Shown: positions 1 to 64,000 of the stretch, piece after piece | Layout: every line of letters starts with the position of its first letter | How positions within the stretch are numbered: the first letter of the stretch is position 1 | Source of the DNA: Botryllus schlosseri | Taxonomy: Eukaryota | DNA: 64,000 nt | Direction: 5' to 3' | Assembly (NCBI GenBank): GCA_051294905.1 | Contig: CM119381.1 | Location: 19,282,001 to 19,346,000, forward strand | Notes under the pieces: generated by a model | What the model was told of the DNA's origin: nothing | Seen by the model: the letters and a program-made list of their open reading frames with translations, nothing else | Database searches by the model: none | Translations under genes and position numbers: made by a program

Positions 1-3000
1 CAGATTCAGAGTGTGATAGATCGCTTTTATCTTGCGTACCTGACAAAAAATGAATTTGTCTCAAGGTATTTTTGCAGCAAATGAGCAACGATCATTTACG
101 CTAAGCAAGTAACGATTGTGCACACATAATGAGTTACATTCATGGTAACGATTTTCTGAAGATAACAATAGCTCTCCGTGTCAATACCTTAGTGCGTGGA
201 TAAGAAGCTATGCAGGATAAAGGAAGATATCAGAATGGCTTGTTAACAAATGTCTCGATGCTGCATACATGGCGACATGACTGACAAATAAGAGAATGTA
301 ACGTCCTACATCAAAATTTTCCATCATATCTTTGCGATGATTTCACCAATATAAATAATGCAAATCCACCTAAAATCTAAATTCTGTTTAGCAGAATTTG
401 AAAGGTAGAAAGTAAGTACGGCTAGTTAATCAGTGAAAGTATATGGAGTGTCTCAAGTACGACTGAAAATGTGGGTGTTGTCTGTTACTGATCAAATCCA
501 GCGCCACAACAGCAGAGATGTGATACCTCATCATAAAAACCAAACACAAGACTTACTTTAATATTCCAAATTCTCAGATGTTGGGCGACCCTTTCAAGAA
601 CCTGCGCTCTGTGATCATCGGTCTCTTTCAGAACCTTAAAAAAGGAAATAAGTTGAGGGTGTACCAGGAAATAAGCTGAAAGCGCATCCGCACAGCTGTT
701 TCAAGAGTTTGCAGTTAACGCCAACAATCTAGTGATAGAGCAAACATTTGAAATCAACAAACTGCAGAATACAGTCATATGGTCTGTGAAAGTCATATGA
801 CTTGCGATTCAAAGGAAATGGAACCGACAACACAATTTGTCAATACAGCACGAACTGAATGATAGGTGCACACGTTGAAAGCTAAATATCAATATTGATT
901 GTACTCAACGTAGGCCACCAAAAATGCTATTCCCGAGCCGGCATTTTAGGCACACAACCTGTTTAACAGTTTTATGAGGACATACAGCATACTGTTAGCA
1001 CATTAAGTATCAAATTTCCGAAAGACATTTCCTGGTATATGACTCAATATATTGGCAGGGAATGCGATTTCCATACATAGTAACCGCCACACAATAGGCT
1101 TACATGCTTCATGTCCGCGATTCTTCGAGATATTCCCTCACACGTCGATAGCCGTTCAGAAGCCCTTTCGGGACAAGGATAGATAACCGCTCTCAGGCTG
1201 GTAAAAGAGGAATTTGGGAACATTCGTGTTTTGTTTGTTCATTTGAACAAATCGAGTAATTATGACATCATCAATCGACCAACCTTTCCCCAATCTTCTT
1301 CACCCTGCCCTTCAATCTGTCGCCTTGGAAGAACACGATGAAGACACACTTGTCAACCTCTTCTCCCTGGAATAGGATTTTTTCAGTAAAATTCTTTCAA
1401 CTAAGAACGAAACTGAACAACTGTCAAATTTACAGTGTATGGGTCCTCGAAAGGCTCGGGTATGTCGGTGTAGCGCATGAAGACATTTCCCCTGCAGGCA
1501 CGCCACAGAATTCTTTCAAATCCATACACTTTGCTACGCGGTATCACTCCAGTGATAAACCTTAAAAATTAACAGAAATACATTTGATGAAACCATAAAC
1601 TTTCAAACTGCATCTTCAACTTTTAGTACTGGGATAACAAGTGAAACTTCTGAGGAGCAAATGACTAAATTTCGCAAAGCAATGAGAAAGCTAAATTGCA
1701 TAACTTTCAAGACCATAAACGTAATCGGTTTTTAATTTTATAGAAAGGGTTAGTCTCGAAAAAACTTGGATGTAATGCTTGTACAGGTTAAGCTTAAATC
1801 ACCGGATATACTACTGTGCAAGCGTCTTACAGTGTGAACAGAAAACACACAAACAAATGTGTAACCTGATTCATCAATATTCTGCATTGCGTACTCGGAC
1901 TGCCTTCCTAATGTGCAAACAGTATTTGTCAGTGAACCAATACACAGATATCAAGTTCGCGCAGTACGGTAATTGACAAAGCAGCAGTTAAAAATGGTTG
2001 CACCCGATGCTTCACGATACCACATACAACTATTTGTATAGATCAAAGGAGTAGGCAAGTTTTTAGTTCGAGGGTCGCATCGCATTCAACATCTGAATAC
2101 TTTTTTTAATTTATCAATATTCTTCAACAATTCTCCAGGGTTCCATGGACCGCACAAGAAGTTGTCGCGTGCCGAATGCGTATGGCACGCTGGCATTAGT
2201 GTCACCACTTCCAGTATAGATTGAAGAATATTGGAATAGCATCGGTAACATAGCTTTCTCCAGGTTGCCTAGTTATGTGTTCAGTTGTTTATCAACCTAA
2301 ATCCTTACGAAGCTAATCTATCCACGAACACATTGCAAACAGTTTGGAAAACCAACAATAAACCGAAAATTGCCAAACCGACAAAACTATTACCCGAGAT
2401 TCAAAGTCTGATTCAAGCCTTCTTCGTCACGTATTTGCCGGCGGTCAACTTCTTCAAAGAAGTAGCTGGCCTGACGTAGCACGTGCTTCATCTCAATCAA
2501 TTCCAGATAAGATCTCTTGATTGCTTCTTGGTTGGTGTTGACTTCTTTCATTTCGTTCTCCAGTTTTTCCAGCTCATCCTGCGGTTTGAAAAGATAAAAG
2601 TTTGTGAGCTATTGGAGCAGCTATACAACATGTAATAATTTTACAATAATAACTCTCATTGTGTTGGGCGGCAAATGGGACACGTGGCTCTGTGATTGAG
2701 CTGTGTCTGGATTAATCTAGCTGGCCCGCGCCTTATGATATTCCAGTTGTTATGATTTAATTTGCAAGTTTACGGCATAAGGCTTGGAAACTACAGCCCG
2801 TCGAAGAAAGTCAAAAAATTGAAACTATACCTCAAGCTCTGTCATCTCTTTCGGCAAAGGGGCAGGAGGATTTTCACCATCATCCACAATCGGTATATTG
2901 TCCTTCAGGAACTCCCGTTCCAAAAACCCTGATAAAATCAAAAAAGATTGATTATGAAGCATCAAAGGCATGAGACGGAGATCTCTTTCACTGACGTATT

Positions 3001-3268
3001 TTCCTTTCCATTTCATCGCATCTTCTAACTTCGTTGACAAATCTCCGCTGGAAAGCATTGACATCGGGATTCAACTGAACAGAAGACGCGTACAACGATT
3101 ATTAAGTACAAATGCACTGACAATAATAACAGTCATATAATAAAAACTAACGTCTCGGAATTGAACTAGACCCAGTTCTCCAAGCTCACTGATGCATGAA
3201 TATGCGGTTTCACTCTGCAGATAGAGCTGTGCCAAGCACATTTTCTCACTCCGGAACAGACTTCCCAT
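1..3268 (-). CDS. ATP6V0A: V-type H+-ATPase V0 subunit a paralog, 5' part (9 exons visible; continues beyond window start)
   Basis: GT-AG exons 3152-3268, 2996-3074, 2831-2928, 2394-2578, 1434-1560, 1284-1366, 1104-1197, 557-634 and 1-39 join in frame: [20 protein letters not shown]..., [69 protein letters not shown]. Exon sizes 117/79/98/127/83/94/78 match the second copy in this window. Confidence 0.96.
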
Positions 3269-5117
3269 GTTTCAAGTTGTGCGACTCGGCACTGGTTTGA
3301 AATATGAGCCACTGCCAAATCTGTCACTTAAAAATTTCTGCAAAATCACACATGAAACTTTAGGGAGGACACGAGATGTCAGTCAAATCAAGGCAAAAGT
3401 ATGACCAAGATAAGGAAAATACTTTCATCAAACGGAATAGATACAAAGCAGAGAATTTCTGGATGTCTCATGTCTACAACTATATCCGGTAATTCTTAAT
3501 ACATGTCAAGAATTTGTTGGTCCAGTGGGAACATTCACAAGATGTTTGTTATGATACAGTCACAATCGACTGGTTAGGAATGCACAAAAATATTGTTGGT
3601 AAACCTTTGGACTCATGGGGTTAGGTAGGGTGTCAGTTACTTTGGCATTGAAAATAATTTCAAGCATTCTCCATCAGGTCAGAACAAGTGCATGAAAGTG
3701 TGACGTTATCATTAGCGTAAAATAAATAGATCGCAGTTACTAGCTATTTATGAAATGTCTCGCAAATAATTGGGCAAATTCCACTTACGCTAGATAATCA
3801 GTGATCACTGATCAGGGATCACCAAAATCAAAATGTTACGTTTATCTACTATAGAGGAATTGATATTCATACTTTCCAATCCATCATGTAATAAAAATGA
3901 GAACTAACATGATTCTTTCAAACATGGTAAGTCATAAGCTCAATAGGTGCCGTATCTTCAACAGCCAAAGATTTTCTAAAATTACGAAATGCTCCTAAAT
4001 AACACCGGTCTAAATAACTCGCATGTAAATTCATTTTCTGCTTTCTCTCCGACTGTAAACACGTGATTGCACACTGCACTGTGCACACACCCTGCTGCAT
4101 TTCATCAGCGTATTGTTAATCACGCTGTCCATCTACTTTATACCATTATATCCAGCCATGCCATGCTATGCCCTGTCAGTCAACACAGCACAGGGTACGT
4201 ACAGTACAACCGTTGCCGAAACTTTCTATCCCAAGTCAAGAGTCAGCTGATCATTAGGGAGTTGATATCAAAGAACGCCCTCTTATGGATGGCCGTTTTA
4301 AGTTGGATTCGCAAGTGATGTTACAATGCAATCGATAAGTTCAGCTGTATTCGAAGTAATCACCGTTGCTACCAGTGTTGGAACCATGGGACGACTCGAG
4401 TCAGCTTTTTCAGATGACTCGACTTGACTGGAGTCACTTTGTAAAGACGTCTTGACTTGACTCGGTGTTTTTTTAATGTGGATGATAGACACGTGACTCG
4501 AAGCAAAATTCAAGAGTCAATTTCAAGTCATCAAGTGATTGGTGTCGACAAATTCGCTGTACCTGTAGCCGAAGTGCATGCCGTTCTCGACACACTGATA
4601 TGACCTGTGGAAGCAACGAGTCATTTCGCGCGTTTACGTGTGCGGCCACTACTTGGCTTAGCCTGCATTGGCTGAGCCAAGGAATGGTGGCCGCGTTTCC
4701 ATGTACACATGTACAGTACATGATCACTTGATCAGCGACCATGAACATCGGTGAATAAAAATTGACAACTGGTACCGATACTTTGTGTTGAAAGTTCGTG
4801 CTGGAGGATATCGACATTAGAGTGCCTGTTACATAGTTCGTAGAATCCTATAGCTTTGAAAATGTTTCTGTCAAGATACCCGGAATAGTGAACATCAATT
4901 CAATGCCTATAGCGAAAATCTTCCAAAGGGAACTTTTGCAGTAGGGTGCTACAGCTTAGCTATAGATAGCATCAGGATTGTTGCTGATATGCCCTGTGAT
5001 TATAGCTTACGTTGTCGGACACTATAGTAGTAATATATCACAACATGTATTCCTGATCTACAGATTGCTCATCAGTGCTCATACCGACTCATTCTTGAAT
5101 ATGACAAACGTGTAGCA

Positions 5118-5783
5118 CAGGGGTTCTCAACCCGCGGTCCGCGACATTATGAACGTATTTACTACTGGCACCGTATTCTTGCATATTAATTTAGCTACTT
5201 GGCTCTCTTATCGTACCGTCTCTGTGTCGTTGGAATACTCATTATTTGATGTGTTCTGGTTTCTCGATATCTGCTCGAGTTAAGATTGTTTTTTTAATCG
5301 GCCTTCCTCTGAACTCTTTTTTAAGAGAATCCCGCTGCGTAGTACATTTTTAGAGAGTGTTTCACTCACCGTGAATGGTTTGAACAGAAAAAAGAAAAAG
5401 GAACGGGAAATTAAACGGCGGAAACTGTGTTTGTAACAGGCAACATTACAAAGCTGACTTCTGTAACTATTGCTGACCTCGAGACACCAGACTTTTTCTC
5501 TTATGACGGAGAGCTCAAAGTAACAAAAATGTTACCGTAATGCGCCGCTGGGAGACACATTATTCTCAAAAAAAAGCAACTATGCAAACTTACGAACGCT
5601 GTCCATCATTGCTTTGGAATGCATAAAAGGGTACTAAACGCCCGTATAGGACTGGTAAATAGGCTATACAGTAGCGTAAATTTAATAGTAGCCCGCAAAT
5701 ACATAGTAATAATGTTCTGCGGCCCGCGGCGTCTTTTGCTGGTAAAATGCGGCCCGTTATACACGGGAAGTTGAGAACCCCTG
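5118..5783. mobile_element. hAT (Buster/Charlie-type) MITE, 666 bp
   Basis: TIRs CAGGGGTTCTCAAC / GTTGAGAACCCCTG; exact 8-bp TSD GTGTAGCA (5110-5117, 5784-5791); GCGGCCCG subterminal motifs. Confidence 0.92.
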
Positions 5784-5794
5784 GTGTAGCATCT

Positions 5795-6010
5795 CAAAGT
5801 ACCGCCGATATGTAGAATGTAGATGATACTTTCGTCATATTCAAGAATGAGTCGGAATGTGTGTGAATGTGACCAAGTCCTCGTTCCTTTCAACTCGTTT
5901 CATCCTGCCAATAGATTCACAATCGAAAAAGAACGGAATAGATCATTGTCCTTTTTGAATATTTTGGTCGAAAAGCACGATAACAATAATTTTTTTAAAA
6001 TTGTTTCGCG
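5795..6010 (+). pseudogene. Penelope-like retroelement reverse transcriptase remnant
   Basis: Degenerate RRYV..VDDTFVIFKNESEC followed by FNSFHPANRFTIEKERNRSLSFLNILV, typical of the PLE RT YxDD and thumb region; contains frameshifts. Confidence 0.8.
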
Positions 6011-6029
6011 CTAGGCGTGATTTACTGTT

Positions 6030-6740
6030 GCCACATAGGCCTATCTTGATTATTGGGTACCCCCCATGAAAAAATACGCATCATGGTTTATAGAAATGCG
6101 CATTTCGGCATCGGCCATTACCGCGCCTCGACGCACCAAGACATATGGAGCTTTAGGTCATGTAACATGCGACTTCGAGAAGTGTGCCAGAACGATCGGA
6201 AGCGAGAAAACTTTGGCCGAAAAAGACTGCCCTAATGCTGACCGAAAACTTCGATGTGTTTAATTGTCCATAAGCGCCTAAATAGCTGGCGCCGAATCTT
6301 CCTATTCTGACAATCTGAACCCCGCAAGACAAATGCCATCACACCGAGAAAAATGATTTACCAGTGAAGTGATACCAATTTGAAGTCGTGTGCGTCTTTA
6401 GTACTTTGGGCAATTTCAATATCTTTTGACATAGCAGACAGGAGGTCACGAAATAAAAATAACAACATGTAACCAAGTCATTACCAACGGGTCCGCCCGG
6501 ATATGTTACCCGCTTGTATTGGCCGATTCGATCATAATTATAAAAGATTTTCGCGTTTTCGCGCGGTTAGGCGATATATGCTGTCTCACTAGGAGTACAA
6601 CAAATCTCGTCTATCAGTAAAGTGGGCCTAATGTACAGCCTGATGAGGGGTCTGGAGGGCAAAGCGCCCCATGGGTTTATCACCCTATGGGGGCCGATAC
6701 CAACGTTTTGGGGGGCTTTACGAAGGGCTGTTTCGGTCTT
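6030..6740. repeat. Interspersed non-autonomous DNA repeat (possibly Harbinger-like), also found at ~42400-43735 and ~59600-60370
   Basis: 6120-6300 is the reverse complement of ~43300-43520. The module GGCCCCCATAGGGT recurs at ~6670 (reverse), ~42456 and ~59617, with a variant at ~42820. It interrupts the Penelope remnant. Confidence 0.6.
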
Positions 6741-6764
6741 GTGTATGAATATGATAAATATAAT

Positions 6765-7112
6765 AAGTGTCACTGTGATTGTGGCTACGTGGGAAGAACA
6801 ACACATCGTTTGTAGGACCACGTAAAACAGTATGTCCCTTGATTTATTAGAACACGCACGTCACGCTCGGAGAAATGCTTACCCTTGACCTTGATCCTGA
6901 AGCTTGTTTGAGAACAGGCAATAAAGGTCATTCTGAATTCTGCCATTATTGGCAATCATTTGATGGATAATTCTGTTTGTGCGAAAAATTATTTTCGAGA
7001 TAGATTTCGCATGGTCGGGAGAGGCCGCGGCTCACACTTTCATTTGTGTATCTTGAAGTTGACTTTTATCAAAATACGCCAACAAAGTCTGTGCCAATAG
7101 AAGGAGTTCGTG
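6765..7112 (+). pseudogene. Penelope-like GIY-YIG endonuclease remnant
   Basis: KCHCDCGYVGRTTHRL*DHVKQYVP*...SAIIGNHLMDNSVCA...FHLCILKLTFIK...LCQ*KEFV: GIY-YIG and CCHH signature of PLEs, with stops. Same strand as the RT remnant. Confidence 0.8.
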
Positions 7113-7209
7113 CACCATCTGATTTCAAAGGCTGTCCTTCAAGTCGTTTTGATTCGATATACCTTCCTATCTTTTCCTTGTACCAATCAAGGATCATCCG
7201 AGAATTATC

Positions 7210-7852
7210 AACGAAAAACTCCAATAACTCCGCTTCTACTTGTTGGAATTGAGTCAAATTTGTTTTGCGTCTTCTCTGAAGACAGCTCAACAATTTCATG
7301 GGGTTGACAGAAAAATTTGAATTTGTTTTGAATTTGAACCAAATTTGGTGTGCAGCGTTTTTTAGGGTAACCTGACAATTTAATGACTGAATGGCTGGAA
7401 TCCAGAAAAAAATGTTTTTTTTGAACAGCCCTAATGCACACTTTGAGTTGAGTATGAACATTCCAAAACATCCCAGAATTTTCATTTCTTTATTTTCTCA
7501 ATTTTATTCGATGTTGTGAGCATTCGATTCCCTAACGAATCCAGAGGTGGTCAATACTTTTAGTTTAGAAGTACTCAAGAAGTGGATTTCGCCTATTCCC
7601 GCTAGTTACTCAATTTGTTATGTTTTTAGACTACTTCCTCGTCTACTGGAACAATTTTTTGGTAAAAATACTTATAGAATAGAATAATATATTCATATTT
7701 TTTAAATTTTCCTGTTTAAACTGAAAATTTTAATTGGATCTGCGGAGCCCTATACTTGTTAGAATTGAACCAAATTTGGTGTGCAGCGTAAACCTGACAA
7801 TTTAATGACTGAATGGCTGGAATCCAGAAAAAAGTTATTTTTGAACAGCCCT
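7210..7852. repeat. Two truncated halves of a palindromic MITE family related to 20181-20837
   Basis: CAATAACTCCGCTTC..GGAATTGA.., AACCAAATTTGGTGTG and ends ..TTTTGAACAGCCC at ~7431 and ~7851 match the right arm of the 20.2-kb MITE. Confidence 0.65.
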
Positions 7853-8588
7853 GTGCATATATAGGAATAGCTCTGGACGTCCGACTCATATCAAGTCTGA
7901 TTTACAACCAGTATAGCAGGGACGGGCAACTTCTCCGCAGTCGGCGGGCCAGATATGTGAAAATGAAGTAGTTGGCGGGCAGGATTCCTGAATCGTTACA
8001 TGAATCGCTTATTTATCCACCTAAAAGGAATAAATCGTAAACTTTAGGTTTAAAGCATAGCAACAGTATTTAATGAATTTATTATCATAATGTACTTCAA
8101 TAGCTGTTAAAGGTAATGAGACATTTATGATCGATCAAAGGTGTGAAAAAATTCTTTGATCTCTGGCTACATGTCGGACGTAGAAACCCTTAGTAAAGAA
8201 TGCACGTCAACGTCAGTTTGATTGGAACGCAGATTTTGTCTTGTTAATGTAGGCTATACATGGAAATGTTTAGTCGCAAATGTACCCTATGTAAACCCGC
8301 GGGACACATTATCACGTAATGCCGGAGACTAGGGATGGTGTGAACGTGAGGTTCACGTTCGCGTTCTGTGTGTGAACCTCGGAAATTCAGAGGTTCGCGT
8401 TCACAACAGAACCTTGATAGGTTCTGCACTGTGAACCTTTTTAATATATTACAATTTTCACTTTATTGTGACATCTTTAGTACGAATTTATTGCATTTCA
8501 ACTGCGGGCCACTCTATGCATGGCGCTGGCAGCAAAAAATCAACACAAAACGAATATGCACCTTGACAGTCTATAAGACTTTACTTGC

Positions 8589-8968
8589 TGTCCTGAGGGA
8601 CGAGTTTCAGCTCTTTGACCGAGCTGGACGAGAGTATCTGGCTGATAGTATGTATGACTGACTTCCGATATTCCTAACTAGCTTGCCAATCCAGAGACAG
8701 TGTCTTTCCGGTACTTTGTATTGACGAACAGTGAGCACGGATCAACTAACCCAACTGATAACAAGACGTTAAAAAATACTTGCAATACTGCAAAATAAGA
8801 ATACATCACGTCAGTGCCCTACCAAACGAGGAGCTACTCATGACCATGCTTACTACACGGCCGTCGAAAGAAAGAGTGAAACGTGGTCGTGCTTCTTCTG
8901 CCGTCCGATGAGGCGAGTCGAGCGTGACCATTGTGACGAACGAATAGTGTTAAAGAACCACCGTGACA
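8589..8968 (-). repeat. 3' LTR (380 bp)
   Basis: TGTCCTGAGG...CCGTGACA; direct repeat of 12742-13121. Confidence 0.96.
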
Positions 8969-9294
8969 TAGCCGGCCCTGTTGGGAATTGTGAATACGAG
9001 ACATTAATCAATGAGCAACAAATCTGTGGGAATGGTGGTGACCTAGATATGAAATAGGGCGGCAGAAATTAAAAAAATGTTCACAACCAGACTTGCATTA
9101 CATGACACGAAATCTAGTACTGCCCCAGACGACACAAATTTCTAATGCCGCGACTATAGGGGTGCGGGCAGTCACCGCCCTGTGGCAAAGGCCAATGTGG
9201 CTGGCAGTTATCAGCAAACGACGAAATAGAAGCGACAGTGGTGCTCTAAATATGAATAAGGCGGCAGGCAACAAAACTAAGGAAATAATTTGAC

Positions 9295-12200
9295 TCAAAT
9301 ACGCATCCAATGCATCGCGCAGAATTTTCTGTATGATCGTGTTGTAGGAGAGAGTAAGCCTGACATAACGACTTGCGCATACTCCCGAAAATGATTTTCG
9401 TTCATCTTCTTGTATTTGCGGAATAATTCTGGTTCCTTGACGACCTTTGAACACTGAGTTTCGAGCGACTTCTTAACTGCTCCTCGGTCGTAAGGCAATT
9501 TTTTCTCCTCCATCCGCCATGGGAGGCCAACTTGAAATTGATTGTTCATGATGGGCGCGGGTTCATTCATAGCGGCGAGGGCCTGCTCGTCTTCGATAGA
9601 GTTCTTTGATTCGTAGGGGTCGGTACAAATGTCAGAAAAATCGGCATTACAAATAGAAGACATTGGCAATACAGGCGAGACACATTGTTTGGAGAAAGTA
9701 TCGACATGTACGAAATTTGCATTAACAAAATTAACACTATCGCGCGCGGGGGCACTCTTGGAGAGTGATTTGTCAAGGCCGCCCAAGCACCAGCCGAAAA
9801 CTGATAGCTTGGCACCTGGCAGTTCATTTTGCGGTGGTATTACTTCGGTGCAGGGGTAACTCGTGAGGAAATCGTTACCCACAAGGAGATCGACATCGCT
9901 TGTCTGAGCGATAGGAATGCTTATGTGGCTGAGGTGATCGCACGCTGCGATGGTATCGGCATTTGGCGCGTGAACGTTGACGTTCGGAAAATACGGGGTT
10001 GACAGCACGTCTTCGAGATTAATGACCGTGCTCTGATCGAGGCCCTGCACCGAAAGCGACACAAATTGCGCGGCGCCCCCAGCAATGCCAGTTGCAGTTT
10101 CCATTTCATGGTCAATTTGATCACCATGAACATTCAATTTTTCTAGGAGGCGCTCGGTACAGATGCACGTGCCGCATCCAGGATCTAGAAAGGCGTTAGT
10201 AATCATTACCGCATTCGAATCGGCGGACGTGATTTTTACTGGAACGACAGATAGCCGCACAGGGTTCTTAATCATAGTTGCCGATGCCAGCATGGCGTTT
10301 ACATTGGCAATTTCGGTAGGCCTATTATGGCAATTTGTGACGTGCCTTGTCACATTTTGAAATGCTCCATGAAGGAGGCTGTGATGCGGTGAGCCGCAAT
10401 TATCGATATGACATCGATAACTCGATCCGCAACTATGGTGATCGTGACCGTAGCTCAAACAATTGGTGCAGAGCGATTTTTCTTCCACGTATGCGTTGCG
10501 ATCGGTCGGGGTCTTCTCTCTGAAAGCGTCACATCTGTAGAGAGGGTGAGCGCCGTTGCAGAGTAGGCAAGGAGGCAGCTTTTGGTGAGAAGTACTGCGT
10601 CTTTGGACGTTGTGCTCGGGAAAGTGTATCGATGCGGCATGCACTTTCACTCTAGTCTTTGGCGGAATGTACCTCGAATTCGGCAGGCTATAGACGAATT
10701 GTGCGGTTGGAGTTCTTGAGGTGTCGGCTGCGCGTTGTACGAAGTCGACGAAATCTTCAAACGTTACGTTGGAGCCTTTCATTTTTTCTTCGTGTTGGCC
10801 CAGGAACCGTTGTAGGAAGTATTTAGGGTAGCGACCCATTATCTCATGAAGAACTCCCAGTGCATTGACTTGAGTCATGGCTTTGCACTGTGTGAGGACG
10901 TGTCTGGCAGACCGCAACTGGTCGGAGGCCTCTATCAGTGATTGTCTATTATTAGGGTCGACCGGGTCCCCATTTCTTAATTGATCAATGAATGCGTTGG
11001 TAACATAGGAATTGCGCCCATAGTTATCATGCAGGATTTTGCGTGCATGTGTATACGCCTGCTTGTCATGACGACCAGCGCGGCAGCCTGCGACAGCTGC
11101 CTTGGCAGGGCCAGTACAGTATAAAATGAGCTTGTTCAACTTAATTCTATCAGGATGAATTTCACTAGGATCTACACCTTGGGGTTCGAAGGCGCTATCA
11201 AACTCGTTGATGAACCGGTGATAGTCTAGAGGGTCTCCGTTGAAAGAGGAGACTGAGATCGTTTGAAGGTCGAAACCACGTTTGATGGAGCCCAATATAT
11301 TGTTCCACGGGTTATTATGGTTATCATTATGGCGTGTACCCGAACTATAACCCGACACTGGCATTGAAGGACCAAAATTTTCTGAAGTTTGCTGGCTATA
11401 CTCGACAGGAATATGGCCACCGCTGTGTACAACAGGCGGGAAGTCATCTAGAGGACGTGGGGCGAGACCGGCATTAGTTATAATCGGGTTACCAAAATTA
11501 TATGGTTGTGAGTAGCTAGAATCAATGGGGATACGGCTGGCATTGTGGGCCGCATCCGCAAAACCAGTCTGTACAGGAGGCGAAACTATCCCGTCCATGG
11601 GCATTGCCGGCCCAGTAGGGATGCGCTGATAGGCAGCTTGAGGGTATGGCGTTTGACTATAATCACGAGCCTGGCCATGAGACCGAGCTTCCAGGCCGCT
11701 GTCGGTCGCCGGGTCGCTATAATCATATAAGCGGGCCGAACTTGGTTCAAATTTTATATAACTTGCCGGTGCGGCCGACTGTCTAGTAGTCATCACAGGG
11801 TGAGTCACCGCCGGCCCATTAATGGGCCCCTGAGCAACACTGTTAAGTGTCACAGGTGCAGGCGTGTTCAGAGTCACAAAACTTTGCCCAAGGGTAGAAG
11901 GCATGTATAAAGGATCTGTACTCACTGCGCTGTTTACTGGGGCGACAGGCTCGACATACTGCGTCGCGACAGAACCACTACAGGTCGATTTGGCGTTGAT
12001 GATTTTCAATCTCTCAGTGGCTTCGAGGAGCTGTCGTTCGGTCGCGAGTTTCGATTCTTCACATCTAGCTTCAAGTTCGGCTTGTTTTTCCTCAGCTTCA
12101 AGTTCAAGTTTGGCTTGCTTTTCCTCAGCTTCAAGTTCAAGTTTGGCTCGTTTGGCCTCAGCTTCGGCACGCTTCGCCTCGGCTTTTAATTTCGATTGTT

Positions 12201-12708
12201 CTTCTGCTGCCCTGATTCTTAGTCTTTCAATTTCACACTCGGCGCGAATGCGTTCCACTGAGGCGTGAGTTCTTACGGAACTGGCGGTCTTGCCAAATCG
12301 ACGGCTCCACGTTGCATCCTTTCTGAAATGCTGTCGGATGTCTCCGAGGTCAACACTTGCTGCAGAATTTGTGCTTTCGTCTCTGAATTCCTTGTAAGCA
12401 TTATTTACTCGGCGTTGGCCGTTTGCAATCCCTAAATTCAGCTCCCTTATCGAGCGGATACTCGGATGACGGGGTTCGTGCCTTTGTAGGGTTCGCTCCA
12501 ATTCATTCAAATCATCGTAGAGTTGAATACATAGATCGTCTAGCGCACCTTTAGACTTGATGATGAGTGGGTGCGAAGACGCGCTGTTGATTGCAGTGTA
12601 GAAAGCGCGCTCTGCTGTCTCGAAAGCAGCGCTGGATTCCTGCATGACTTTGTCAACATGCTGCTTGTTGAATGCTTTTCGATCGGCTGCTTGTCGTGTT
12701 GAATCCAT
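9295..12708 (-). CDS. BEL/Pao Gag-protease polyprotein (1137 aa), truncated before the RT core
   Basis: Capsid-like region (FNGDPLDYHRFINEF, KLNKLILYCTGPAKAAV); three Cys/His knuckles (CLLCNGAHPLYRC, CTNCLSYGHDHHSC, CHIDNCGSPHHSLLH); aspartic protease AFLDPG...DLLVGND...FGWCLGG; FQVGLPW lead-in. No YxDD, RNase H or integrase. Confidence 0.93.
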   Translation of the reverse strand: MDSTRQAADRKAFNKQHVDKVMQESSAAFETAERAFYTAINSASSHPLIIKSKGALDDLCIQLYDDLNELERTLQRHEPRHPSIRSIRELNLGIANGQRRVNNAYKEFRDESTNSAASVDLGDIRQHFRKDATWSRRFGKTASSVRTHASVERIRAECEIERLRIRAAEEQSKLKAEAKRAEAEAKRAKLELEAEEKQAKLELEAEEKQAELEARCEESKLATERQLLEATERLKIINAKSTCSGSVATQYVEPVAPVNSAVSTDPLYMPSTLGQSFVTLNTPAPVTLNSVAQGPINGPAVTHPVMTTRQSAAPASYIKFEPSSARLYDYSDPATDSGLEARSHGQARDYSQTPYPQAAYQRIPTGPAMPMDGIVSPPVQTGFADAAHNASRIPIDSSYSQPYNFGNPIITNAGLAPRPLDDFPPVVHSGGHIPVEYSQQTSENFGPSMPVSGYSSGTRHNDNHNNPWNNILGSIKRGFDLQTISVSSFNGDPLDYHRFINEFDSAFEPQGVDPSEIHPDRIKLNKLILYCTGPAKAAVAGCRAGRHDKQAYTHARKILHDNYGRNSYVTNAFIDQLRNGDPVDPNNRQSLIEASDQLRSARHVLTQCKAMTQVNALGVLHEIMGRYPKYFLQRFLGQHEEKMKGSNVTFEDFVDFVQRAADTSRTPTAQFVYSLPNSRYIPPKTRVKVHAASIHFPEHNVQRRSTSHQKLPPCLLCNGAHPLYRCDAFREKTPTDRNAYVEEKSLCTNCLSYGHDHHSCGSSYRCHIDNCGSPHHSLLHGAFQNVTRHVTNCHNRPTEIANVNAMLASATMIKNPVRLSVVPVKITSADSNAVMITNAFLDPGCGTCICTERLLEKLNVHGDQIDHEMETATGIAGGAAQFVSLSVQGLDQSTVINLEDVLSTPYFPNVNVHAPNADTIAACDHLSHISIPIAQTSDVDLLVGNDFLTSYPCTEVIPPQNELPGAKLSVFGWCLGGLDKSLSKSAPARDSVNFVNANFVHVDTFSKQCVSPVLPMSSICNADFSDICTDPYESKNSIEDEQALAAMNEPAPIMNNQFQVGLPWRMEEKKLPYDRGAVKKSLETQCSKVVKEPELFRKYKKMNENHFREYAQVVMSGLLSPTTRSYRKFCAMHWMRI

Positions 12709-12741
12709 CTTGACTTCAGTCGGTGCTTTATTTTTTAACTA

Positions 12742-13121
12742 TGTCCTGAGGGACGAGTTTCAGCTCTTTGACCGAGCTGGACGAGAGTATCTGGCTGATA
12801 GTATGTATGACTGACTTCCGATATTCCTAACTAGCTTGCCAATCCAGAGACAGTGTCTTTCCGGTACTTTGTATTGACGAACAGTGAGCACGGATCAACT
12901 AACCCAACTGATAACAAGACGTTAAAAAATACTTGCAATACTGCAAAATAAGAATACATCACGTCAGTGCCCTACCAAACGAGGAGCTACTCATGACCAT
13001 GCTTACTACACGGCCGTCGAAAGAAAGAGTGAAACGTGGTCGTGCTTCTTCTGCCGTCCGATGAGGCGAGTCGAGCGTGACCATTGTGACGAACGAATAG
13101 TGTTAAAGAACCACCGTGACA
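12742..13121 (-). repeat. 5' LTR (380 bp)
   Basis: Direct repeat of 8589-8968; only 33 nt separate it from the gag ATG. Confidence 0.96.
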
Positions 13122-16100
13122 CTTGCTTTGTCACAAAAGTTTGCTCCAAATATCCAGCTTTCCGATTGTGAATATTTAGCGACTCTCTGCTGTGAGCTCG
13201 ACTCGCAATCACACAACGTCACGAGCTAAATACACTTATAGTAATCAGCGAATGATGCTTATTCAACCAACCAAACTTGACTTCATATGTTTATTGTGGG
13301 TTTGGCTACTGCTGTATAACTTATTAATGGGATAATTTCGGTAGCAAGCATAGAAACCCTGTTTTACAGTCTGCTCAAAATCAATGTAGCAATACTCAGA
13401 CGCCGAATACATTGTCTGGTCTGGCCAAGACCGTTAAGGCGTTTCTTATATTCCCTGGTAAGTCCTCGTTGAAGTTGTTGGCAAAGCGACGGATAATATT
13501 GATTTTATGGAAGTATTATATCATTTGATTGCCTCAGTTGATACATTTAGCGACGTTTAAAACGCCAATATGTACTTCCGCATTGTGGGATTATGTGAGA
13601 GAGAGAGAGTCTTATGTGGCCCGAGTCGTCGCTAGGTATCGTGTATACGTACATGTACATTGATATAGGTTATCACTTCATTGAAAGATAGGATTGGAAT
13701 TAGCAATATGGCGTCACGTGACGTCATGAGGTTCACGTTCGTGTTCACACAGAACCTTTCAAAAAGGTTCGCGTTCACACGAACCTGAACCTTTCAGAGG
13801 TTCACACCATCCCTACCGGAGACTGTCTGCGGGCCGGGTCCGTGTACGGCCCGCAGACGGTGTATTGTCCGTCCCTGGTATATAGCCTCGTGCACTGCGT
13901 ATAAATTTCTGGGGGCGTGTAAGAGAACTAACGACAACTTCAGGAAGAAAAGACTTTTCTTCGGCGCCATCGAAACCAGTTGCGGCGCAGACCTGCCCCG
14001 CTGAATATAAAAGCGGGATTGCATTGATATAGGCCTATTTACCGTACCTGATATTATAATATCTGGAGTGTGTCAAGATGAGGAAGATTTTTGCTCTTTT
14101 CATGGTGATGACAATAATCACTTTTTCAGGTAAGAATTCTTGTGCTGTAATTTTATTAGTCTATTATACTATATAATTTATTTATAAATGGTTGGAAACA
14201 AAGTGAATAGGCCAAAAATTATAAATCTAACCCCCGAAAAACAAAAACATTATCAGTAACATACTTGTCATGTTCAAATATGGTTGACGGCATTATGGAA
14301 ATACGTAGTGATTTTTTACTTGTTCGAGACGAATAAAAATACCAACGTCAAAGGTTTGGGAATTGGAATCGGACAACATGTTTTATGGTCATTACAGGAT
14401 AGACAACATCGTACTTATAACATATTGAAATCTCAGAATGTTTCCTCCAATCATTTTTTTTTGGAGGGAAGGGGGCAAATTTTTGTAGTTCGGGGGAACT
14501 CCCCCAGAAGAACGCCCTTCAGATCCGTCCATCCCTCTACGGTCAATTCCATCACTACCCTATACATATGATTCATAGACAGAAGACACACCCACCGGGA
14601 TTATGCGATTCATGAGCGAGGTGAATTGGGTGGCCAACTCAATACTTATCTGTTTAATCAATTTAGTGTTTATATCCATTGGCGTGGGCTACCCCGCACC
14701 CAAATCCCAAATATTAAAGTAATGAAACGTCAGTATGAAAAAATTTCAAAGTTGTTGAATGAATTTGTTCAATATTATTGGTACTTCCACATACATGATC
14801 TGATCTACCGGTAGAACTGAGAACTTTCAGCTACTCAAAAAATATAGGAATCGCTCACACGTACCAACAGACCCACTAAACGAAAAATTCTTTCACGGCG
14901 TGCAATATTTTCTGCTGCGGATTGCATCTGTACCGCTGGGCTCAGATTGCAGGACTATTCGGAGCCGGCAATTTCTGCAACTGTTCATATCAATATCAAA
15001 GGCCAACGTGTGCCGGTCATTCCTGTGTCAGACTGCATTGCCTAAATAAGCGTATTAGTTTCGGGAGCAGTAACCCTATTAATATCAATAATAATCCGTG
15101 ACCCTAGATCGCGTGTAACGAAAAGAAAAATTTTAAGTTGAATACATCTGTTCTAAAATACTCACTTCCTTACTTCTTACTTCGAAAAATATGTTCGATG
15201 GGCATGGCCATTTGGCCCCCTGGCTACGCCTACGGACGCCACCAAAACGATAACCTTTTTATGTTAAATATAACACGGCCAGATATCATCCTGCGTTATG
15301 TGTAATTACCGGCATCATAATAAATATACGCTATTATAGAGCATTCTGCAATTACCAATTTTTTAAATTTTGGCAGGCAGATATAACTCCTATACTACTG
15401 GAGGTATATGATTCACAGTCGAATGAGGTTTGCTCATAAAACGTTCTTTTGGAAAACAACTATTCTATTTTTTCTCGCTATACAGGTATAGCTTTTTGAG
15501 TGGCATATTTTTCCGTTTTATCGCTGTCATGTATGTGTATACTTATGTATTTCATTCAATTATATGCGCAAAGGCGATGACTAAAAGAAAGTAGCCGGCA
15601 TCACTCCCTGGCTTGTTTCCAACAGGAAGCAAAATTTGCGTTTGTGACTGTTTCGCTTTCCCAGTTTGGTGAATCGCATTTCATCAGGAAGCAAGTATTA
15701 GCTCTTGCGACTTTCATCAATTGATACGAACGAAGTTCTTGTTGCGTCTAGGGAAGTTGATAGCTTATTGTCATTCATCGGTCCAAGCCTTACTATTTAC
15801 ATACACACTCTCGGCGTCCAAAATGTTGAATAGCGGCAAAACTGACGTCATATATGCTCGGTGCCCTATAGTGGGCGAGTGGACTGTGCATGTGCATCTG
15901 TGATGTCAGAAATCGGATAGCCATCATTGTCCGAGGGTCTATCCGAGTTCGGGATGGGCCTAGAGGCCATTTGAATAATTACAGCTCCAACTAAACTATG
16001 GATATTTGTTATTTAGCATCAAGGCGCGTCAAGGGAAAACGAGGCTGTCAATGGTACTGCCAAAGATGCGCACGTATGACATTTTCGTTATATATATTTA

Positions 16101-16270
16101 TACTTACTAACGCTGACTGATGATGTTTTCGCCTCTGGAGCCTACTGTGCTCGCTGCTCAATTGTGCTCATGCTCATCAATTCACATTCAACAAGGCAGC
16201 AGACAGACCGCCAAGCGCAAATCTAAAATATGCAACTCTGTCACACTAGTGATGCTACACCCAGTGATAT

Positions 16271-16376
16271 CTCATCCGCGTAAGCGGTGTCTTACAGGAG
16301 CCTAGAAGTGTGTCGTGCTACAAGTAGGCAGTTACGGAATCAAAAATAAGGAATATCGGCTTGGTGTAAATTACCA
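16271..16376 (+). mobile_element. 5'-truncated copy of the tRNA-derived SINE at 23127
   Basis: CTCATCCGCG..AGCGGTGTCTTACA..GCCTAGA..GGCAGTTACGGAA..ATCGGC.TGGTGTAAAT matches the SINE body; the tRNA head is absent. Confidence 0.75.
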
Positions 16377-16761
16377 ACCCCTGTTTCAGCTGTGGATTAT
16401 ACCACTATCGCCATCGCGCCATGGTGTGTCGTGTCGCGGTTATAGCCGGCGCCGAAATGCCTCTCCTCTGAATTCGGCGTCTTTTCTTGGTGTAGCGGGG
16501 CAAGCCTATTCATTACAATGAAGCTATCTAGCGACATTAATGCGCTCGGTGCGCATGTAAAATGTTCAATTTGAATCAATCTAAAAGATATGTAATTTAC
16601 GTTGATTTACGTCATACTTTAGCCCGCTACGAGCTCACCCCCATTTGGGGGTTCGGGTGCGACAGTTAGGCTTACGACCCTGGGTATGGGTATAGCCTTC
16701 ATCATTAGACCTACGCTAAAACTGCTTGAGGTTTGATATGATGTATAATCATTGTTTAGAT

Positions 16762-18914
16762 CAGAGGTCTCAAACTCAAATGTGCTCGCGGGCCATTTTC
16801 TAGTTTTTGATGACGCCGCGGGCCGCAGCGTCAATAATAGGGATATTCAATGTATAATTTCCAAGTAGGTCTTATTTGACGGGACCTTGCAGACAGGCAT
16901 TCCACAAACATCTCGGAAATTTAATTTACGATTGCATTATTCACGCTTGACACGGAGAAAATCACAGTTTCAAATATTTGAATAAAATTGTTTTTGTGCG
17001 GGACATAATTTTTTAATTAATGAGTTATATAGACATCATACGAGAGTTCGCATCATGACATCGTAAAACTGTCGGGTTATAATATTGTAACTAGTGAACC
17101 TTTGACGCGCCACAATTTTATGTAGAATATTTTAAAATCTACTGAAGAATGATCTGATATCAGACATTTGAGCGATGTAGCCTAATCCTGGTTTCGATAA
17201 AGTCGTGATAAGTATAGGCTATTGGTATTGTCATTGCCAACTTCAAATTAAATCAGCGTTAGATTTTGCCTTCGATTATTATTGGAACATATCAATAACA
17301 AATTAAATATAATCATTATTGAGCCATAGTAATAGCATTGCTACTTAATCTTATTAGTAGGGCAAGTTTTTGTTGCACTAAAAACCTGAGAAAGTTGCAA
17401 TTATTTTTTAAATTTTAACAAAAGTTGCAGAAGTTGCATTTATAAATTTTTTTGAAATCATGAGGGTATGAGATTCTCGAAAGGTTCCAGCATTTTAAAA
17501 TTTGCATGGTGTCTGCTTGTTCCGTTTCTTTCTTCGCTATTCAATCGATCATGGATACATTTTTATTTACATAGGGTTCGCACAATTTGCCAGTTTCAGG
17601 GAGTTTCATGACTAACGGAATAGTGGGTATGCAGCATACCCGAAAAAATTGCTAGGTAAACACGGCATACCCAGTATACCTGCGTCCGGCGCCTATATGG
17701 TGGGCCGCATTGTCACTTGAAATCCATTAATTTATTCTTTATTATAGTTTTATAGCATATTTTGCGCAATACTTGATAAAAGTTGCAGAAAAAAGTTGCA
17801 TGGAAAATATAGACAAAAGTTGCAAAAAGTTGCAACATTAAACTCCTCCAAACAGATTAAAACACCATACTACATACATTATGAGTATTAACGAAGCTTC
17901 CAGAAGTTGTAAAAAAAAGTTGCAAAAGTTGCAAAACCTTGCCCTACTTATTAGCGATCGTACCCCTTGTACTTTCAATGAAATTTCTCGTAGTCCCTGT
18001 CCATTTTCAACTCAATTTCTGATGGTCCTATATTAAAATCAGAAAGCGCATTGACATAAAATCGCACGTAGCGCGAAGACTATTTTCCAGTTGAATTAAT
18101 TGGCCAAGAACATATTCCACAGCACATAGGCCTAATTCCACAATTCATCTCGCACACCCTGATGCGGTGCTTCGTACCCTGGTGGGGTCTACGAACTTGA
18201 ACCCCTGGAATAGAAATGTCCAATCGGCGAATAATTCATTGGTGTTACAGCTGTAGAGCGTACTACCAGACCTACCCTACTCGCCACCGATAATAACATC
18301 GATAAAGAGAAAAAAACAACACCCAACATGTAATCAACTATACGTCACGGGGGTCATAGAATGCCAATGGTTGGTTGCCATACTGACCTGATTAGATAGC
18401 TATATACCCTACGCAACGCAAGCTACGACCTTTTGATATATTAATATTATCATGGCAGTTTCATAGATTGTTGCGTCCGTAGGATTAACAAGTCACCGTT
18501 CCGAGTCGAAAGTCCTCCTCTGATTTTAACGTTTGACCCGACTCAACTAGAGTCAATTACCCAATCAATCCGAAATCGAGTAATTTTACTAGAAGGTTGC
18601 ACCAAACCAAATCAAAATTTTCAGTCACGAATCATCAACGGGTCATGTTTTATCGTCATGAACTAGACATGTGACGTAATAGCTGATCTTCTACCACATG
18701 GTAGCATTTAAAAGTGATGTGATATAGTGAAGTTTGTTGAGATGTCAGTGATTTTCATAGTAGTTTTAGGGTGAAATGTAAGTTCTACTTATAAAAGATA
18801 TATCGCACTTGAATATATTGTTGAATACTTGAAATTCCAAAATGTCGTCGCGGGCCGCACAAAATGCTCTGGCGGGCCGCATGCGGCCCGCGGGCCGCGT
18901 GTTTGAGACCTCTG
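16762..18914. mobile_element. Buster-type hAT non-autonomous element (2153 bp including a nested insert)
   Basis: TIRs CAGAGGTCTCAAAC / GTTTGAGACCTCTG; exact TSD GTTTAGAT; GCGGGCCGC subterminal clusters. Confidence 0.92.
17358..17946. mobile_element. Nested hAT MITE (589 bp) with AAAGTTGCA subterminal repeats
   Basis: TIRs TAGGGCAAG / CTTGCCCTA; exact TSD CTTATTAG (17350-17357, 17947-17954). Confidence 0.9.
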
Positions 18915-20180
18915 GTTTAGATGCTACAGTTATGGGTATGGCCACCATCATTAGACCTACACTAAAACTGCTTTAGGTTTGATTAAGATGTATAAACGTT
19001 GTTTAGATGCCACAGTTATGGGTATGGCCTCAATCATTAGACCTTCACTAAAACTGCTTTAGGTTTGATTAAGATGTAAAAACGTTGTTTAGATGGTGAG
19101 TTATTGTGCACACTGCACATAAGGCACAGCGTGGTTCGTTTCATTGGTTATATATATATTCTTTTTATTCGTAGATTTTCCTCGTATATGCATTCACTGT
19201 ATCGGACGCAGCCAGTGTCAGCGATCGGGGGGAAATATAATAGCCGACTCCGACTATCTTGACCATCCTGGGATGAGCTTGGAGCAGAAGTGATGATTCA
19301 AATAATAAATATAACAGCGATTCGATATCCCAAATAAATCTCGGTCGAATCTTTCTTGATTGCATTTTCAAAATATCCATGCAGAAAATGAGTGATGACA
19401 GGCAAATGCGAAGCAAAGGCCGTGAAGACGGCGTTAGGAACTTATGACTCGCGATCCACCGCATTTAGCACCGCATACCCAAGCAAGATCGCAATTCATG
19501 TCATCTTGGATTTCACGATGCGTTGATTAATCAGAGAGGAAAGTAGACACGGCGACTTCTGCATGATAATGTTGTATTCAAATGCATAATGTCTTCATTA
19601 TCGTCGCCGACAATAAATGAATGCCCTTGGGAAAGACATTCCCAACTACGAATTCAAATTGCAAACATAGCCAACCACATTCCCATTTGTTAGGTAGCTA
19701 TATGTAGATCGTAATGGCCTTAAAGTCGGCTTGTATCGCAGCGCTATGTGAATTTGAGAATTGAATGGATAAGTTAACCAGGTGATATCAGTAAATAATA
19801 TTCTCCTTCGCGGAAGTTAATAACCCGGCTTGGGGCAGAGGAAACTCATTGAACCCTGCGTGACTGCCAGTGTCAGTAGAATAATTGAGGTATGACCTGG
19901 TTTCTCTTGCAACTGCTGTACGGATTCCGTGGAAGGCCGCTTTAACTGTAAGAATCTTATTACTGAGGAAGAATAAACAATGGATCCACACTTTTACTGA
20001 AGTAATACAATTTCTGGTATTTCGAATATATCATAGACGACTATGAATGGCTCTCATGGAAATGCAATTAAAAACATGTAGCTTGCGAAAAGTTCATCGA
20101 ATGCTGTAGCTAAGACAAAGCGTCACATGCTGAAATGTCAACAACAAGCAAGCATTGCATAGCATAACACATACACGATA

Positions 20181-20837
20181 GGGGTCTTCAAAAATGACTT
20201 TTTTTCTCAAATCGTACTGGCTTTGATAAAATTGTTAGGTTACCTAATTGAGGCCTACACACTAAATTTGGTTCAATTCCACCCAGTAGCCGCATTGCTA
20301 CAGGAGAAGAAAGTTTCTATTTATTATCTAAAAATAAATAACAAAAAATTGGAAAATTTTCTGTTCACCTCATGAAAGTGTTCGGTTGTCTATAGAAACG
20401 ATGTTCACCAAATTTGGTTCAATTGCCACCAATGGAAGCGGAGTTATTGCCGTCGAAAAATTTGGATATGTATAAAATAGTATTTACGGTGGGCACCACC
20501 ATAATAAATAATTAAAGAATTGGTGACAGTAAACACTATTTTATTCATAATCCAAATTTTTCGACGGCAATAACTCCGCTTCCACTGGTTGGAATTGAAC
20601 CAAATTTGGTGGACATCGTTTCTATGGACAACCTAACACTTTCATGGAGTGAGCAGAAAATTTTCAAATTTTTTGTTATTTATTTTTATAAAATAAATAG
20701 AAACTTTCTTCTACTGTAGCAATGCGGCTACAGGTTGGAATTGAGCCAAATTTGGTGTGTAGGCTTAAATTAGGTAACATAACAATTTAATCAAGTAGCC
20801 AGTACGATTTGAGAAAAAAGTAATTTTTGAAGACCCC
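20181..20837. mobile_element. Almost fully palindromic MITE (~660 bp), TA-flanked (Tc1/mariner-like)
   Basis: TA|GGGGTCTTCAAAAA ... TTTTTGAAGACCCC|TA; ~300-bp arms are reverse-complementary around ~20500. Confidence 0.88.
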
Positions 20838-21501
20838 TAATATACAATTATACATTTTACGCATGCATGCAGAATGACATCCGAGCAAAATATCGAGTGC
20901 GAGGCTCGAGGCATTCCACATATTCCTTAATATCAAAACAGCCATTGGTATGATAGCTTCGAGGGATTCTGGAGTCGATCTCGGTCGGACTCGCAAGTCG
21001 CTACCCGTTAGTATTGCAGAGGTAGAACATACAACTACGCTACTCGTCACCCCGCAGTCGGGGATTGGTAAACCAACCTGGCAGTGCTTCTTGTATGTAT
21101 AAATGAAATATGCTCCGTTACTGGTCACGGTTACGCTAAAATTTCGTCGTCAAATCGAAATTTGCGTCAACCGTAGAGATCGATCACACTTGCAAAAGTA
21201 CTGACAAGGTGAGTGCCAAGGTGCGTACTGCGTATCGACGACAGTCGTGTTCATTGCGTAGATATAATCTGTGTTTTGAACTGATAACTATGAATGAAAG
21301 AATGAATGAGCGCAGTTACTTCGCTGGTCGGTCTCACTAGAATACTAGATGTCTGTATTGTCTGTTTTGATATTGTGTGTTCCTCAATGATTCCTGATTA
21401 AGTGATTATATACCTCATAATGTCATAAGAATAAATCTCATATCAAGCGATGTTACTTGGTTTGCTTTGGATAAAACTCTCCGCAAAGTTTAACGGCCTA
21501 C

Positions 21502-22769
21502 CAGTGATTCCCAACTGCGGCTCCCAGCTACCCTTCTTGCGGCTCCCATTGACGTTTGAAAATCCCACAAAAATATTTCACACTCAAATGCATTACGATC
21601 GGCACTCAAATCTAAGTCAGCTCACCATCAGACTTAAGTGTCAATTTTCCCGGTCCAGGTCGATGCGTCAATTGTAGGCAACGCAACACTCGCTGCAGGT
21701 TAGCCAAATACCGACAAGCCCGGAAATAGGTATTTCATGATATGAGGTTCTGCTGCATGAAATCGTTGAGTGTAAACGATTTGTTATTTTTCGATAACGA
21801 AATGCTCTCATATCGTGTTCTGCTGAGCGAATGATATCAGTGGCGCTTGGTTGGATGAGAGGAAAGTTGTGAATAGACTGCTATTGCTACGTCATTGTTG
21901 TTTCAAAGTAACGTGCAAGAACATTCCAATTGCACGAGTAACAGTTATTGTTACTTAATTAAGGCAAAATCCATCAGCAGCTGTCCAGTGTCCAGTTCTC
22001 GATTTTACTCCATTTTTGTGAACTTTTTTTAAAACTTGATCTGAAGCTGTTACAAATGCTATAGGATAATCATCAGGTATTTGCTTAAATCTAATGTATA
22101 TTCAAGCTTTAAATTGTGTCAGAAAGGCCTTTAAAGAAAGCACGTAAACTTCAGCAGTAAAATCGTGTTTTTCAAAGTTACTTGGAAGAAAGGTAGTTTC
22201 AAATTGTGGTAGAAAATAAAGTCCATTGCCTTATTCGGCCTGTGGTGATAAGTAGTGTAAATTCTTTTAACATTGAGAGGCACTACAAAAGTCAAATCCT
22301 ATTGCAGTCAGATATCGAGCTGAAGCAACTATTTCAAAGTGAAGACTTACTTGAATTTTGGAGTCAAGTTCCAGAAGGAAAGTATCCCAATTTGATAACC
22401 AATGCCCAGAAAAACGCTTCTCTATTTGGATCAGCATATGTATGCGAAGCACTTTTTAGCAAAATGGTCAGAATAAAAAATCAATATCGCAATCGATTGA
22501 CCGATGACCACCTCAAGCAGCTATCTGCGTACTGTACCCTCTGCAATTACGCCTCGCTTTGACACAATTCCTGAAGCTCAAAGCCAATGCGAAGTTGGGT
22601 ATTAAATTGATTTGTGTAATCTTTTCTTGTTAGTGTTGCTATTTGTTGATACGTGCTTTCTTGATTCATAATTTTTGTTCTACACTTAATGAGTGTATTC
22701 GTGCGGCTCCAAATGTCTTCTGAAATTTGAAGTGTGGCTCCGACACCCAAAAAAGGTTGGGAACCACTG
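21502..22769 (+). mobile_element. Internally deleted Buster-type hAT element with transposase remnant
   Basis: TIRs CAGTGATTCCCAAC / GGTTGGGAACCACTG; degenerate TSD (GCCTAC vs GCCTATAC); GCGGCTCC subterminal motifs. Confidence 0.78.
22206..22562 (+). pseudogene. hAT transposase C-terminal dimerization-domain remnant (GTF2IRD2/ZBED/Buster-like)
   Basis: LLEFWSQVPEGKYPNLITNAQKNASLFGSAYVCEALFSKMVRIKNQYRNRLTDDHL matches the hATC pattern (W...YP.L...A......F.STY.CE..FS.M..IK...R.RL). Confidence 0.88.
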
Positions 22770-23126
22770 GCCTATACGATGTTTGAAATTATACTACTTA
22801 GGAATATACTAAAATAATACATTTTTAACGGAATATATTCATACACCATTTTGTAATTCAGATAAAATTATTGCACACAAATCGTTATGCATTATCTCAA
22901 CACGAAAACTTTATATGAAATGCCACGCTGTAATACTGTCGCATTAATATGAATATATTTGTGCGTGTTATCAAATTCTAATTACATTCAAAATTATATC
23001 TGGTTCAATAAGGGCCGGTGGAGCTGTTACAACAAACGTCGTCGCGTGTTATGTCATAGTAGTACACCTGAGTGAGTCAGGTCCGTCGGAAGAAGAAATT
23101 ATACGCAGCGAGGCAACCTTCTACAG

Positions 23127-23371
23127 CAGTGGCGAGATAGCGCAGTGGTATAATCCGCGGCTGCAACACCAATGGGTGCGGGTTCGAGTCCGACGGAGGT
23201 TTACCTAGGCTCCTCCTCGCCACCTCATCCGCGTCAGCGGTGTCTTACAAAAGCCTAGAGGTGGGCCGTGCTATAAGTCGGCAGTTACGGAAAATACAAA
23301 AGAATTATCGGCCTGGTGTAAATGACCATAGTAGTCGAGAAACATCATGAATACCCCAAAACAAAGAAACA
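23127..23371 (+). mobile_element. Full-length tRNA-derived SINE
   Basis: Pol III A box TAGCGCAGTGG and B box GGTTCGAGTCC; A-rich tail; 12-bp TSD AACCTTCTACAG (23115-23126, 23372-23383). Confidence 0.9.
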
Positions 23372-25904
23372 AACCTTCTACAGACAGATTACACATCAAT
23401 AACATCACATTAACATTCGCCCTACGTTTTATATTGATGTTGTTTATTATTCGCTCAAAGCTTTTCGAGCTGCCAATCCTGACACATCAGCTGTTATAGT
23501 CAGGTTCAAAACTTTGCTAGCAACAACTGCAAACTCCAATATGACGTCACACAAAATAAAATTTTAAATTTACGAATATGGGCGATATAAAAAATAAACA
23601 CGAATGGTACAAGTCAATAACCATTCTCAAATCCCGCCGTCTGTCGCGACACACTATAATCAAGTTATTGCTTCCAATTTGGCTTTTGGATAACATCTTT
23701 TATCCCATCCAGAATGCGCTAAACATTACAGTAACTGTCAATTTTCCTATTTTCCATTATTCGTTTAAGGTCCTGACATCTATATGCTGCCAACGCCGAT
23801 TCTCTGTCAGCAGAACCAACGCATATTTCCCTTATGTTCCGTGCTGTTGTTTTGGGCGAACGAATATTTACTTGCTAGCATTCGTTGTTAACCGTCACTG
23901 CTGTCCACTAGTTTGTTTTCGTTATTATTATGTCACACAGACGAAATATTTCCGACAATTCGAATTTGAATCACAGTATTACTATAGTATTATTAACTTT
24001 CGCTACTGTTCAGAGGAAAAGTTCTTAGTCAATCCATAATAGCAATATGAAGTTATTGTTTCGCGTAACTTTCAATTGTTAAACGAATACCTTTTGCTGA
24101 CAATTATATGTCGACGTCTAGCGAGAGAATACATATTTTCTCTATTTTGGCATCTCGACTTGCTTGTAGAATTTGTTGTTTTCGTTACGTTGTAACACCG
24201 AGTATTCCTATAGCTTCACATTACTTACGTGGCCTGTGTGTGAAATAATACCAAAGCAAACTGGCTTTCCGGTAAGTCGGGACCTACGTGAGTTTTTTTT
24301 CGTTCAACATCGGTCCAAAGTAATCAGATTACTTTCTGTGGGCTATTCAATGTAAATCTGTGGCCGAGGTGCAGTAGCATTGTACTGTAAAATTAGTGAT
24401 CGGAGCACGCAACTGGGTCGATTGCAACCAGCGGAAGATCCAATGTGTCCAGGCCGAAGTACCGACGCAGTGCTGGCAAATTGGTTGCGTTTGATAGCCT
24501 ATATTGGCAAGCATTTTAACAGTTTACCATATGGGGCAAATAGTCGACGTATATGTATCTTTATCCGTGTCCATTAATTAAGCACAGATTATATTCTCAC
24601 TGCAAGGTCTGAAGCTACGACTCAACATCGCGCGTCATGTCGACCTTATTTATTCCACGTTTGAAGTTTTCTCGTAGGCGTAGAAGTTGATTTCGATCTA
24701 TTATGCAATGTGACAGTGAACTGATTTAGATGGTAAAATATATCTTGCCAAGTTATCGTCAATGTCCTTTGTGATTGGTGCATGAAACCTCAACGGCGAT
24801 ACTCATACGTAAATGCTTTTTGATATAACAATTATAATAGCTAAATAGCAAAAAGGTTATTTAAAATGTGGATATATATTCGCGATTGAATACATGTAGG
24901 CTTCCACACTAGCCAAGATTACTAGCAATGACCTCCGTCCACAACCACACCACATACTGGATTCTCGAGTGTCATCAACAGTGCCGTTTGGTACCGATTA
25001 TATTGATTTTCGAGTGACGTACAGATTTAAATACCAGCTATCATAGAGACTCGTATAGTGTAATTTATCTGTTATATTCACTTAAAGCGTAGGTCCGCCT
25101 AATAAAACATTCCCCTGTTGTCAGTAAGCTAGTTCTCAATTTCTTTTAGGAGAATAAATGCCAATTCTCTTCAGCATAAGTCTGTCGACTGTATTTATAG
25201 CCAAACCCTACCGTCATATACCGCCAACAATGTGGGTATACATGTCGATCAAATTGAAAAGAATGTTGGATTTATTCAGCACTCGTGTATAGTAAGGGAG
25301 GTGTAGCATGTGGTTTAGCAGAGTCGGTGTAGTTCACGTTTCAAGTTTTTTCAGACGATATCGAAATGGTAGAAAGGACTCTACAATAAGCTCAATCAGG
25401 GTTTTACAGAATTACATAAATATAGTTGTCAGCGTGACATACGAATTCAAGGTATCAATATATTGGATACAACATACAAGATTGTAATCCAGTGACTATT
25501 CAAACAGCTACAATCTACGATGGAGGTCGATACAGTTTAAGTCTACAGTGCAAGTCTTGTATATTGCTATGAAGGAGTACCTAATATCGATACCCTTAAC
25601 GATATCCAGATTCTCATACTGACCTGCACTAATTTGGCTGAAAATCGGTATATATTTCAAAAGTAAACGTCACTGAACTACGTATCTTCCACAAGTCATT
25701 ATTTGCAAACGGAATGCGAAGAACAATATTAGGTAATTTGGTCACTAGTAATATCACAGCACACTATGGTAATATCAATAATAGAGAATATTTGGAAACA
25801 TTTCTAGTCCACTTGGACGTGCTCATAGTAAATTATTTATCCGACGAACAACGCAGGTAACAATAGTCTCGGTAGATTTGTGAACACTGTGCGGATTTTT
25901 CAAG

Positions 25905-28900
25905 GATGGAATTCCAAGCATTGAATGACATGCCTAAAACGATAGATGAAATTTTCGGAAGATTCAATAAGCGTGCAGAGCTGATATTGAGTAAATACGA
26001 CAAGTAGGTACCTTTTCCATTCAATTTAAGCAGGTTGTAATACTGCCCTGCTAAATGGCATGTAGCAGATATCGATAAAGCAAATCGTAAAATTTTAGAG
26101 GGTTCGCAGAGCTTGAAGATGAATTGAAACTATCAGCGCAACTCAAGATAATTCAGCAAAGGAAAGAAAAGTTAGAAAACGAACTGAATTTTATTAACGA
26201 TCCTAAATGTGGAGACACACCAGCGGATTCAACTCGGACAGAAATCGCAACAGTTAATAAATTACCGGACGAAAGCTTATGCGAACCAGACGACGCCAAT
26301 GAAGAACTGAAAGACAGCGTGTCGGAGAAAGAACTCTTGAGAGCGCAACATGAGAAATTGCACAAGGTATGTTCATTGTTCAAGTCATTTGCTTCATCCC
26401 ATTGAAACCATTAACAGAAAGAGATGTTGGTTCTCTGTAGTAAAAGCGAATTACACGTTGGATATTTTAGTTGTATTAATATTATTATGTTTATTGAAAT
26501 GAAAAGACGCATGGGGTGCCACTGGTGCGTAGATGCAGTGTCCTCGGGATTATTATAAAGGCGTACACACCTTACTTACAGAATCAGAATGGAAATAGTC
26601 CACCAGATGAAAAAAAAGATGCTGCAAATGAACTGCGCCGAAAGCTACAGCTCAGCATACAGCTGGCTGCAAAATACAAGGAACAAGTCATAAATTTAGA
26701 GAACAATCTTAATCGAACTGCAAGGTGGAATGAATTGCGATTCGGAGGCTGTTTTTTGGGCGCTGATTGCGACGAATTATTTTCAGGTCGGAGCACAGCC
26801 TCCGTCTGTACCTCTATGAGGCAGCTCAGAAAGAAGAGGAAGCGAAAAAACGACTAGAATCGTTTATCACCGGCTTGCTAGATAGAGCAGAGAATGCTGA
26901 AGAGAAAGTAAAGGTACGATGGCTGCGGGTGTGTGCTAGGGATGGTGTGAACGTGAGGTTCACGTTCGCGTTCTGTGTGTGAACCTCGGAAATTTAGAGG
27001 TTCGCGTTCACAACAGAACCTTGGTAGGTTCTGCACTGTGAACCTTTTTCATATATTGCAATTTTCACTTCATTATAACATCATTGGTTCAAATTTATTG
27101 CATTTTAACTGCGGGCCACTCCATGCAGCATGGCGCTGGCAGCATTCAAAATCAACACTAAACGAGCATGCACCTTGACAATCTCAAATGTTTTACTTGC
27201 TTTGTTACAAAAGTTTGCTCGAATTATCCAGTGACTCTCTGCTGTAAGCTTGACGCGCAATCACACAACATCACGAGCGAAATACGTAGTCAGCGAAGGA
27301 TGCTTATTCAACCAATCAATAAGATTGATATCGTTTTCTGATGTAAAAATTCGAGAAGCGTATGGGGTCACTCTGGACTTCATATCTTTACTGCATCATT
27401 AAAACCAAATCTGTGCGATTGAGGAGTTGGCTACTGTTGTATAACTTCTTGATGAGGTAATATCGGTAGCAAATATAGAAACCCATTTTACACTCTGATC
27501 AATATCAATTTAGCAATACTCAGACACCGAATACATTGTCCGGTCTGGCCTAGACCGATGGGGGTTAAGCGTATATTCCCTGGTAAGTCCTCGTCGAAAT
27601 TGTTGGCAAAGCGACGAAAGATATTGATTTTATGGTAGTATGATATCCTTTGATTGCCTCAGTTGATACACGTTTAAAACGCCAATATGTACTTCAGAAT
27701 TGTTGCATTATGTGGGCCAAGTCGTCGCTAGGTATCGTGTACATAAATATAGGCTATCACTTCATTGAAAGATAGGGTTGGAATTAGTAATATGACGTCA
27801 CGTGACGTCATGAGGTTCACGTTCGTGTTCACACAGAACCTTTTAAAAAGGTTCGCGTTCACACGAACCTGAACCTTTCAGGGGTTCACACCATCCCTAG
27901 TGTGTGCGTTCCGAATTACACCAAGATAGATGCTGCTATAATCTACTCGAAACGAGACAGGATGGCCGATAGAAGTGGTTAGCGACTCAGTGTCAAAGCA
28001 CTTTTTTGCAGTAGTTTATAGCCATTTTTGCAGTAGTTAAGTATAGTACTTGCCCATACCACTTCGTCAAGTGGTTATGTTTTAGACTACTTCAACTTCA
28101 ATACATGAATAGTTTTTAAAAGAAAAAACTACTTACTATCTACATTTCGGATTTTGAAAAGTAGATGGTCAGTTTTCATCACTTTTGCGGGTGAAAGTTT
28201 CATAACAACAACGGGAAAGTGCCTCTGAGAAACTAAAGATATGAATATTCGAAGATTGGACCTATTATTAGTGTCATTAGTGGTTTTGCGTCACTCACGA
28301 ATATACATATGCAATTTCAAATATAGTCACTCCAATTAATGGCTAAAAGCATGCGCCTCCTCGAACAAATATACACTGAGTAGCCTACTTGTTCCGCCTT
28401 TATTCCACTTCTATTCCCACTTGTAATCAAATAGAATTTAAGGACCTTACCTTTACTTCTACTTGAGTATAGCAACACTGACTACGTTGGCCACCGACGA
28501 TGACCTGTCTGGAATTGATAAGCGAAAAGAGCATTTGTCGTCCAAATTTGTGCTTTCGTCTTCTTATCAGTTCAAAACATCTCAAGGTTGCGATGCAATG
28601 AAGTGCCAGTAAAGGCTATATGACTGTCGAATGCATAATTGTAACGTATGTTTTTCACGTTAGATATACAGGACTAAACTCCGTGCGATGAATAGTATCG
28701 TGAATGAGAGTCACCAACAAACAGTACCGCGCGTCGTCAACGTGAAAAGGTAAACATTGAGCAATTCTAATTTCCCCGTCAAGTAATTCTTTCGCGCCGC
28801 GAAAGTTCTCACCATTTTTTCGTATTATTCAGCATGGGATACTCTCAAGATTCTTACACATCCGACACGGTTGCGAACAACAAAGTTAGTAATGTGATGG

Positions 28901-31900
28901 CTGTAAAAGCGCATTGGAAATTAACAGCGATTTTGTTGTTCCGCCAGGATAACCGATCCACGGCACAGAAGCACTCACATTCTCTACCAACGACACCTTT
29001 CATGAGACCACCAAGGTTAGTCATAACTCATAATATCGTAGAAGTGACGAGTCGACTCTCAGAAGCCCTTGCAAGCAGAAGGAGCTGTTGCTATGTATAG
29101 GCTCTCGACAAAGATAGCCTAAAATTCTTCTTCCATGACTAAATACTCCCATTTACTACGTGGAAGTGCTCAAAATATATACCGACTATACTACCATATT
29201 CAGCGTTGGTTTACTCTCTATAAGTATGTAATGCCATAAATTTTACTCAAGTACAGGTAGAGGACATGTCAAAACTACTTCAAGTGGAAGTAGAAAAATG
29301 AAGATATTAAAAGCACTCAACCACTGGCTAAGAAATGAGCCTGAATTTTTAAAATGATCAATTACAAAACGTATGGGTATTATAGGTGTCGTTTTTGCCT
29401 AACCCACATTATTATCTTCCAATCTATTTGTTTTATCGAAATTAGGAAGATGAAAAAGAGTCGTTCGAGAAAACGGGACGATGACTACGTTGCGCAGTTC
29501 TTGGAGCCGCCGAGTAGTCAAGAACTGCCACGAAGATGGAATAAAATGAAGGACAGAAATGTAGATCAATTGCCCGGGGTCGATCTGACAAACATTATCA
29601 GCACGTCTGTTGTTTGGCCTTTTTCTCACAGTCAAGGTGACAAGGTTGGTGTCTTAGTCGATATATATTTTGTCCAGAGATGGTCCCAGTAATAAGCGTA
29701 CAAGTAACGTAATATATTCTATAAATTTCTGCAATATAGCAAGTAGCGTATAGCAGTGGTGATCTTCAAGACGTGTCGAAACTACTTTGAATGGAAGTAG
29801 AGAATGAAAGTCCTTAAAAGTACTCAACTAAGTAGTTTCAAAATGTAGTTTTGGTCGAGGGTTCGCTTACTATATTAGCAGTTAATATTAGCAGGGAGCG
29901 TACTTCAGAATTTTGGAAAATTTATCGTCTCGACTAACACAAAATGGCTACTGACACTATATAAATAGGTACAACCGTCGAATAAATATTTAGGTACCGC
30001 GATACATAGTCTATTTCATGTGGTTTTTATGACAAATGCACTCATAAAATTGATGCAAAAGTATTTAAAAAATCTTCTAATGTGTTAATCCCCAGCTACC
30101 CCAATAGCTATACCTTTCTAAATCCATAGTGCGAAAAGTAAGTAGTTTTGGGACAAAGACAAACGCTACCTGACTCCGTTAGTGGCCATCTCTGATTATA
30201 TCTGGATTGCTTCAAAATTGACCGTCATTTCGCCTACTGCGAAGGCCAATGCTGCTGATATGAGGTGCGCTACACGAAATTGCAGAATTTCAGCAATTAT
30301 AACTTTATTGATTACCAGAAGCGGCCAAAAAATCAGAAGGATGTCGTTATCAGAAGGAGGATCGTCCTATTCTGCGTATTTGCTTACCTCGAGACGGAGC
30401 AACTCCTGACGTGTGCTATGGTGAGCCGGGAATGGAGAGACGTGAGCAAGCATCAAAAGCTGTGGACTCGCATATCCTTCGATTCAAAGCAGTTTTCATC
30501 GAAAGTAACATTTGTTTTTCTACTCTCCCACTCGGGTCTATATTTACTATTACAATTTTCGAGCGACAGTTCCTTGTCAATATGTCCGCTTGGTGCAAAG
30601 AAACGTGCTACCTCAGTCTCAGCAATATCAGCGGTCGGAACAAACGGCAAGGAGAAACGCAAAAAGAATACGAAGACAGCGTGAATGGTTAGTTCGAGAC
30701 GGTTACGTTACGAAGTTATATATCTTAGATTACGCCTGTTTTCATATAACCAAGGAAGCCTCGAAGAAGGAATGGAATACGTATTGCAAGCCTGTGGAAA
30801 TAATTTGATGATATTGTCAGTTACGCAGTGCGATCCTTTTTTGACGAGACGTGTATTGTGGATGGCGAGCTGTTACAACAGGTCAGCATATCCGCATTCT
30901 TTACGACCAGGGGTGGTCATTCTGGTCAACCATTTTGCAATTTACGGCCGCATTTCGATTATTTATGTAACATACGGCACGGCCGCATTCCTGGACATGA
31001 CCGTAATGTACCAAGTGGACGCCAAATACCCATGTTAAACTGCCCATGCCTACTTTCGGCGAACTCCGGACTAATGTACTTTTTGATATCGGCTTACTGT
31101 AGCCTACCCATACGCAAGGAAATCGCGAGCGGTTATGTTATCAATAGTTAGTGGGATACGTCATGATTGCGCGAAGTACGAATATTTTTCAGATTCATAA
31201 ATTAGCTTTGTAATTATTATTAGTACGTTCACATATTGCTATCAAATATTTATCCTTTCTCAGCCCATGTGATCAGATTCGCCGGAAGAGTTGGCAGTGT
31301 TTTCGAAAATTTAGGGCAAGTTGTAAATTATGAATCATCTTCGGGTGGGCAGATCTTTTCTGGTCACTTTGTTACATGCTGTTATTTCTTGATCTCTTAC
31401 CAGGATTGTCGGTATAGTGGAAAAAGATTAAAATCGCGCAATCGTACCTGAAACAAATTTCTTTCGTAAGTGGCAGACGATTCCAAGTTGGTATTTCTGT
31501 ATGGGGTGCATCATTTTACTCTACTGTTTACATCTGTACTGTGGGGGCCAGATTGCAAAGGGCGCTATAAAAATCAAATAGGAAGTGTAGTATCGGATCG
31601 CGCAAAGCGCGATGAAAATTTTAAGGTTAGTTACAATATCTCAAAAAGTTCAGGAGTCAATTCGTAAATTGCCTGTCGACGGCCCCCAACGTGTACTAAT
31701 TAAATTACGTCGCACGGCCGCACAAATTTCCTTCTACTGCCGCAGATTGACCACACCTGTTTACTACGTTTACGTCATCCTAAAACTGGTTATAAGGCTA
31801 TTATAGGCTGGTTACCATGGGAATAATCTCACCATTTCGTATCTATTCGTGGGCCTGTGGGGTGATGTTTTGATAAAAAAAATACGTAGGAAGTCTATTA

Positions 31901-34900
31901 CCAACAGAGTTGGATCAATTACATTATTTCAGTTCAATTACAATTACAATTACAATTACTTTCATGCATGTTTCAATTTCATTACAATTACAATTACTCC
32001 ATGCTAAAAATATCAAATTACAATTACAATTACAATTACTCCCTGCATGCTTCAATTACATTACAATTACAATTACAATTGCTGCTGTTGAACATGTAAT
32101 TGAATAATCATAAATTCAAACGTGCTCCTTGACAACCGTAGCGTCGTATTTAACAACAATTCAAGTCTAGCTCAGATTGTGTAGTAATAAATGCGTTTAT
32201 GTGCGTACATGGTATGCTACGTAAGATGTCATTGTGGCATAATCTAAGCGTGTTTTGTATGCTCGGTAATTATGGCTCACGTAATTGGAAATGTAAAATG
32301 TTATTTACCTAATTTCCTATGGGTTAGGATTAAGCATAGGGTGCAGTATGTCGTTGAAAAAGTATTATAATATATGCACGTGTTTGACTTGCGTATATAG
32401 TATATAATTAAAGAAATAATATTATTTTTATCGAGGGACGTAGGAATTAGGATGAGGAGTAAAAACAAAACCGTGCTTTGTCAGATAAGACGTTATATAA
32501 TATCCAGTGGTCTGGTTAGTTAGCCAGACGAAGTAACGATGCAGCATCGTGATCTGAAATCGTATTGTAGATTGCCAACCCACGGATAGATGCGCAAGAT
32601 GTGAGTCACGGATGAATGCACCGACAAACGTACTGCAGAGCCGGCTAAAAGCAGCAAACTTTGTAGTCCTAGAGCTGACGATCCATGCGTCCAAATTTGA
32701 TGCATCTAGTCTTTATCGTAAGCTATTGATGTACTAATTCCGAAAATACAAAATAAAATCTCGTCAGGGCAATGTAACTGCTCCAAAATAGCCGTTTAAG
32801 GCCGACTGTTCTGAAAAGTGAGAGCGCTGCAGCAGCATGACCACAACAATTACCAATTACGCCCAACGATTGTTCAGAACAATGCCGATTCCCAGACTTT
32901 CACGTCTATTTTGGGTTGGTACCATTGTCTGGAAATATACTTTTATTGCGGAATCAGTGCAACACTAGTTTTCGATTAGGACCATACATATCAAATTTCG
33001 ACACTTGGATCGCCAGCTATGGGACTATCAATTCCGCTGCTTTTAGCAGGCTCAGCAGTTCGCTTCTCGGCGTATTCAATCGTGAGTCACGTGTTGCGAA
33101 TCCATCCGTTGGTTAGTAATCTAAAAATTGTATACAATGGCAGCCGATGCCAGCATAGCGGTAAAAATTTAAAAAAAACTTCGCCAGCAAAGGCGCAGTC
33201 AAGGGCTTCCGCGAATGGATCCACCAAATTCCTTGTCGACATTTAAAGAGAATGTATTATAAGTCAATTATTTTATGTTGTGCTTGTCAGGTCTCATAGC
33301 AATTTAATGTAATTACAATTGTAATTGAGCAAAATTTTTGTCAAATTACAATTACAATTACAATTACACAGAATAAAAATGCTTCAATTACAATTACATT
33401 GAAAAATGTAATTAAATACATTCAATTACAATTACAAATTACAATTGATCCAACTCTGATTACCAAGTGAGTAATTGTTATGGAGATTGGCATTGGGACG
33501 CAACAGTGGTGTCTGACTCTTTTTCTCTCTAGCTACTCTCTCGTTTCGCCAGACAGCATTGTTGCGTCCCAATGCCAATCTCCATATCAATGAAAAATTC
33601 GAGGCTGATTGTGGGAGTTCCAGGGCCACGAGCGGAATAAAATTTATATTTTCGTAATCAGTGGAGAGTCAGCTTTCGATTGATACCCGTTTTATCAAAT
33701 TTAATGCTCGGCAAGTCGGTCAAAAATGACCGTCAAATTGCCTGCAGCCAAATGGAAATTGTGACGTGACACAATTTTACTGAGGCGTGAGATTTGCTTG
33801 CGTCGACACCATATAGGACACAATGGTATTATTGTGAATGTCCTGTATTGAATTAAGCTAAGTTCCCGCCACATTTCTGGAAGCCACGAACATGAATAGT
33901 GGAATAACTATTACCTTTTGACTAAACAACATTACAGAGAACTGAAAAGCATCACTTTTCGAAGTTGTAACCCTATCGACGAAGAAGTCACCTGGTCGCT
34001 GGGATCGGGCTGTCACAAGCTTCTATCGCTGGACATTGCTCCAATGCCAATCAGGTGGAATAGTTTGGTGGTAGGCTACTTCATCCAAATACCTGCTCCT
34101 TTATAGCGATTTTTTTTATTTCAGCAAATGCCCGCAAGTTTTCAACAACCGAGTAATCCAAATGGTATCATGGTGTTGGCCGTCTTTGCGAGGGCTTAGT
34201 ATCGGCGGGAAATGCATCGATAAAAAGGGATTGAATTCCATAGGTAAAATGTATTTGTGTTTTATGGGAACGTAGGTAGATCTACTGGATGCAATGAAAC
34301 TGAACTTGACAAACATTCATAAAATTTTCGTTTTCTTTCCATTCGATTGCTACCCGACGCCCTACCCTTTATTATAAGCAGAAATTTGATGACCACGCTG
34401 CACGGTAAAATATCGGTCGCTCAATACGTCCTTATACTTCGAAGAAGTATTTCACCGCAGATCATAGCTCTGTAGGGTTGGTGTTTTGCAGCCACGAATT
34501 GCCGGCTCTTGCAAGTTCTCGAGCTCACGTACATGAACGAAATCACGGAAAATCTATCGCGGGAGCTAGTAAAGAGTGGATTACGATGTAATGTATTCTT
34601 GCTTAGAGTAAATACTCCCGTATCAACATCCTCACTTTTACAGCGCTTCGTTCTCTTATACTAACACATACACCGATTCGGCCAAGGGCGTTAGGTGTTC
34701 TGTTACGATTGGCGCAAGAAGGGAGTTTGGTCGGCGCTCGAGTGCAGTTATCGTTTTCTGACTATTGTCCAACGGACGGCAATCAACCTGTCATCATCCT
34801 GAATGACAAGCTCGACAGATCAGCCCTGTTCGAAGCCTACAGTGACGTAATGCAAAGCCTAATGGTAAGAGTTTATTATGTGGTCACAAGTCGAACTTCG

Positions 34901-34985
34901 AATCACATTTTTGCCTCTACTTTCACAGAGAATGCAGAAAAAGGAAGCTTATCGCGACGTTTTGGAAATTGTTTTCACGTCCTGA
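25905..34985 (+). CDS. FBXO41: F-box only protein 41-like (coiled coil, F-box, LRR-like C-terminus); 5' end uncertain
   Basis: Phase-consistent GT-AG exons 25905-26003, 26099-26366, 26582-26724, 26787-26913, 28664-28749, 28833-28884, 28948-29015, 29446-29644, 30286-30504, 30570-30687, 30755-30881, 33938-34054, 34125-34243, 34492-34587, 34644-34864, 34929-34985. EAAQKEEEAKKRLESFITGLLDRAENAE, LFCVFAYLETEQLL..VSREWRDV..LWTR, LEEGMEYVLQACGNNL, LWMASCY and CWPSLRGLSIGG match FBXO41 as recalled. The middle low-complexity exons and any upstream exons (e.g. 25808-25856) are less certain. Confidence 0.9.
26937..27899. mobile_element. hAT MITE family A, copy 2 (963 bp, uninterrupted), in an FBXO41 intron
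   Basis: TIRs TAGGGATGGTGTGAAC / GTTCACACCATCCCTA; exact TSD GTGTGTGC; GTGAACC/GGTTCAC subterminal repeats. Confidence 0.95.
27970..29850. repeat. Degenerate fragments of an AAGTAG/CTACTT-rich hAT-like repeat family (also at ~7560-7640 and ~58340-58520)
   Basis: Recurrent blocks CTTACTCAAGTGGTTATG.TTTTAGACTACT and TTCGGATTTTGAAAAGTAGA; TIR-like ACTCAACCACTG at 29315-29326; no matched TSD found. Confidence 0.55.
30908..31759. mobile_element. hAT MITE (852 bp) in an FBXO41 intron
   Basis: TIRs CAGGGGTGGTCATTC / GATTGACCACACCTG; TSD TTTACGAC vs TTTACTAC (7/8). Confidence 0.8.
31905..33458. mobile_element. hAT non-autonomous element (1554 bp) with inward-running (AATTAC)n subterminal arrays
   Basis: TIRs CAGAGTTGGATCAATT / AATTGATCCAACTCTG; exact TSD ATTACCAA; hexamer arrays at ~31915-32105 and ~33300-33450. 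Confidence 0.92.
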
Positions 34986-35289
34986 AAAAGCTTTGTCCAT
35001 TTTTTGGTTGCTGTATGCTGACTTGAAGAACGATACCTTCACAAGAATGTTGCCATTGCCAATACGCACTAAAATGCAATTGTTTAGTCATAAAAGAATA
35101 TATATTCGTGAAAAGATAGATTCGTGAAATCTATCCATCGAAAATTCAAAATCGCGCTCTCAAAGGCAACAGGAGTACCACGATAACAGCATTGACGATT
35201 AGTAGCACTAGTAGACATGATGTTTGATGGTAGAACATGATACGTTAATGGAATTTTCCGTAAAAGACATGTTTTGAATTCAGTTATTG

Positions 35290-38200
35290 TTATGGCTTGG
35301 AATGTAATGAGGCTTTCGCGGATACGATCGTGCTTAGAGTCGTCGTGCTTGGAATACGCTTTGCAGTCCTCCTATCTTGCATCGAAGACCCGATTCTACT
35401 TCCCATCTTTGACCCGCCGATGCTATTGTTAGGATGGTGACCAAACTCGACGCCTCGGCCTTTCTTTTCCAAAATCTTTAACCTTTGTGTATTGTCGTTC
35501 CTGACTTGCGCCTCAAAATCGAGCAGGTCTTTCGGAAACAACGTCTTTTCGTCAAAGGCAGCTTTCAGCATTGCCCGTGATTCGTTGACCAACGGAAGAT
35601 CCACAACGTCCTTCTTCTTCCCGCTCTTATCAGATGGCTTTTCGCCGAAATATTTGTGCGGATGCAGCATGAAATCGGGCTTTTTCATTGAAGGCATTTG
35701 ACCGAGTTCATTGTAATCGAGTATTCCGTACGGGCCTACGGCCGACTCTTCAATATGGTTTTTATATCCGGGAATCGTACCGGGTTGCTTCCGCTCTCTT
35801 TTTTCAAGTCGGCTTTCCTTGTAGGCCATTCCAAGCACAGTAGAGTCCCAAGTGCTAACGCGGTAAGATGGATCATACACGAAATCTTCGGCGGATTCTT
35901 CATGGAATATTATTACTTCTTCCTCTTCGTGAGATTCCTTGACCTCGTCGGTTTCTTCAACGTCTTCCACGATGTCTTTGATCTCCGGCGCTGTATCAAT
36001 TCTCCAATGGTTGTCCTGCCCAAATTCCCCGATATGATTACCATCAATATCGCTCATGGAGACGCTACAATCTGACGACGCGGTGATTACTAAAAGTCGA
36101 TTGTTTCTAACGCACGTATCAATGCAATTTATTGCGTCGCCGTGACGGTGCCAGGCAGCGTGCAAAGGAGGGGGCTCGCTTTTGACATGATCTGTACCCG
36201 TAGACAGGTAATTTTTAATATACCAAACCTTAACGCCACCATCGCTATCACCAGTGATGAGATACTGATCATCGACATCAGTAGCATTGATTGCGTTTCC
36301 TGCGTGGGGGTGTGCTATGAATTCAGACATTAAGGTTGTTTGGTTGGTATTCCAAAACCGAACCCAGCCCCCACCGCCGGATGAGACTAAATCTGCGCAA
36401 TCGCCAGATGAGTTTCCTCCGTTCATTCTTGTTTTCAAAAAGGTCAAGGACGATATTACAAAGCTAAATTCCAATTCGCTGGTTTGACTTTCTGTAGTCG
36501 TGGGACGTGAGACAACGTCGATCTCTCCGCCAGTGTTTGGTCTCTTACTCCACTTTTGCCGAGATCTCGCCTGAAGTTTTCTGGTGGCGTTTTCTGATTG
36601 TGTATTCCAAATCACGATCTCTCCATCGTAACTTCCAGTGGCAAGGGTGGTAGGAGATGAATAAGCGGCGGCTTGTATATCGTCTTGATGCTGCTGTCCG
36701 CCTTTCCAATCTACGGGCTGTATGTGATATTGCGTTAGTCCGCTTCGGAACACGGTAATATATTTATCCCAGCCGATCGCAAGAATTGATCTCCTCAGGA
36801 CCAGGATTTGCGAGATATCGATGGCGCCTCCACGTCCTGCCATTAGCTGATGATGGCAATGGCCGTTGAAGTCCCAGACCTTGATTGTGCCGTCTGAGCT
36901 TCCTGTGAAAAATCGGGTTTCTGTGCTATCGAATACCAGCGCGTTTATTTCGAAGTCACCGTGACATTTCGCAAATTGTTTGACTTTCTGGCCGCTGTCA
37001 ATCATCCAAACCGTCACGGTGCCGTCTTGAGACGCAGATACGACTTGATTATACAAGCTGTTATACAGTGCATTTGTTACAGGCCTTTCATGGCTCATTA
37101 CTCTGTCTCGTATCTCAATTTTCATCTCGAGCATCGTCAGTTGATAATTGAAAGTAACGAATAGTCTGTTTTTGATGTCATCGAAATATAAAATTGTTTG
37201 CACCTCTGGCCCCTTGGGAAATATATTCGCTATGCGCTGAAGACATAATTGTTGTTGAATATCCCATATTCGAAGGACCTTATCAACCGAAAAAGTCATC
37301 AATTGTTGCCGGTTGAGATTCAAAGTAACCTGTATAACTGATGCCATATGGCCAGTTAATATACCGACAGGCTTGGATATAACGTAAGGATTCCATAAAC
37401 AAACCAGATTATTTACACTCCCGGTCGCAATGAGGTTCAACTGCTGATGGTAGTCAAAACAGTGTACTCCATGAGAAAATCGAAATGAGGTGGTGCGCAT
37501 TACGTTGCTGGCTTTCTCGATGAATCCAAGAATAATAGTCTTTTCCTTACCGGTAGAACAACTGATAAAACATTCTAGGTGTTCGGCATACTTGACTTGT
37601 CTCACCCACCCTTTGTGTCCGACATGATGTACAAATCTGCAGTTTTTGTGTTTAGATGTATCCTTTGCCAACTCTTTCAAATACACATTTACTGTAGCAT
37701 TGTTCTGCTGTTTGCTCTCGGAAGCATCTCTTTGAGGTCGATCGAAAAGAGCTATTTGCGCCGACGAAAAACACAATGCAGATACTTGACCTCCCACATC
37801 TCCATAAACCAGAATGGCTTCATTCAAGTCATCTGGATTGCCATAAAAGTCAAGGCAAAGAGGCGTACTGTGAAGACCCTTGAGCTTATATTGACAACTG
37901 AAATCTACTTTTGCGCTTAAATCGTAAAATGCAATTTCTTTACTTGTGAAAGCAACAGCAATTTTATTCAAGTGTGGCAATAGAACAAAGTCCGTAACCC
38001 ATATATCTCTAGGTTTTACCGACTCGGTGGTGAGCTTCAATTCCCGCTGTAATTTCATATGAGTATCCCAGAATGATATACATCCTTCTCGACTGACAGA
38101 CAAATATCTGTTGGTTGATTTCAAAAATTGAATTTTCTGAATAGTGTCTTTATGCGGTGTTTGTATTGTTTTTAACTCCTTCCATTGAGGTACTTGGGTA

Positions 38201-38637
38201 GTTTTGACTTTTTCATCTTTTTCCAGCAATTCATACAGTAGAAATTGAACGAACTTATCCCATGTGACTTTCCCTTCCTTGGTAATATCGATACGGTCAA
38301 ACATTTCAGCGTATTCATCAATTGTGCCCTTGCTGACTAATTTTGAAAGCCTTTCAGCGAAATTGTCACGATCAAGATTCAATGATTTATCCAACACTAT
38401 TCCGGTCTGCATTTCAGAACCTTCTGGTTGAAATGCAGACATGAGAATCTTGAGATCATTTTCATTGAGGCGAACTTCCAGTTTTTCGCCGAGCATCGCC
38501 GGCATCTTACTGGTGTTCGAACTGCTGTTTATAGAGCCTGGAGATCGTTCGGCAACTGCAATCGCAGGACGATCCATATTTACGTTCATTGCCCCTCCTG
38601 CTATCTCAGATGATTGCACTGTCGCTGATGAAGACAT
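35290..38637 (-). CDS. WDR49: WD repeat-containing protein 49 / CFAP337-like (N-terminal EF-hand, many WD40 repeats), intronless, 1115 aa
   Basis: Uninterrupted ORF; EF-hand-like MFDRIDITKEGKVTWDKFVQFL; NKIAVAFTSKEIAFYDL..FSCQYKLKGL..TPLCLDF matches WDR49 as recalled; multiple GH...WD repeats. WDR64/WDR95/EFCAB8 relatives cannot be fully excluded. Confidence 0.85.
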   Translation of the reverse strand: MSSSATVQSSEIAGGAMNVNMDRPAIAVAERSPGSINSSSNTSKMPAMLGEKLEVRLNENDLKILMSAFQPEGSEMQTGIVLDKSLNLDRDNFAERLSKLVSKGTIDEYAEMFDRIDITKEGKVTWDKFVQFLLYELLEKDEKVKTTQVPQWKELKTIQTPHKDTIQKIQFLKSTNRYLSVSREGCISFWDTHMKLQRELKLTTESVKPRDIWVTDFVLLPHLNKIAVAFTSKEIAFYDLSAKVDFSCQYKLKGLHSTPLCLDFYGNPDDLNEAILVYGDVGGQVSALCFSSAQIALFDRPQRDASESKQQNNATVNVYLKELAKDTSKHKNCRFVHHVGHKGWVRQVKYAEHLECFISCSTGKEKTIILGFIEKASNVMRTTSFRFSHGVHCFDYHQQLNLIATGSVNNLVCLWNPYVISKPVGILTGHMASVIQVTLNLNRQQLMTFSVDKVLRIWDIQQQLCLQRIANIFPKGPEVQTILYFDDIKNRLFVTFNYQLTMLEMKIEIRDRVMSHERPVTNALYNSLYNQVVSASQDGTVTVWMIDSGQKVKQFAKCHGDFEINALVFDSTETRFFTGSSDGTIKVWDFNGHCHHQLMAGRGGAIDISQILVLRRSILAIGWDKYITVFRSGLTQYHIQPVDWKGGQQHQDDIQAAAYSSPTTLATGSYDGEIVIWNTQSENATRKLQARSRQKWSKRPNTGGEIDVVSRPTTTESQTSELEFSFVISSLTFLKTRMNGGNSSGDCADLVSSGGGGWVRFWNTNQTTLMSEFIAHPHAGNAINATDVDDQYLITGDSDGGVKVWYIKNYLSTGTDHVKSEPPPLHAAWHRHGDAINCIDTCVRNNRLLVITASSDCSVSMSDIDGNHIGEFGQDNHWRIDTAPEIKDIVEDVEETDEVKESHEEEEVIIFHEESAEDFVYDPSYRVSTWDSTVLGMAYKESRLEKRERKQPGTIPGYKNHIEESAVGPYGILDYNELGQMPSMKKPDFMLHPHKYFGEKPSDKSGKKKDVVDLPLVNESRAMLKAAFDEKTLFPKDLLDFEAQVRNDNTQRLKILEKKGRGVEFGHHPNNSIGGSKMGSRIGSSMQDRRTAKRIPSTTTLSTIVSAKASLHSKP

Positions 38638-38769
38638 ACTAATCAGCTTAAACGATACGACGATGCATCAATTAAGACACCAAATTCGTGTTTCAAAGCC
38701 TTCCAAACCGACTCTAGCAAACTGTCTTCGACTAGGTCGATATAAAAGACCAACGAGTGCTTGGGTATC

Positions 38770-38783
38770 GTTGTCTTGGTAGC
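38770..38783. promoter_or_regulatory. Possible RFX X-box upstream of WDR49
   Basis: GTTGTCTTGGTAGC (reverse GCTACCAAGACAAC), an imperfect match to GTHNYYATRRNAAC, ~135 bp upstream of a ciliary-gene ATG. Confidence 0.3.
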
Positions 38784-39820
38784 GTACATGATGCATATCG
38801 GTGATTAGCGAACCATGCAGAAAACGTAGACCAGTTTGTTCACTACGAGTCTTCGGTACTTATTTCGCTATTACGCTATTGAAAAACTACCTTATTGGCA
38901 AAACTATTTTATTACTTTGTCGTTCTGTTGGTTTGATTGAAAAAGGTCTGATTTGAGACTAATATAACAGTTGAACAAACAGTGACGATGGAATTTCAAA
39001 GAACCCACTGGTCACAGCGACGGCACCGGTTGAACTAGCTTGTAGCAATGAAGAAATATGAGCATCAAAGATAGCTTGACGTGTGTCAAGCCGAACCATT
39101 TAAAAATATATTTTATGGGAAATAGTACAGTTGTACACAAGCCTACCCTGCTTTAATTTGGTTTGTAATTTATGGAGTAGGGAGCCGAAAAAACGAAACA
39201 TTGCAATCTCAAGCAACTATGCTTGGCTCAGAGTTCTCAACCAGTCAGTTTTCGAAGGAATGTATAATATAAACATAGGAATCAGCATTTTACTATCGGT
39301 TTGTAGACGAATATCCTATCGTTGACCCAAGGGTTTATTTCTCACATCGTAGGTTTCGTATATAAATAAGTAGCACTCGTAATGACTCATCGTCATCAAA
39401 AGTCTCGATCACGAAAATGACGTCAGTGGGTCGATCGGAAGATGCTTTTCACATCTGTATGGAAGGTTGATGAGAGGTGGAAACTTTCTGAAAATTAGTA
39501 GTTAATGCCGGTGACAGTTAACACTTGAACGATAATAAGGGATCTGCTCTTCAGAGTACTGGTGGTGTATTAATATCAAGTGAAATGGATGATAAAGCGG
39601 AGCCGGGCTAAGAACGAGATTCATTGGGGATTTTGCATAATTATTGTCAGTTTGTTAGGTTATTGTGCCGCAGTATATGGACTCCTTTACTCACTGCACC
39701 AAGTTATATGCTTCTCATTTCGGAAGAGGTGTGTGTAATGAACAAAACATCGTATTCCATTTGTACAGTGGCATAGGTGAAAAATTCAGACCGCATTACG
39801 ACCTAACCTAACCCAATACA

Positions 39821-42800
39821 ATGGGGTCTCTTTTCCGAAGTGAGGAGATGTGCCTGGCACAACTATACCTGCAAACTGAAGCAGCATATACATGTGTCAG
39901 TGAGCTAGGTGAACTGGGACTCGTGCAATTCCGAGATGTGAGTACGATTTTAATATTTCTGTACCTCATCTATAGTCTGATTTGATACGAGAATGCTTCT
40001 ATCCTTGCTTGTAAACTGTTGTATATGAAACTGAGCTGGTTAACGTAATTACGTAATGTAAGAAATTTTTGTTGATATCATGCGAGGATGATGCTAGTGT
40101 TGAATTTGAATTGATAATAAATCAGTGACCACAATGACAAACATTTGGCGCTTCTTCGTTTTACGATCATGACAAGCCAGTGTTCCCCCATGACACCAAC
40201 AAATGTTTCCCATGAACAGTTGAACACGAACAAAAATTTATAAACGTCAAAATAAATTGTTTGTTTTTTTGCCTTTGGATATATTGATATTAGGGTTGGG
40301 GTGGGAGGCTATCAGAGCTGGAGGTGGGTTAGGGTCAATGCTGTGGTTAGGGTATCCGAAGATTGGGGTTGGGGGATATTAGGGTTGGGGGAGGTGGGAT
40401 ATTAGGGTTAGGGGAGGTGGGATATTAGGGTTGAGGGTTAGGGGAGGCGGGATATAGGGTTGGAGAGAGGGGGATGTTTGGGTTGGGGAGAGGGGTAATA
40501 TTAGGGTTGGAGAAGAGGGTTAGGGACATGATATCCCCCTCTTCCCCAGACTGGAATCGGTGGTTATTTTCGACAACATGTTGTGCGTGACAGACGGATT
40601 TCTCGCGTGATTGGAAAATTTCATCCGTGTGACGGAAATATTTTTCGCTCTAATTCAATACTGAATTACTTATTAAACGACATAATGTGCTAAAATAGAC
40701 CTGGTATACGCCGGACTAGGGCTACGCCGTGTATCCGCTGTTACACAAATGCCACGCTTGCTTGAGTTCATTTCAAAGCGCAAGCGCCTTATTCTGGATC
40801 TGGACTCTGGTATCACTTTGTGACGTCAGCATAATTCATTATTCGGCGTGATCAGAAATAAATGCTCGCGTGACGTTGCGCGTGCCGTTGCCACCGATTC
40901 CACTCTGGCCTCTTCCCAACCCTAATATCCCGCCTCCCCTAACATCACCCTCTCCCTCAACATTAATATCCCACCTCCCCTAATCCTAACCTAACCCTAA
41001 TCATAACCCTAACCTAATACTAAGCTAACCCTAATATCCCACCTCCCCTAACCCTAATCCTAACCTAACCCTAATCATAACCCTAACCTAATCCTAAGCT
41101 AACCCTAACCCTAATATCCCACCTCCCCTAACCCTAATCCTAACCTAACCCTAATCATAACCCTAACCTAATCCTAAGCTAACCCTAACCCTAATATCCC
41201 ACCTCCCCTAACCCTAATATCCCACCTCCCCTAACCCTAATATTCCACCTCCCCTAACCCTAATATCCCACCTCCCCTAACCCTAATATCCCACCTCCCC
41301 TAACCCTAACATCCATCTCCCCCCAACCCTAATATACCCCCTCCGCCAACCCTAATCCGTCTCTCCCAAGGAAAAAACAATTTATTTTGACGTTTATAAA
41401 TTTTTGTTCGTGTTCATGGGAAATATTTGTTGGTGTCATGGGGGAACACTGGCTTGTTATGATCGTAAAACGAAGAAGCGCTAAACATTTGACTGATCTG
41501 TAATATCAAAATGAACGCAATAACATATTGTTAACTGTATTTACGACTTACAGCTTAATGCAGATGTGAATGCATTTCAACGTAAATTCGTCACCGAAGT
41601 TCGGAGATGTGACGAACTCGAGCGAAAACTGAGTAAGTCATCGAAAATTTTATTATCTGTTATATGCATCGACCTAATTGATCAATATCAGAGATAGATA
41701 CGTGTAATGGAATGTAGTCCCTTTCTTATGTGCTTCTTGTTAATTTGCCCTATCGTCGAAGTTAATACCGGTCTGTGCCAAACAAATTCAACTATTACAA
41801 GTTATACCTGTTGTTGTTTCCTCTACTAATTTATTTTACAAGTTTGTTGATCTTGCGTGTGAATCATTTCCTTGATACTTGGCATCCTGGTTTATGGCGC
41901 TGTTATTGAAGCACTAGTAGCTGAATTTCACCTAATGAAGGTGGCATTCTGTTCTTATTGCCTCTTATGTAGGGTGAATAAACACTTTCTCTGCCTTCCA
42001 TCTAAAGCAGTGGTTCCCAACCTTTTTCGGTGGCAGGGCCAAATTTAGAATTTCAGAGTACGACCGGGGCCGCACAAATACCAAGGCAATGAAAGGAACC
42101 GAAAATAGTCACCGAAATATGAAAATTGGCATTGTTCCGATCATTCGCTTGACGCCATTGGCCATTGTGTTGCCGCGCTACCGTTGTTCAGAACAATCAA
42201 CCTTTGCTGGCTATTTCAGAGTAGTTTTATTGCCCTGGCGAGATTTCAATTCGTATTTTTGGAATCAGTGCGGCACTCGCTTTCGATAAACACCGACATA
42301 TCAAATTATTCGGACGCTTGGGTCGCGAGCTATAGGGCTACCAATTATGCTGTTTTTTGCCGGCTAAGCAGTACGCATCTCGATTGGGTTCGATCTTACG
42401 TCTGGGGGCCGTAACAGCACTTCGTCAGCCCCCCCCCAAAAAAAACGTTTCTCTTGGGCCCCCATAGGGTGATAAACAGAACTTCGAAGCCCCCAGACCC
42501 CCTCAGGCTAGATGACCGTTTACCACTATTTATCATCTAAATCGGGTGTCCGTTTTAGGCAGCTTCACTCGACTAATCGCGTCAAGCGCGAAAAATTTCT
42601 ATAATTCATGATTGAATCGGTCAATATAATCGGGAATTGCATATATATTGGTATCAATTTTTATCCTCTCTCTGCTCACGTAATCAGATTGACCGGTTGA
42701 GCCGAGTGAGTTGTGTTTGAAAAGGTAGGACCACTCAATAATAATTAAACATCTTCGGGCGTATGCCCGCTGACAGGAATGAAACAGCACTTCGTCAGGC

Positions 42801-45800
42801 CCCCAAACACTTAGGTCTTGAGCTCCCATAGGGTGATAAACCGACCCCCCGTGCCGTTGTTCGCTTCTGCCACGAAATCAGGATCCCCGTTTAGTGAGCC
42901 AGCGTGGAGCGCGAAAATTTTCGATAATTCAATATAAAATAGGTCAATAAGATCGGGAATTGCGTATATATTGCTATCAATTACTCGTCCTCTCTGCTCA
43001 CTTAATCAGATTTACCGGTAGAGCTGAGTGAGGTGTCTTGGAAACTGTAGGGCCCGTAAATAATAATTAAACATATTCGGACGTGCGAACCCGTTGGTAC
43101 GACTTCGTTACATGATGTTATTTGTTATTTCGTGACCTTCAGTCTGCTATATCAAGAAATATAGAATCGCCCAAACATACTAAACTAAAACATGCACACG
43201 ATTTCAAATTGGTAGTTCTTCACTGGCATATAATTCATCCCTGCGGGATGGTAGCCTATTTGTCTCGTGACGTTCAGATTGCCAAGACAGTAGCATTCGG
43301 CGCCAGTCACTTAGGCGCCTATGGTCAATTATGTGTATTTTTATATAGGCTACAACGAATTGGTCAGCGTAAGGGCACTGGGCAGTCCTTTTCGGCCAAA
43401 GTTTTCTCGCTGCCGATCGTTCTGGCACACTACTTGGAGTAATATGTTACATGGCCTAAAACGTTATGTGTCTTCGTGCGTCGTGGCGCGGTAATGGCCA
43501 ACGCCGATATGCCCACTTCTATAAATCTTGCGTATTTTATCTTGGTCGAAGAGTACCCAATAATTAAGGTACTTGGAAACTTGAAATCGCGTGCAGCGCC
43601 AAAAATATTTGAAAAAGTTGCGTAACATTTCATAAAATACTCTATAATTTATGCTAATTCACTAAATAATTTTGGGCCCCCTTCGAGCTCGCTCCCCCCA
43701 ATCGGGGGCTTGGGGTGCGGCAGTTACGGTCCTGTCAATACCTATATTTATAGGTACTGCCCGTTCAACTGGAAAGTTAGGGCACATACCATTGAAACAG
43801 CAGTGACGTAATCTTAGCAGTCTATTCACAACTTTCCTGCAATCCTAATCGAAAACTCCAGACTCTAAGCCAAGCATGAGTATTTTATAAATATAATTTT
43901 TTTTTCATAAATCGATTTCTCAATATTTTTGTGGGGGCCGCAAGAAGGCTAGCTGCGGGCCGCATGCGGCCCTCAGGGCCGCGGTTGGGAATCACTGATC
44001 TAAAGCTACTTTGAATCAATATATTGTATCAAGTGCTTCATTGTTAAAATTTCTAAATTGAATTTTTTTGTGGAATGAGCTTCATTGACGAATATCTCGT
44101 GGTCGATATAGTCATATGGTATCAAATATGTTTCGATTCCTCTCATATATAAATGTGCATTTGTATTCACGATCAATGTCTTTTAAGTAGCTGATGATGT
44201 TGTAATTAGTGTGTATGTTTTATTTCTAAGGATTTTTTGAAAGAGAACTGACCAAAGACGATATTGAAATTGTTGATACTGGTGAAAATCCAGATGCTCC
44301 GTTACCGAGTCAAATGATTGAACTGGAGGCAAGTGACTTTGCTATATATATCTAGTTCTTGGGATTTGTTTTAAAAAATATATCAGATCAAAATTACTAT
44401 GACCATCAATCATTAATGCAAACTGAATCTACAGACCACATTTGAAAAGCTTGAAGGCGACATGAAAGAGGTAAACACAAATCAAGAAGCGTTAAAAAGA
44501 AATTTTCTGGAGTTGACGGAATTGAAACACATCTTACGTAAAACACAAAATTTTTTCGAAGAGGTAAGGGCCGTGATCTAGGTCACTATTTTTCTGTTAT
44601 AGGCAACTGGGCAACTCCTTTTTTCATGATAGACTCGTTGCTATTATATGGTTGCATGTAGACGGTGTTAACTGTCATGCTATCTACGACGAGCATCCGC
44701 AATCTGAGCTTAGCCAGCATTCTTCAAATGTAGCAAATAATCCAGTTGACCATATTGCTTGTCATAGAACAATTTTTCGAAATTCAATCTCCACTTTGTA
44801 TTAATGATGCTGCATTGCTGCAACTTCTATGTATATTTTGCATTAGCTGATTTCTAGGATCTTAGACAGCTAGCTATCTAGCCTAATAACCATATTTTCA
44901 TTATTCACTGTGCTAGTATTTAGCTCAATTGGGATGCATGGCTGTTGATTTTTCACATTATGTATACTCATGGGAATGCCTTTGATGCATGGTTTGGATA
45001 TTGTGACATTTCTTGCATGCATTAACGGGAAGTGAATATTGATCAGTCTTCAATCTTTGATTAGAGGCAGTGCGCTTTTGCAAAGATTCTGAAAAATTTA
45101 CGCTATCACAGTGGTCGGCTCCTCGGTGGTCATCTTCATTATGTTATCTGTAGTATATATTACCGAGGCTCATTACGAATCATTCAATGCCAAGCTGCTA
45201 CCCATGATTTCATACTAACTAACTAGCATGGGTGGGTGGGTACCCATTCCTTTCCTTGATATGCTCAGACTTCTTGTCTATGGACTCAGCATATCGTCAT
45301 CGTTGGTGATGAGTCTGTATCAAAAATCTGGTTATGTGTTTAATGGCACCTTAGGGCATGATGCGGACCGATTCTCTTCCACGTTACATGTGTTTGTTGT
45401 GTCATAACATTTGATCAAATGTGTTCGGTTTCAGCTGCTTACTTGTCGTGTCACGGTATAATCCAGTATGTTTGTATCACCATCTCACATTTAGGCGGCA
45501 TTGTACCAGCATCAGCAGCAAGGAGCAGATTCAGATGACGAATCGTCACATGCCCTTCTCGGTAGCGAGTTTACGAGTAGGGGGGAATTTATGAAACTGG
45601 GGTGAGTTAACAAGTTTCGAGGGGGGCTGTGCAGCGTCGACTTACCCCAGTTTACAGATTTTTGTCTCGTTACAAAATGCCATCGTCGTTCTGTCTGTTT
45701 CCTGTATTTCCTCCTCAGTGTTGTCCGTATGCAGCACGCCTTCGTAGTCGCATGTCGCAGTTAAAATCTTACCGGATCTTGCAGAGTTTGCTGCTACTGG

Positions 45801-48800
45801 TCTTGAAATACATTCGCGGTGTTGTTATTTGAAGACACGGATTTTAGTTATCTGCATTATATCATCTTACGTTAACATCGGACCCATTATTTGACACATC
45901 CTCCACTCATTGTATCGGTAAAACTTATGGAAGATAGTGTGGAATATTGTGTGCTCAATTGCTCAACAATGATTTAATTAAGAACATCATTCGCAATCAG
46001 GTGAAGCAATTATTATGCCATCGTAGTGGGGCTGAGTGCTAGATTTTTTAATTTAAATTTTTTAATTGTCCCATTGCTGGACCAGATCAGATACTAAAAG
46101 CTCTTGTTTCTCCTAATATCGAACTATTGAGATAATGATATTGGGAAACTGTGGGAATACAGAATGTAATCGATGGATGGTATTATTAAATCAAATATGA
46201 CGAAGGATTTGAATCTATTCTAACAGTTGAATTGTGCGTCGTTTCTCATGGATAGTTGGATTACAATTGTATTTTCACGCACAAGTTTAGACCGCCAATA
46301 CCGGCCAACGTTTTGGCATTACTTTTCGATCTGCAGTCTATTAAAACGCAAGTCTCCGCCGCCGATCTTGCGACTGTGAACAATAATGCGGTCTTATCCT
46401 GCCCTTGTTCCCGATATCCGTGTGACAATCGGTATGCAAGTTGCTTAATTGACATGTAGCGCTGTTAATGTGGAATGGATGCACGGCTTGCTAGACTAAT
46501 CGGTTTCGGCGATGTTCATCCTAATCTTAGCCTTGCTAACTATCTAGAGCTGCCGGGGTGGTAGTGGAGTTCTTTGCATCTTTCATTCACTTACCGCACC
46601 TTTGAAATCATGCTTTTATTGCTCGCACCATCGTCCCTCGTCACTACACCCGCGACTGTGCCTTTTCACGTGGCTGCTACGTGTGCTTATCAATTGCCAT
46701 TCTCTTTTTTTCTTTTGCTGGACACGGCAGATGGATAACTATTCCAACTATGAGGAGGAAATATTAAATGATATAGAACGGCAGCAACGCTTAGCTCTTA
46801 AACTGGGGTAAGATCGGTTGATTGGAAAATTGTGCGAAAATTGTGCATGCTCGCATTTTCGACCGTGTCGCCATGTATTTTCGGTGTGTTATCAGGTTTG
46901 TGGCGGGAGTAGTTGCCCGCGAAAAAGTACCGGCATTCGAGCGTATTCTGTGGCGCGCTTGCCGGGGCAACGTGTTTCTCCGATATACCGAGATCGAGAC
47001 TCCGCTTGAAGACCCACACACAGTGAGAAGTGATTGTTAATTGTGCTTTTAATTGACGCGAATCACGTTTTTCTTTCTGCGCAGGGCGACCGTCTGTACA
47101 AGTGCGTTTTCATAATCTTTTTTCAAGGCGACCAGCTGAAAAATAGAGTGAAAAAAATCTGTGAGGGGTCAGTGAACTGTAGCAATTTCTATGAGTTTGC
47201 ATATTTTGTAAGATGTTTTTTCTACGTAGATTTCGCGCTACTCTTTATCCTTGTCCCGAAACGCCGCAAGAAAGAAGAGAAATAGCTATTGGAGTTATGA
47301 CGCGCATCGACGACCTTCAACACGTAATTCGGTCGTAATTTGCGTTTTTTCCGGCTCTTTCCAATCCCTCTTTCAGGTCCTGAGTCAAACGGACTCCCAC
47401 CGTCGCAGAGTGCTTTCCGAGGTGGCGACAAACTTACGCGTGTGGTTCATCAAGGTACGGCAATCTGGTACTTTCAATTCTTCCTGTTTTGCCCCTGCTT
47501 AATGTTGAATTGTAGACATGTGGCGTATGGAGACATATTTGGTCCTAGAAGTTTTGAAAACTTGACTTGTGACGTATTCAGGTTCGAAAGATCAAAGCCA
47601 TCTACCACACTCTCAACATGTTCAATGTGAACATTGCACAAAAATGCTTGATCGCCGAATGCTGGTGTCCCGTTGATGACCTTGACAAAATTCATCTAGC
47701 ACTACGCAGAGGCACCGTAAGTCTCCACCTTTCCTGTCCGCAAATATGAGAGATGTGACAGATTCAATTTTTCATGTAGGAAGCCAGTGGCTCTTCCGTT
47801 CCTTCGATCTTGCACAGAATGTCTACCAAGCGCGAACCCCCTACGTTCAATCGCGTCACTCCTATGTCGTCTGCGTTTCAAGGCATGGTCGACGCTTACG
47901 GCGTGTCGAATTATCGGGAAGTCAACCCAGGTTTGTTGAATCGTGATGGGACTTTTCGTCAAGCTCGCCTTGTAAATTGTGAATACTATGCGTTTTTCAG
48001 CGCCGTTTACGATAATTACGTTCCCTTTTCTGTTTGCGGTCATGTTTGGTGACTTTGGACACGGTATCATCCTATTCCTGTTTGGGATTTGGATGGTGAT
48101 GTTTGAGCGACGACTTGAGAAGTTTAGCGACAGTGAGGTACCTACCGGCATCTACGTTTAAGACTCGCTTATTTCAAAACGTGCTCAATTCTCTTTCAGT
48201 TTTGGGTGATGATTTTCGGGGGAAGATACATCGTGCTGCTGATGGGATTGTTTTCTATTTACACGGGATTCCTGTACAACGAGTGCTTTTCAAGATCGTT
48301 GAACGTGTTCGGCAGTGCTTGGAACACAAGCGCTATGCCGGAATACTGGTACATCATCTTGTAAATGAATATGGCTGGATGGGAATTACTCTTTATGTTG
48401 TACCGTTAGGCAAGACGAACTTACCAATCAGAATATCAAAGTTCTCGGTTTGGATCCGAATGTGTCTGGCGTTATGAGAGGATCTGGCGGCGAATATCCT
48501 TATGTGATAGGAGATCCATACCCATACGGAATGGACCCGGTATGATATTTGCTGATTATTAGAACTGTGAATCATGTTACTGGTAATGTCATCACAGTGA
48601 CTTCTCTTAAAAGGTGTTTTCTTTTGTCACATTTCGGTTTCCATCGCTAATGTTGAAGTTGGCTTGTGTATTCTGTTAGGTACAGTAATAGCAGTATATT
48701 AGCGTTCAAATTTGTGTGGGCACAGTTGGTAGTCTGTCTTGGTCTTTAATAGGGAGGAAATTGTGTCATTAGCATTCATCATCATTACCATCTCGTGGGG

Positions 48801-51800
48801 TGCTTTCCTGTTGCTTTTTGGTGTGATGTATATTGTAGGGATGGTGTGAACCTCTGAAAGGTTCCAGTTTGTGTGAACGCGAACCTTTTTGAAAGGTTCT
48901 GTGTGAACGCGAACATGAACCTCATGACGTCATATTGCTAATTCCAACCCTACATTTCAGTTAAGTGATAGCCTATATTAATGTACACTTACAGTTGTAC
49001 ACGATACCTAGCAACGACTCGGGCCACATAATGCCATAATGCTTAAGTAGGCTACATCCTGACATTTTAAACGTCGCCAAATGTATTAACTATTGGGCAA
49101 TCAAATATAATATAATATAATAATCATTGTCTTCAGTCGCTTTGCCAACAATTTCGACGAGGACTTGGAAGGGAATATAAGCTTACGCGTTAACGGTGTA
49201 GGCCAGACCGGACTATGTATTCGGCGTCTGAGTATTGCTACGTTGATATTGAGCAGAGTGTAATACGAGTTTCTACACTTGCTATCGATATTACCACATT
49301 AGCAAGTTATACAGCATTAGCCAACACCCCAATCGCACGGATTTGATTGAAGTGATACAATTAAACATATGATGAAATCAAGATTGACCCGTACGCATGC
49401 TAGATTTTTCTACATCAGACTACGATATCAATTTCATTGATTGGTTGAATAAGCAATTAAGCATTATTCGCAGACTACCTAGGTAGCGTATTTCGCTTTT
49501 GATGTTGTGTGATTGCCCGTCAAGCTCACAGCAGAGAAACACTAAATATTCACAAAACGGAAAGCTGGATACTTCGAGCAAACTTCAAACAAATTGGTGC
49601 ATGCTTGTTTAGTGTTGATTCTTCTATGCTGCCAGCGCCATTCATAGAGTTGTCCGCAGTTGAAATGCTATAAATTGTAACCAAAAATGTTGGAATGACG
49701 TCAAAATTGTGATATATGAAAAAGGTTCACAGTGCAGAACCTACCAAGGTTCGTTTGGGGCAATTCCCTGCACAGACAACCGATGTTCCCACCACTACCT
49801 CTCCAAATCTCCTGAAATTTGGCACACGCACAGATGAGCTAATTCCAAACAGGATGAACTTTATTTTATGAAAATTGGACTTGGGGGTCAAAAGTTACGT
49901 CACTTTGAAAATTGACAATTTTCTGCTCATTTCGGGTCGGCACTTTCGGGTTTTATCAATGCAATATTCAAGAAGGTGTAGCTAGATGTTAGACGACAGT
50001 TGAGATACGGTACTTGGATTTATCTGAAGCTTGTCTGATCGTCTATATTTCCAAGTAAAATTTAATGCCCTGTAGGTTAGGGTCAAAGGTTAAATTGAGG
50101 GGGAATTTGGTCAATGGTCTAAAATCAGTCAGGCGTTACACGATTTAGACTGCGGATTGCTCAAAAACATATTAAAATATTTTGGAAGTTAGGATCTTAA
50201 ATGAAAGTTTGCGTCAAGGAGACTTCGTTCATAGCTGTTTGATTTTGGCTATTAGACTGTAAAGTGATGAAATTGCAGTTTCAAGAGCACACTTCATTTG
50301 CACATGGAAATGCAGTAGTAGTAGGGTGCGTTCGGACATCGAGTCTGGGGTGTGTGTGGACATCATGTCTGGGATGTGTTCCGACATCATGTCTTGGGTG
50401 TGTTCGGACTGTGCTGCCATTGAAACGTAGTGTCTGGGGTGAGTTCGGACTGTTTTGCCCCTCGGACATCGTGTCTGGGGCGGGTTCAGACAGTTTTGCA
50501 ACTCGGACATAGGGCCGAGGGTGTGTTCGGAATGTGTTGCCATTCGGACATCGTGTCTAGGGCGTGTTCGGACATCATGTCAGGGGTGTGTTGCTACTCG
50601 GGCATCGTGTCTGGGGGGGGGGCTCGGACATCATGCCTGGAGTGTGTTAAGATTGTGTTGTCAATTGGACATCGTGTCTGGATATTTTTCTGCTGCGCCA
50701 GATATGCCTCAGACCTGATAACTGCGCACAATTCTTATCCAGACATGCTCCGGAGTTGATGCCTGCGTACTAAATACCTTCAGGCATTGTCCGAAACGGA
50801 TATCTGCTCACTTAGTGGACACAGACATACGTCAGACGTGATACCCGCATACTAAACGACGCGTGACCTATATATGACCTCTTTATTTGCGGTTTTTGCT
50901 TATATCTGCGAGAGCTGGGTATATGCACAGTAGTGATAGCTGAGTATATCCACATCCACAGTAGTGATAGCTGAGTATATCCACAGCTATCACTACTCTG
51001 GATATACTCACCTCAACTATCACAGATATCACTACTGCGGATGTGGAAATACTCAGCTATCGCTACAGTGGATATACTCAGCTATCGCTGATATCAACCA
51101 AAACCGCAAATATAGAGGTCATAGGTCAAACGTCGTTTAGGACACGGGCATCACGTCCGACGCATGTCTATGTCTATCAAGTGCGCAGATATCCGGTTCG
51201 GACCATGCCTGTGGGTATTTAGCACACAGGTATCAGCTCCGGAGCATGTCCGGATAAAAATAGTGCGCAGATATCAGGTCTGAGGTGTTCGGATTGTTTT
51301 GCAACTCGGACATCGTGTCTTGGGGTGTTCAGATATTATGTCTTGGGTGTGTTCGGACTGTTTCGCAACGCGGACATCGTATCTGGGGGGAATTCGAATT
51401 GTGCTGTCACTCGGACATCGTGTCTGGAAGGTGATCGGACATCATGCCTGTGGTGTGTCCGGACTGTGTTGTTACTCAGACATCGTGTCTGGGATATGTT
51501 TGTGATGCGCCAAACATGCCTCAGACCTGATATCTGCCACTATTTTAATCTGGACAGTGGACATGCGTCGTAGCTCTTACCTGCGCACCAAATACCCCCA
51601 GGCATATTCCGAATCTGATATCTGCGGGCTTAAGGGACACATACAATATACATGCGTCAGACGTGATACCCGCGTCCTAAACGACATTTGACCAATATAT
51701 GACCTCTATATTTGCGGTTTTTGCTGATATCTGCGATTGCAGGGTATATCTACAGCAGTGATAGCTGAGTATATCCACATCCACAGTAGTGATATCAGTG

Positions 51801-54800
51801 ATAGCTGAATATATCCACAGTAGTGATAGCTGTGGATGTACTCAGGTATCACTACTGTAAATTTGGATATACTCAGCTACCACTACTGTGGATATACCTA
51901 GCTATCGCAGATATCAGCAAAAACGCGTCGTTTAGGACGCGGGCATCACGTCTGACGCATGTCTGTGTCCAGATATCCGTTTCGGACAATGCCTGAAGGT
52001 ATTTAGTGCGCAGGCATCAGCTCCGGAGCACGTCTGGATAAAAATAGTGCGCAGATATCAGGTCTGAGGCATGTCCGGCGCAGCACAAACATATCCCAGA
52101 CACCATGTCCGATTGACAACACAATCCTAACACACTCCAGGCATGATGTCCGAACCCCCCCCCCCCACCCAGACACGATGCCCGAGTGGCAACACAGTCC
52201 TAACACACCCCTGACATGATGTCCGAACATGCCCTAGACACGATGTCCGAATGGCAACACATTCCGAACACACCCTCGGCCCGATGTCCGAGTTGCAAAA
52301 CTGTCCGAACCCACCCCAGACACGATGTCCGAGGGGCAAAACAGTCCGAACTCACCCCATACACTACGTTTCAATGGCAACACAGTCCGAACACACCCAA
52401 GACATGATGTCGGAACACATCCCAGACATGATGTCCACACACACCCAAGACTCGATGTCCGAACGCACCCTACTACTACTGCATTTCCATGTGCAAATGA
52501 AGTGTGCTCTTGAAACTGCAATTTCATCACTTTACAGTGTAATAGCCAAAATCAAACAGCTATGAACGAAGTCTCCTTGAAGCAAACTTTAATTTAAGAT
52601 CCTCTTTTCCAAAATATTTTAATATGTTTTTGAGTAATCCGCAGTCTAAATCGTGTAACGCCTGACTGATGTTAGACCATTGACCAAATTCCCCCTCAAT
52701 TTAACCTTTGACCCTAACCTACAGAGCATTAAATTTTACTTGGAAATATAGACGATCAGACAAGCTTCAGATAAATCCAAGTGCCGTATCTCAACTGTCG
52801 TCTAACATCTAGCTACACCTTCTTGAATATTGCATTGATAAAACCTGAAAGTGCAGACCTGAAATGAGCAGAAAATTGTCAATTTTCAAAGTGACGTAAC
52901 TTTTGACCCCCAAGTCCAATTTTCATAAAATAAAGTTCATCCTGTTTGGAATTAGCTCATCTGTGCGTGTACCAAATTTCAGGAGATTTGGAGAGGTAGT
53001 GGTGGGAACATCGGTTGTCTGTGCAGGGAATTGCCCTTTGTGAACGTGAACCTCTAAATTTCCGAGGTTCACACACAGAACGCGAACGTGAACCTCACGT
53101 TCACACCATCCCTAGTATATTGTCTTGTGCTTAGCACTTGACATGGACCAGAAACTAAACAAAATTGACTTTAATGATAAATCTTGGATGCGCATAGCAG
53201 ACGTAGACAATTTATGTGGTAAGTTCTCCGTTCATGAACCAGACTGGCCAATTTGGTGCATGAAACATGAAACCGCTACTCGTTTTCTCGTTGATAAATT
53301 TCAAATACTAAAAGATGACATATGGCAAAAAGTAATCTACCATATCAAATCTGAGTGAGATAAATTTGAATAGTTATCATCTTTAACATCGGCTCGCTGT
53401 CTTGTTCCACAGACGAAATTGACTGCACGTTGTTTTATTACTGTTTCGTTCGATTTCAGATTTGGCAAATGGCCGAAAACAAGATCACCTTTCTGAACAG
53501 TTACAAGATGAAAGGATCCGTTATTATCGGGGTCACGCATATGATGTTCGGTCTCGTTCTTAGCTTGATGAATTACTTGTGGGTTTTTGTGCGACGGTAA
53601 AATCTGTGCTCAAAGTCGGCTTGACGAAACTTTTTATTTCGGTAGATATTTCAAGAAGACGCTGAACATTTACACGGTCTTTGTCCCTCAACTGCTCTTC
53701 ATCAACGCGATATTCGGATACCTGGTGCTGGTCATTTTGTACAAATGGATCGCTTGGGGCGCTTATGACTCGCAGGTGTGTTAGCCGGCCAACAGTTGCT
53801 TTCTAGTATCGTGTCTTGAATTTCTTGTAAGAAATTGAAAGGTGGGCCGATCGAAGCACTTCTACGAAAATTGGATGCCCGAGTAGATAACCTGTATGAG
53901 CGATGTTTTCATTTTTGCTACCTGATGAACAATGCTGATGTTTACTGTGCATGTTGCAGTCAATTTTGGGAGTCGTGTTTTAATCGAGTATGGATTTCCT
54001 CTACAGACCGCTCCTAGCTTGCTCATCGGTCTTATCAACATGTTCATGTTCAAAGCGCCGGAAGTGGAACTGTATCCTGGGCAGCATGGTTTTGAGATAT
54101 TTCTTGTACTAGTCGCCGGGCTTTGCGTACCTTGGTTGCTACTCGTAAAGCCGTATATCTTGTACAAGAGACACAAGCTTGAAACGAATCGGGTAAAACG
54201 TTCATCCTTGTTTGTCGTGCCAATGCTGTTGATAGCTTTGTGATGTTGTTGCTAGTTTCGGTGTAGTCTGCCGTGTTTGTTAAAGGTACAAGTGCGATGT
54301 ACCATATTTCCTATGTAGATGACTGGTGGTATTGATTCATTGATTTTCTCTGAAACAGTATTCATTGAACGCCATATGGTAGATGTGTGTGCACAGCATG
54401 TCCGGGGAATATTCGGCATCCGATCGAACGCCTAATTCATGTCTTGCGTGACATTGACTTTATCAATTATTCATTGTTTCAAATCTTCAATTTCTCGATA
54501 GATAATAATTCAACTGCAATAATTGTGCTGAATGACAGATCTTCCTTGTATTGACCGGCCATGATATCAGCGCCACTTAATTCCACACGATTCTAGCTTA
54601 GTAGTTTTCGGATTCGACATTCAGCTCGAAGCAAGTTTTCTTTTGTAATCCTCAATTTCATTTCGAGGACAAATACTCCACACTGAGCAAATATTTTACC
54701 CTTGTTGAGTGAATTATTCACGATAGCCTTGACGCTATGTTCTGATCCATGCCAATTCTGTATCACTCTTCTAAAGTGCCCTACTTGGGTCCATATTTGA

Positions 54801-57800
54801 GATCAATTGCTCTAGAAGCAGTTTGATTTTGACCTTTAGTCAAGGTTTTCATTCGTTAATTAGTTTGTAGTGATTTTTCTTAGCCTAGCAATTTGTCACT
54901 GCATGCTATACTACTTTCACTACTAAACTTTGTGTTGCACAGTAGTAATTCTTGTCACTTTGTTTTGTCCTTTCCAACTCTAGCACGTGTTGCACGTTGA
55001 TCCTGTCATCAACCCTGGTTCATCTATGTCAAGTCGGTCTATGGTATGTTATGCTCTGTTCATGATCACTTTTATATCCACCTATTTCTTGTTTCTTATG
55101 CATTGAATATATGGAGTGGACTTACCTGTCGTCATGTTGTATTTGATGGACATAAGTAATCAATGATATATCAAAAACATACCTACTATAAGTCAAAAGT
55201 TATTTTTCTGCACTTCTACGCCAAATTTATTCTTTCTCGTCTTGCTTGGATAGCATCTATTTCGATTGTTTGCTGGCTGTATGCCTATTTTTATAGAGTT
55301 GCTTGCAAACTGCATTAGGCCATGATGCATTACAGCATTCCGTGAGGGAATTTTATTTTAGTCTTGAGACCCCAATTTTTTTCTGCATAGCTATCCTTTT
55401 GCAATTTGACTAAGTAATTATGTATGCGCCATTTGATCTATTCTGATGGGCAGGCGGATTTGATGGTCATGTTATTTTCAACTTGACATTGCCCACAGAG
55501 AATAATTCACAATGCTCGCTAATCACACTGCATATAGCAATCAATTTGTGATTCGAGGTAGTAATTGATCGAGAGATCACTCTAAATAACGCATCCAATC
55601 CAAGGTAGATGTTTCGCAATCCAATTCGGTTGATTGTGGATCAACTATCCCGATGTTAGACATTCTGTGGAGTGCTAGTTTATGGAATTGATTTAATTTC
55701 CGGTTTGTTGCAATGCCATAACAATATGTGCTAGCTTGCATTGTAGTTTTAGTAATGGTGAATTGGTGCTATCAAATTGATACATGTAGTATCATTGCTA
55801 GTATAAGCGTATTGCAGTTTGGTAGTGTTTGATCATAGCACGTTCATGATACATTTTGGAAGGCCTAAGAATTCGCTTGACTATTGTTTTGTTTACCATA
55901 AAGACCATTAGGTTATTGGCATCCGACAATCCATTGTTTCGTTAGTTCTAACAACATCAGAGCGCTAACAAGGTGCAGCATGTCATCAATTCGTCACCGG
56001 GATAGTTTATGTAGCACTTTACATATTCAGAATGCATGGAAGGCAATACTTCATAATATGACATCTAGATGTAGGGTAGTCAGTGATGTATATAATAAAG
56101 TATTATATGCATTGCGAAGACTGCTGCATTATCGACAAGATATGTATGCTGCCTTCAATTATAATGAAATATGAAGTAACAGTTCTAACCCATTCCATTT
56201 TACCTTATACCAGCCATTTTACAATGACTCCTCAATATTAACTTGACCCTAGCCCCAGTTTGATAAATGGCATCTCTGGTCAACATATGTCATGCTTTTA
56301 ATAATCGAGACCTGGTTCAACTAGCCACAACCCTTTCTTCACCTGATCATAGGCGATTTATTGTGGGGACTAATGTTATGTATATGTAATTATGATTTAG
56401 TAAAGCCGGGACCGGGACATGTTGAAGTTATCCAAACATCACATTTGTCAATAGGTGACGGTAAAATAGACGATCGACACACGGTAGTAAATATTTGGAT
56501 ACTGAACAGGCGATTAGCAGTATATCGGCATGAAGTACTACCAAGATTTACCCCATGAATTTACTGCAAACTGTGAATTATAACATTCATCTTATCGTTG
56601 GATAGGGCGCAGCGACTTACGGTGATATCAGCGTCACCGTAGACGTCGACAGCGACGATGCGCCCATCATTCAGCATGACGCTTTGGACTTTGGTGAAAG
56701 CAGTACAGATGATGACGAAAATGAGCGCGAGGAGGTATTGTGATGCTGGTCTTCCGTACCAAGTCATTTGCTGTAAGCGTGACCTTGTTTTCAGTTCGAT
56801 ATGACGGAAATCATGATTCATCAGATGATCGAAACGATTGAGTATTGTCTGAGTTGCATCTCTCACACTGCGTCGTACTTGAGATTGTGGGCACTCAGTC
56901 TCGCTCATGCAGGTATTTTGTTTACTCATAGTACAATGAAGCCCACTATGTCGAGCACCATGCTGCAAGTCATAATGCGAAAAATGCATTGCCTATGATA
57001 CTCTCACTCATGTATCAAAATACTCTGATTGTGTTATTTTGATTTATGCTCATGCAAAAGTAACATTGGTATTTGCGCTGTCACATAGAAAATTATACGA
57101 TAGTGTCAAATGGGAATTAGAATAGATTGAATCATTCTTTGAATTTTATAAACGTAGCTTGAACTTGTGTAGTTCAAGGTTCCTCTAGGCAAAATCTGTT
57201 TCAAAAAGAAACCTTATTGAAATATTAATCAGACTCTTACATAGGAATCTGGTCAATAGGGGTCGAAAGTTAGTAAATTAATTTTTAATGCTTCCAAGTT
57301 TGAATAATTTGCAGTTTTCAGCTTCCTATTGGTGCTTTTGTTGGATAGGCCCTATAACATTTAAGTTGCTGTTCCGCAGTTTCAAGTGGAATCAATGATC
57401 AATCCGTCAATGATTTTTAATTATTATGCATCACTACCAACACAAAAAGCTATTGTGATGGCAGTTCTGTCAGGTTTGAAGTGCTAAAATGAAGTTGGCC
57501 ATATACCACCTGCAGCCTGTAGCACGAAATTACTAGCTCCTCTAATCCTAGATTTTGCTAATCTGACAAATCTCAACTTCAATTTGAACCATGTCGATTC
57601 CATTCTCACTCATTCCATTTCAGAACTGTCAGAAGTGTTGTGGACGATGGTAATGCATATTGGCCTGTCGATTTCAGGACCGTTGGGCGTTATTCTGAAT
57701 TTTCTGATATTTTGGTAAGTAAAAAGAAATCTTTTCGGATCATTGATTTGTGTGCTAAATATATCTTGTGATAAATGTGGGTTGTTCTAAATTCGTTATG

Positions 57801-60800
57801 CCGAAACCCGATTCATACAGTATCACTCAAAAGTTGTTGTCTTTGTAATATTCCACGTAAATGCATGCGGAGAGCTTCTTGGAAGTACAGAACTTCAATA
57901 TACAATTGAGTAGTATATTCATATTGACATGAACCCGAATATTTTCTACTGACACTCGTCAGGGGAAATCGTCAGCAACTAGTAGAGAATTGGAGAGAAC
58001 ATTGTATATCAACAATCATATCACATTGTAAATGCAATGATGACCGATTTGATGTACGGAACTCGAATACTGCCTTCTTATTTGGGAACATCTTGATGGC
58101 TTCATTATAAACCAAATCTTGCTGCAGTTGTTGAATTTGCAAATAAAAATGTGACGTGGGAAACGAATCCAAAGCCGATAATACGCGACGCACTGATACA
58201 GACAACTTGGGTTTGATGTATGTGAGATTTCAGATAACACGCAGTAGTGTGCAGTGTAAAATAGGACAAATTCTTAAGGGAGGAACGTCTTTGCCAACTT
58301 ACCAATGTGAAATACAAAAGCTACTTTGAAGCATGTATACTGGTAGTAGGTGGCGAAGTTCTACTTTTTTGACTCGAGTAGATTTTGCCTACTATTTGCA
58401 CTACTTACTCAAGTGGTTATGATTTTAGACTACTACTTGAACAGTTTTTAGGCAAAAGTAGTTACTTTTAACAATTCGGATTTTGAAAAGTAGAAATCAG
58501 TTTTAGGATAAGTTTGCATCACTTAAATGAGAGACATTGTGAGAAGAACCTCGTAGAATAGCTCCTGTATCACAGTAACAATCTCAGGAAATATTTGTTG
58601 TCAATATTCTTTTTCCATCATCGCTGTGATACATCTTGCAATTTCTATAGTATCCACCAGACATGGGGTAATCGCGATTAGTAATCGTAATCGATTACGA
58701 CGATTACAGCATTTTCGAGTAATCGTAATCGCAATCGATTACATTCGAAAAAATCCCGAAGTAATCGTAATCGTAATCGACTACTTCCCATATTTAATCG
58801 ATTTCTTTGTGAAAGAACGATTACTTTTTATTTGTACAAGGACTGTGACATAAACTGAACACTCGTGAACAAGGAAGAGATATTATACCAGTTATTGAGA
58901 GAACAAACGTCTGATTTTCAAATGCCACTGCTCATTATTACGTCAGAGGTAGCCTATTAGCTTTGCTCGTCTTTGCGTAGGAATTGTCCACATATAGTAA
59001 ATAGATATTCGATGTACATTAGTGTGATTGTAAGAAACCCACCGTGCTGTATATCGGGTTGTCAATACATTTCAGACGCCACTACCTCGCATCAGGATAA
59101 TTAATCATAATCACCTCTCTGCCTAAGGTAAAATAGCAACTTTTATATTGATGTTTGGTTATGCTTAGTTAAACTATAGAATGTAATAGTTCTAATTCTA
59201 GAGTTAAATGCAGTTTCACCGTTGCTGCTTGGCGAGCAGTAGACCTATATGGTACGAACGTACAGCAGACAAAGGTTTAAAATTTTGTACTCGTCAAATA
59301 AAACATTACGGTTTCCACAACGAAGCATTATAATCAACAGCTGCTGATATATATCATAACTGGGCCGTTGTTTTGCCGTTTCTCGTAATGGCAGCTTGCA
59401 TTACATTATCTGCATTAAGTTGAAGGCAGAATTTTATGTTCACTTATGTTCTCATATTATTCTATACTCAAAACGGGCGCCAATCGCTATTTCACAATTC
59501 TTTACCGAACATTTGGACTTGCCGCCATAGCCATCGGCTTTTATACCATGTTAGCGTGGGTTGTAGCTAGAATCAGGATCAAAACAGCAAAAGCGTCCCC
59601 CAACCAAACTTTGGTCTTGGGCCCCCATAGGGTAGTCAATTTTGAAGTTGAAGATTTAATTTCATCAATAATATTGGTAATTGCATTATCTTGCATTATT
59701 AATCCTTTCTCAGCGCCCGAAGGTCAGCTTTACCTGAAGAGCGTGGGGCGTAATTCATAATTATAACATCTGGTATCTTGCAATAATTACTTTATTGTAT
59801 GTTGTTAATTCGTGACCTCCGGTCTGTTATATAGCCAAAAGATATTGATTGTAGTGGCCCAAACAGCAGACTAAAAGAAAAATTTGCGTGAGACGCACAC
59901 ACAAATTGTCATGTCTAATGCTCTGTGGGTGCCCGGGTGGCATTTGCATCGTGGGCTCAGATTGGAAGGAATGGACTGTTAGTCACGCCCACCCAGCGCG
60001 GCTATTAACAATGGACACATACCCTACGTTTTGGCCAATGTCTTTCTTTAATAACACACTTCGTGAAGTCTCATGTTGGCCGAAACTGCATATGACTTTT
60101 GATGTGTCGAGAAGCGGTATTGACTGGCACCTAAATGCCTATATTACTATGAATTATACATGCTTTATTTCTTGGGGGGGGGGAGACGTATATGCATTTC
60201 GAAATCAATCAATCTAGAGACATTTAAATCGCAAAGCTCAAATAGAAATTCCAAGTTATGAAATCACTCGAAAATACTCTATAATTAATGTTGGTTTACA
60301 AAATACTTTTGAGTCCCCTCCAACCACGCTCCCCACCCTATTGGGGAATTGGGGGTGCGGCAGTTATGGACATGGCAAGAATGCAATTCATTGGGTGCGA
60401 TAAACCGTCCTCTATAAAATGGGCAATGGGTTCATTATGACGTAACAAGGAAATGGCCCATCTTTTTTAAAGACAGTTGTTATATCATTGGGCCTTTCCA
60501 GCGCAATTCATGTATTGTCTTCTATAATATAACTACTACGATGCAAAATAAATGTAATCGTGAGTAATCGTGATTACTTTTCCAATGTAATCGTAATCGT
60601 AATCGACTACTTCCCGATTTTGCTGTAATCGTAATCGTAATCGTAATCGCGTGATTCAGAAGTAATCGTAATCGCAATCGATTACATTCATGAAGTAATC
60701 ACCCCATGTCTGGTATCCACCTTCAATTAATTTCTAAAAATATGCTCTCCCAGGCCAAATCTACTCTTTGTAACTGCTAGTGCTTACCCGAGTACTTCGC

Positions 60801-61322
60801 GTATCTTTGATTGTCTGCTTCAACTTGAACTAGTTTTGACATGCCTTGGTAGCTTCCACACCCTATTTAACTACCATTTGTAGATGAATATAAATTTATT
60901 TGTCGCCCAAGCTTTCAGAGCGCCGCTCCTTCATCAGGTGTTCAAGCGAAAGTAATGCAAAAAGAGCAATGCAAAGAGATTTTGAATTTAAACAGATGCA
61001 TATTATGTAGAGATTTATGCTGTTACTCCTACTTTAGTAACAGCACCGACTACTTTGACAACTTCTGCATTTAAAATTTCTTTTGGCGAGAGACGTGACG
61101 TTGATTTCTTTCTATTTCAATGAAAAGGTTCTTTTTCATTTCAGGGCGTTTTCAACTCTGACCGTCGGAATCCTACTCGGCATGGAAGGGCTGTCGGCGT
61201 TTCTACACGCGTTGCGTCTACACTGGGTCGAGTTCCAAGACAAGTTTTACAGCGGCGAGGGATACCCGTTTACGCCGTTCTCTTTTTCCGCGATTGTCGA
61301 AGGAAGAACGGAAGAAAACTGA
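39821..61322 (+). CDS. ATP6V0A1: V-type H+-ATPase V0 subunit a (a1-like), complete, 21 coding exons, ~854 aa
   Basis: Exons 39821-39937, 41554-41632, 44231-44328, 44435-44563, 45495-45601, 46896-47022, 47085-47167, 47230-47323, 47377-47454, 47582-47716, 47780-47930, 48001-48137, 48200-48348, 48410-48539, 53460-53578, 53646-53775, 54007-54192, 56606-56734, 56795-56912, 57624-57714, 61145-61322 sum to 2565 nt in frame. Motifs [26 protein letters not shown] (essential Arg) and [18 protein letters not shown] are intact. Confidence 0.97.
40148..41481. mobile_element. Foldback/MULE-like element with telomere-like (TTAGGG/CCCTAA) arrays, in ATP6V0A1 intron 1
   Basis: ~110-bp TIRs (GCGCTTCTTCGTTTTACGATCAT...); 9-bp flanking repeat AAACATTTG; G-rich array ~40290-40530 and C-rich array ~40905-41365 in inverted orientation. 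Confidence 0.85.
42008..43997. mobile_element. Buster-type hAT non-autonomous element (1990 bp) carrying nested repeats, in intron 2
   Basis: TIRs CAGTGGTTCCCAACC / GGTTGGGAATCACTG; exact TSD ATCTAAAG; GCGGGCCGCATGCGGCCC subterminal motif. Confidence 0.92.
46731..46807 (+). CDS. ATP6V0A1: Candidate mutually exclusive alternative exon 5 of ATP6V0A1 ([26 protein letters not shown])
   Basis: Polypyrimidine tract then CAG; 77 nt, phase 0 to 2; ends AAACTGGG|GTAAGA, like exon 45495-45601 which ends AAACTGGG|GTGAGT. Confidence 0.8.
48836..53114. mobile_element. hAT MITE family A, copy 3 (reverse orientation, ~1 kb), interrupted by a foldback, in intron 14
   Basis: TIR TAGGGATGGTGTGAAC at both ends; exact TSD GTATATTG (48828-48835, 53115-53122). 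Confidence 0.95.
49758..53036. mobile_element. Foldback-type DNA element, 3279 bp, ~1-kb TIRs, 4-bp TSD
   Basis: GGGCAATTCCCTGCACAGAC... / ...GTCTGTGCAGGGAATTGCCC; TSD TTTG; arms contain 24/40-nt subrepeats; no transposase ORF. Confidence 0.92.
54984..55043 (+). CDS. ATP6V0A1: Candidate 60-nt in-frame cassette exon of ATP6V0A1 ([20 protein letters not shown])
   Basis: TTTTGTCCTTTCCAACTCTAG acceptor and GTATGT donor; phase 0-0 matches the flanking exons; no stop codon. Confidence 0.5.
58658..60712. mobile_element. hAT non-autonomous element (2055 bp) with (GTAATC)n subterminal arrays, in intron 20
   Basis: TIRs CAGACATGGGGT / ACCCCATGTCTG; exact TSD GTATCCAC; arrays at ~58670-58800 and ~60550-60700. 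Confidence 0.92.
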
Positions 61323-61851
61323 TAATAAAGGCTGCGTAGATTTCCGATAGATTGCTCGCTGGTGTTTGCAGTTATTTATTTGCTGCTTGTATTCTGCCAT
61401 GGTCGTTTACGTGTAGTACATACGTTATACATACATATATATAAACTGTAACGCTATAGCTGTGATATTGGGCGCAGTCTTATTGCCAGTTGTGTCTGGC
61501 CACCTGTTTTGAATGTTGCTGTTACGTTATGCGAAATTCATATTGTGATGAAGATGGCGTCTGTTGATGGTAATGACGCAGTGATCAATCGAATTGCGAC
61601 CAATGTTATATGAATCTTGTAAATCATGATATTTTCTACTGCTAGTAGATAGTTTACGAGACATTTTTCGACACTGGCAATTGCACAGTAGTTTAATTTG
61701 ACCGTTGTCAAATTGGATTATAAATGAATCTGGTTCAAAATCGATTTATTGTGTGAGAATGCGTGATGGTGAATTGATATTTTGCGATAAATTAGTCAGT
61801 TGGGAATCGGGATAGACTCGTGTTCGCTTTTTCTGTCGATATTCAACGTTG

Positions 61852-61857
61852 AATAAA
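61852..61857 (+). terminator. Candidate polyadenylation signal (AATAAA) of ATP6V0A1
   Basis: First AATAAA noticed after the stop at 61322, followed by a T/GT-rich stretch. Confidence 0.5.
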
Positions 61858-62127
61858 TACTTCACATTCCTTGTCGTTGTTTCGCTGGTTGAGGTAAGTG
61901 TTGCAGTTGCAGGGCAGGATTTCAGGCGACAGGCTACTTAACTGATTTGTCGAAACTATATATGAATGGCAACAATTCCGTGCCCGCGATTCTTGTTGAT
62001 ATTCGGAGCGATAGATTATTATTCATGTGTTTTATTACGGTAGAACCGTGTGTGCAGTTTCATGTCCCACTGTTTTTCCGTTTTAGATCCTTATTCATTT
62101 TGTTAGTCTTTATCAGTTGATGATACA

Positions 62128-63456
62128 ATGAACTGCCGTCTTCAATCGAAACTGTTACGCCAAGTATGTTCGTCTGGTTTGTTGCATGTGACAAGAAACG
62201 CCTCATCGTCACAGAGAAAAAACCTTATCATACTCGGAACCGGATGGGGCAGCTACAGCGTGCTGCGTAATACTGACAGAAACCTGTATAACGTCATCGT
62301 CGTAAGCCCTAGAAACCATTTTCTCTTCACGCCCCTGCTCTGCTCCACCACGGTTGGCACTTTGGAATTCCGCAGCATAATCGAGCCGGTCAGAAACCGG
62401 CATTTTCGACGAAGCAAAGACTACCATTTCGCGAGCGCCGTGAACGTAGACCCGCAAAGGAAGACCCTACTTTGCAAGAGTGAAGTGGATGAATCTATAC
62501 AATATGAATTGGAATACGATAAACTGGTGATAGGGGTGGGGGCTGTGAGCAACACGTTTGGCGTGCCTGGAGTTATGGAAAACGCCTACTTCCTCAAAGA
62601 AATAAGCGATGCCAGAAAGATACGTACACGTATGATCAATAACTTTGAATTGGCTGTACAGCCAAAGTCTTCGGAGGAAGACAAAGAGAGACTGTTACAC
62701 ATTGTGATTGTGGGAGGTGGACCGACTGGTGTGGAATTTGGCGCGGAAGTGTACGACTTCTTGAAAGAAGATTTCTCAAGACTATACGGCAGTCTGAAAA
62801 ATGTGGTTCGGGTGACTTTGATCGAAGCAAATCATATTTTAGGATCGTTTGACCAGCGTTTGCGGGATTATGCAGAGAGAAAGATTTCAAGAAGAAAACA
62901 ATTTGAACTTCTGCAATCATCAGTACGCGAAGTAACGCCGAATTCTGTAATTTTGTCAGATGGCAAAGAGATACGCTGCGGGATGGTAGTCTGGTCTACA
63001 GGGCTGGCTCCAAGAAACTTCACAAGAAGGCTGACATTCCCCAAAAACAAGCAACATCAATTGATCACGGACGATTACCTTCGTGTACACGAAACTCCGC
63101 AAGATACAGTATACGCTTTGGGAGACTGTGCTCAGATAGAAAATTGGCATCTACCCAGCACTGCGCAAGTCGCCGAGAGGCAGGGGAGGTGGCTTTCAAA
63201 ATATCTCAACAGGAAGGAAACGGAAGCTTTCCAATTTAAAAGTTCCGGTATGCTGGCGTACGTTGGAGGGTACTCTGCGCTAACAGATATGAAGCTGCCA
63301 CACAGCGAAAGTGATTTGAAGCTCAAAGGATTTCATTCGTGGGTGCTGTGGAGGTCTGCGTATCTGACGCAGCTTGGCAGCTGGAGATTGAGAATGCAAG
63401 TGCCTTTCGATTGGATGAAAACATTTTTCTTTGGCAGAGATTCGTCACAATTTTGA
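62128..63456 (+). CDS. NDX: Type II (alternative, rotenone-insensitive) NADH:ubiquinone oxidoreductase NDH-2/NDX, intronless, 442 aa
   Basis: Arg/Ser/Leu-rich mitochondrial presequence; FAD fold IILGTGWGS; SPRNHFLFTPLL; NADH fold VVGGGPTGVEFGAE with acidic LIEA; YALGDC; AQVAERQG; C-terminal LWRSAYL..DWMKTFFFGRD, as in Ndi1/Nde/NDA. Confidence 0.95.
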   Translation: MNCRLQSKLLRQVCSSGLLHVTRNASSSQRKNLIILGTGWGSYSVLRNTDRNLYNVIVVSPRNHFLFTPLLCSTTVGTLEFRSIIEPVRNRHFRRSKDYHFASAVNVDPQRKTLLCKSEVDESIQYELEYDKLVIGVGAVSNTFGVPGVMENAYFLKEISDARKIRTRMINNFELAVQPKSSEEDKERLLHIVIVGGGPTGVEFGAEVYDFLKEDFSRLYGSLKNVVRVTLIEANHILGSFDQRLRDYAERKISRRKQFELLQSSVREVTPNSVILSDGKEIRCGMVVWSTGLAPRNFTRRLTFPKNKQHQLITDDYLRVHETPQDTVYALGDCAQIENWHLPSTAQVAERQGRWLSKYLNRKETEAFQFKSSGMLAYVGGYSALTDMKLPHSESDLKLKGFHSWVLWRSAYLTQLGSWRLRMQVPFDWMKTFFFGRDSSQF

Positions 63457-63495
63457 AAAAAAGTGTTGCAAAAGTCTCTCACCACCCAAACGGAG

Positions 63496-63941
63496 GTGAT
63501 AACGAAATTTCTTCATCCGCAGTACATCGCAATATTTGGATTGAAGATTGCTTGTTTATTCTTCATTGTGTTTATAAATGGAGGTTGATATTGAGATATG
63601 GCCTGTATGATTCTTATACCTAATATTGATTGAATCAGCACTTACTAACTGGCCTAATTTAACTTGCACTTTTCTATAGCCACACAAGCCTTGATATAAC
63701 CTAAATTTACAAATTGTAGTGATAACGAAATTTCTTCATCCGCAGTACATCGCAATATTTGGATTGAAGATTGCTTGTTTATTCTTCATTGTGTTTATAA
63801 ATGGAGGTTGATATTGAGATATGGTCTGTATGATTCTTATACCTAATATTGATTGAATGAGCACTTACTAACTGGCCTAATTTAACTTGCACTTTTCTAT
63901 AGCCACACAAGCCTTGATATAACCTAAATTTACAAATTGTA
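63496..63941. repeat. 223-bp direct tandem duplication downstream of NDX
   Basis: 63496-63718 and 63719-63941 differ at two positions by eye. Confidence 0.92.
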
Positions 63942-64000
63942 GTCTTTTAATCATTAGCCGGGACGCCCTTATAAGTTCTGTTATTTTTGTAGAAAGTGTG

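What the first reader, a model, noticed from the sequence alone, without database searches (positions are those of the whole stretch)
45495..46807. Frame-enforced mutually exclusive exons in the V-ATPase a cytosolic N-terminal domain
Seen: exon 45495-45601 ([36 protein letters not shown]) and exon 46731-46807 ([26 protein letters not shown]) are both phase 0 to 2 and both end in AAACTGGG|GT. Including both, or neither, shifts the frame. Known: the subunit a N-terminal domain governs targeting and V1-V0 regulation, and vertebrate a1 is alternatively spliced near this loop (AELHHQQ-type insert, from memory). Inference: a single gene produces two pump isoforms through an exon-duplication switch. 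The second exon begins with ATG, so an internal start is an alternative explanation.
Basis: partly seen in the sequence, partly recalled or inferred. Interest (0 to 1): 0.72.

Follow-up and report, generated by a model that had tools for sequence, protein, structure and literature searches.

The report
Either-or exons in proton-pump subunit a
A sea-squirt gene for the 'a' subunit of the vacuolar proton pump carries two alternative exons of which an mRNA can use only one. The switch is real but old and already annotated in related sea squirts, and it sits where the worm gene unc-32 has its well-studied either-or exons. The one new detail is a conserved stretch of intron that can base-pair with one of the two exons.

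Summary
Exons 45495-45601 (107 nt) and 46731-46807 (77 nt) both have AG/GT splice sites and both run from phase 0 to phase 2. Using both, or neither, shifts the frame into early stops.

The window is from a tunicate, not an insect. The gene model is 84% identical to Styela clava V-ATPase a1-like. RefSeq isoforms of S. clava and Ciona intestinalis each carry exactly one of the two orthologous segments. Their genes have the same exon order, 4-A-B-6. Synonymous changes far outnumber amino-acid changes in both exons.

C. elegans UNC-32 isoforms differ at the same position (between ...FFEE and FVAGV...). This places the experimentally studied exon 4a/4b/4c cluster there. Amphioxus, ant, moth and tick isoforms also differ there. 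So this is an orthologue of a known, ancient splice switch.

An internal start at exon B is very unlikely. A and B share only their final K-L-G, so duplication is not shown.

New here: just downstream of exon A lies a degenerate inverted copy of exon B. Of about 530 windows across the gene, it is the best pairing partner of exon B in both this genome and S. clava, but not in Ciona. It may mask exon B. This is inferred, not shown.

The parts
39821..61316 (+). V-ATPase subunit a (a1-like) gene, at least 21 coding exons; start codon at 39821
   Evidence: tblastn and manual splice model. Single exons hit Pfam PF01496 at E 1e-13 to 1e-18. The model is 84% identical to S. clava XP_077967599.1.
44435..44563 (+). 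Constitutive exon 4, ends ...[14 protein letters not shown] in phase 0
   Evidence: 79% nucleotide identity to the S. clava exon.
44653..45019 (+). Four TGCATG (Rbfox-type) hexamers in the intron upstream of exon A
   Evidence: 4 observed against 0.34 expected (P=4e-4). Ciona has 7 against 2.3 (P=0.009). S. clava is not enriched. This is a weak lead only.
45495..45601 (+). Alternative exon 5A (36 aa, AALYQHQQQ...LLGSEF...KLG); corresponds to the AELHHQQ-type insert plus the canonical ...LLGEE...KLG segment of other animals
   Evidence: Against S. clava there are 16 silent and 7 amino-acid-changing codon differences.
45591..45657 (+). Local hairpin that encloses the 5' splice site of exon A (17-bp stem, 32-nt loop)
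   Evidence: I3; -35.5 kcal/mol, z -3.3; z -3.3. Not found in S. clava.
45631..45761 (+). 'Anti-B' element: a degenerate inverted copy of exon B with its splice-site flanks; 45641-45654 is a perfect 14-nt complement of the exon B donor
   Evidence: It is the best pairing partner of exon B among 544 windows of the gene. S. clava has the same at the same place (L001 6669-6790, best of 527). There is no Rfam match and no other copy in the window.
46731..46807 (+). Alternative exon 5B (26 aa, [26 protein letters not shown])
   Evidence: It is 86% identical in nucleotides to S. clava, with 9 silent and 1 amino-acid-changing codon differences.
46896..47022 (+). Constitutive exon 6 (G)[19 protein letters not shown]..., first strand of the distal lobe
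   Evidence: AlphaFold models.

Best explanation
This is a tunicate orthologue of the a1-type subunit a of the vacuolar H+-ATPase. Exons 5A and 5B are a conserved pair of mutually exclusive exons. Each mRNA joins exon 4 to A or to B and then to exon 6. This gives two pumps that differ only in a 36- or 26-residue surface linker. The linker lies between the long coiled-coil helix and the first strand of the distal lobe of the cytosolic N-terminal domain. Shown: the anatomy, the frame logic, conservation of both exons under coding constraint in three ascidians, one-or-the-other usage in annotated isoforms of two relatives, and positional identity with C. elegans unc-32 exons 4a-c. Inferred: mRNAs with both or neither exon carry early stops and are removed by nonsense-mediated decay, so frame acts as a fail-safe. 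Inferred: the primary choice is made at the RNA level. In this lineage the intron just after exon A holds an inverted copy of exon B. It can pair with exon B and its splice sites, hiding B and bringing the donor of A close to exon 6. In this genome the same element can instead pair with the donor of A, so only one of the two donors can be masked at a time. Inferred: the linker tunes partner binding, targeting or V1-V0 coupling in a tissue-specific way, as a1 splice variants do in vertebrates and worms.
For: Exon anatomy and frame. Gene identity. Orthologous exons in the same order 4-A-B-6, all 2 mod 3, with AG/GT sites in S. clava (L001) and C. intestinalis (L002). RefSeq isoforms carry exactly one segment each. 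Coding constraint (A: 16 silent against 7 replacement; B: 9 against 1). UNC-32 isoforms b and c/e, and the C. briggsae/remanei forms, differ exactly between KTQTFFEE and FVAGV. These are experimentally validated, tissue-specific mutually exclusive exons (PMC3585155). Amphioxus, ant, moth and tick isoforms also differ here. The linker is a low-confidence loop (pLDDT under 50) after the helix in both isoform models. Anti-B pairing: z -6.2 and -5.4 against shuffles. It ranks first of 544 and of 527 windows, at the same place in both species. It masks the B donor here (z -4.1) and the B acceptor in S. clava (z -4.3).
Against: No transcript or junction data for this species were available, so usage rests on predicted RefSeq isoforms of relatives. 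Nonsense-mediated decay of the double and skipped forms is assumed, not tested. The anti-B element is absent from Ciona, which keeps the same exon pair, so it cannot be required for exclusivity in general. Which splice site it covers differs between the two species that have it. The hairpin over the donor of A is not conserved. With two species, my count of compensatory changes is circular, because pairs were predicted separately in each. The functional difference between the two linkers is unknown.
Confidence: 0.88

Rival explanations
1. Exon B is an alternative first coding exon. Transcription starts inside the gene and translation starts at the ATG of exon B, giving a pump subunit without its first 141 residues.
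For: Exon B begins with ATG.
Against: Exon B has a pyrimidine tract and AG directly upstream. In S. clava and Ciona it is spliced to exon 4 in full-length isoforms. A Met at this internal position is usual across animals (MADPS.., MEDPS.., MHDPS..). The frame upstream of exon B stays open for 43 codons, so nothing marks a start. A protein starting here would lose half of the proximal lobe and the coiled coil.
Confidence: 0.02
2. Only one of the two exons is used. The other is a decaying or never-spliced pseudo-exon that gene predictors pick up.
For: No RNA data for this species. The RefSeq isoforms of the relatives are computed models.
Against: Both exons keep intact splice sites, phase and open frame in three ascidians that are too diverged for their introns to align. 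Both show an excess of silent over replacement changes. The Phallusia mRNA-derived protein carries the A type.
Confidence: 0.05
3. The anti-B element is not a splicing device. It is an editing-site complementary sequence, and the exon B-intron duplex is a substrate for ADAR, which recodes adenosines in exon B.
For: An imperfect duplex of about 100 bp between an exon and an inverted copy in a nearby intron is the classical layout of ADAR recoding sites (established knowledge, for example GluA2 Q/R). The duplex is conserved in two species.
Against: No RNA data were available to look for A-to-G mismatches. The duplex covers splice sites, so it should affect splicing whatever else it does. The two functions do not exclude each other.
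Confidence: 0.2
4. The anti-B element is a neutral relic of an inverted duplication of exon B and has no function.
For: It is absent in Ciona. It is only about 60% complementary. Different parts of exon B are best covered in the two species.
Against: The surrounding introns of this genome and S. clava no longer align at all. Yet in both species this spot is the best partner of exon B among about 530 windows. Where the exon differs at silent sites (GGAAATA against GGAAATTC), each species' element matches its own exon.
Confidence: 0.3

Closest known systems
C. elegans unc-32 exons 4a/4b/4c (V-ATPase a subunit; Pujol et al. 2001, Kuroyanagi et al. 2013, PMC3585155)
   Same: Same gene family and same position. 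UNC-32 isoforms differ exactly between ...KTQTFFEE and FVAGV.... One exon is used per mRNA, and choice is tissue-specific in the worm.
   Different: There are three exons in the worm and two here. No sequence similarity links individual worm and ascidian alternatives. The worm's regulators (UNC-75/CELF, ASD-1/FOX-1) are untested here. No exon-masking intronic copy is described in the parts of that paper I read.
RefSeq isoforms of the orthologous genes in Styela clava (XP_077967598-600) and Ciona intestinalis (XP_078484059-066)
   Same: Orthologous A and B exons with the same order, phase and splice sites. Each isoform carries exactly one.
   Different: These are computed annotations in other species. 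I found no paper describing them. Ciona lacks the anti-B element.
Vertebrate ATP6V0A1 splice variants a1-I to a1-IV (Poea-Guyon et al. 2006, as cited in PMC3812966)
   Same: Same junction. A fish isoform inserts AELHHHQQ directly after FFDE, and ascidian exon A opens with the related AALYQHQQ. The a1-I variant is sent to nerve terminals, a precedent for splice-dependent targeting.
   Different: Vertebrates add or skip a small cassette in front of one canonical exon. They do not swap the whole segment.
Arthropod Vha100-1-type isoforms (ants, moths, ticks) and amphioxus a1-like isoforms
   Same: Annotated isoforms of one gene replace MADPSREEEQVTLLGEEG...KLG with QEHAGLNPTESMTRAL...QLG. In amphioxus MQDPALAEESHALL... 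is replaced with ESARVEDTQILIHAEH... Both replacements are at this junction.
   Different: I did not check the genomic exon arrangement in those species. Homology of the second-type exons to ascidian exon B is not established.
RNA-structure control of mutually exclusive exons: docking/selector systems (Dscam, srp; PMC6071210), human ATE1 (PMC7797038), chicken beta-tropomyosin exon 6B (from memory)
   Same: A conserved intronic element pairs at long range (about 1.1 kb) with one alternative exon. In this genome one element can pair with either of two competing sites.
   Different: Here the partner is the exon itself with its splice sites, so pairing should mask rather than activate. The element is an inverted copy of the exon. 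Competition between two sites is seen in only one of the two species.

Membership tests
V-ATPase subunit a (Pfam PF01496, V_ATPase_I) | Sequence match to the family profile above the curated cut-off | tested here: met
   Four single exons each score 47-67 bits against a 30.7-bit cut-off. The spliced model is 84% identical to S. clava a1-like.
Mutually exclusive exon pair | Adjacent exons with the same entry and exit phase, each alone keeping the reading frame | tested here: met
   A alone and B alone both read through. Lengths are 107 and 77 nt, both 2 mod 3.
Mutually exclusive exon pair | Mature mRNAs contain one and only one of the exons | not testable with these tools
   No RNA data for this species. 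In S. clava and Ciona all 11 current RefSeq isoforms, plus three older Ciona records checked, carry exactly one.
Mutually exclusive exon pair | Joint inclusion or joint skipping is prevented or destroyed | tested here: met
   Both cases shift the frame and give early stops. Removal by nonsense-mediated decay is inferred.
Mutually exclusive exons made by tandem exon duplication | Recognisable sequence similarity between the alternative exons | tested here: not met
   The global alignment of A and B scores 8 and only K-L-G is shared. An ancient duplication is neither shown nor excluded.
unc-32 exon 4-type cluster (a-subunit N-terminal linker switch) | Alternative segment lies between the ...FF(D/E)E end of the coiled-coil helix and (G)FVAGV | tested here: met
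unc-32 exon 4-type cluster (a-subunit N-terminal linker switch) | Tissue-specific choice driven by CELF and RBFOX proteins | not tested
   The only hint is TGCATG enrichment upstream of exon A in two of three species.
Competing-RNA-structure (docking/selector) control | One element complementary to two or more competing sites, conserved between species | tested here: inconclusive
   In the window, 45635-45659 pairs with the donor of A (z -3.3) or the donor of B (z -4.1). In S. clava the element pairs with the body and acceptor of exon B (z -4.3) but not with either donor.

The most novel reading that the evidence does not exclude
In stolidobranch sea squirts the choice between the two pump isoforms is set by an inverted copy of exon B placed right after exon A. 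By pairing with exon B it hides B and loops it out, so that A is joined to exon 6. In this genome it can flip to hide the donor of A instead. That would be a one-element, two-target masking toggle, a form of RNA-structure control of mutually exclusive exons that differs from the docking/selector type. The same duplex could also serve as an RNA-editing substrate.
Probability: 0.35. Interest if true: 0.55.

Novelty: new member of a known kind. Interest (0 to 1): 0.36.

Why it matters
The switch itself adds little: it is annotated in related sea squirts and is the counterpart of a textbook case in worms. This analysis adds two things.

First, the alternative segment lies at one fixed junction of subunit a in nematodes, arthropods, amphioxus, tunicates and (as a small cassette) vertebrates. 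That marks this linker at the distal tip of the N-terminal domain as a long-standing site for tuning the pump, so it would repay functional study.

Second, a conserved exon-masking element gives a simple, testable handle on how one of these switches is thrown. The system has only two exons and short distances, which suits minigene work.

Tried and rejected
- The representative search with one exon returned only distant or fragmentary hits.
- An alignment of exon translations on a distant backbone was badly scattered by MAFFT. The search with it still succeeded by luck, because the Styela and Ciona proteins were among the hits.
- My first guess of an insect (mosquito) origin was wrong.
- Look-ups of non-longest isoforms found nothing; the longest isoforms worked.
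- Pujol et al. 2001 is not held in the library.
- A TGCATG 37 nt downstream of exon B is not conserved.
- No comparable complement to exon A exists in any of the three species.
- No third alternative exon lies between exons 4 and 6.
- There is no Rfam family in 44400-47100.
- There is no other copy of the anti-B element in the window, so it is not a repeat family.
- A back-translated exon B pattern found nothing in metagenome contigs, so no further species could be added.
Full report
**Observation.**
- Exon A (45495-45601, 107 nt) translates to [36 protein letters not shown].
- Exon B (46731-46807, 77 nt) translates to [26 protein letters not shown].
- Both have an AG acceptor behind a pyrimidine-rich stretch and a GT donor. 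Both end AAACTGGG|GT.

I assembled 17 coding exons from the start codon at 39821 to 54192. Four further coding segments were located by tblastn, reaching about 61316, but I did not set their splice sites. Exon 4 ends in phase 0 and exon 6 begins with the third base of a Gly codon.
- With A alone or B alone the frame stays open.
- With both there is a stop 13 codons into exon B.
- With neither there is a stop in exon 6.
- A scan of the whole interval for other compatible segments found only these two.

**Organism and gene.** I first took the window for an insect, which was wrong. Single exons match Pfam V_ATPase_I. The spliced model is 84% identical to Styela clava 'V-type proton ATPase 116 kDa subunit a 1-like' and 64-70% identical to the Ciona and Phallusia proteins. 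So the window comes from a stolidobranch ascidian related to Styela. The species' own protein was not found in the protein collection, so I cannot name it.

**Relatives.** Cluster look-up gave all RefSeq isoforms of the orthologous genes. At the junction after ...LKHILRKTQ(N/S)FFEE and before GFVAGV:
- S. clava X1 and X3 carry AAMYQHQQRQQNADFSDDESAHALLGNEFNRGPFTKL, the A type.
- S. clava X2 carries [23 protein letters not shown], the B type.
- C. intestinalis X1, X2, X5 and X6 carry an A type. X3, X4, X7 and X8 carry a B type (MENYDSYEED...GLKL).
- The Phallusia protein carries an A type.
- No isoform has both or neither.

I fetched both genomic loci and mapped the exons. The order is 4-A-B-6 in all three species. 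Every A and B exon has a length of 2 mod 3 and AG/GT sites. Introns do not align between the window and S. clava, but the exons do.

Between the window and S. clava, exon A has 16 silent and 7 replacement codon differences. Exon B has 9 silent and 1 replacement. Both are therefore coding sequence under constraint.

**Deep conservation.** C. elegans UNC-32 isoform b and isoforms c/e, with the C. briggsae and C. remanei forms, differ exactly between KTQTFFEE and FVAGV. That variable block corresponds to the exon 4a/4b/4c cluster. Its mutual exclusivity and tissue-specific control by UNC-75 and RBFOX proteins are experimentally established (PMC3585155). Annotated isoforms of single genes also swap the segment at this junction in other animals:
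- Amphioxus: MQDPALAEESHALL... against ESARVEDTQILIHAEH...
- Ants and moths: MADPSREEEQVTLLGEEG... against QEHAGLNPTESMTRAL...
- A tick.

Molluscs, ants and a fish add a short AE(L/I)HH.Q-type cassette at the same place. Ascidian exon A looks like that cassette fused to the canonical ...ES.ALLG.E...KLG segment. Exon B is a second type.

A and B have no similarity to each other beyond K-L-G. The shared AAACTGGG|GT is therefore K-L-G codons plus donor consensus. In Styela and Ciona the two exon ends differ at silent positions.

**Protein meaning.** I ran AlphaFold models of the N-terminal domain of the S. clava B-type and A-type isoforms (mean pLDDT 84.7 and 83.4). In both, the variable segment starts as the last turns of the long helix (residues 91-149 or 91-153). 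It then becomes a low-confidence loop (pLDDT under 50) until the first strand, GFVAGV. The two isoforms thus differ in an exposed, probably flexible linker at the distal end of the cytosolic arm.

What the difference does is not known. By analogy with vertebrate a1 variants, of which a1-I goes to nerve terminals (PMC3812966), I infer an effect on targeting or partner binding.

**How exclusivity is achieved.** The A-B intron is 1129 nt, so the two exons are not too close to be spliced together. All sites are GT-AG. The frame rule makes double and skipped products nonsense mRNAs, and their decay is inferred.

Looking for RNA pairing, I found that the intron just after exon A contains a degenerate inverted copy of exon B with its flanks.
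- In the window, 45631-45761 pairs with 46716-46821. This includes a perfect 14-nt complement of the exon B donor (45641-45654 with 46799-46812). The duplex energy lies 6.2 sd below shuffles.
- S. clava has the same feature at the same place (6669-6790 with 7799-7897, 5.4 sd). Ciona has none.
- Among all 160-nt windows of each gene, this spot is the best partner of exon B in the window (first of 544) and in S. clava (first of 527).
- No comparable partner exists for exon A.
- The element covers the exon B donor in the window (z -4.1) and the exon B acceptor in S. clava (z -4.3).
- In the window the same 20 nt can also close a 17-bp hairpin over the donor of exon A (-35.5 kcal/mol, z -3.3). That hairpin is not found in S. 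clava.

The conserved core is the complement of TGAGGAGGAAAT. Where the exon differs at silent sites, each species' element matches its own exon. My count of compensatory changes is biased, because pairs were predicted separately in each species, so I do not lean on it.

My reading is that the element masks exon B and brings the donor of A near exon 6, favouring A. Something must open the duplex for B to be used. This is inference. It cannot be the general basis of the switch, because Ciona manages without it. The duplex could equally be an ADAR substrate, or a relic.

TGCATG motifs are enriched upstream of exon A in the window and in Ciona but not in Styela. That is a weak hint of RBFOX control.

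**Rivals.** An internal start at the ATG of exon B is very unlikely. The exon has a good acceptor and is spliced to exon 4 in relatives. A Met at this internal position is common across animals. A pseudo-exon reading is contradicted by conservation and by the silent-change excess.

**Novelty.** The splice switch is an orthologue of one already annotated in two ascidians, and it is positionally the same as the studied unc-32 cluster. It is ordinary in kind. The exon-masking inverted copy is, as far as my limited literature searches show, not described for this gene. It is a modest variant of known RNA-structure control.

Noticed in passing
window 2587-2390 (minus strand); paralog spans 3268 down to 1: A second subunit-a gene lies head-to-head upstream. 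In it the exon-4 equivalent runs straight on, without an intron, into a single short linker (...[24 protein letters not shown]) followed by a GT donor. So this paralog has no alternative exons at the junction. The S. clava paralog has a similar short form (VENPLREEDIQPDSEHPTLKLG). The linker resembles neither A nor B clearly.
   Followed up: partly
window about 54984-55040 (+): A second alternative region of the same gene: a 20-codon cassette ([19 protein letters not shown]) after the ...[10 protein letters not shown] exon. It is present in S. clava isoform X1 and absent from X3. It is matched by a 17-residue cassette in Ciona (LVLHVDPIYNHDSTANM).
   Followed up: partly
window 44328/44329 (+): Intron 3 of the gene appears to use a GC donor (CTGGAG|GCAAGT). 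No GT donor nearby keeps the frame.
   Followed up: no
L002 20140-20788 (Ciona intestinalis): In Ciona another V_ATPase_I gene starts about 1.3 kb downstream of the orthologue. So having a neighbouring subunit-a paralog is shared among ascidians, though the orientation differs from the window.
   Followed up: no
window 35290-38637 (minus strand): A 1115-codon uninterrupted open reading frame lies just upstream of the pump gene's start, unusually long for a single exon in this intron-rich genome. I did not search it against any family library.
   Followed up: no
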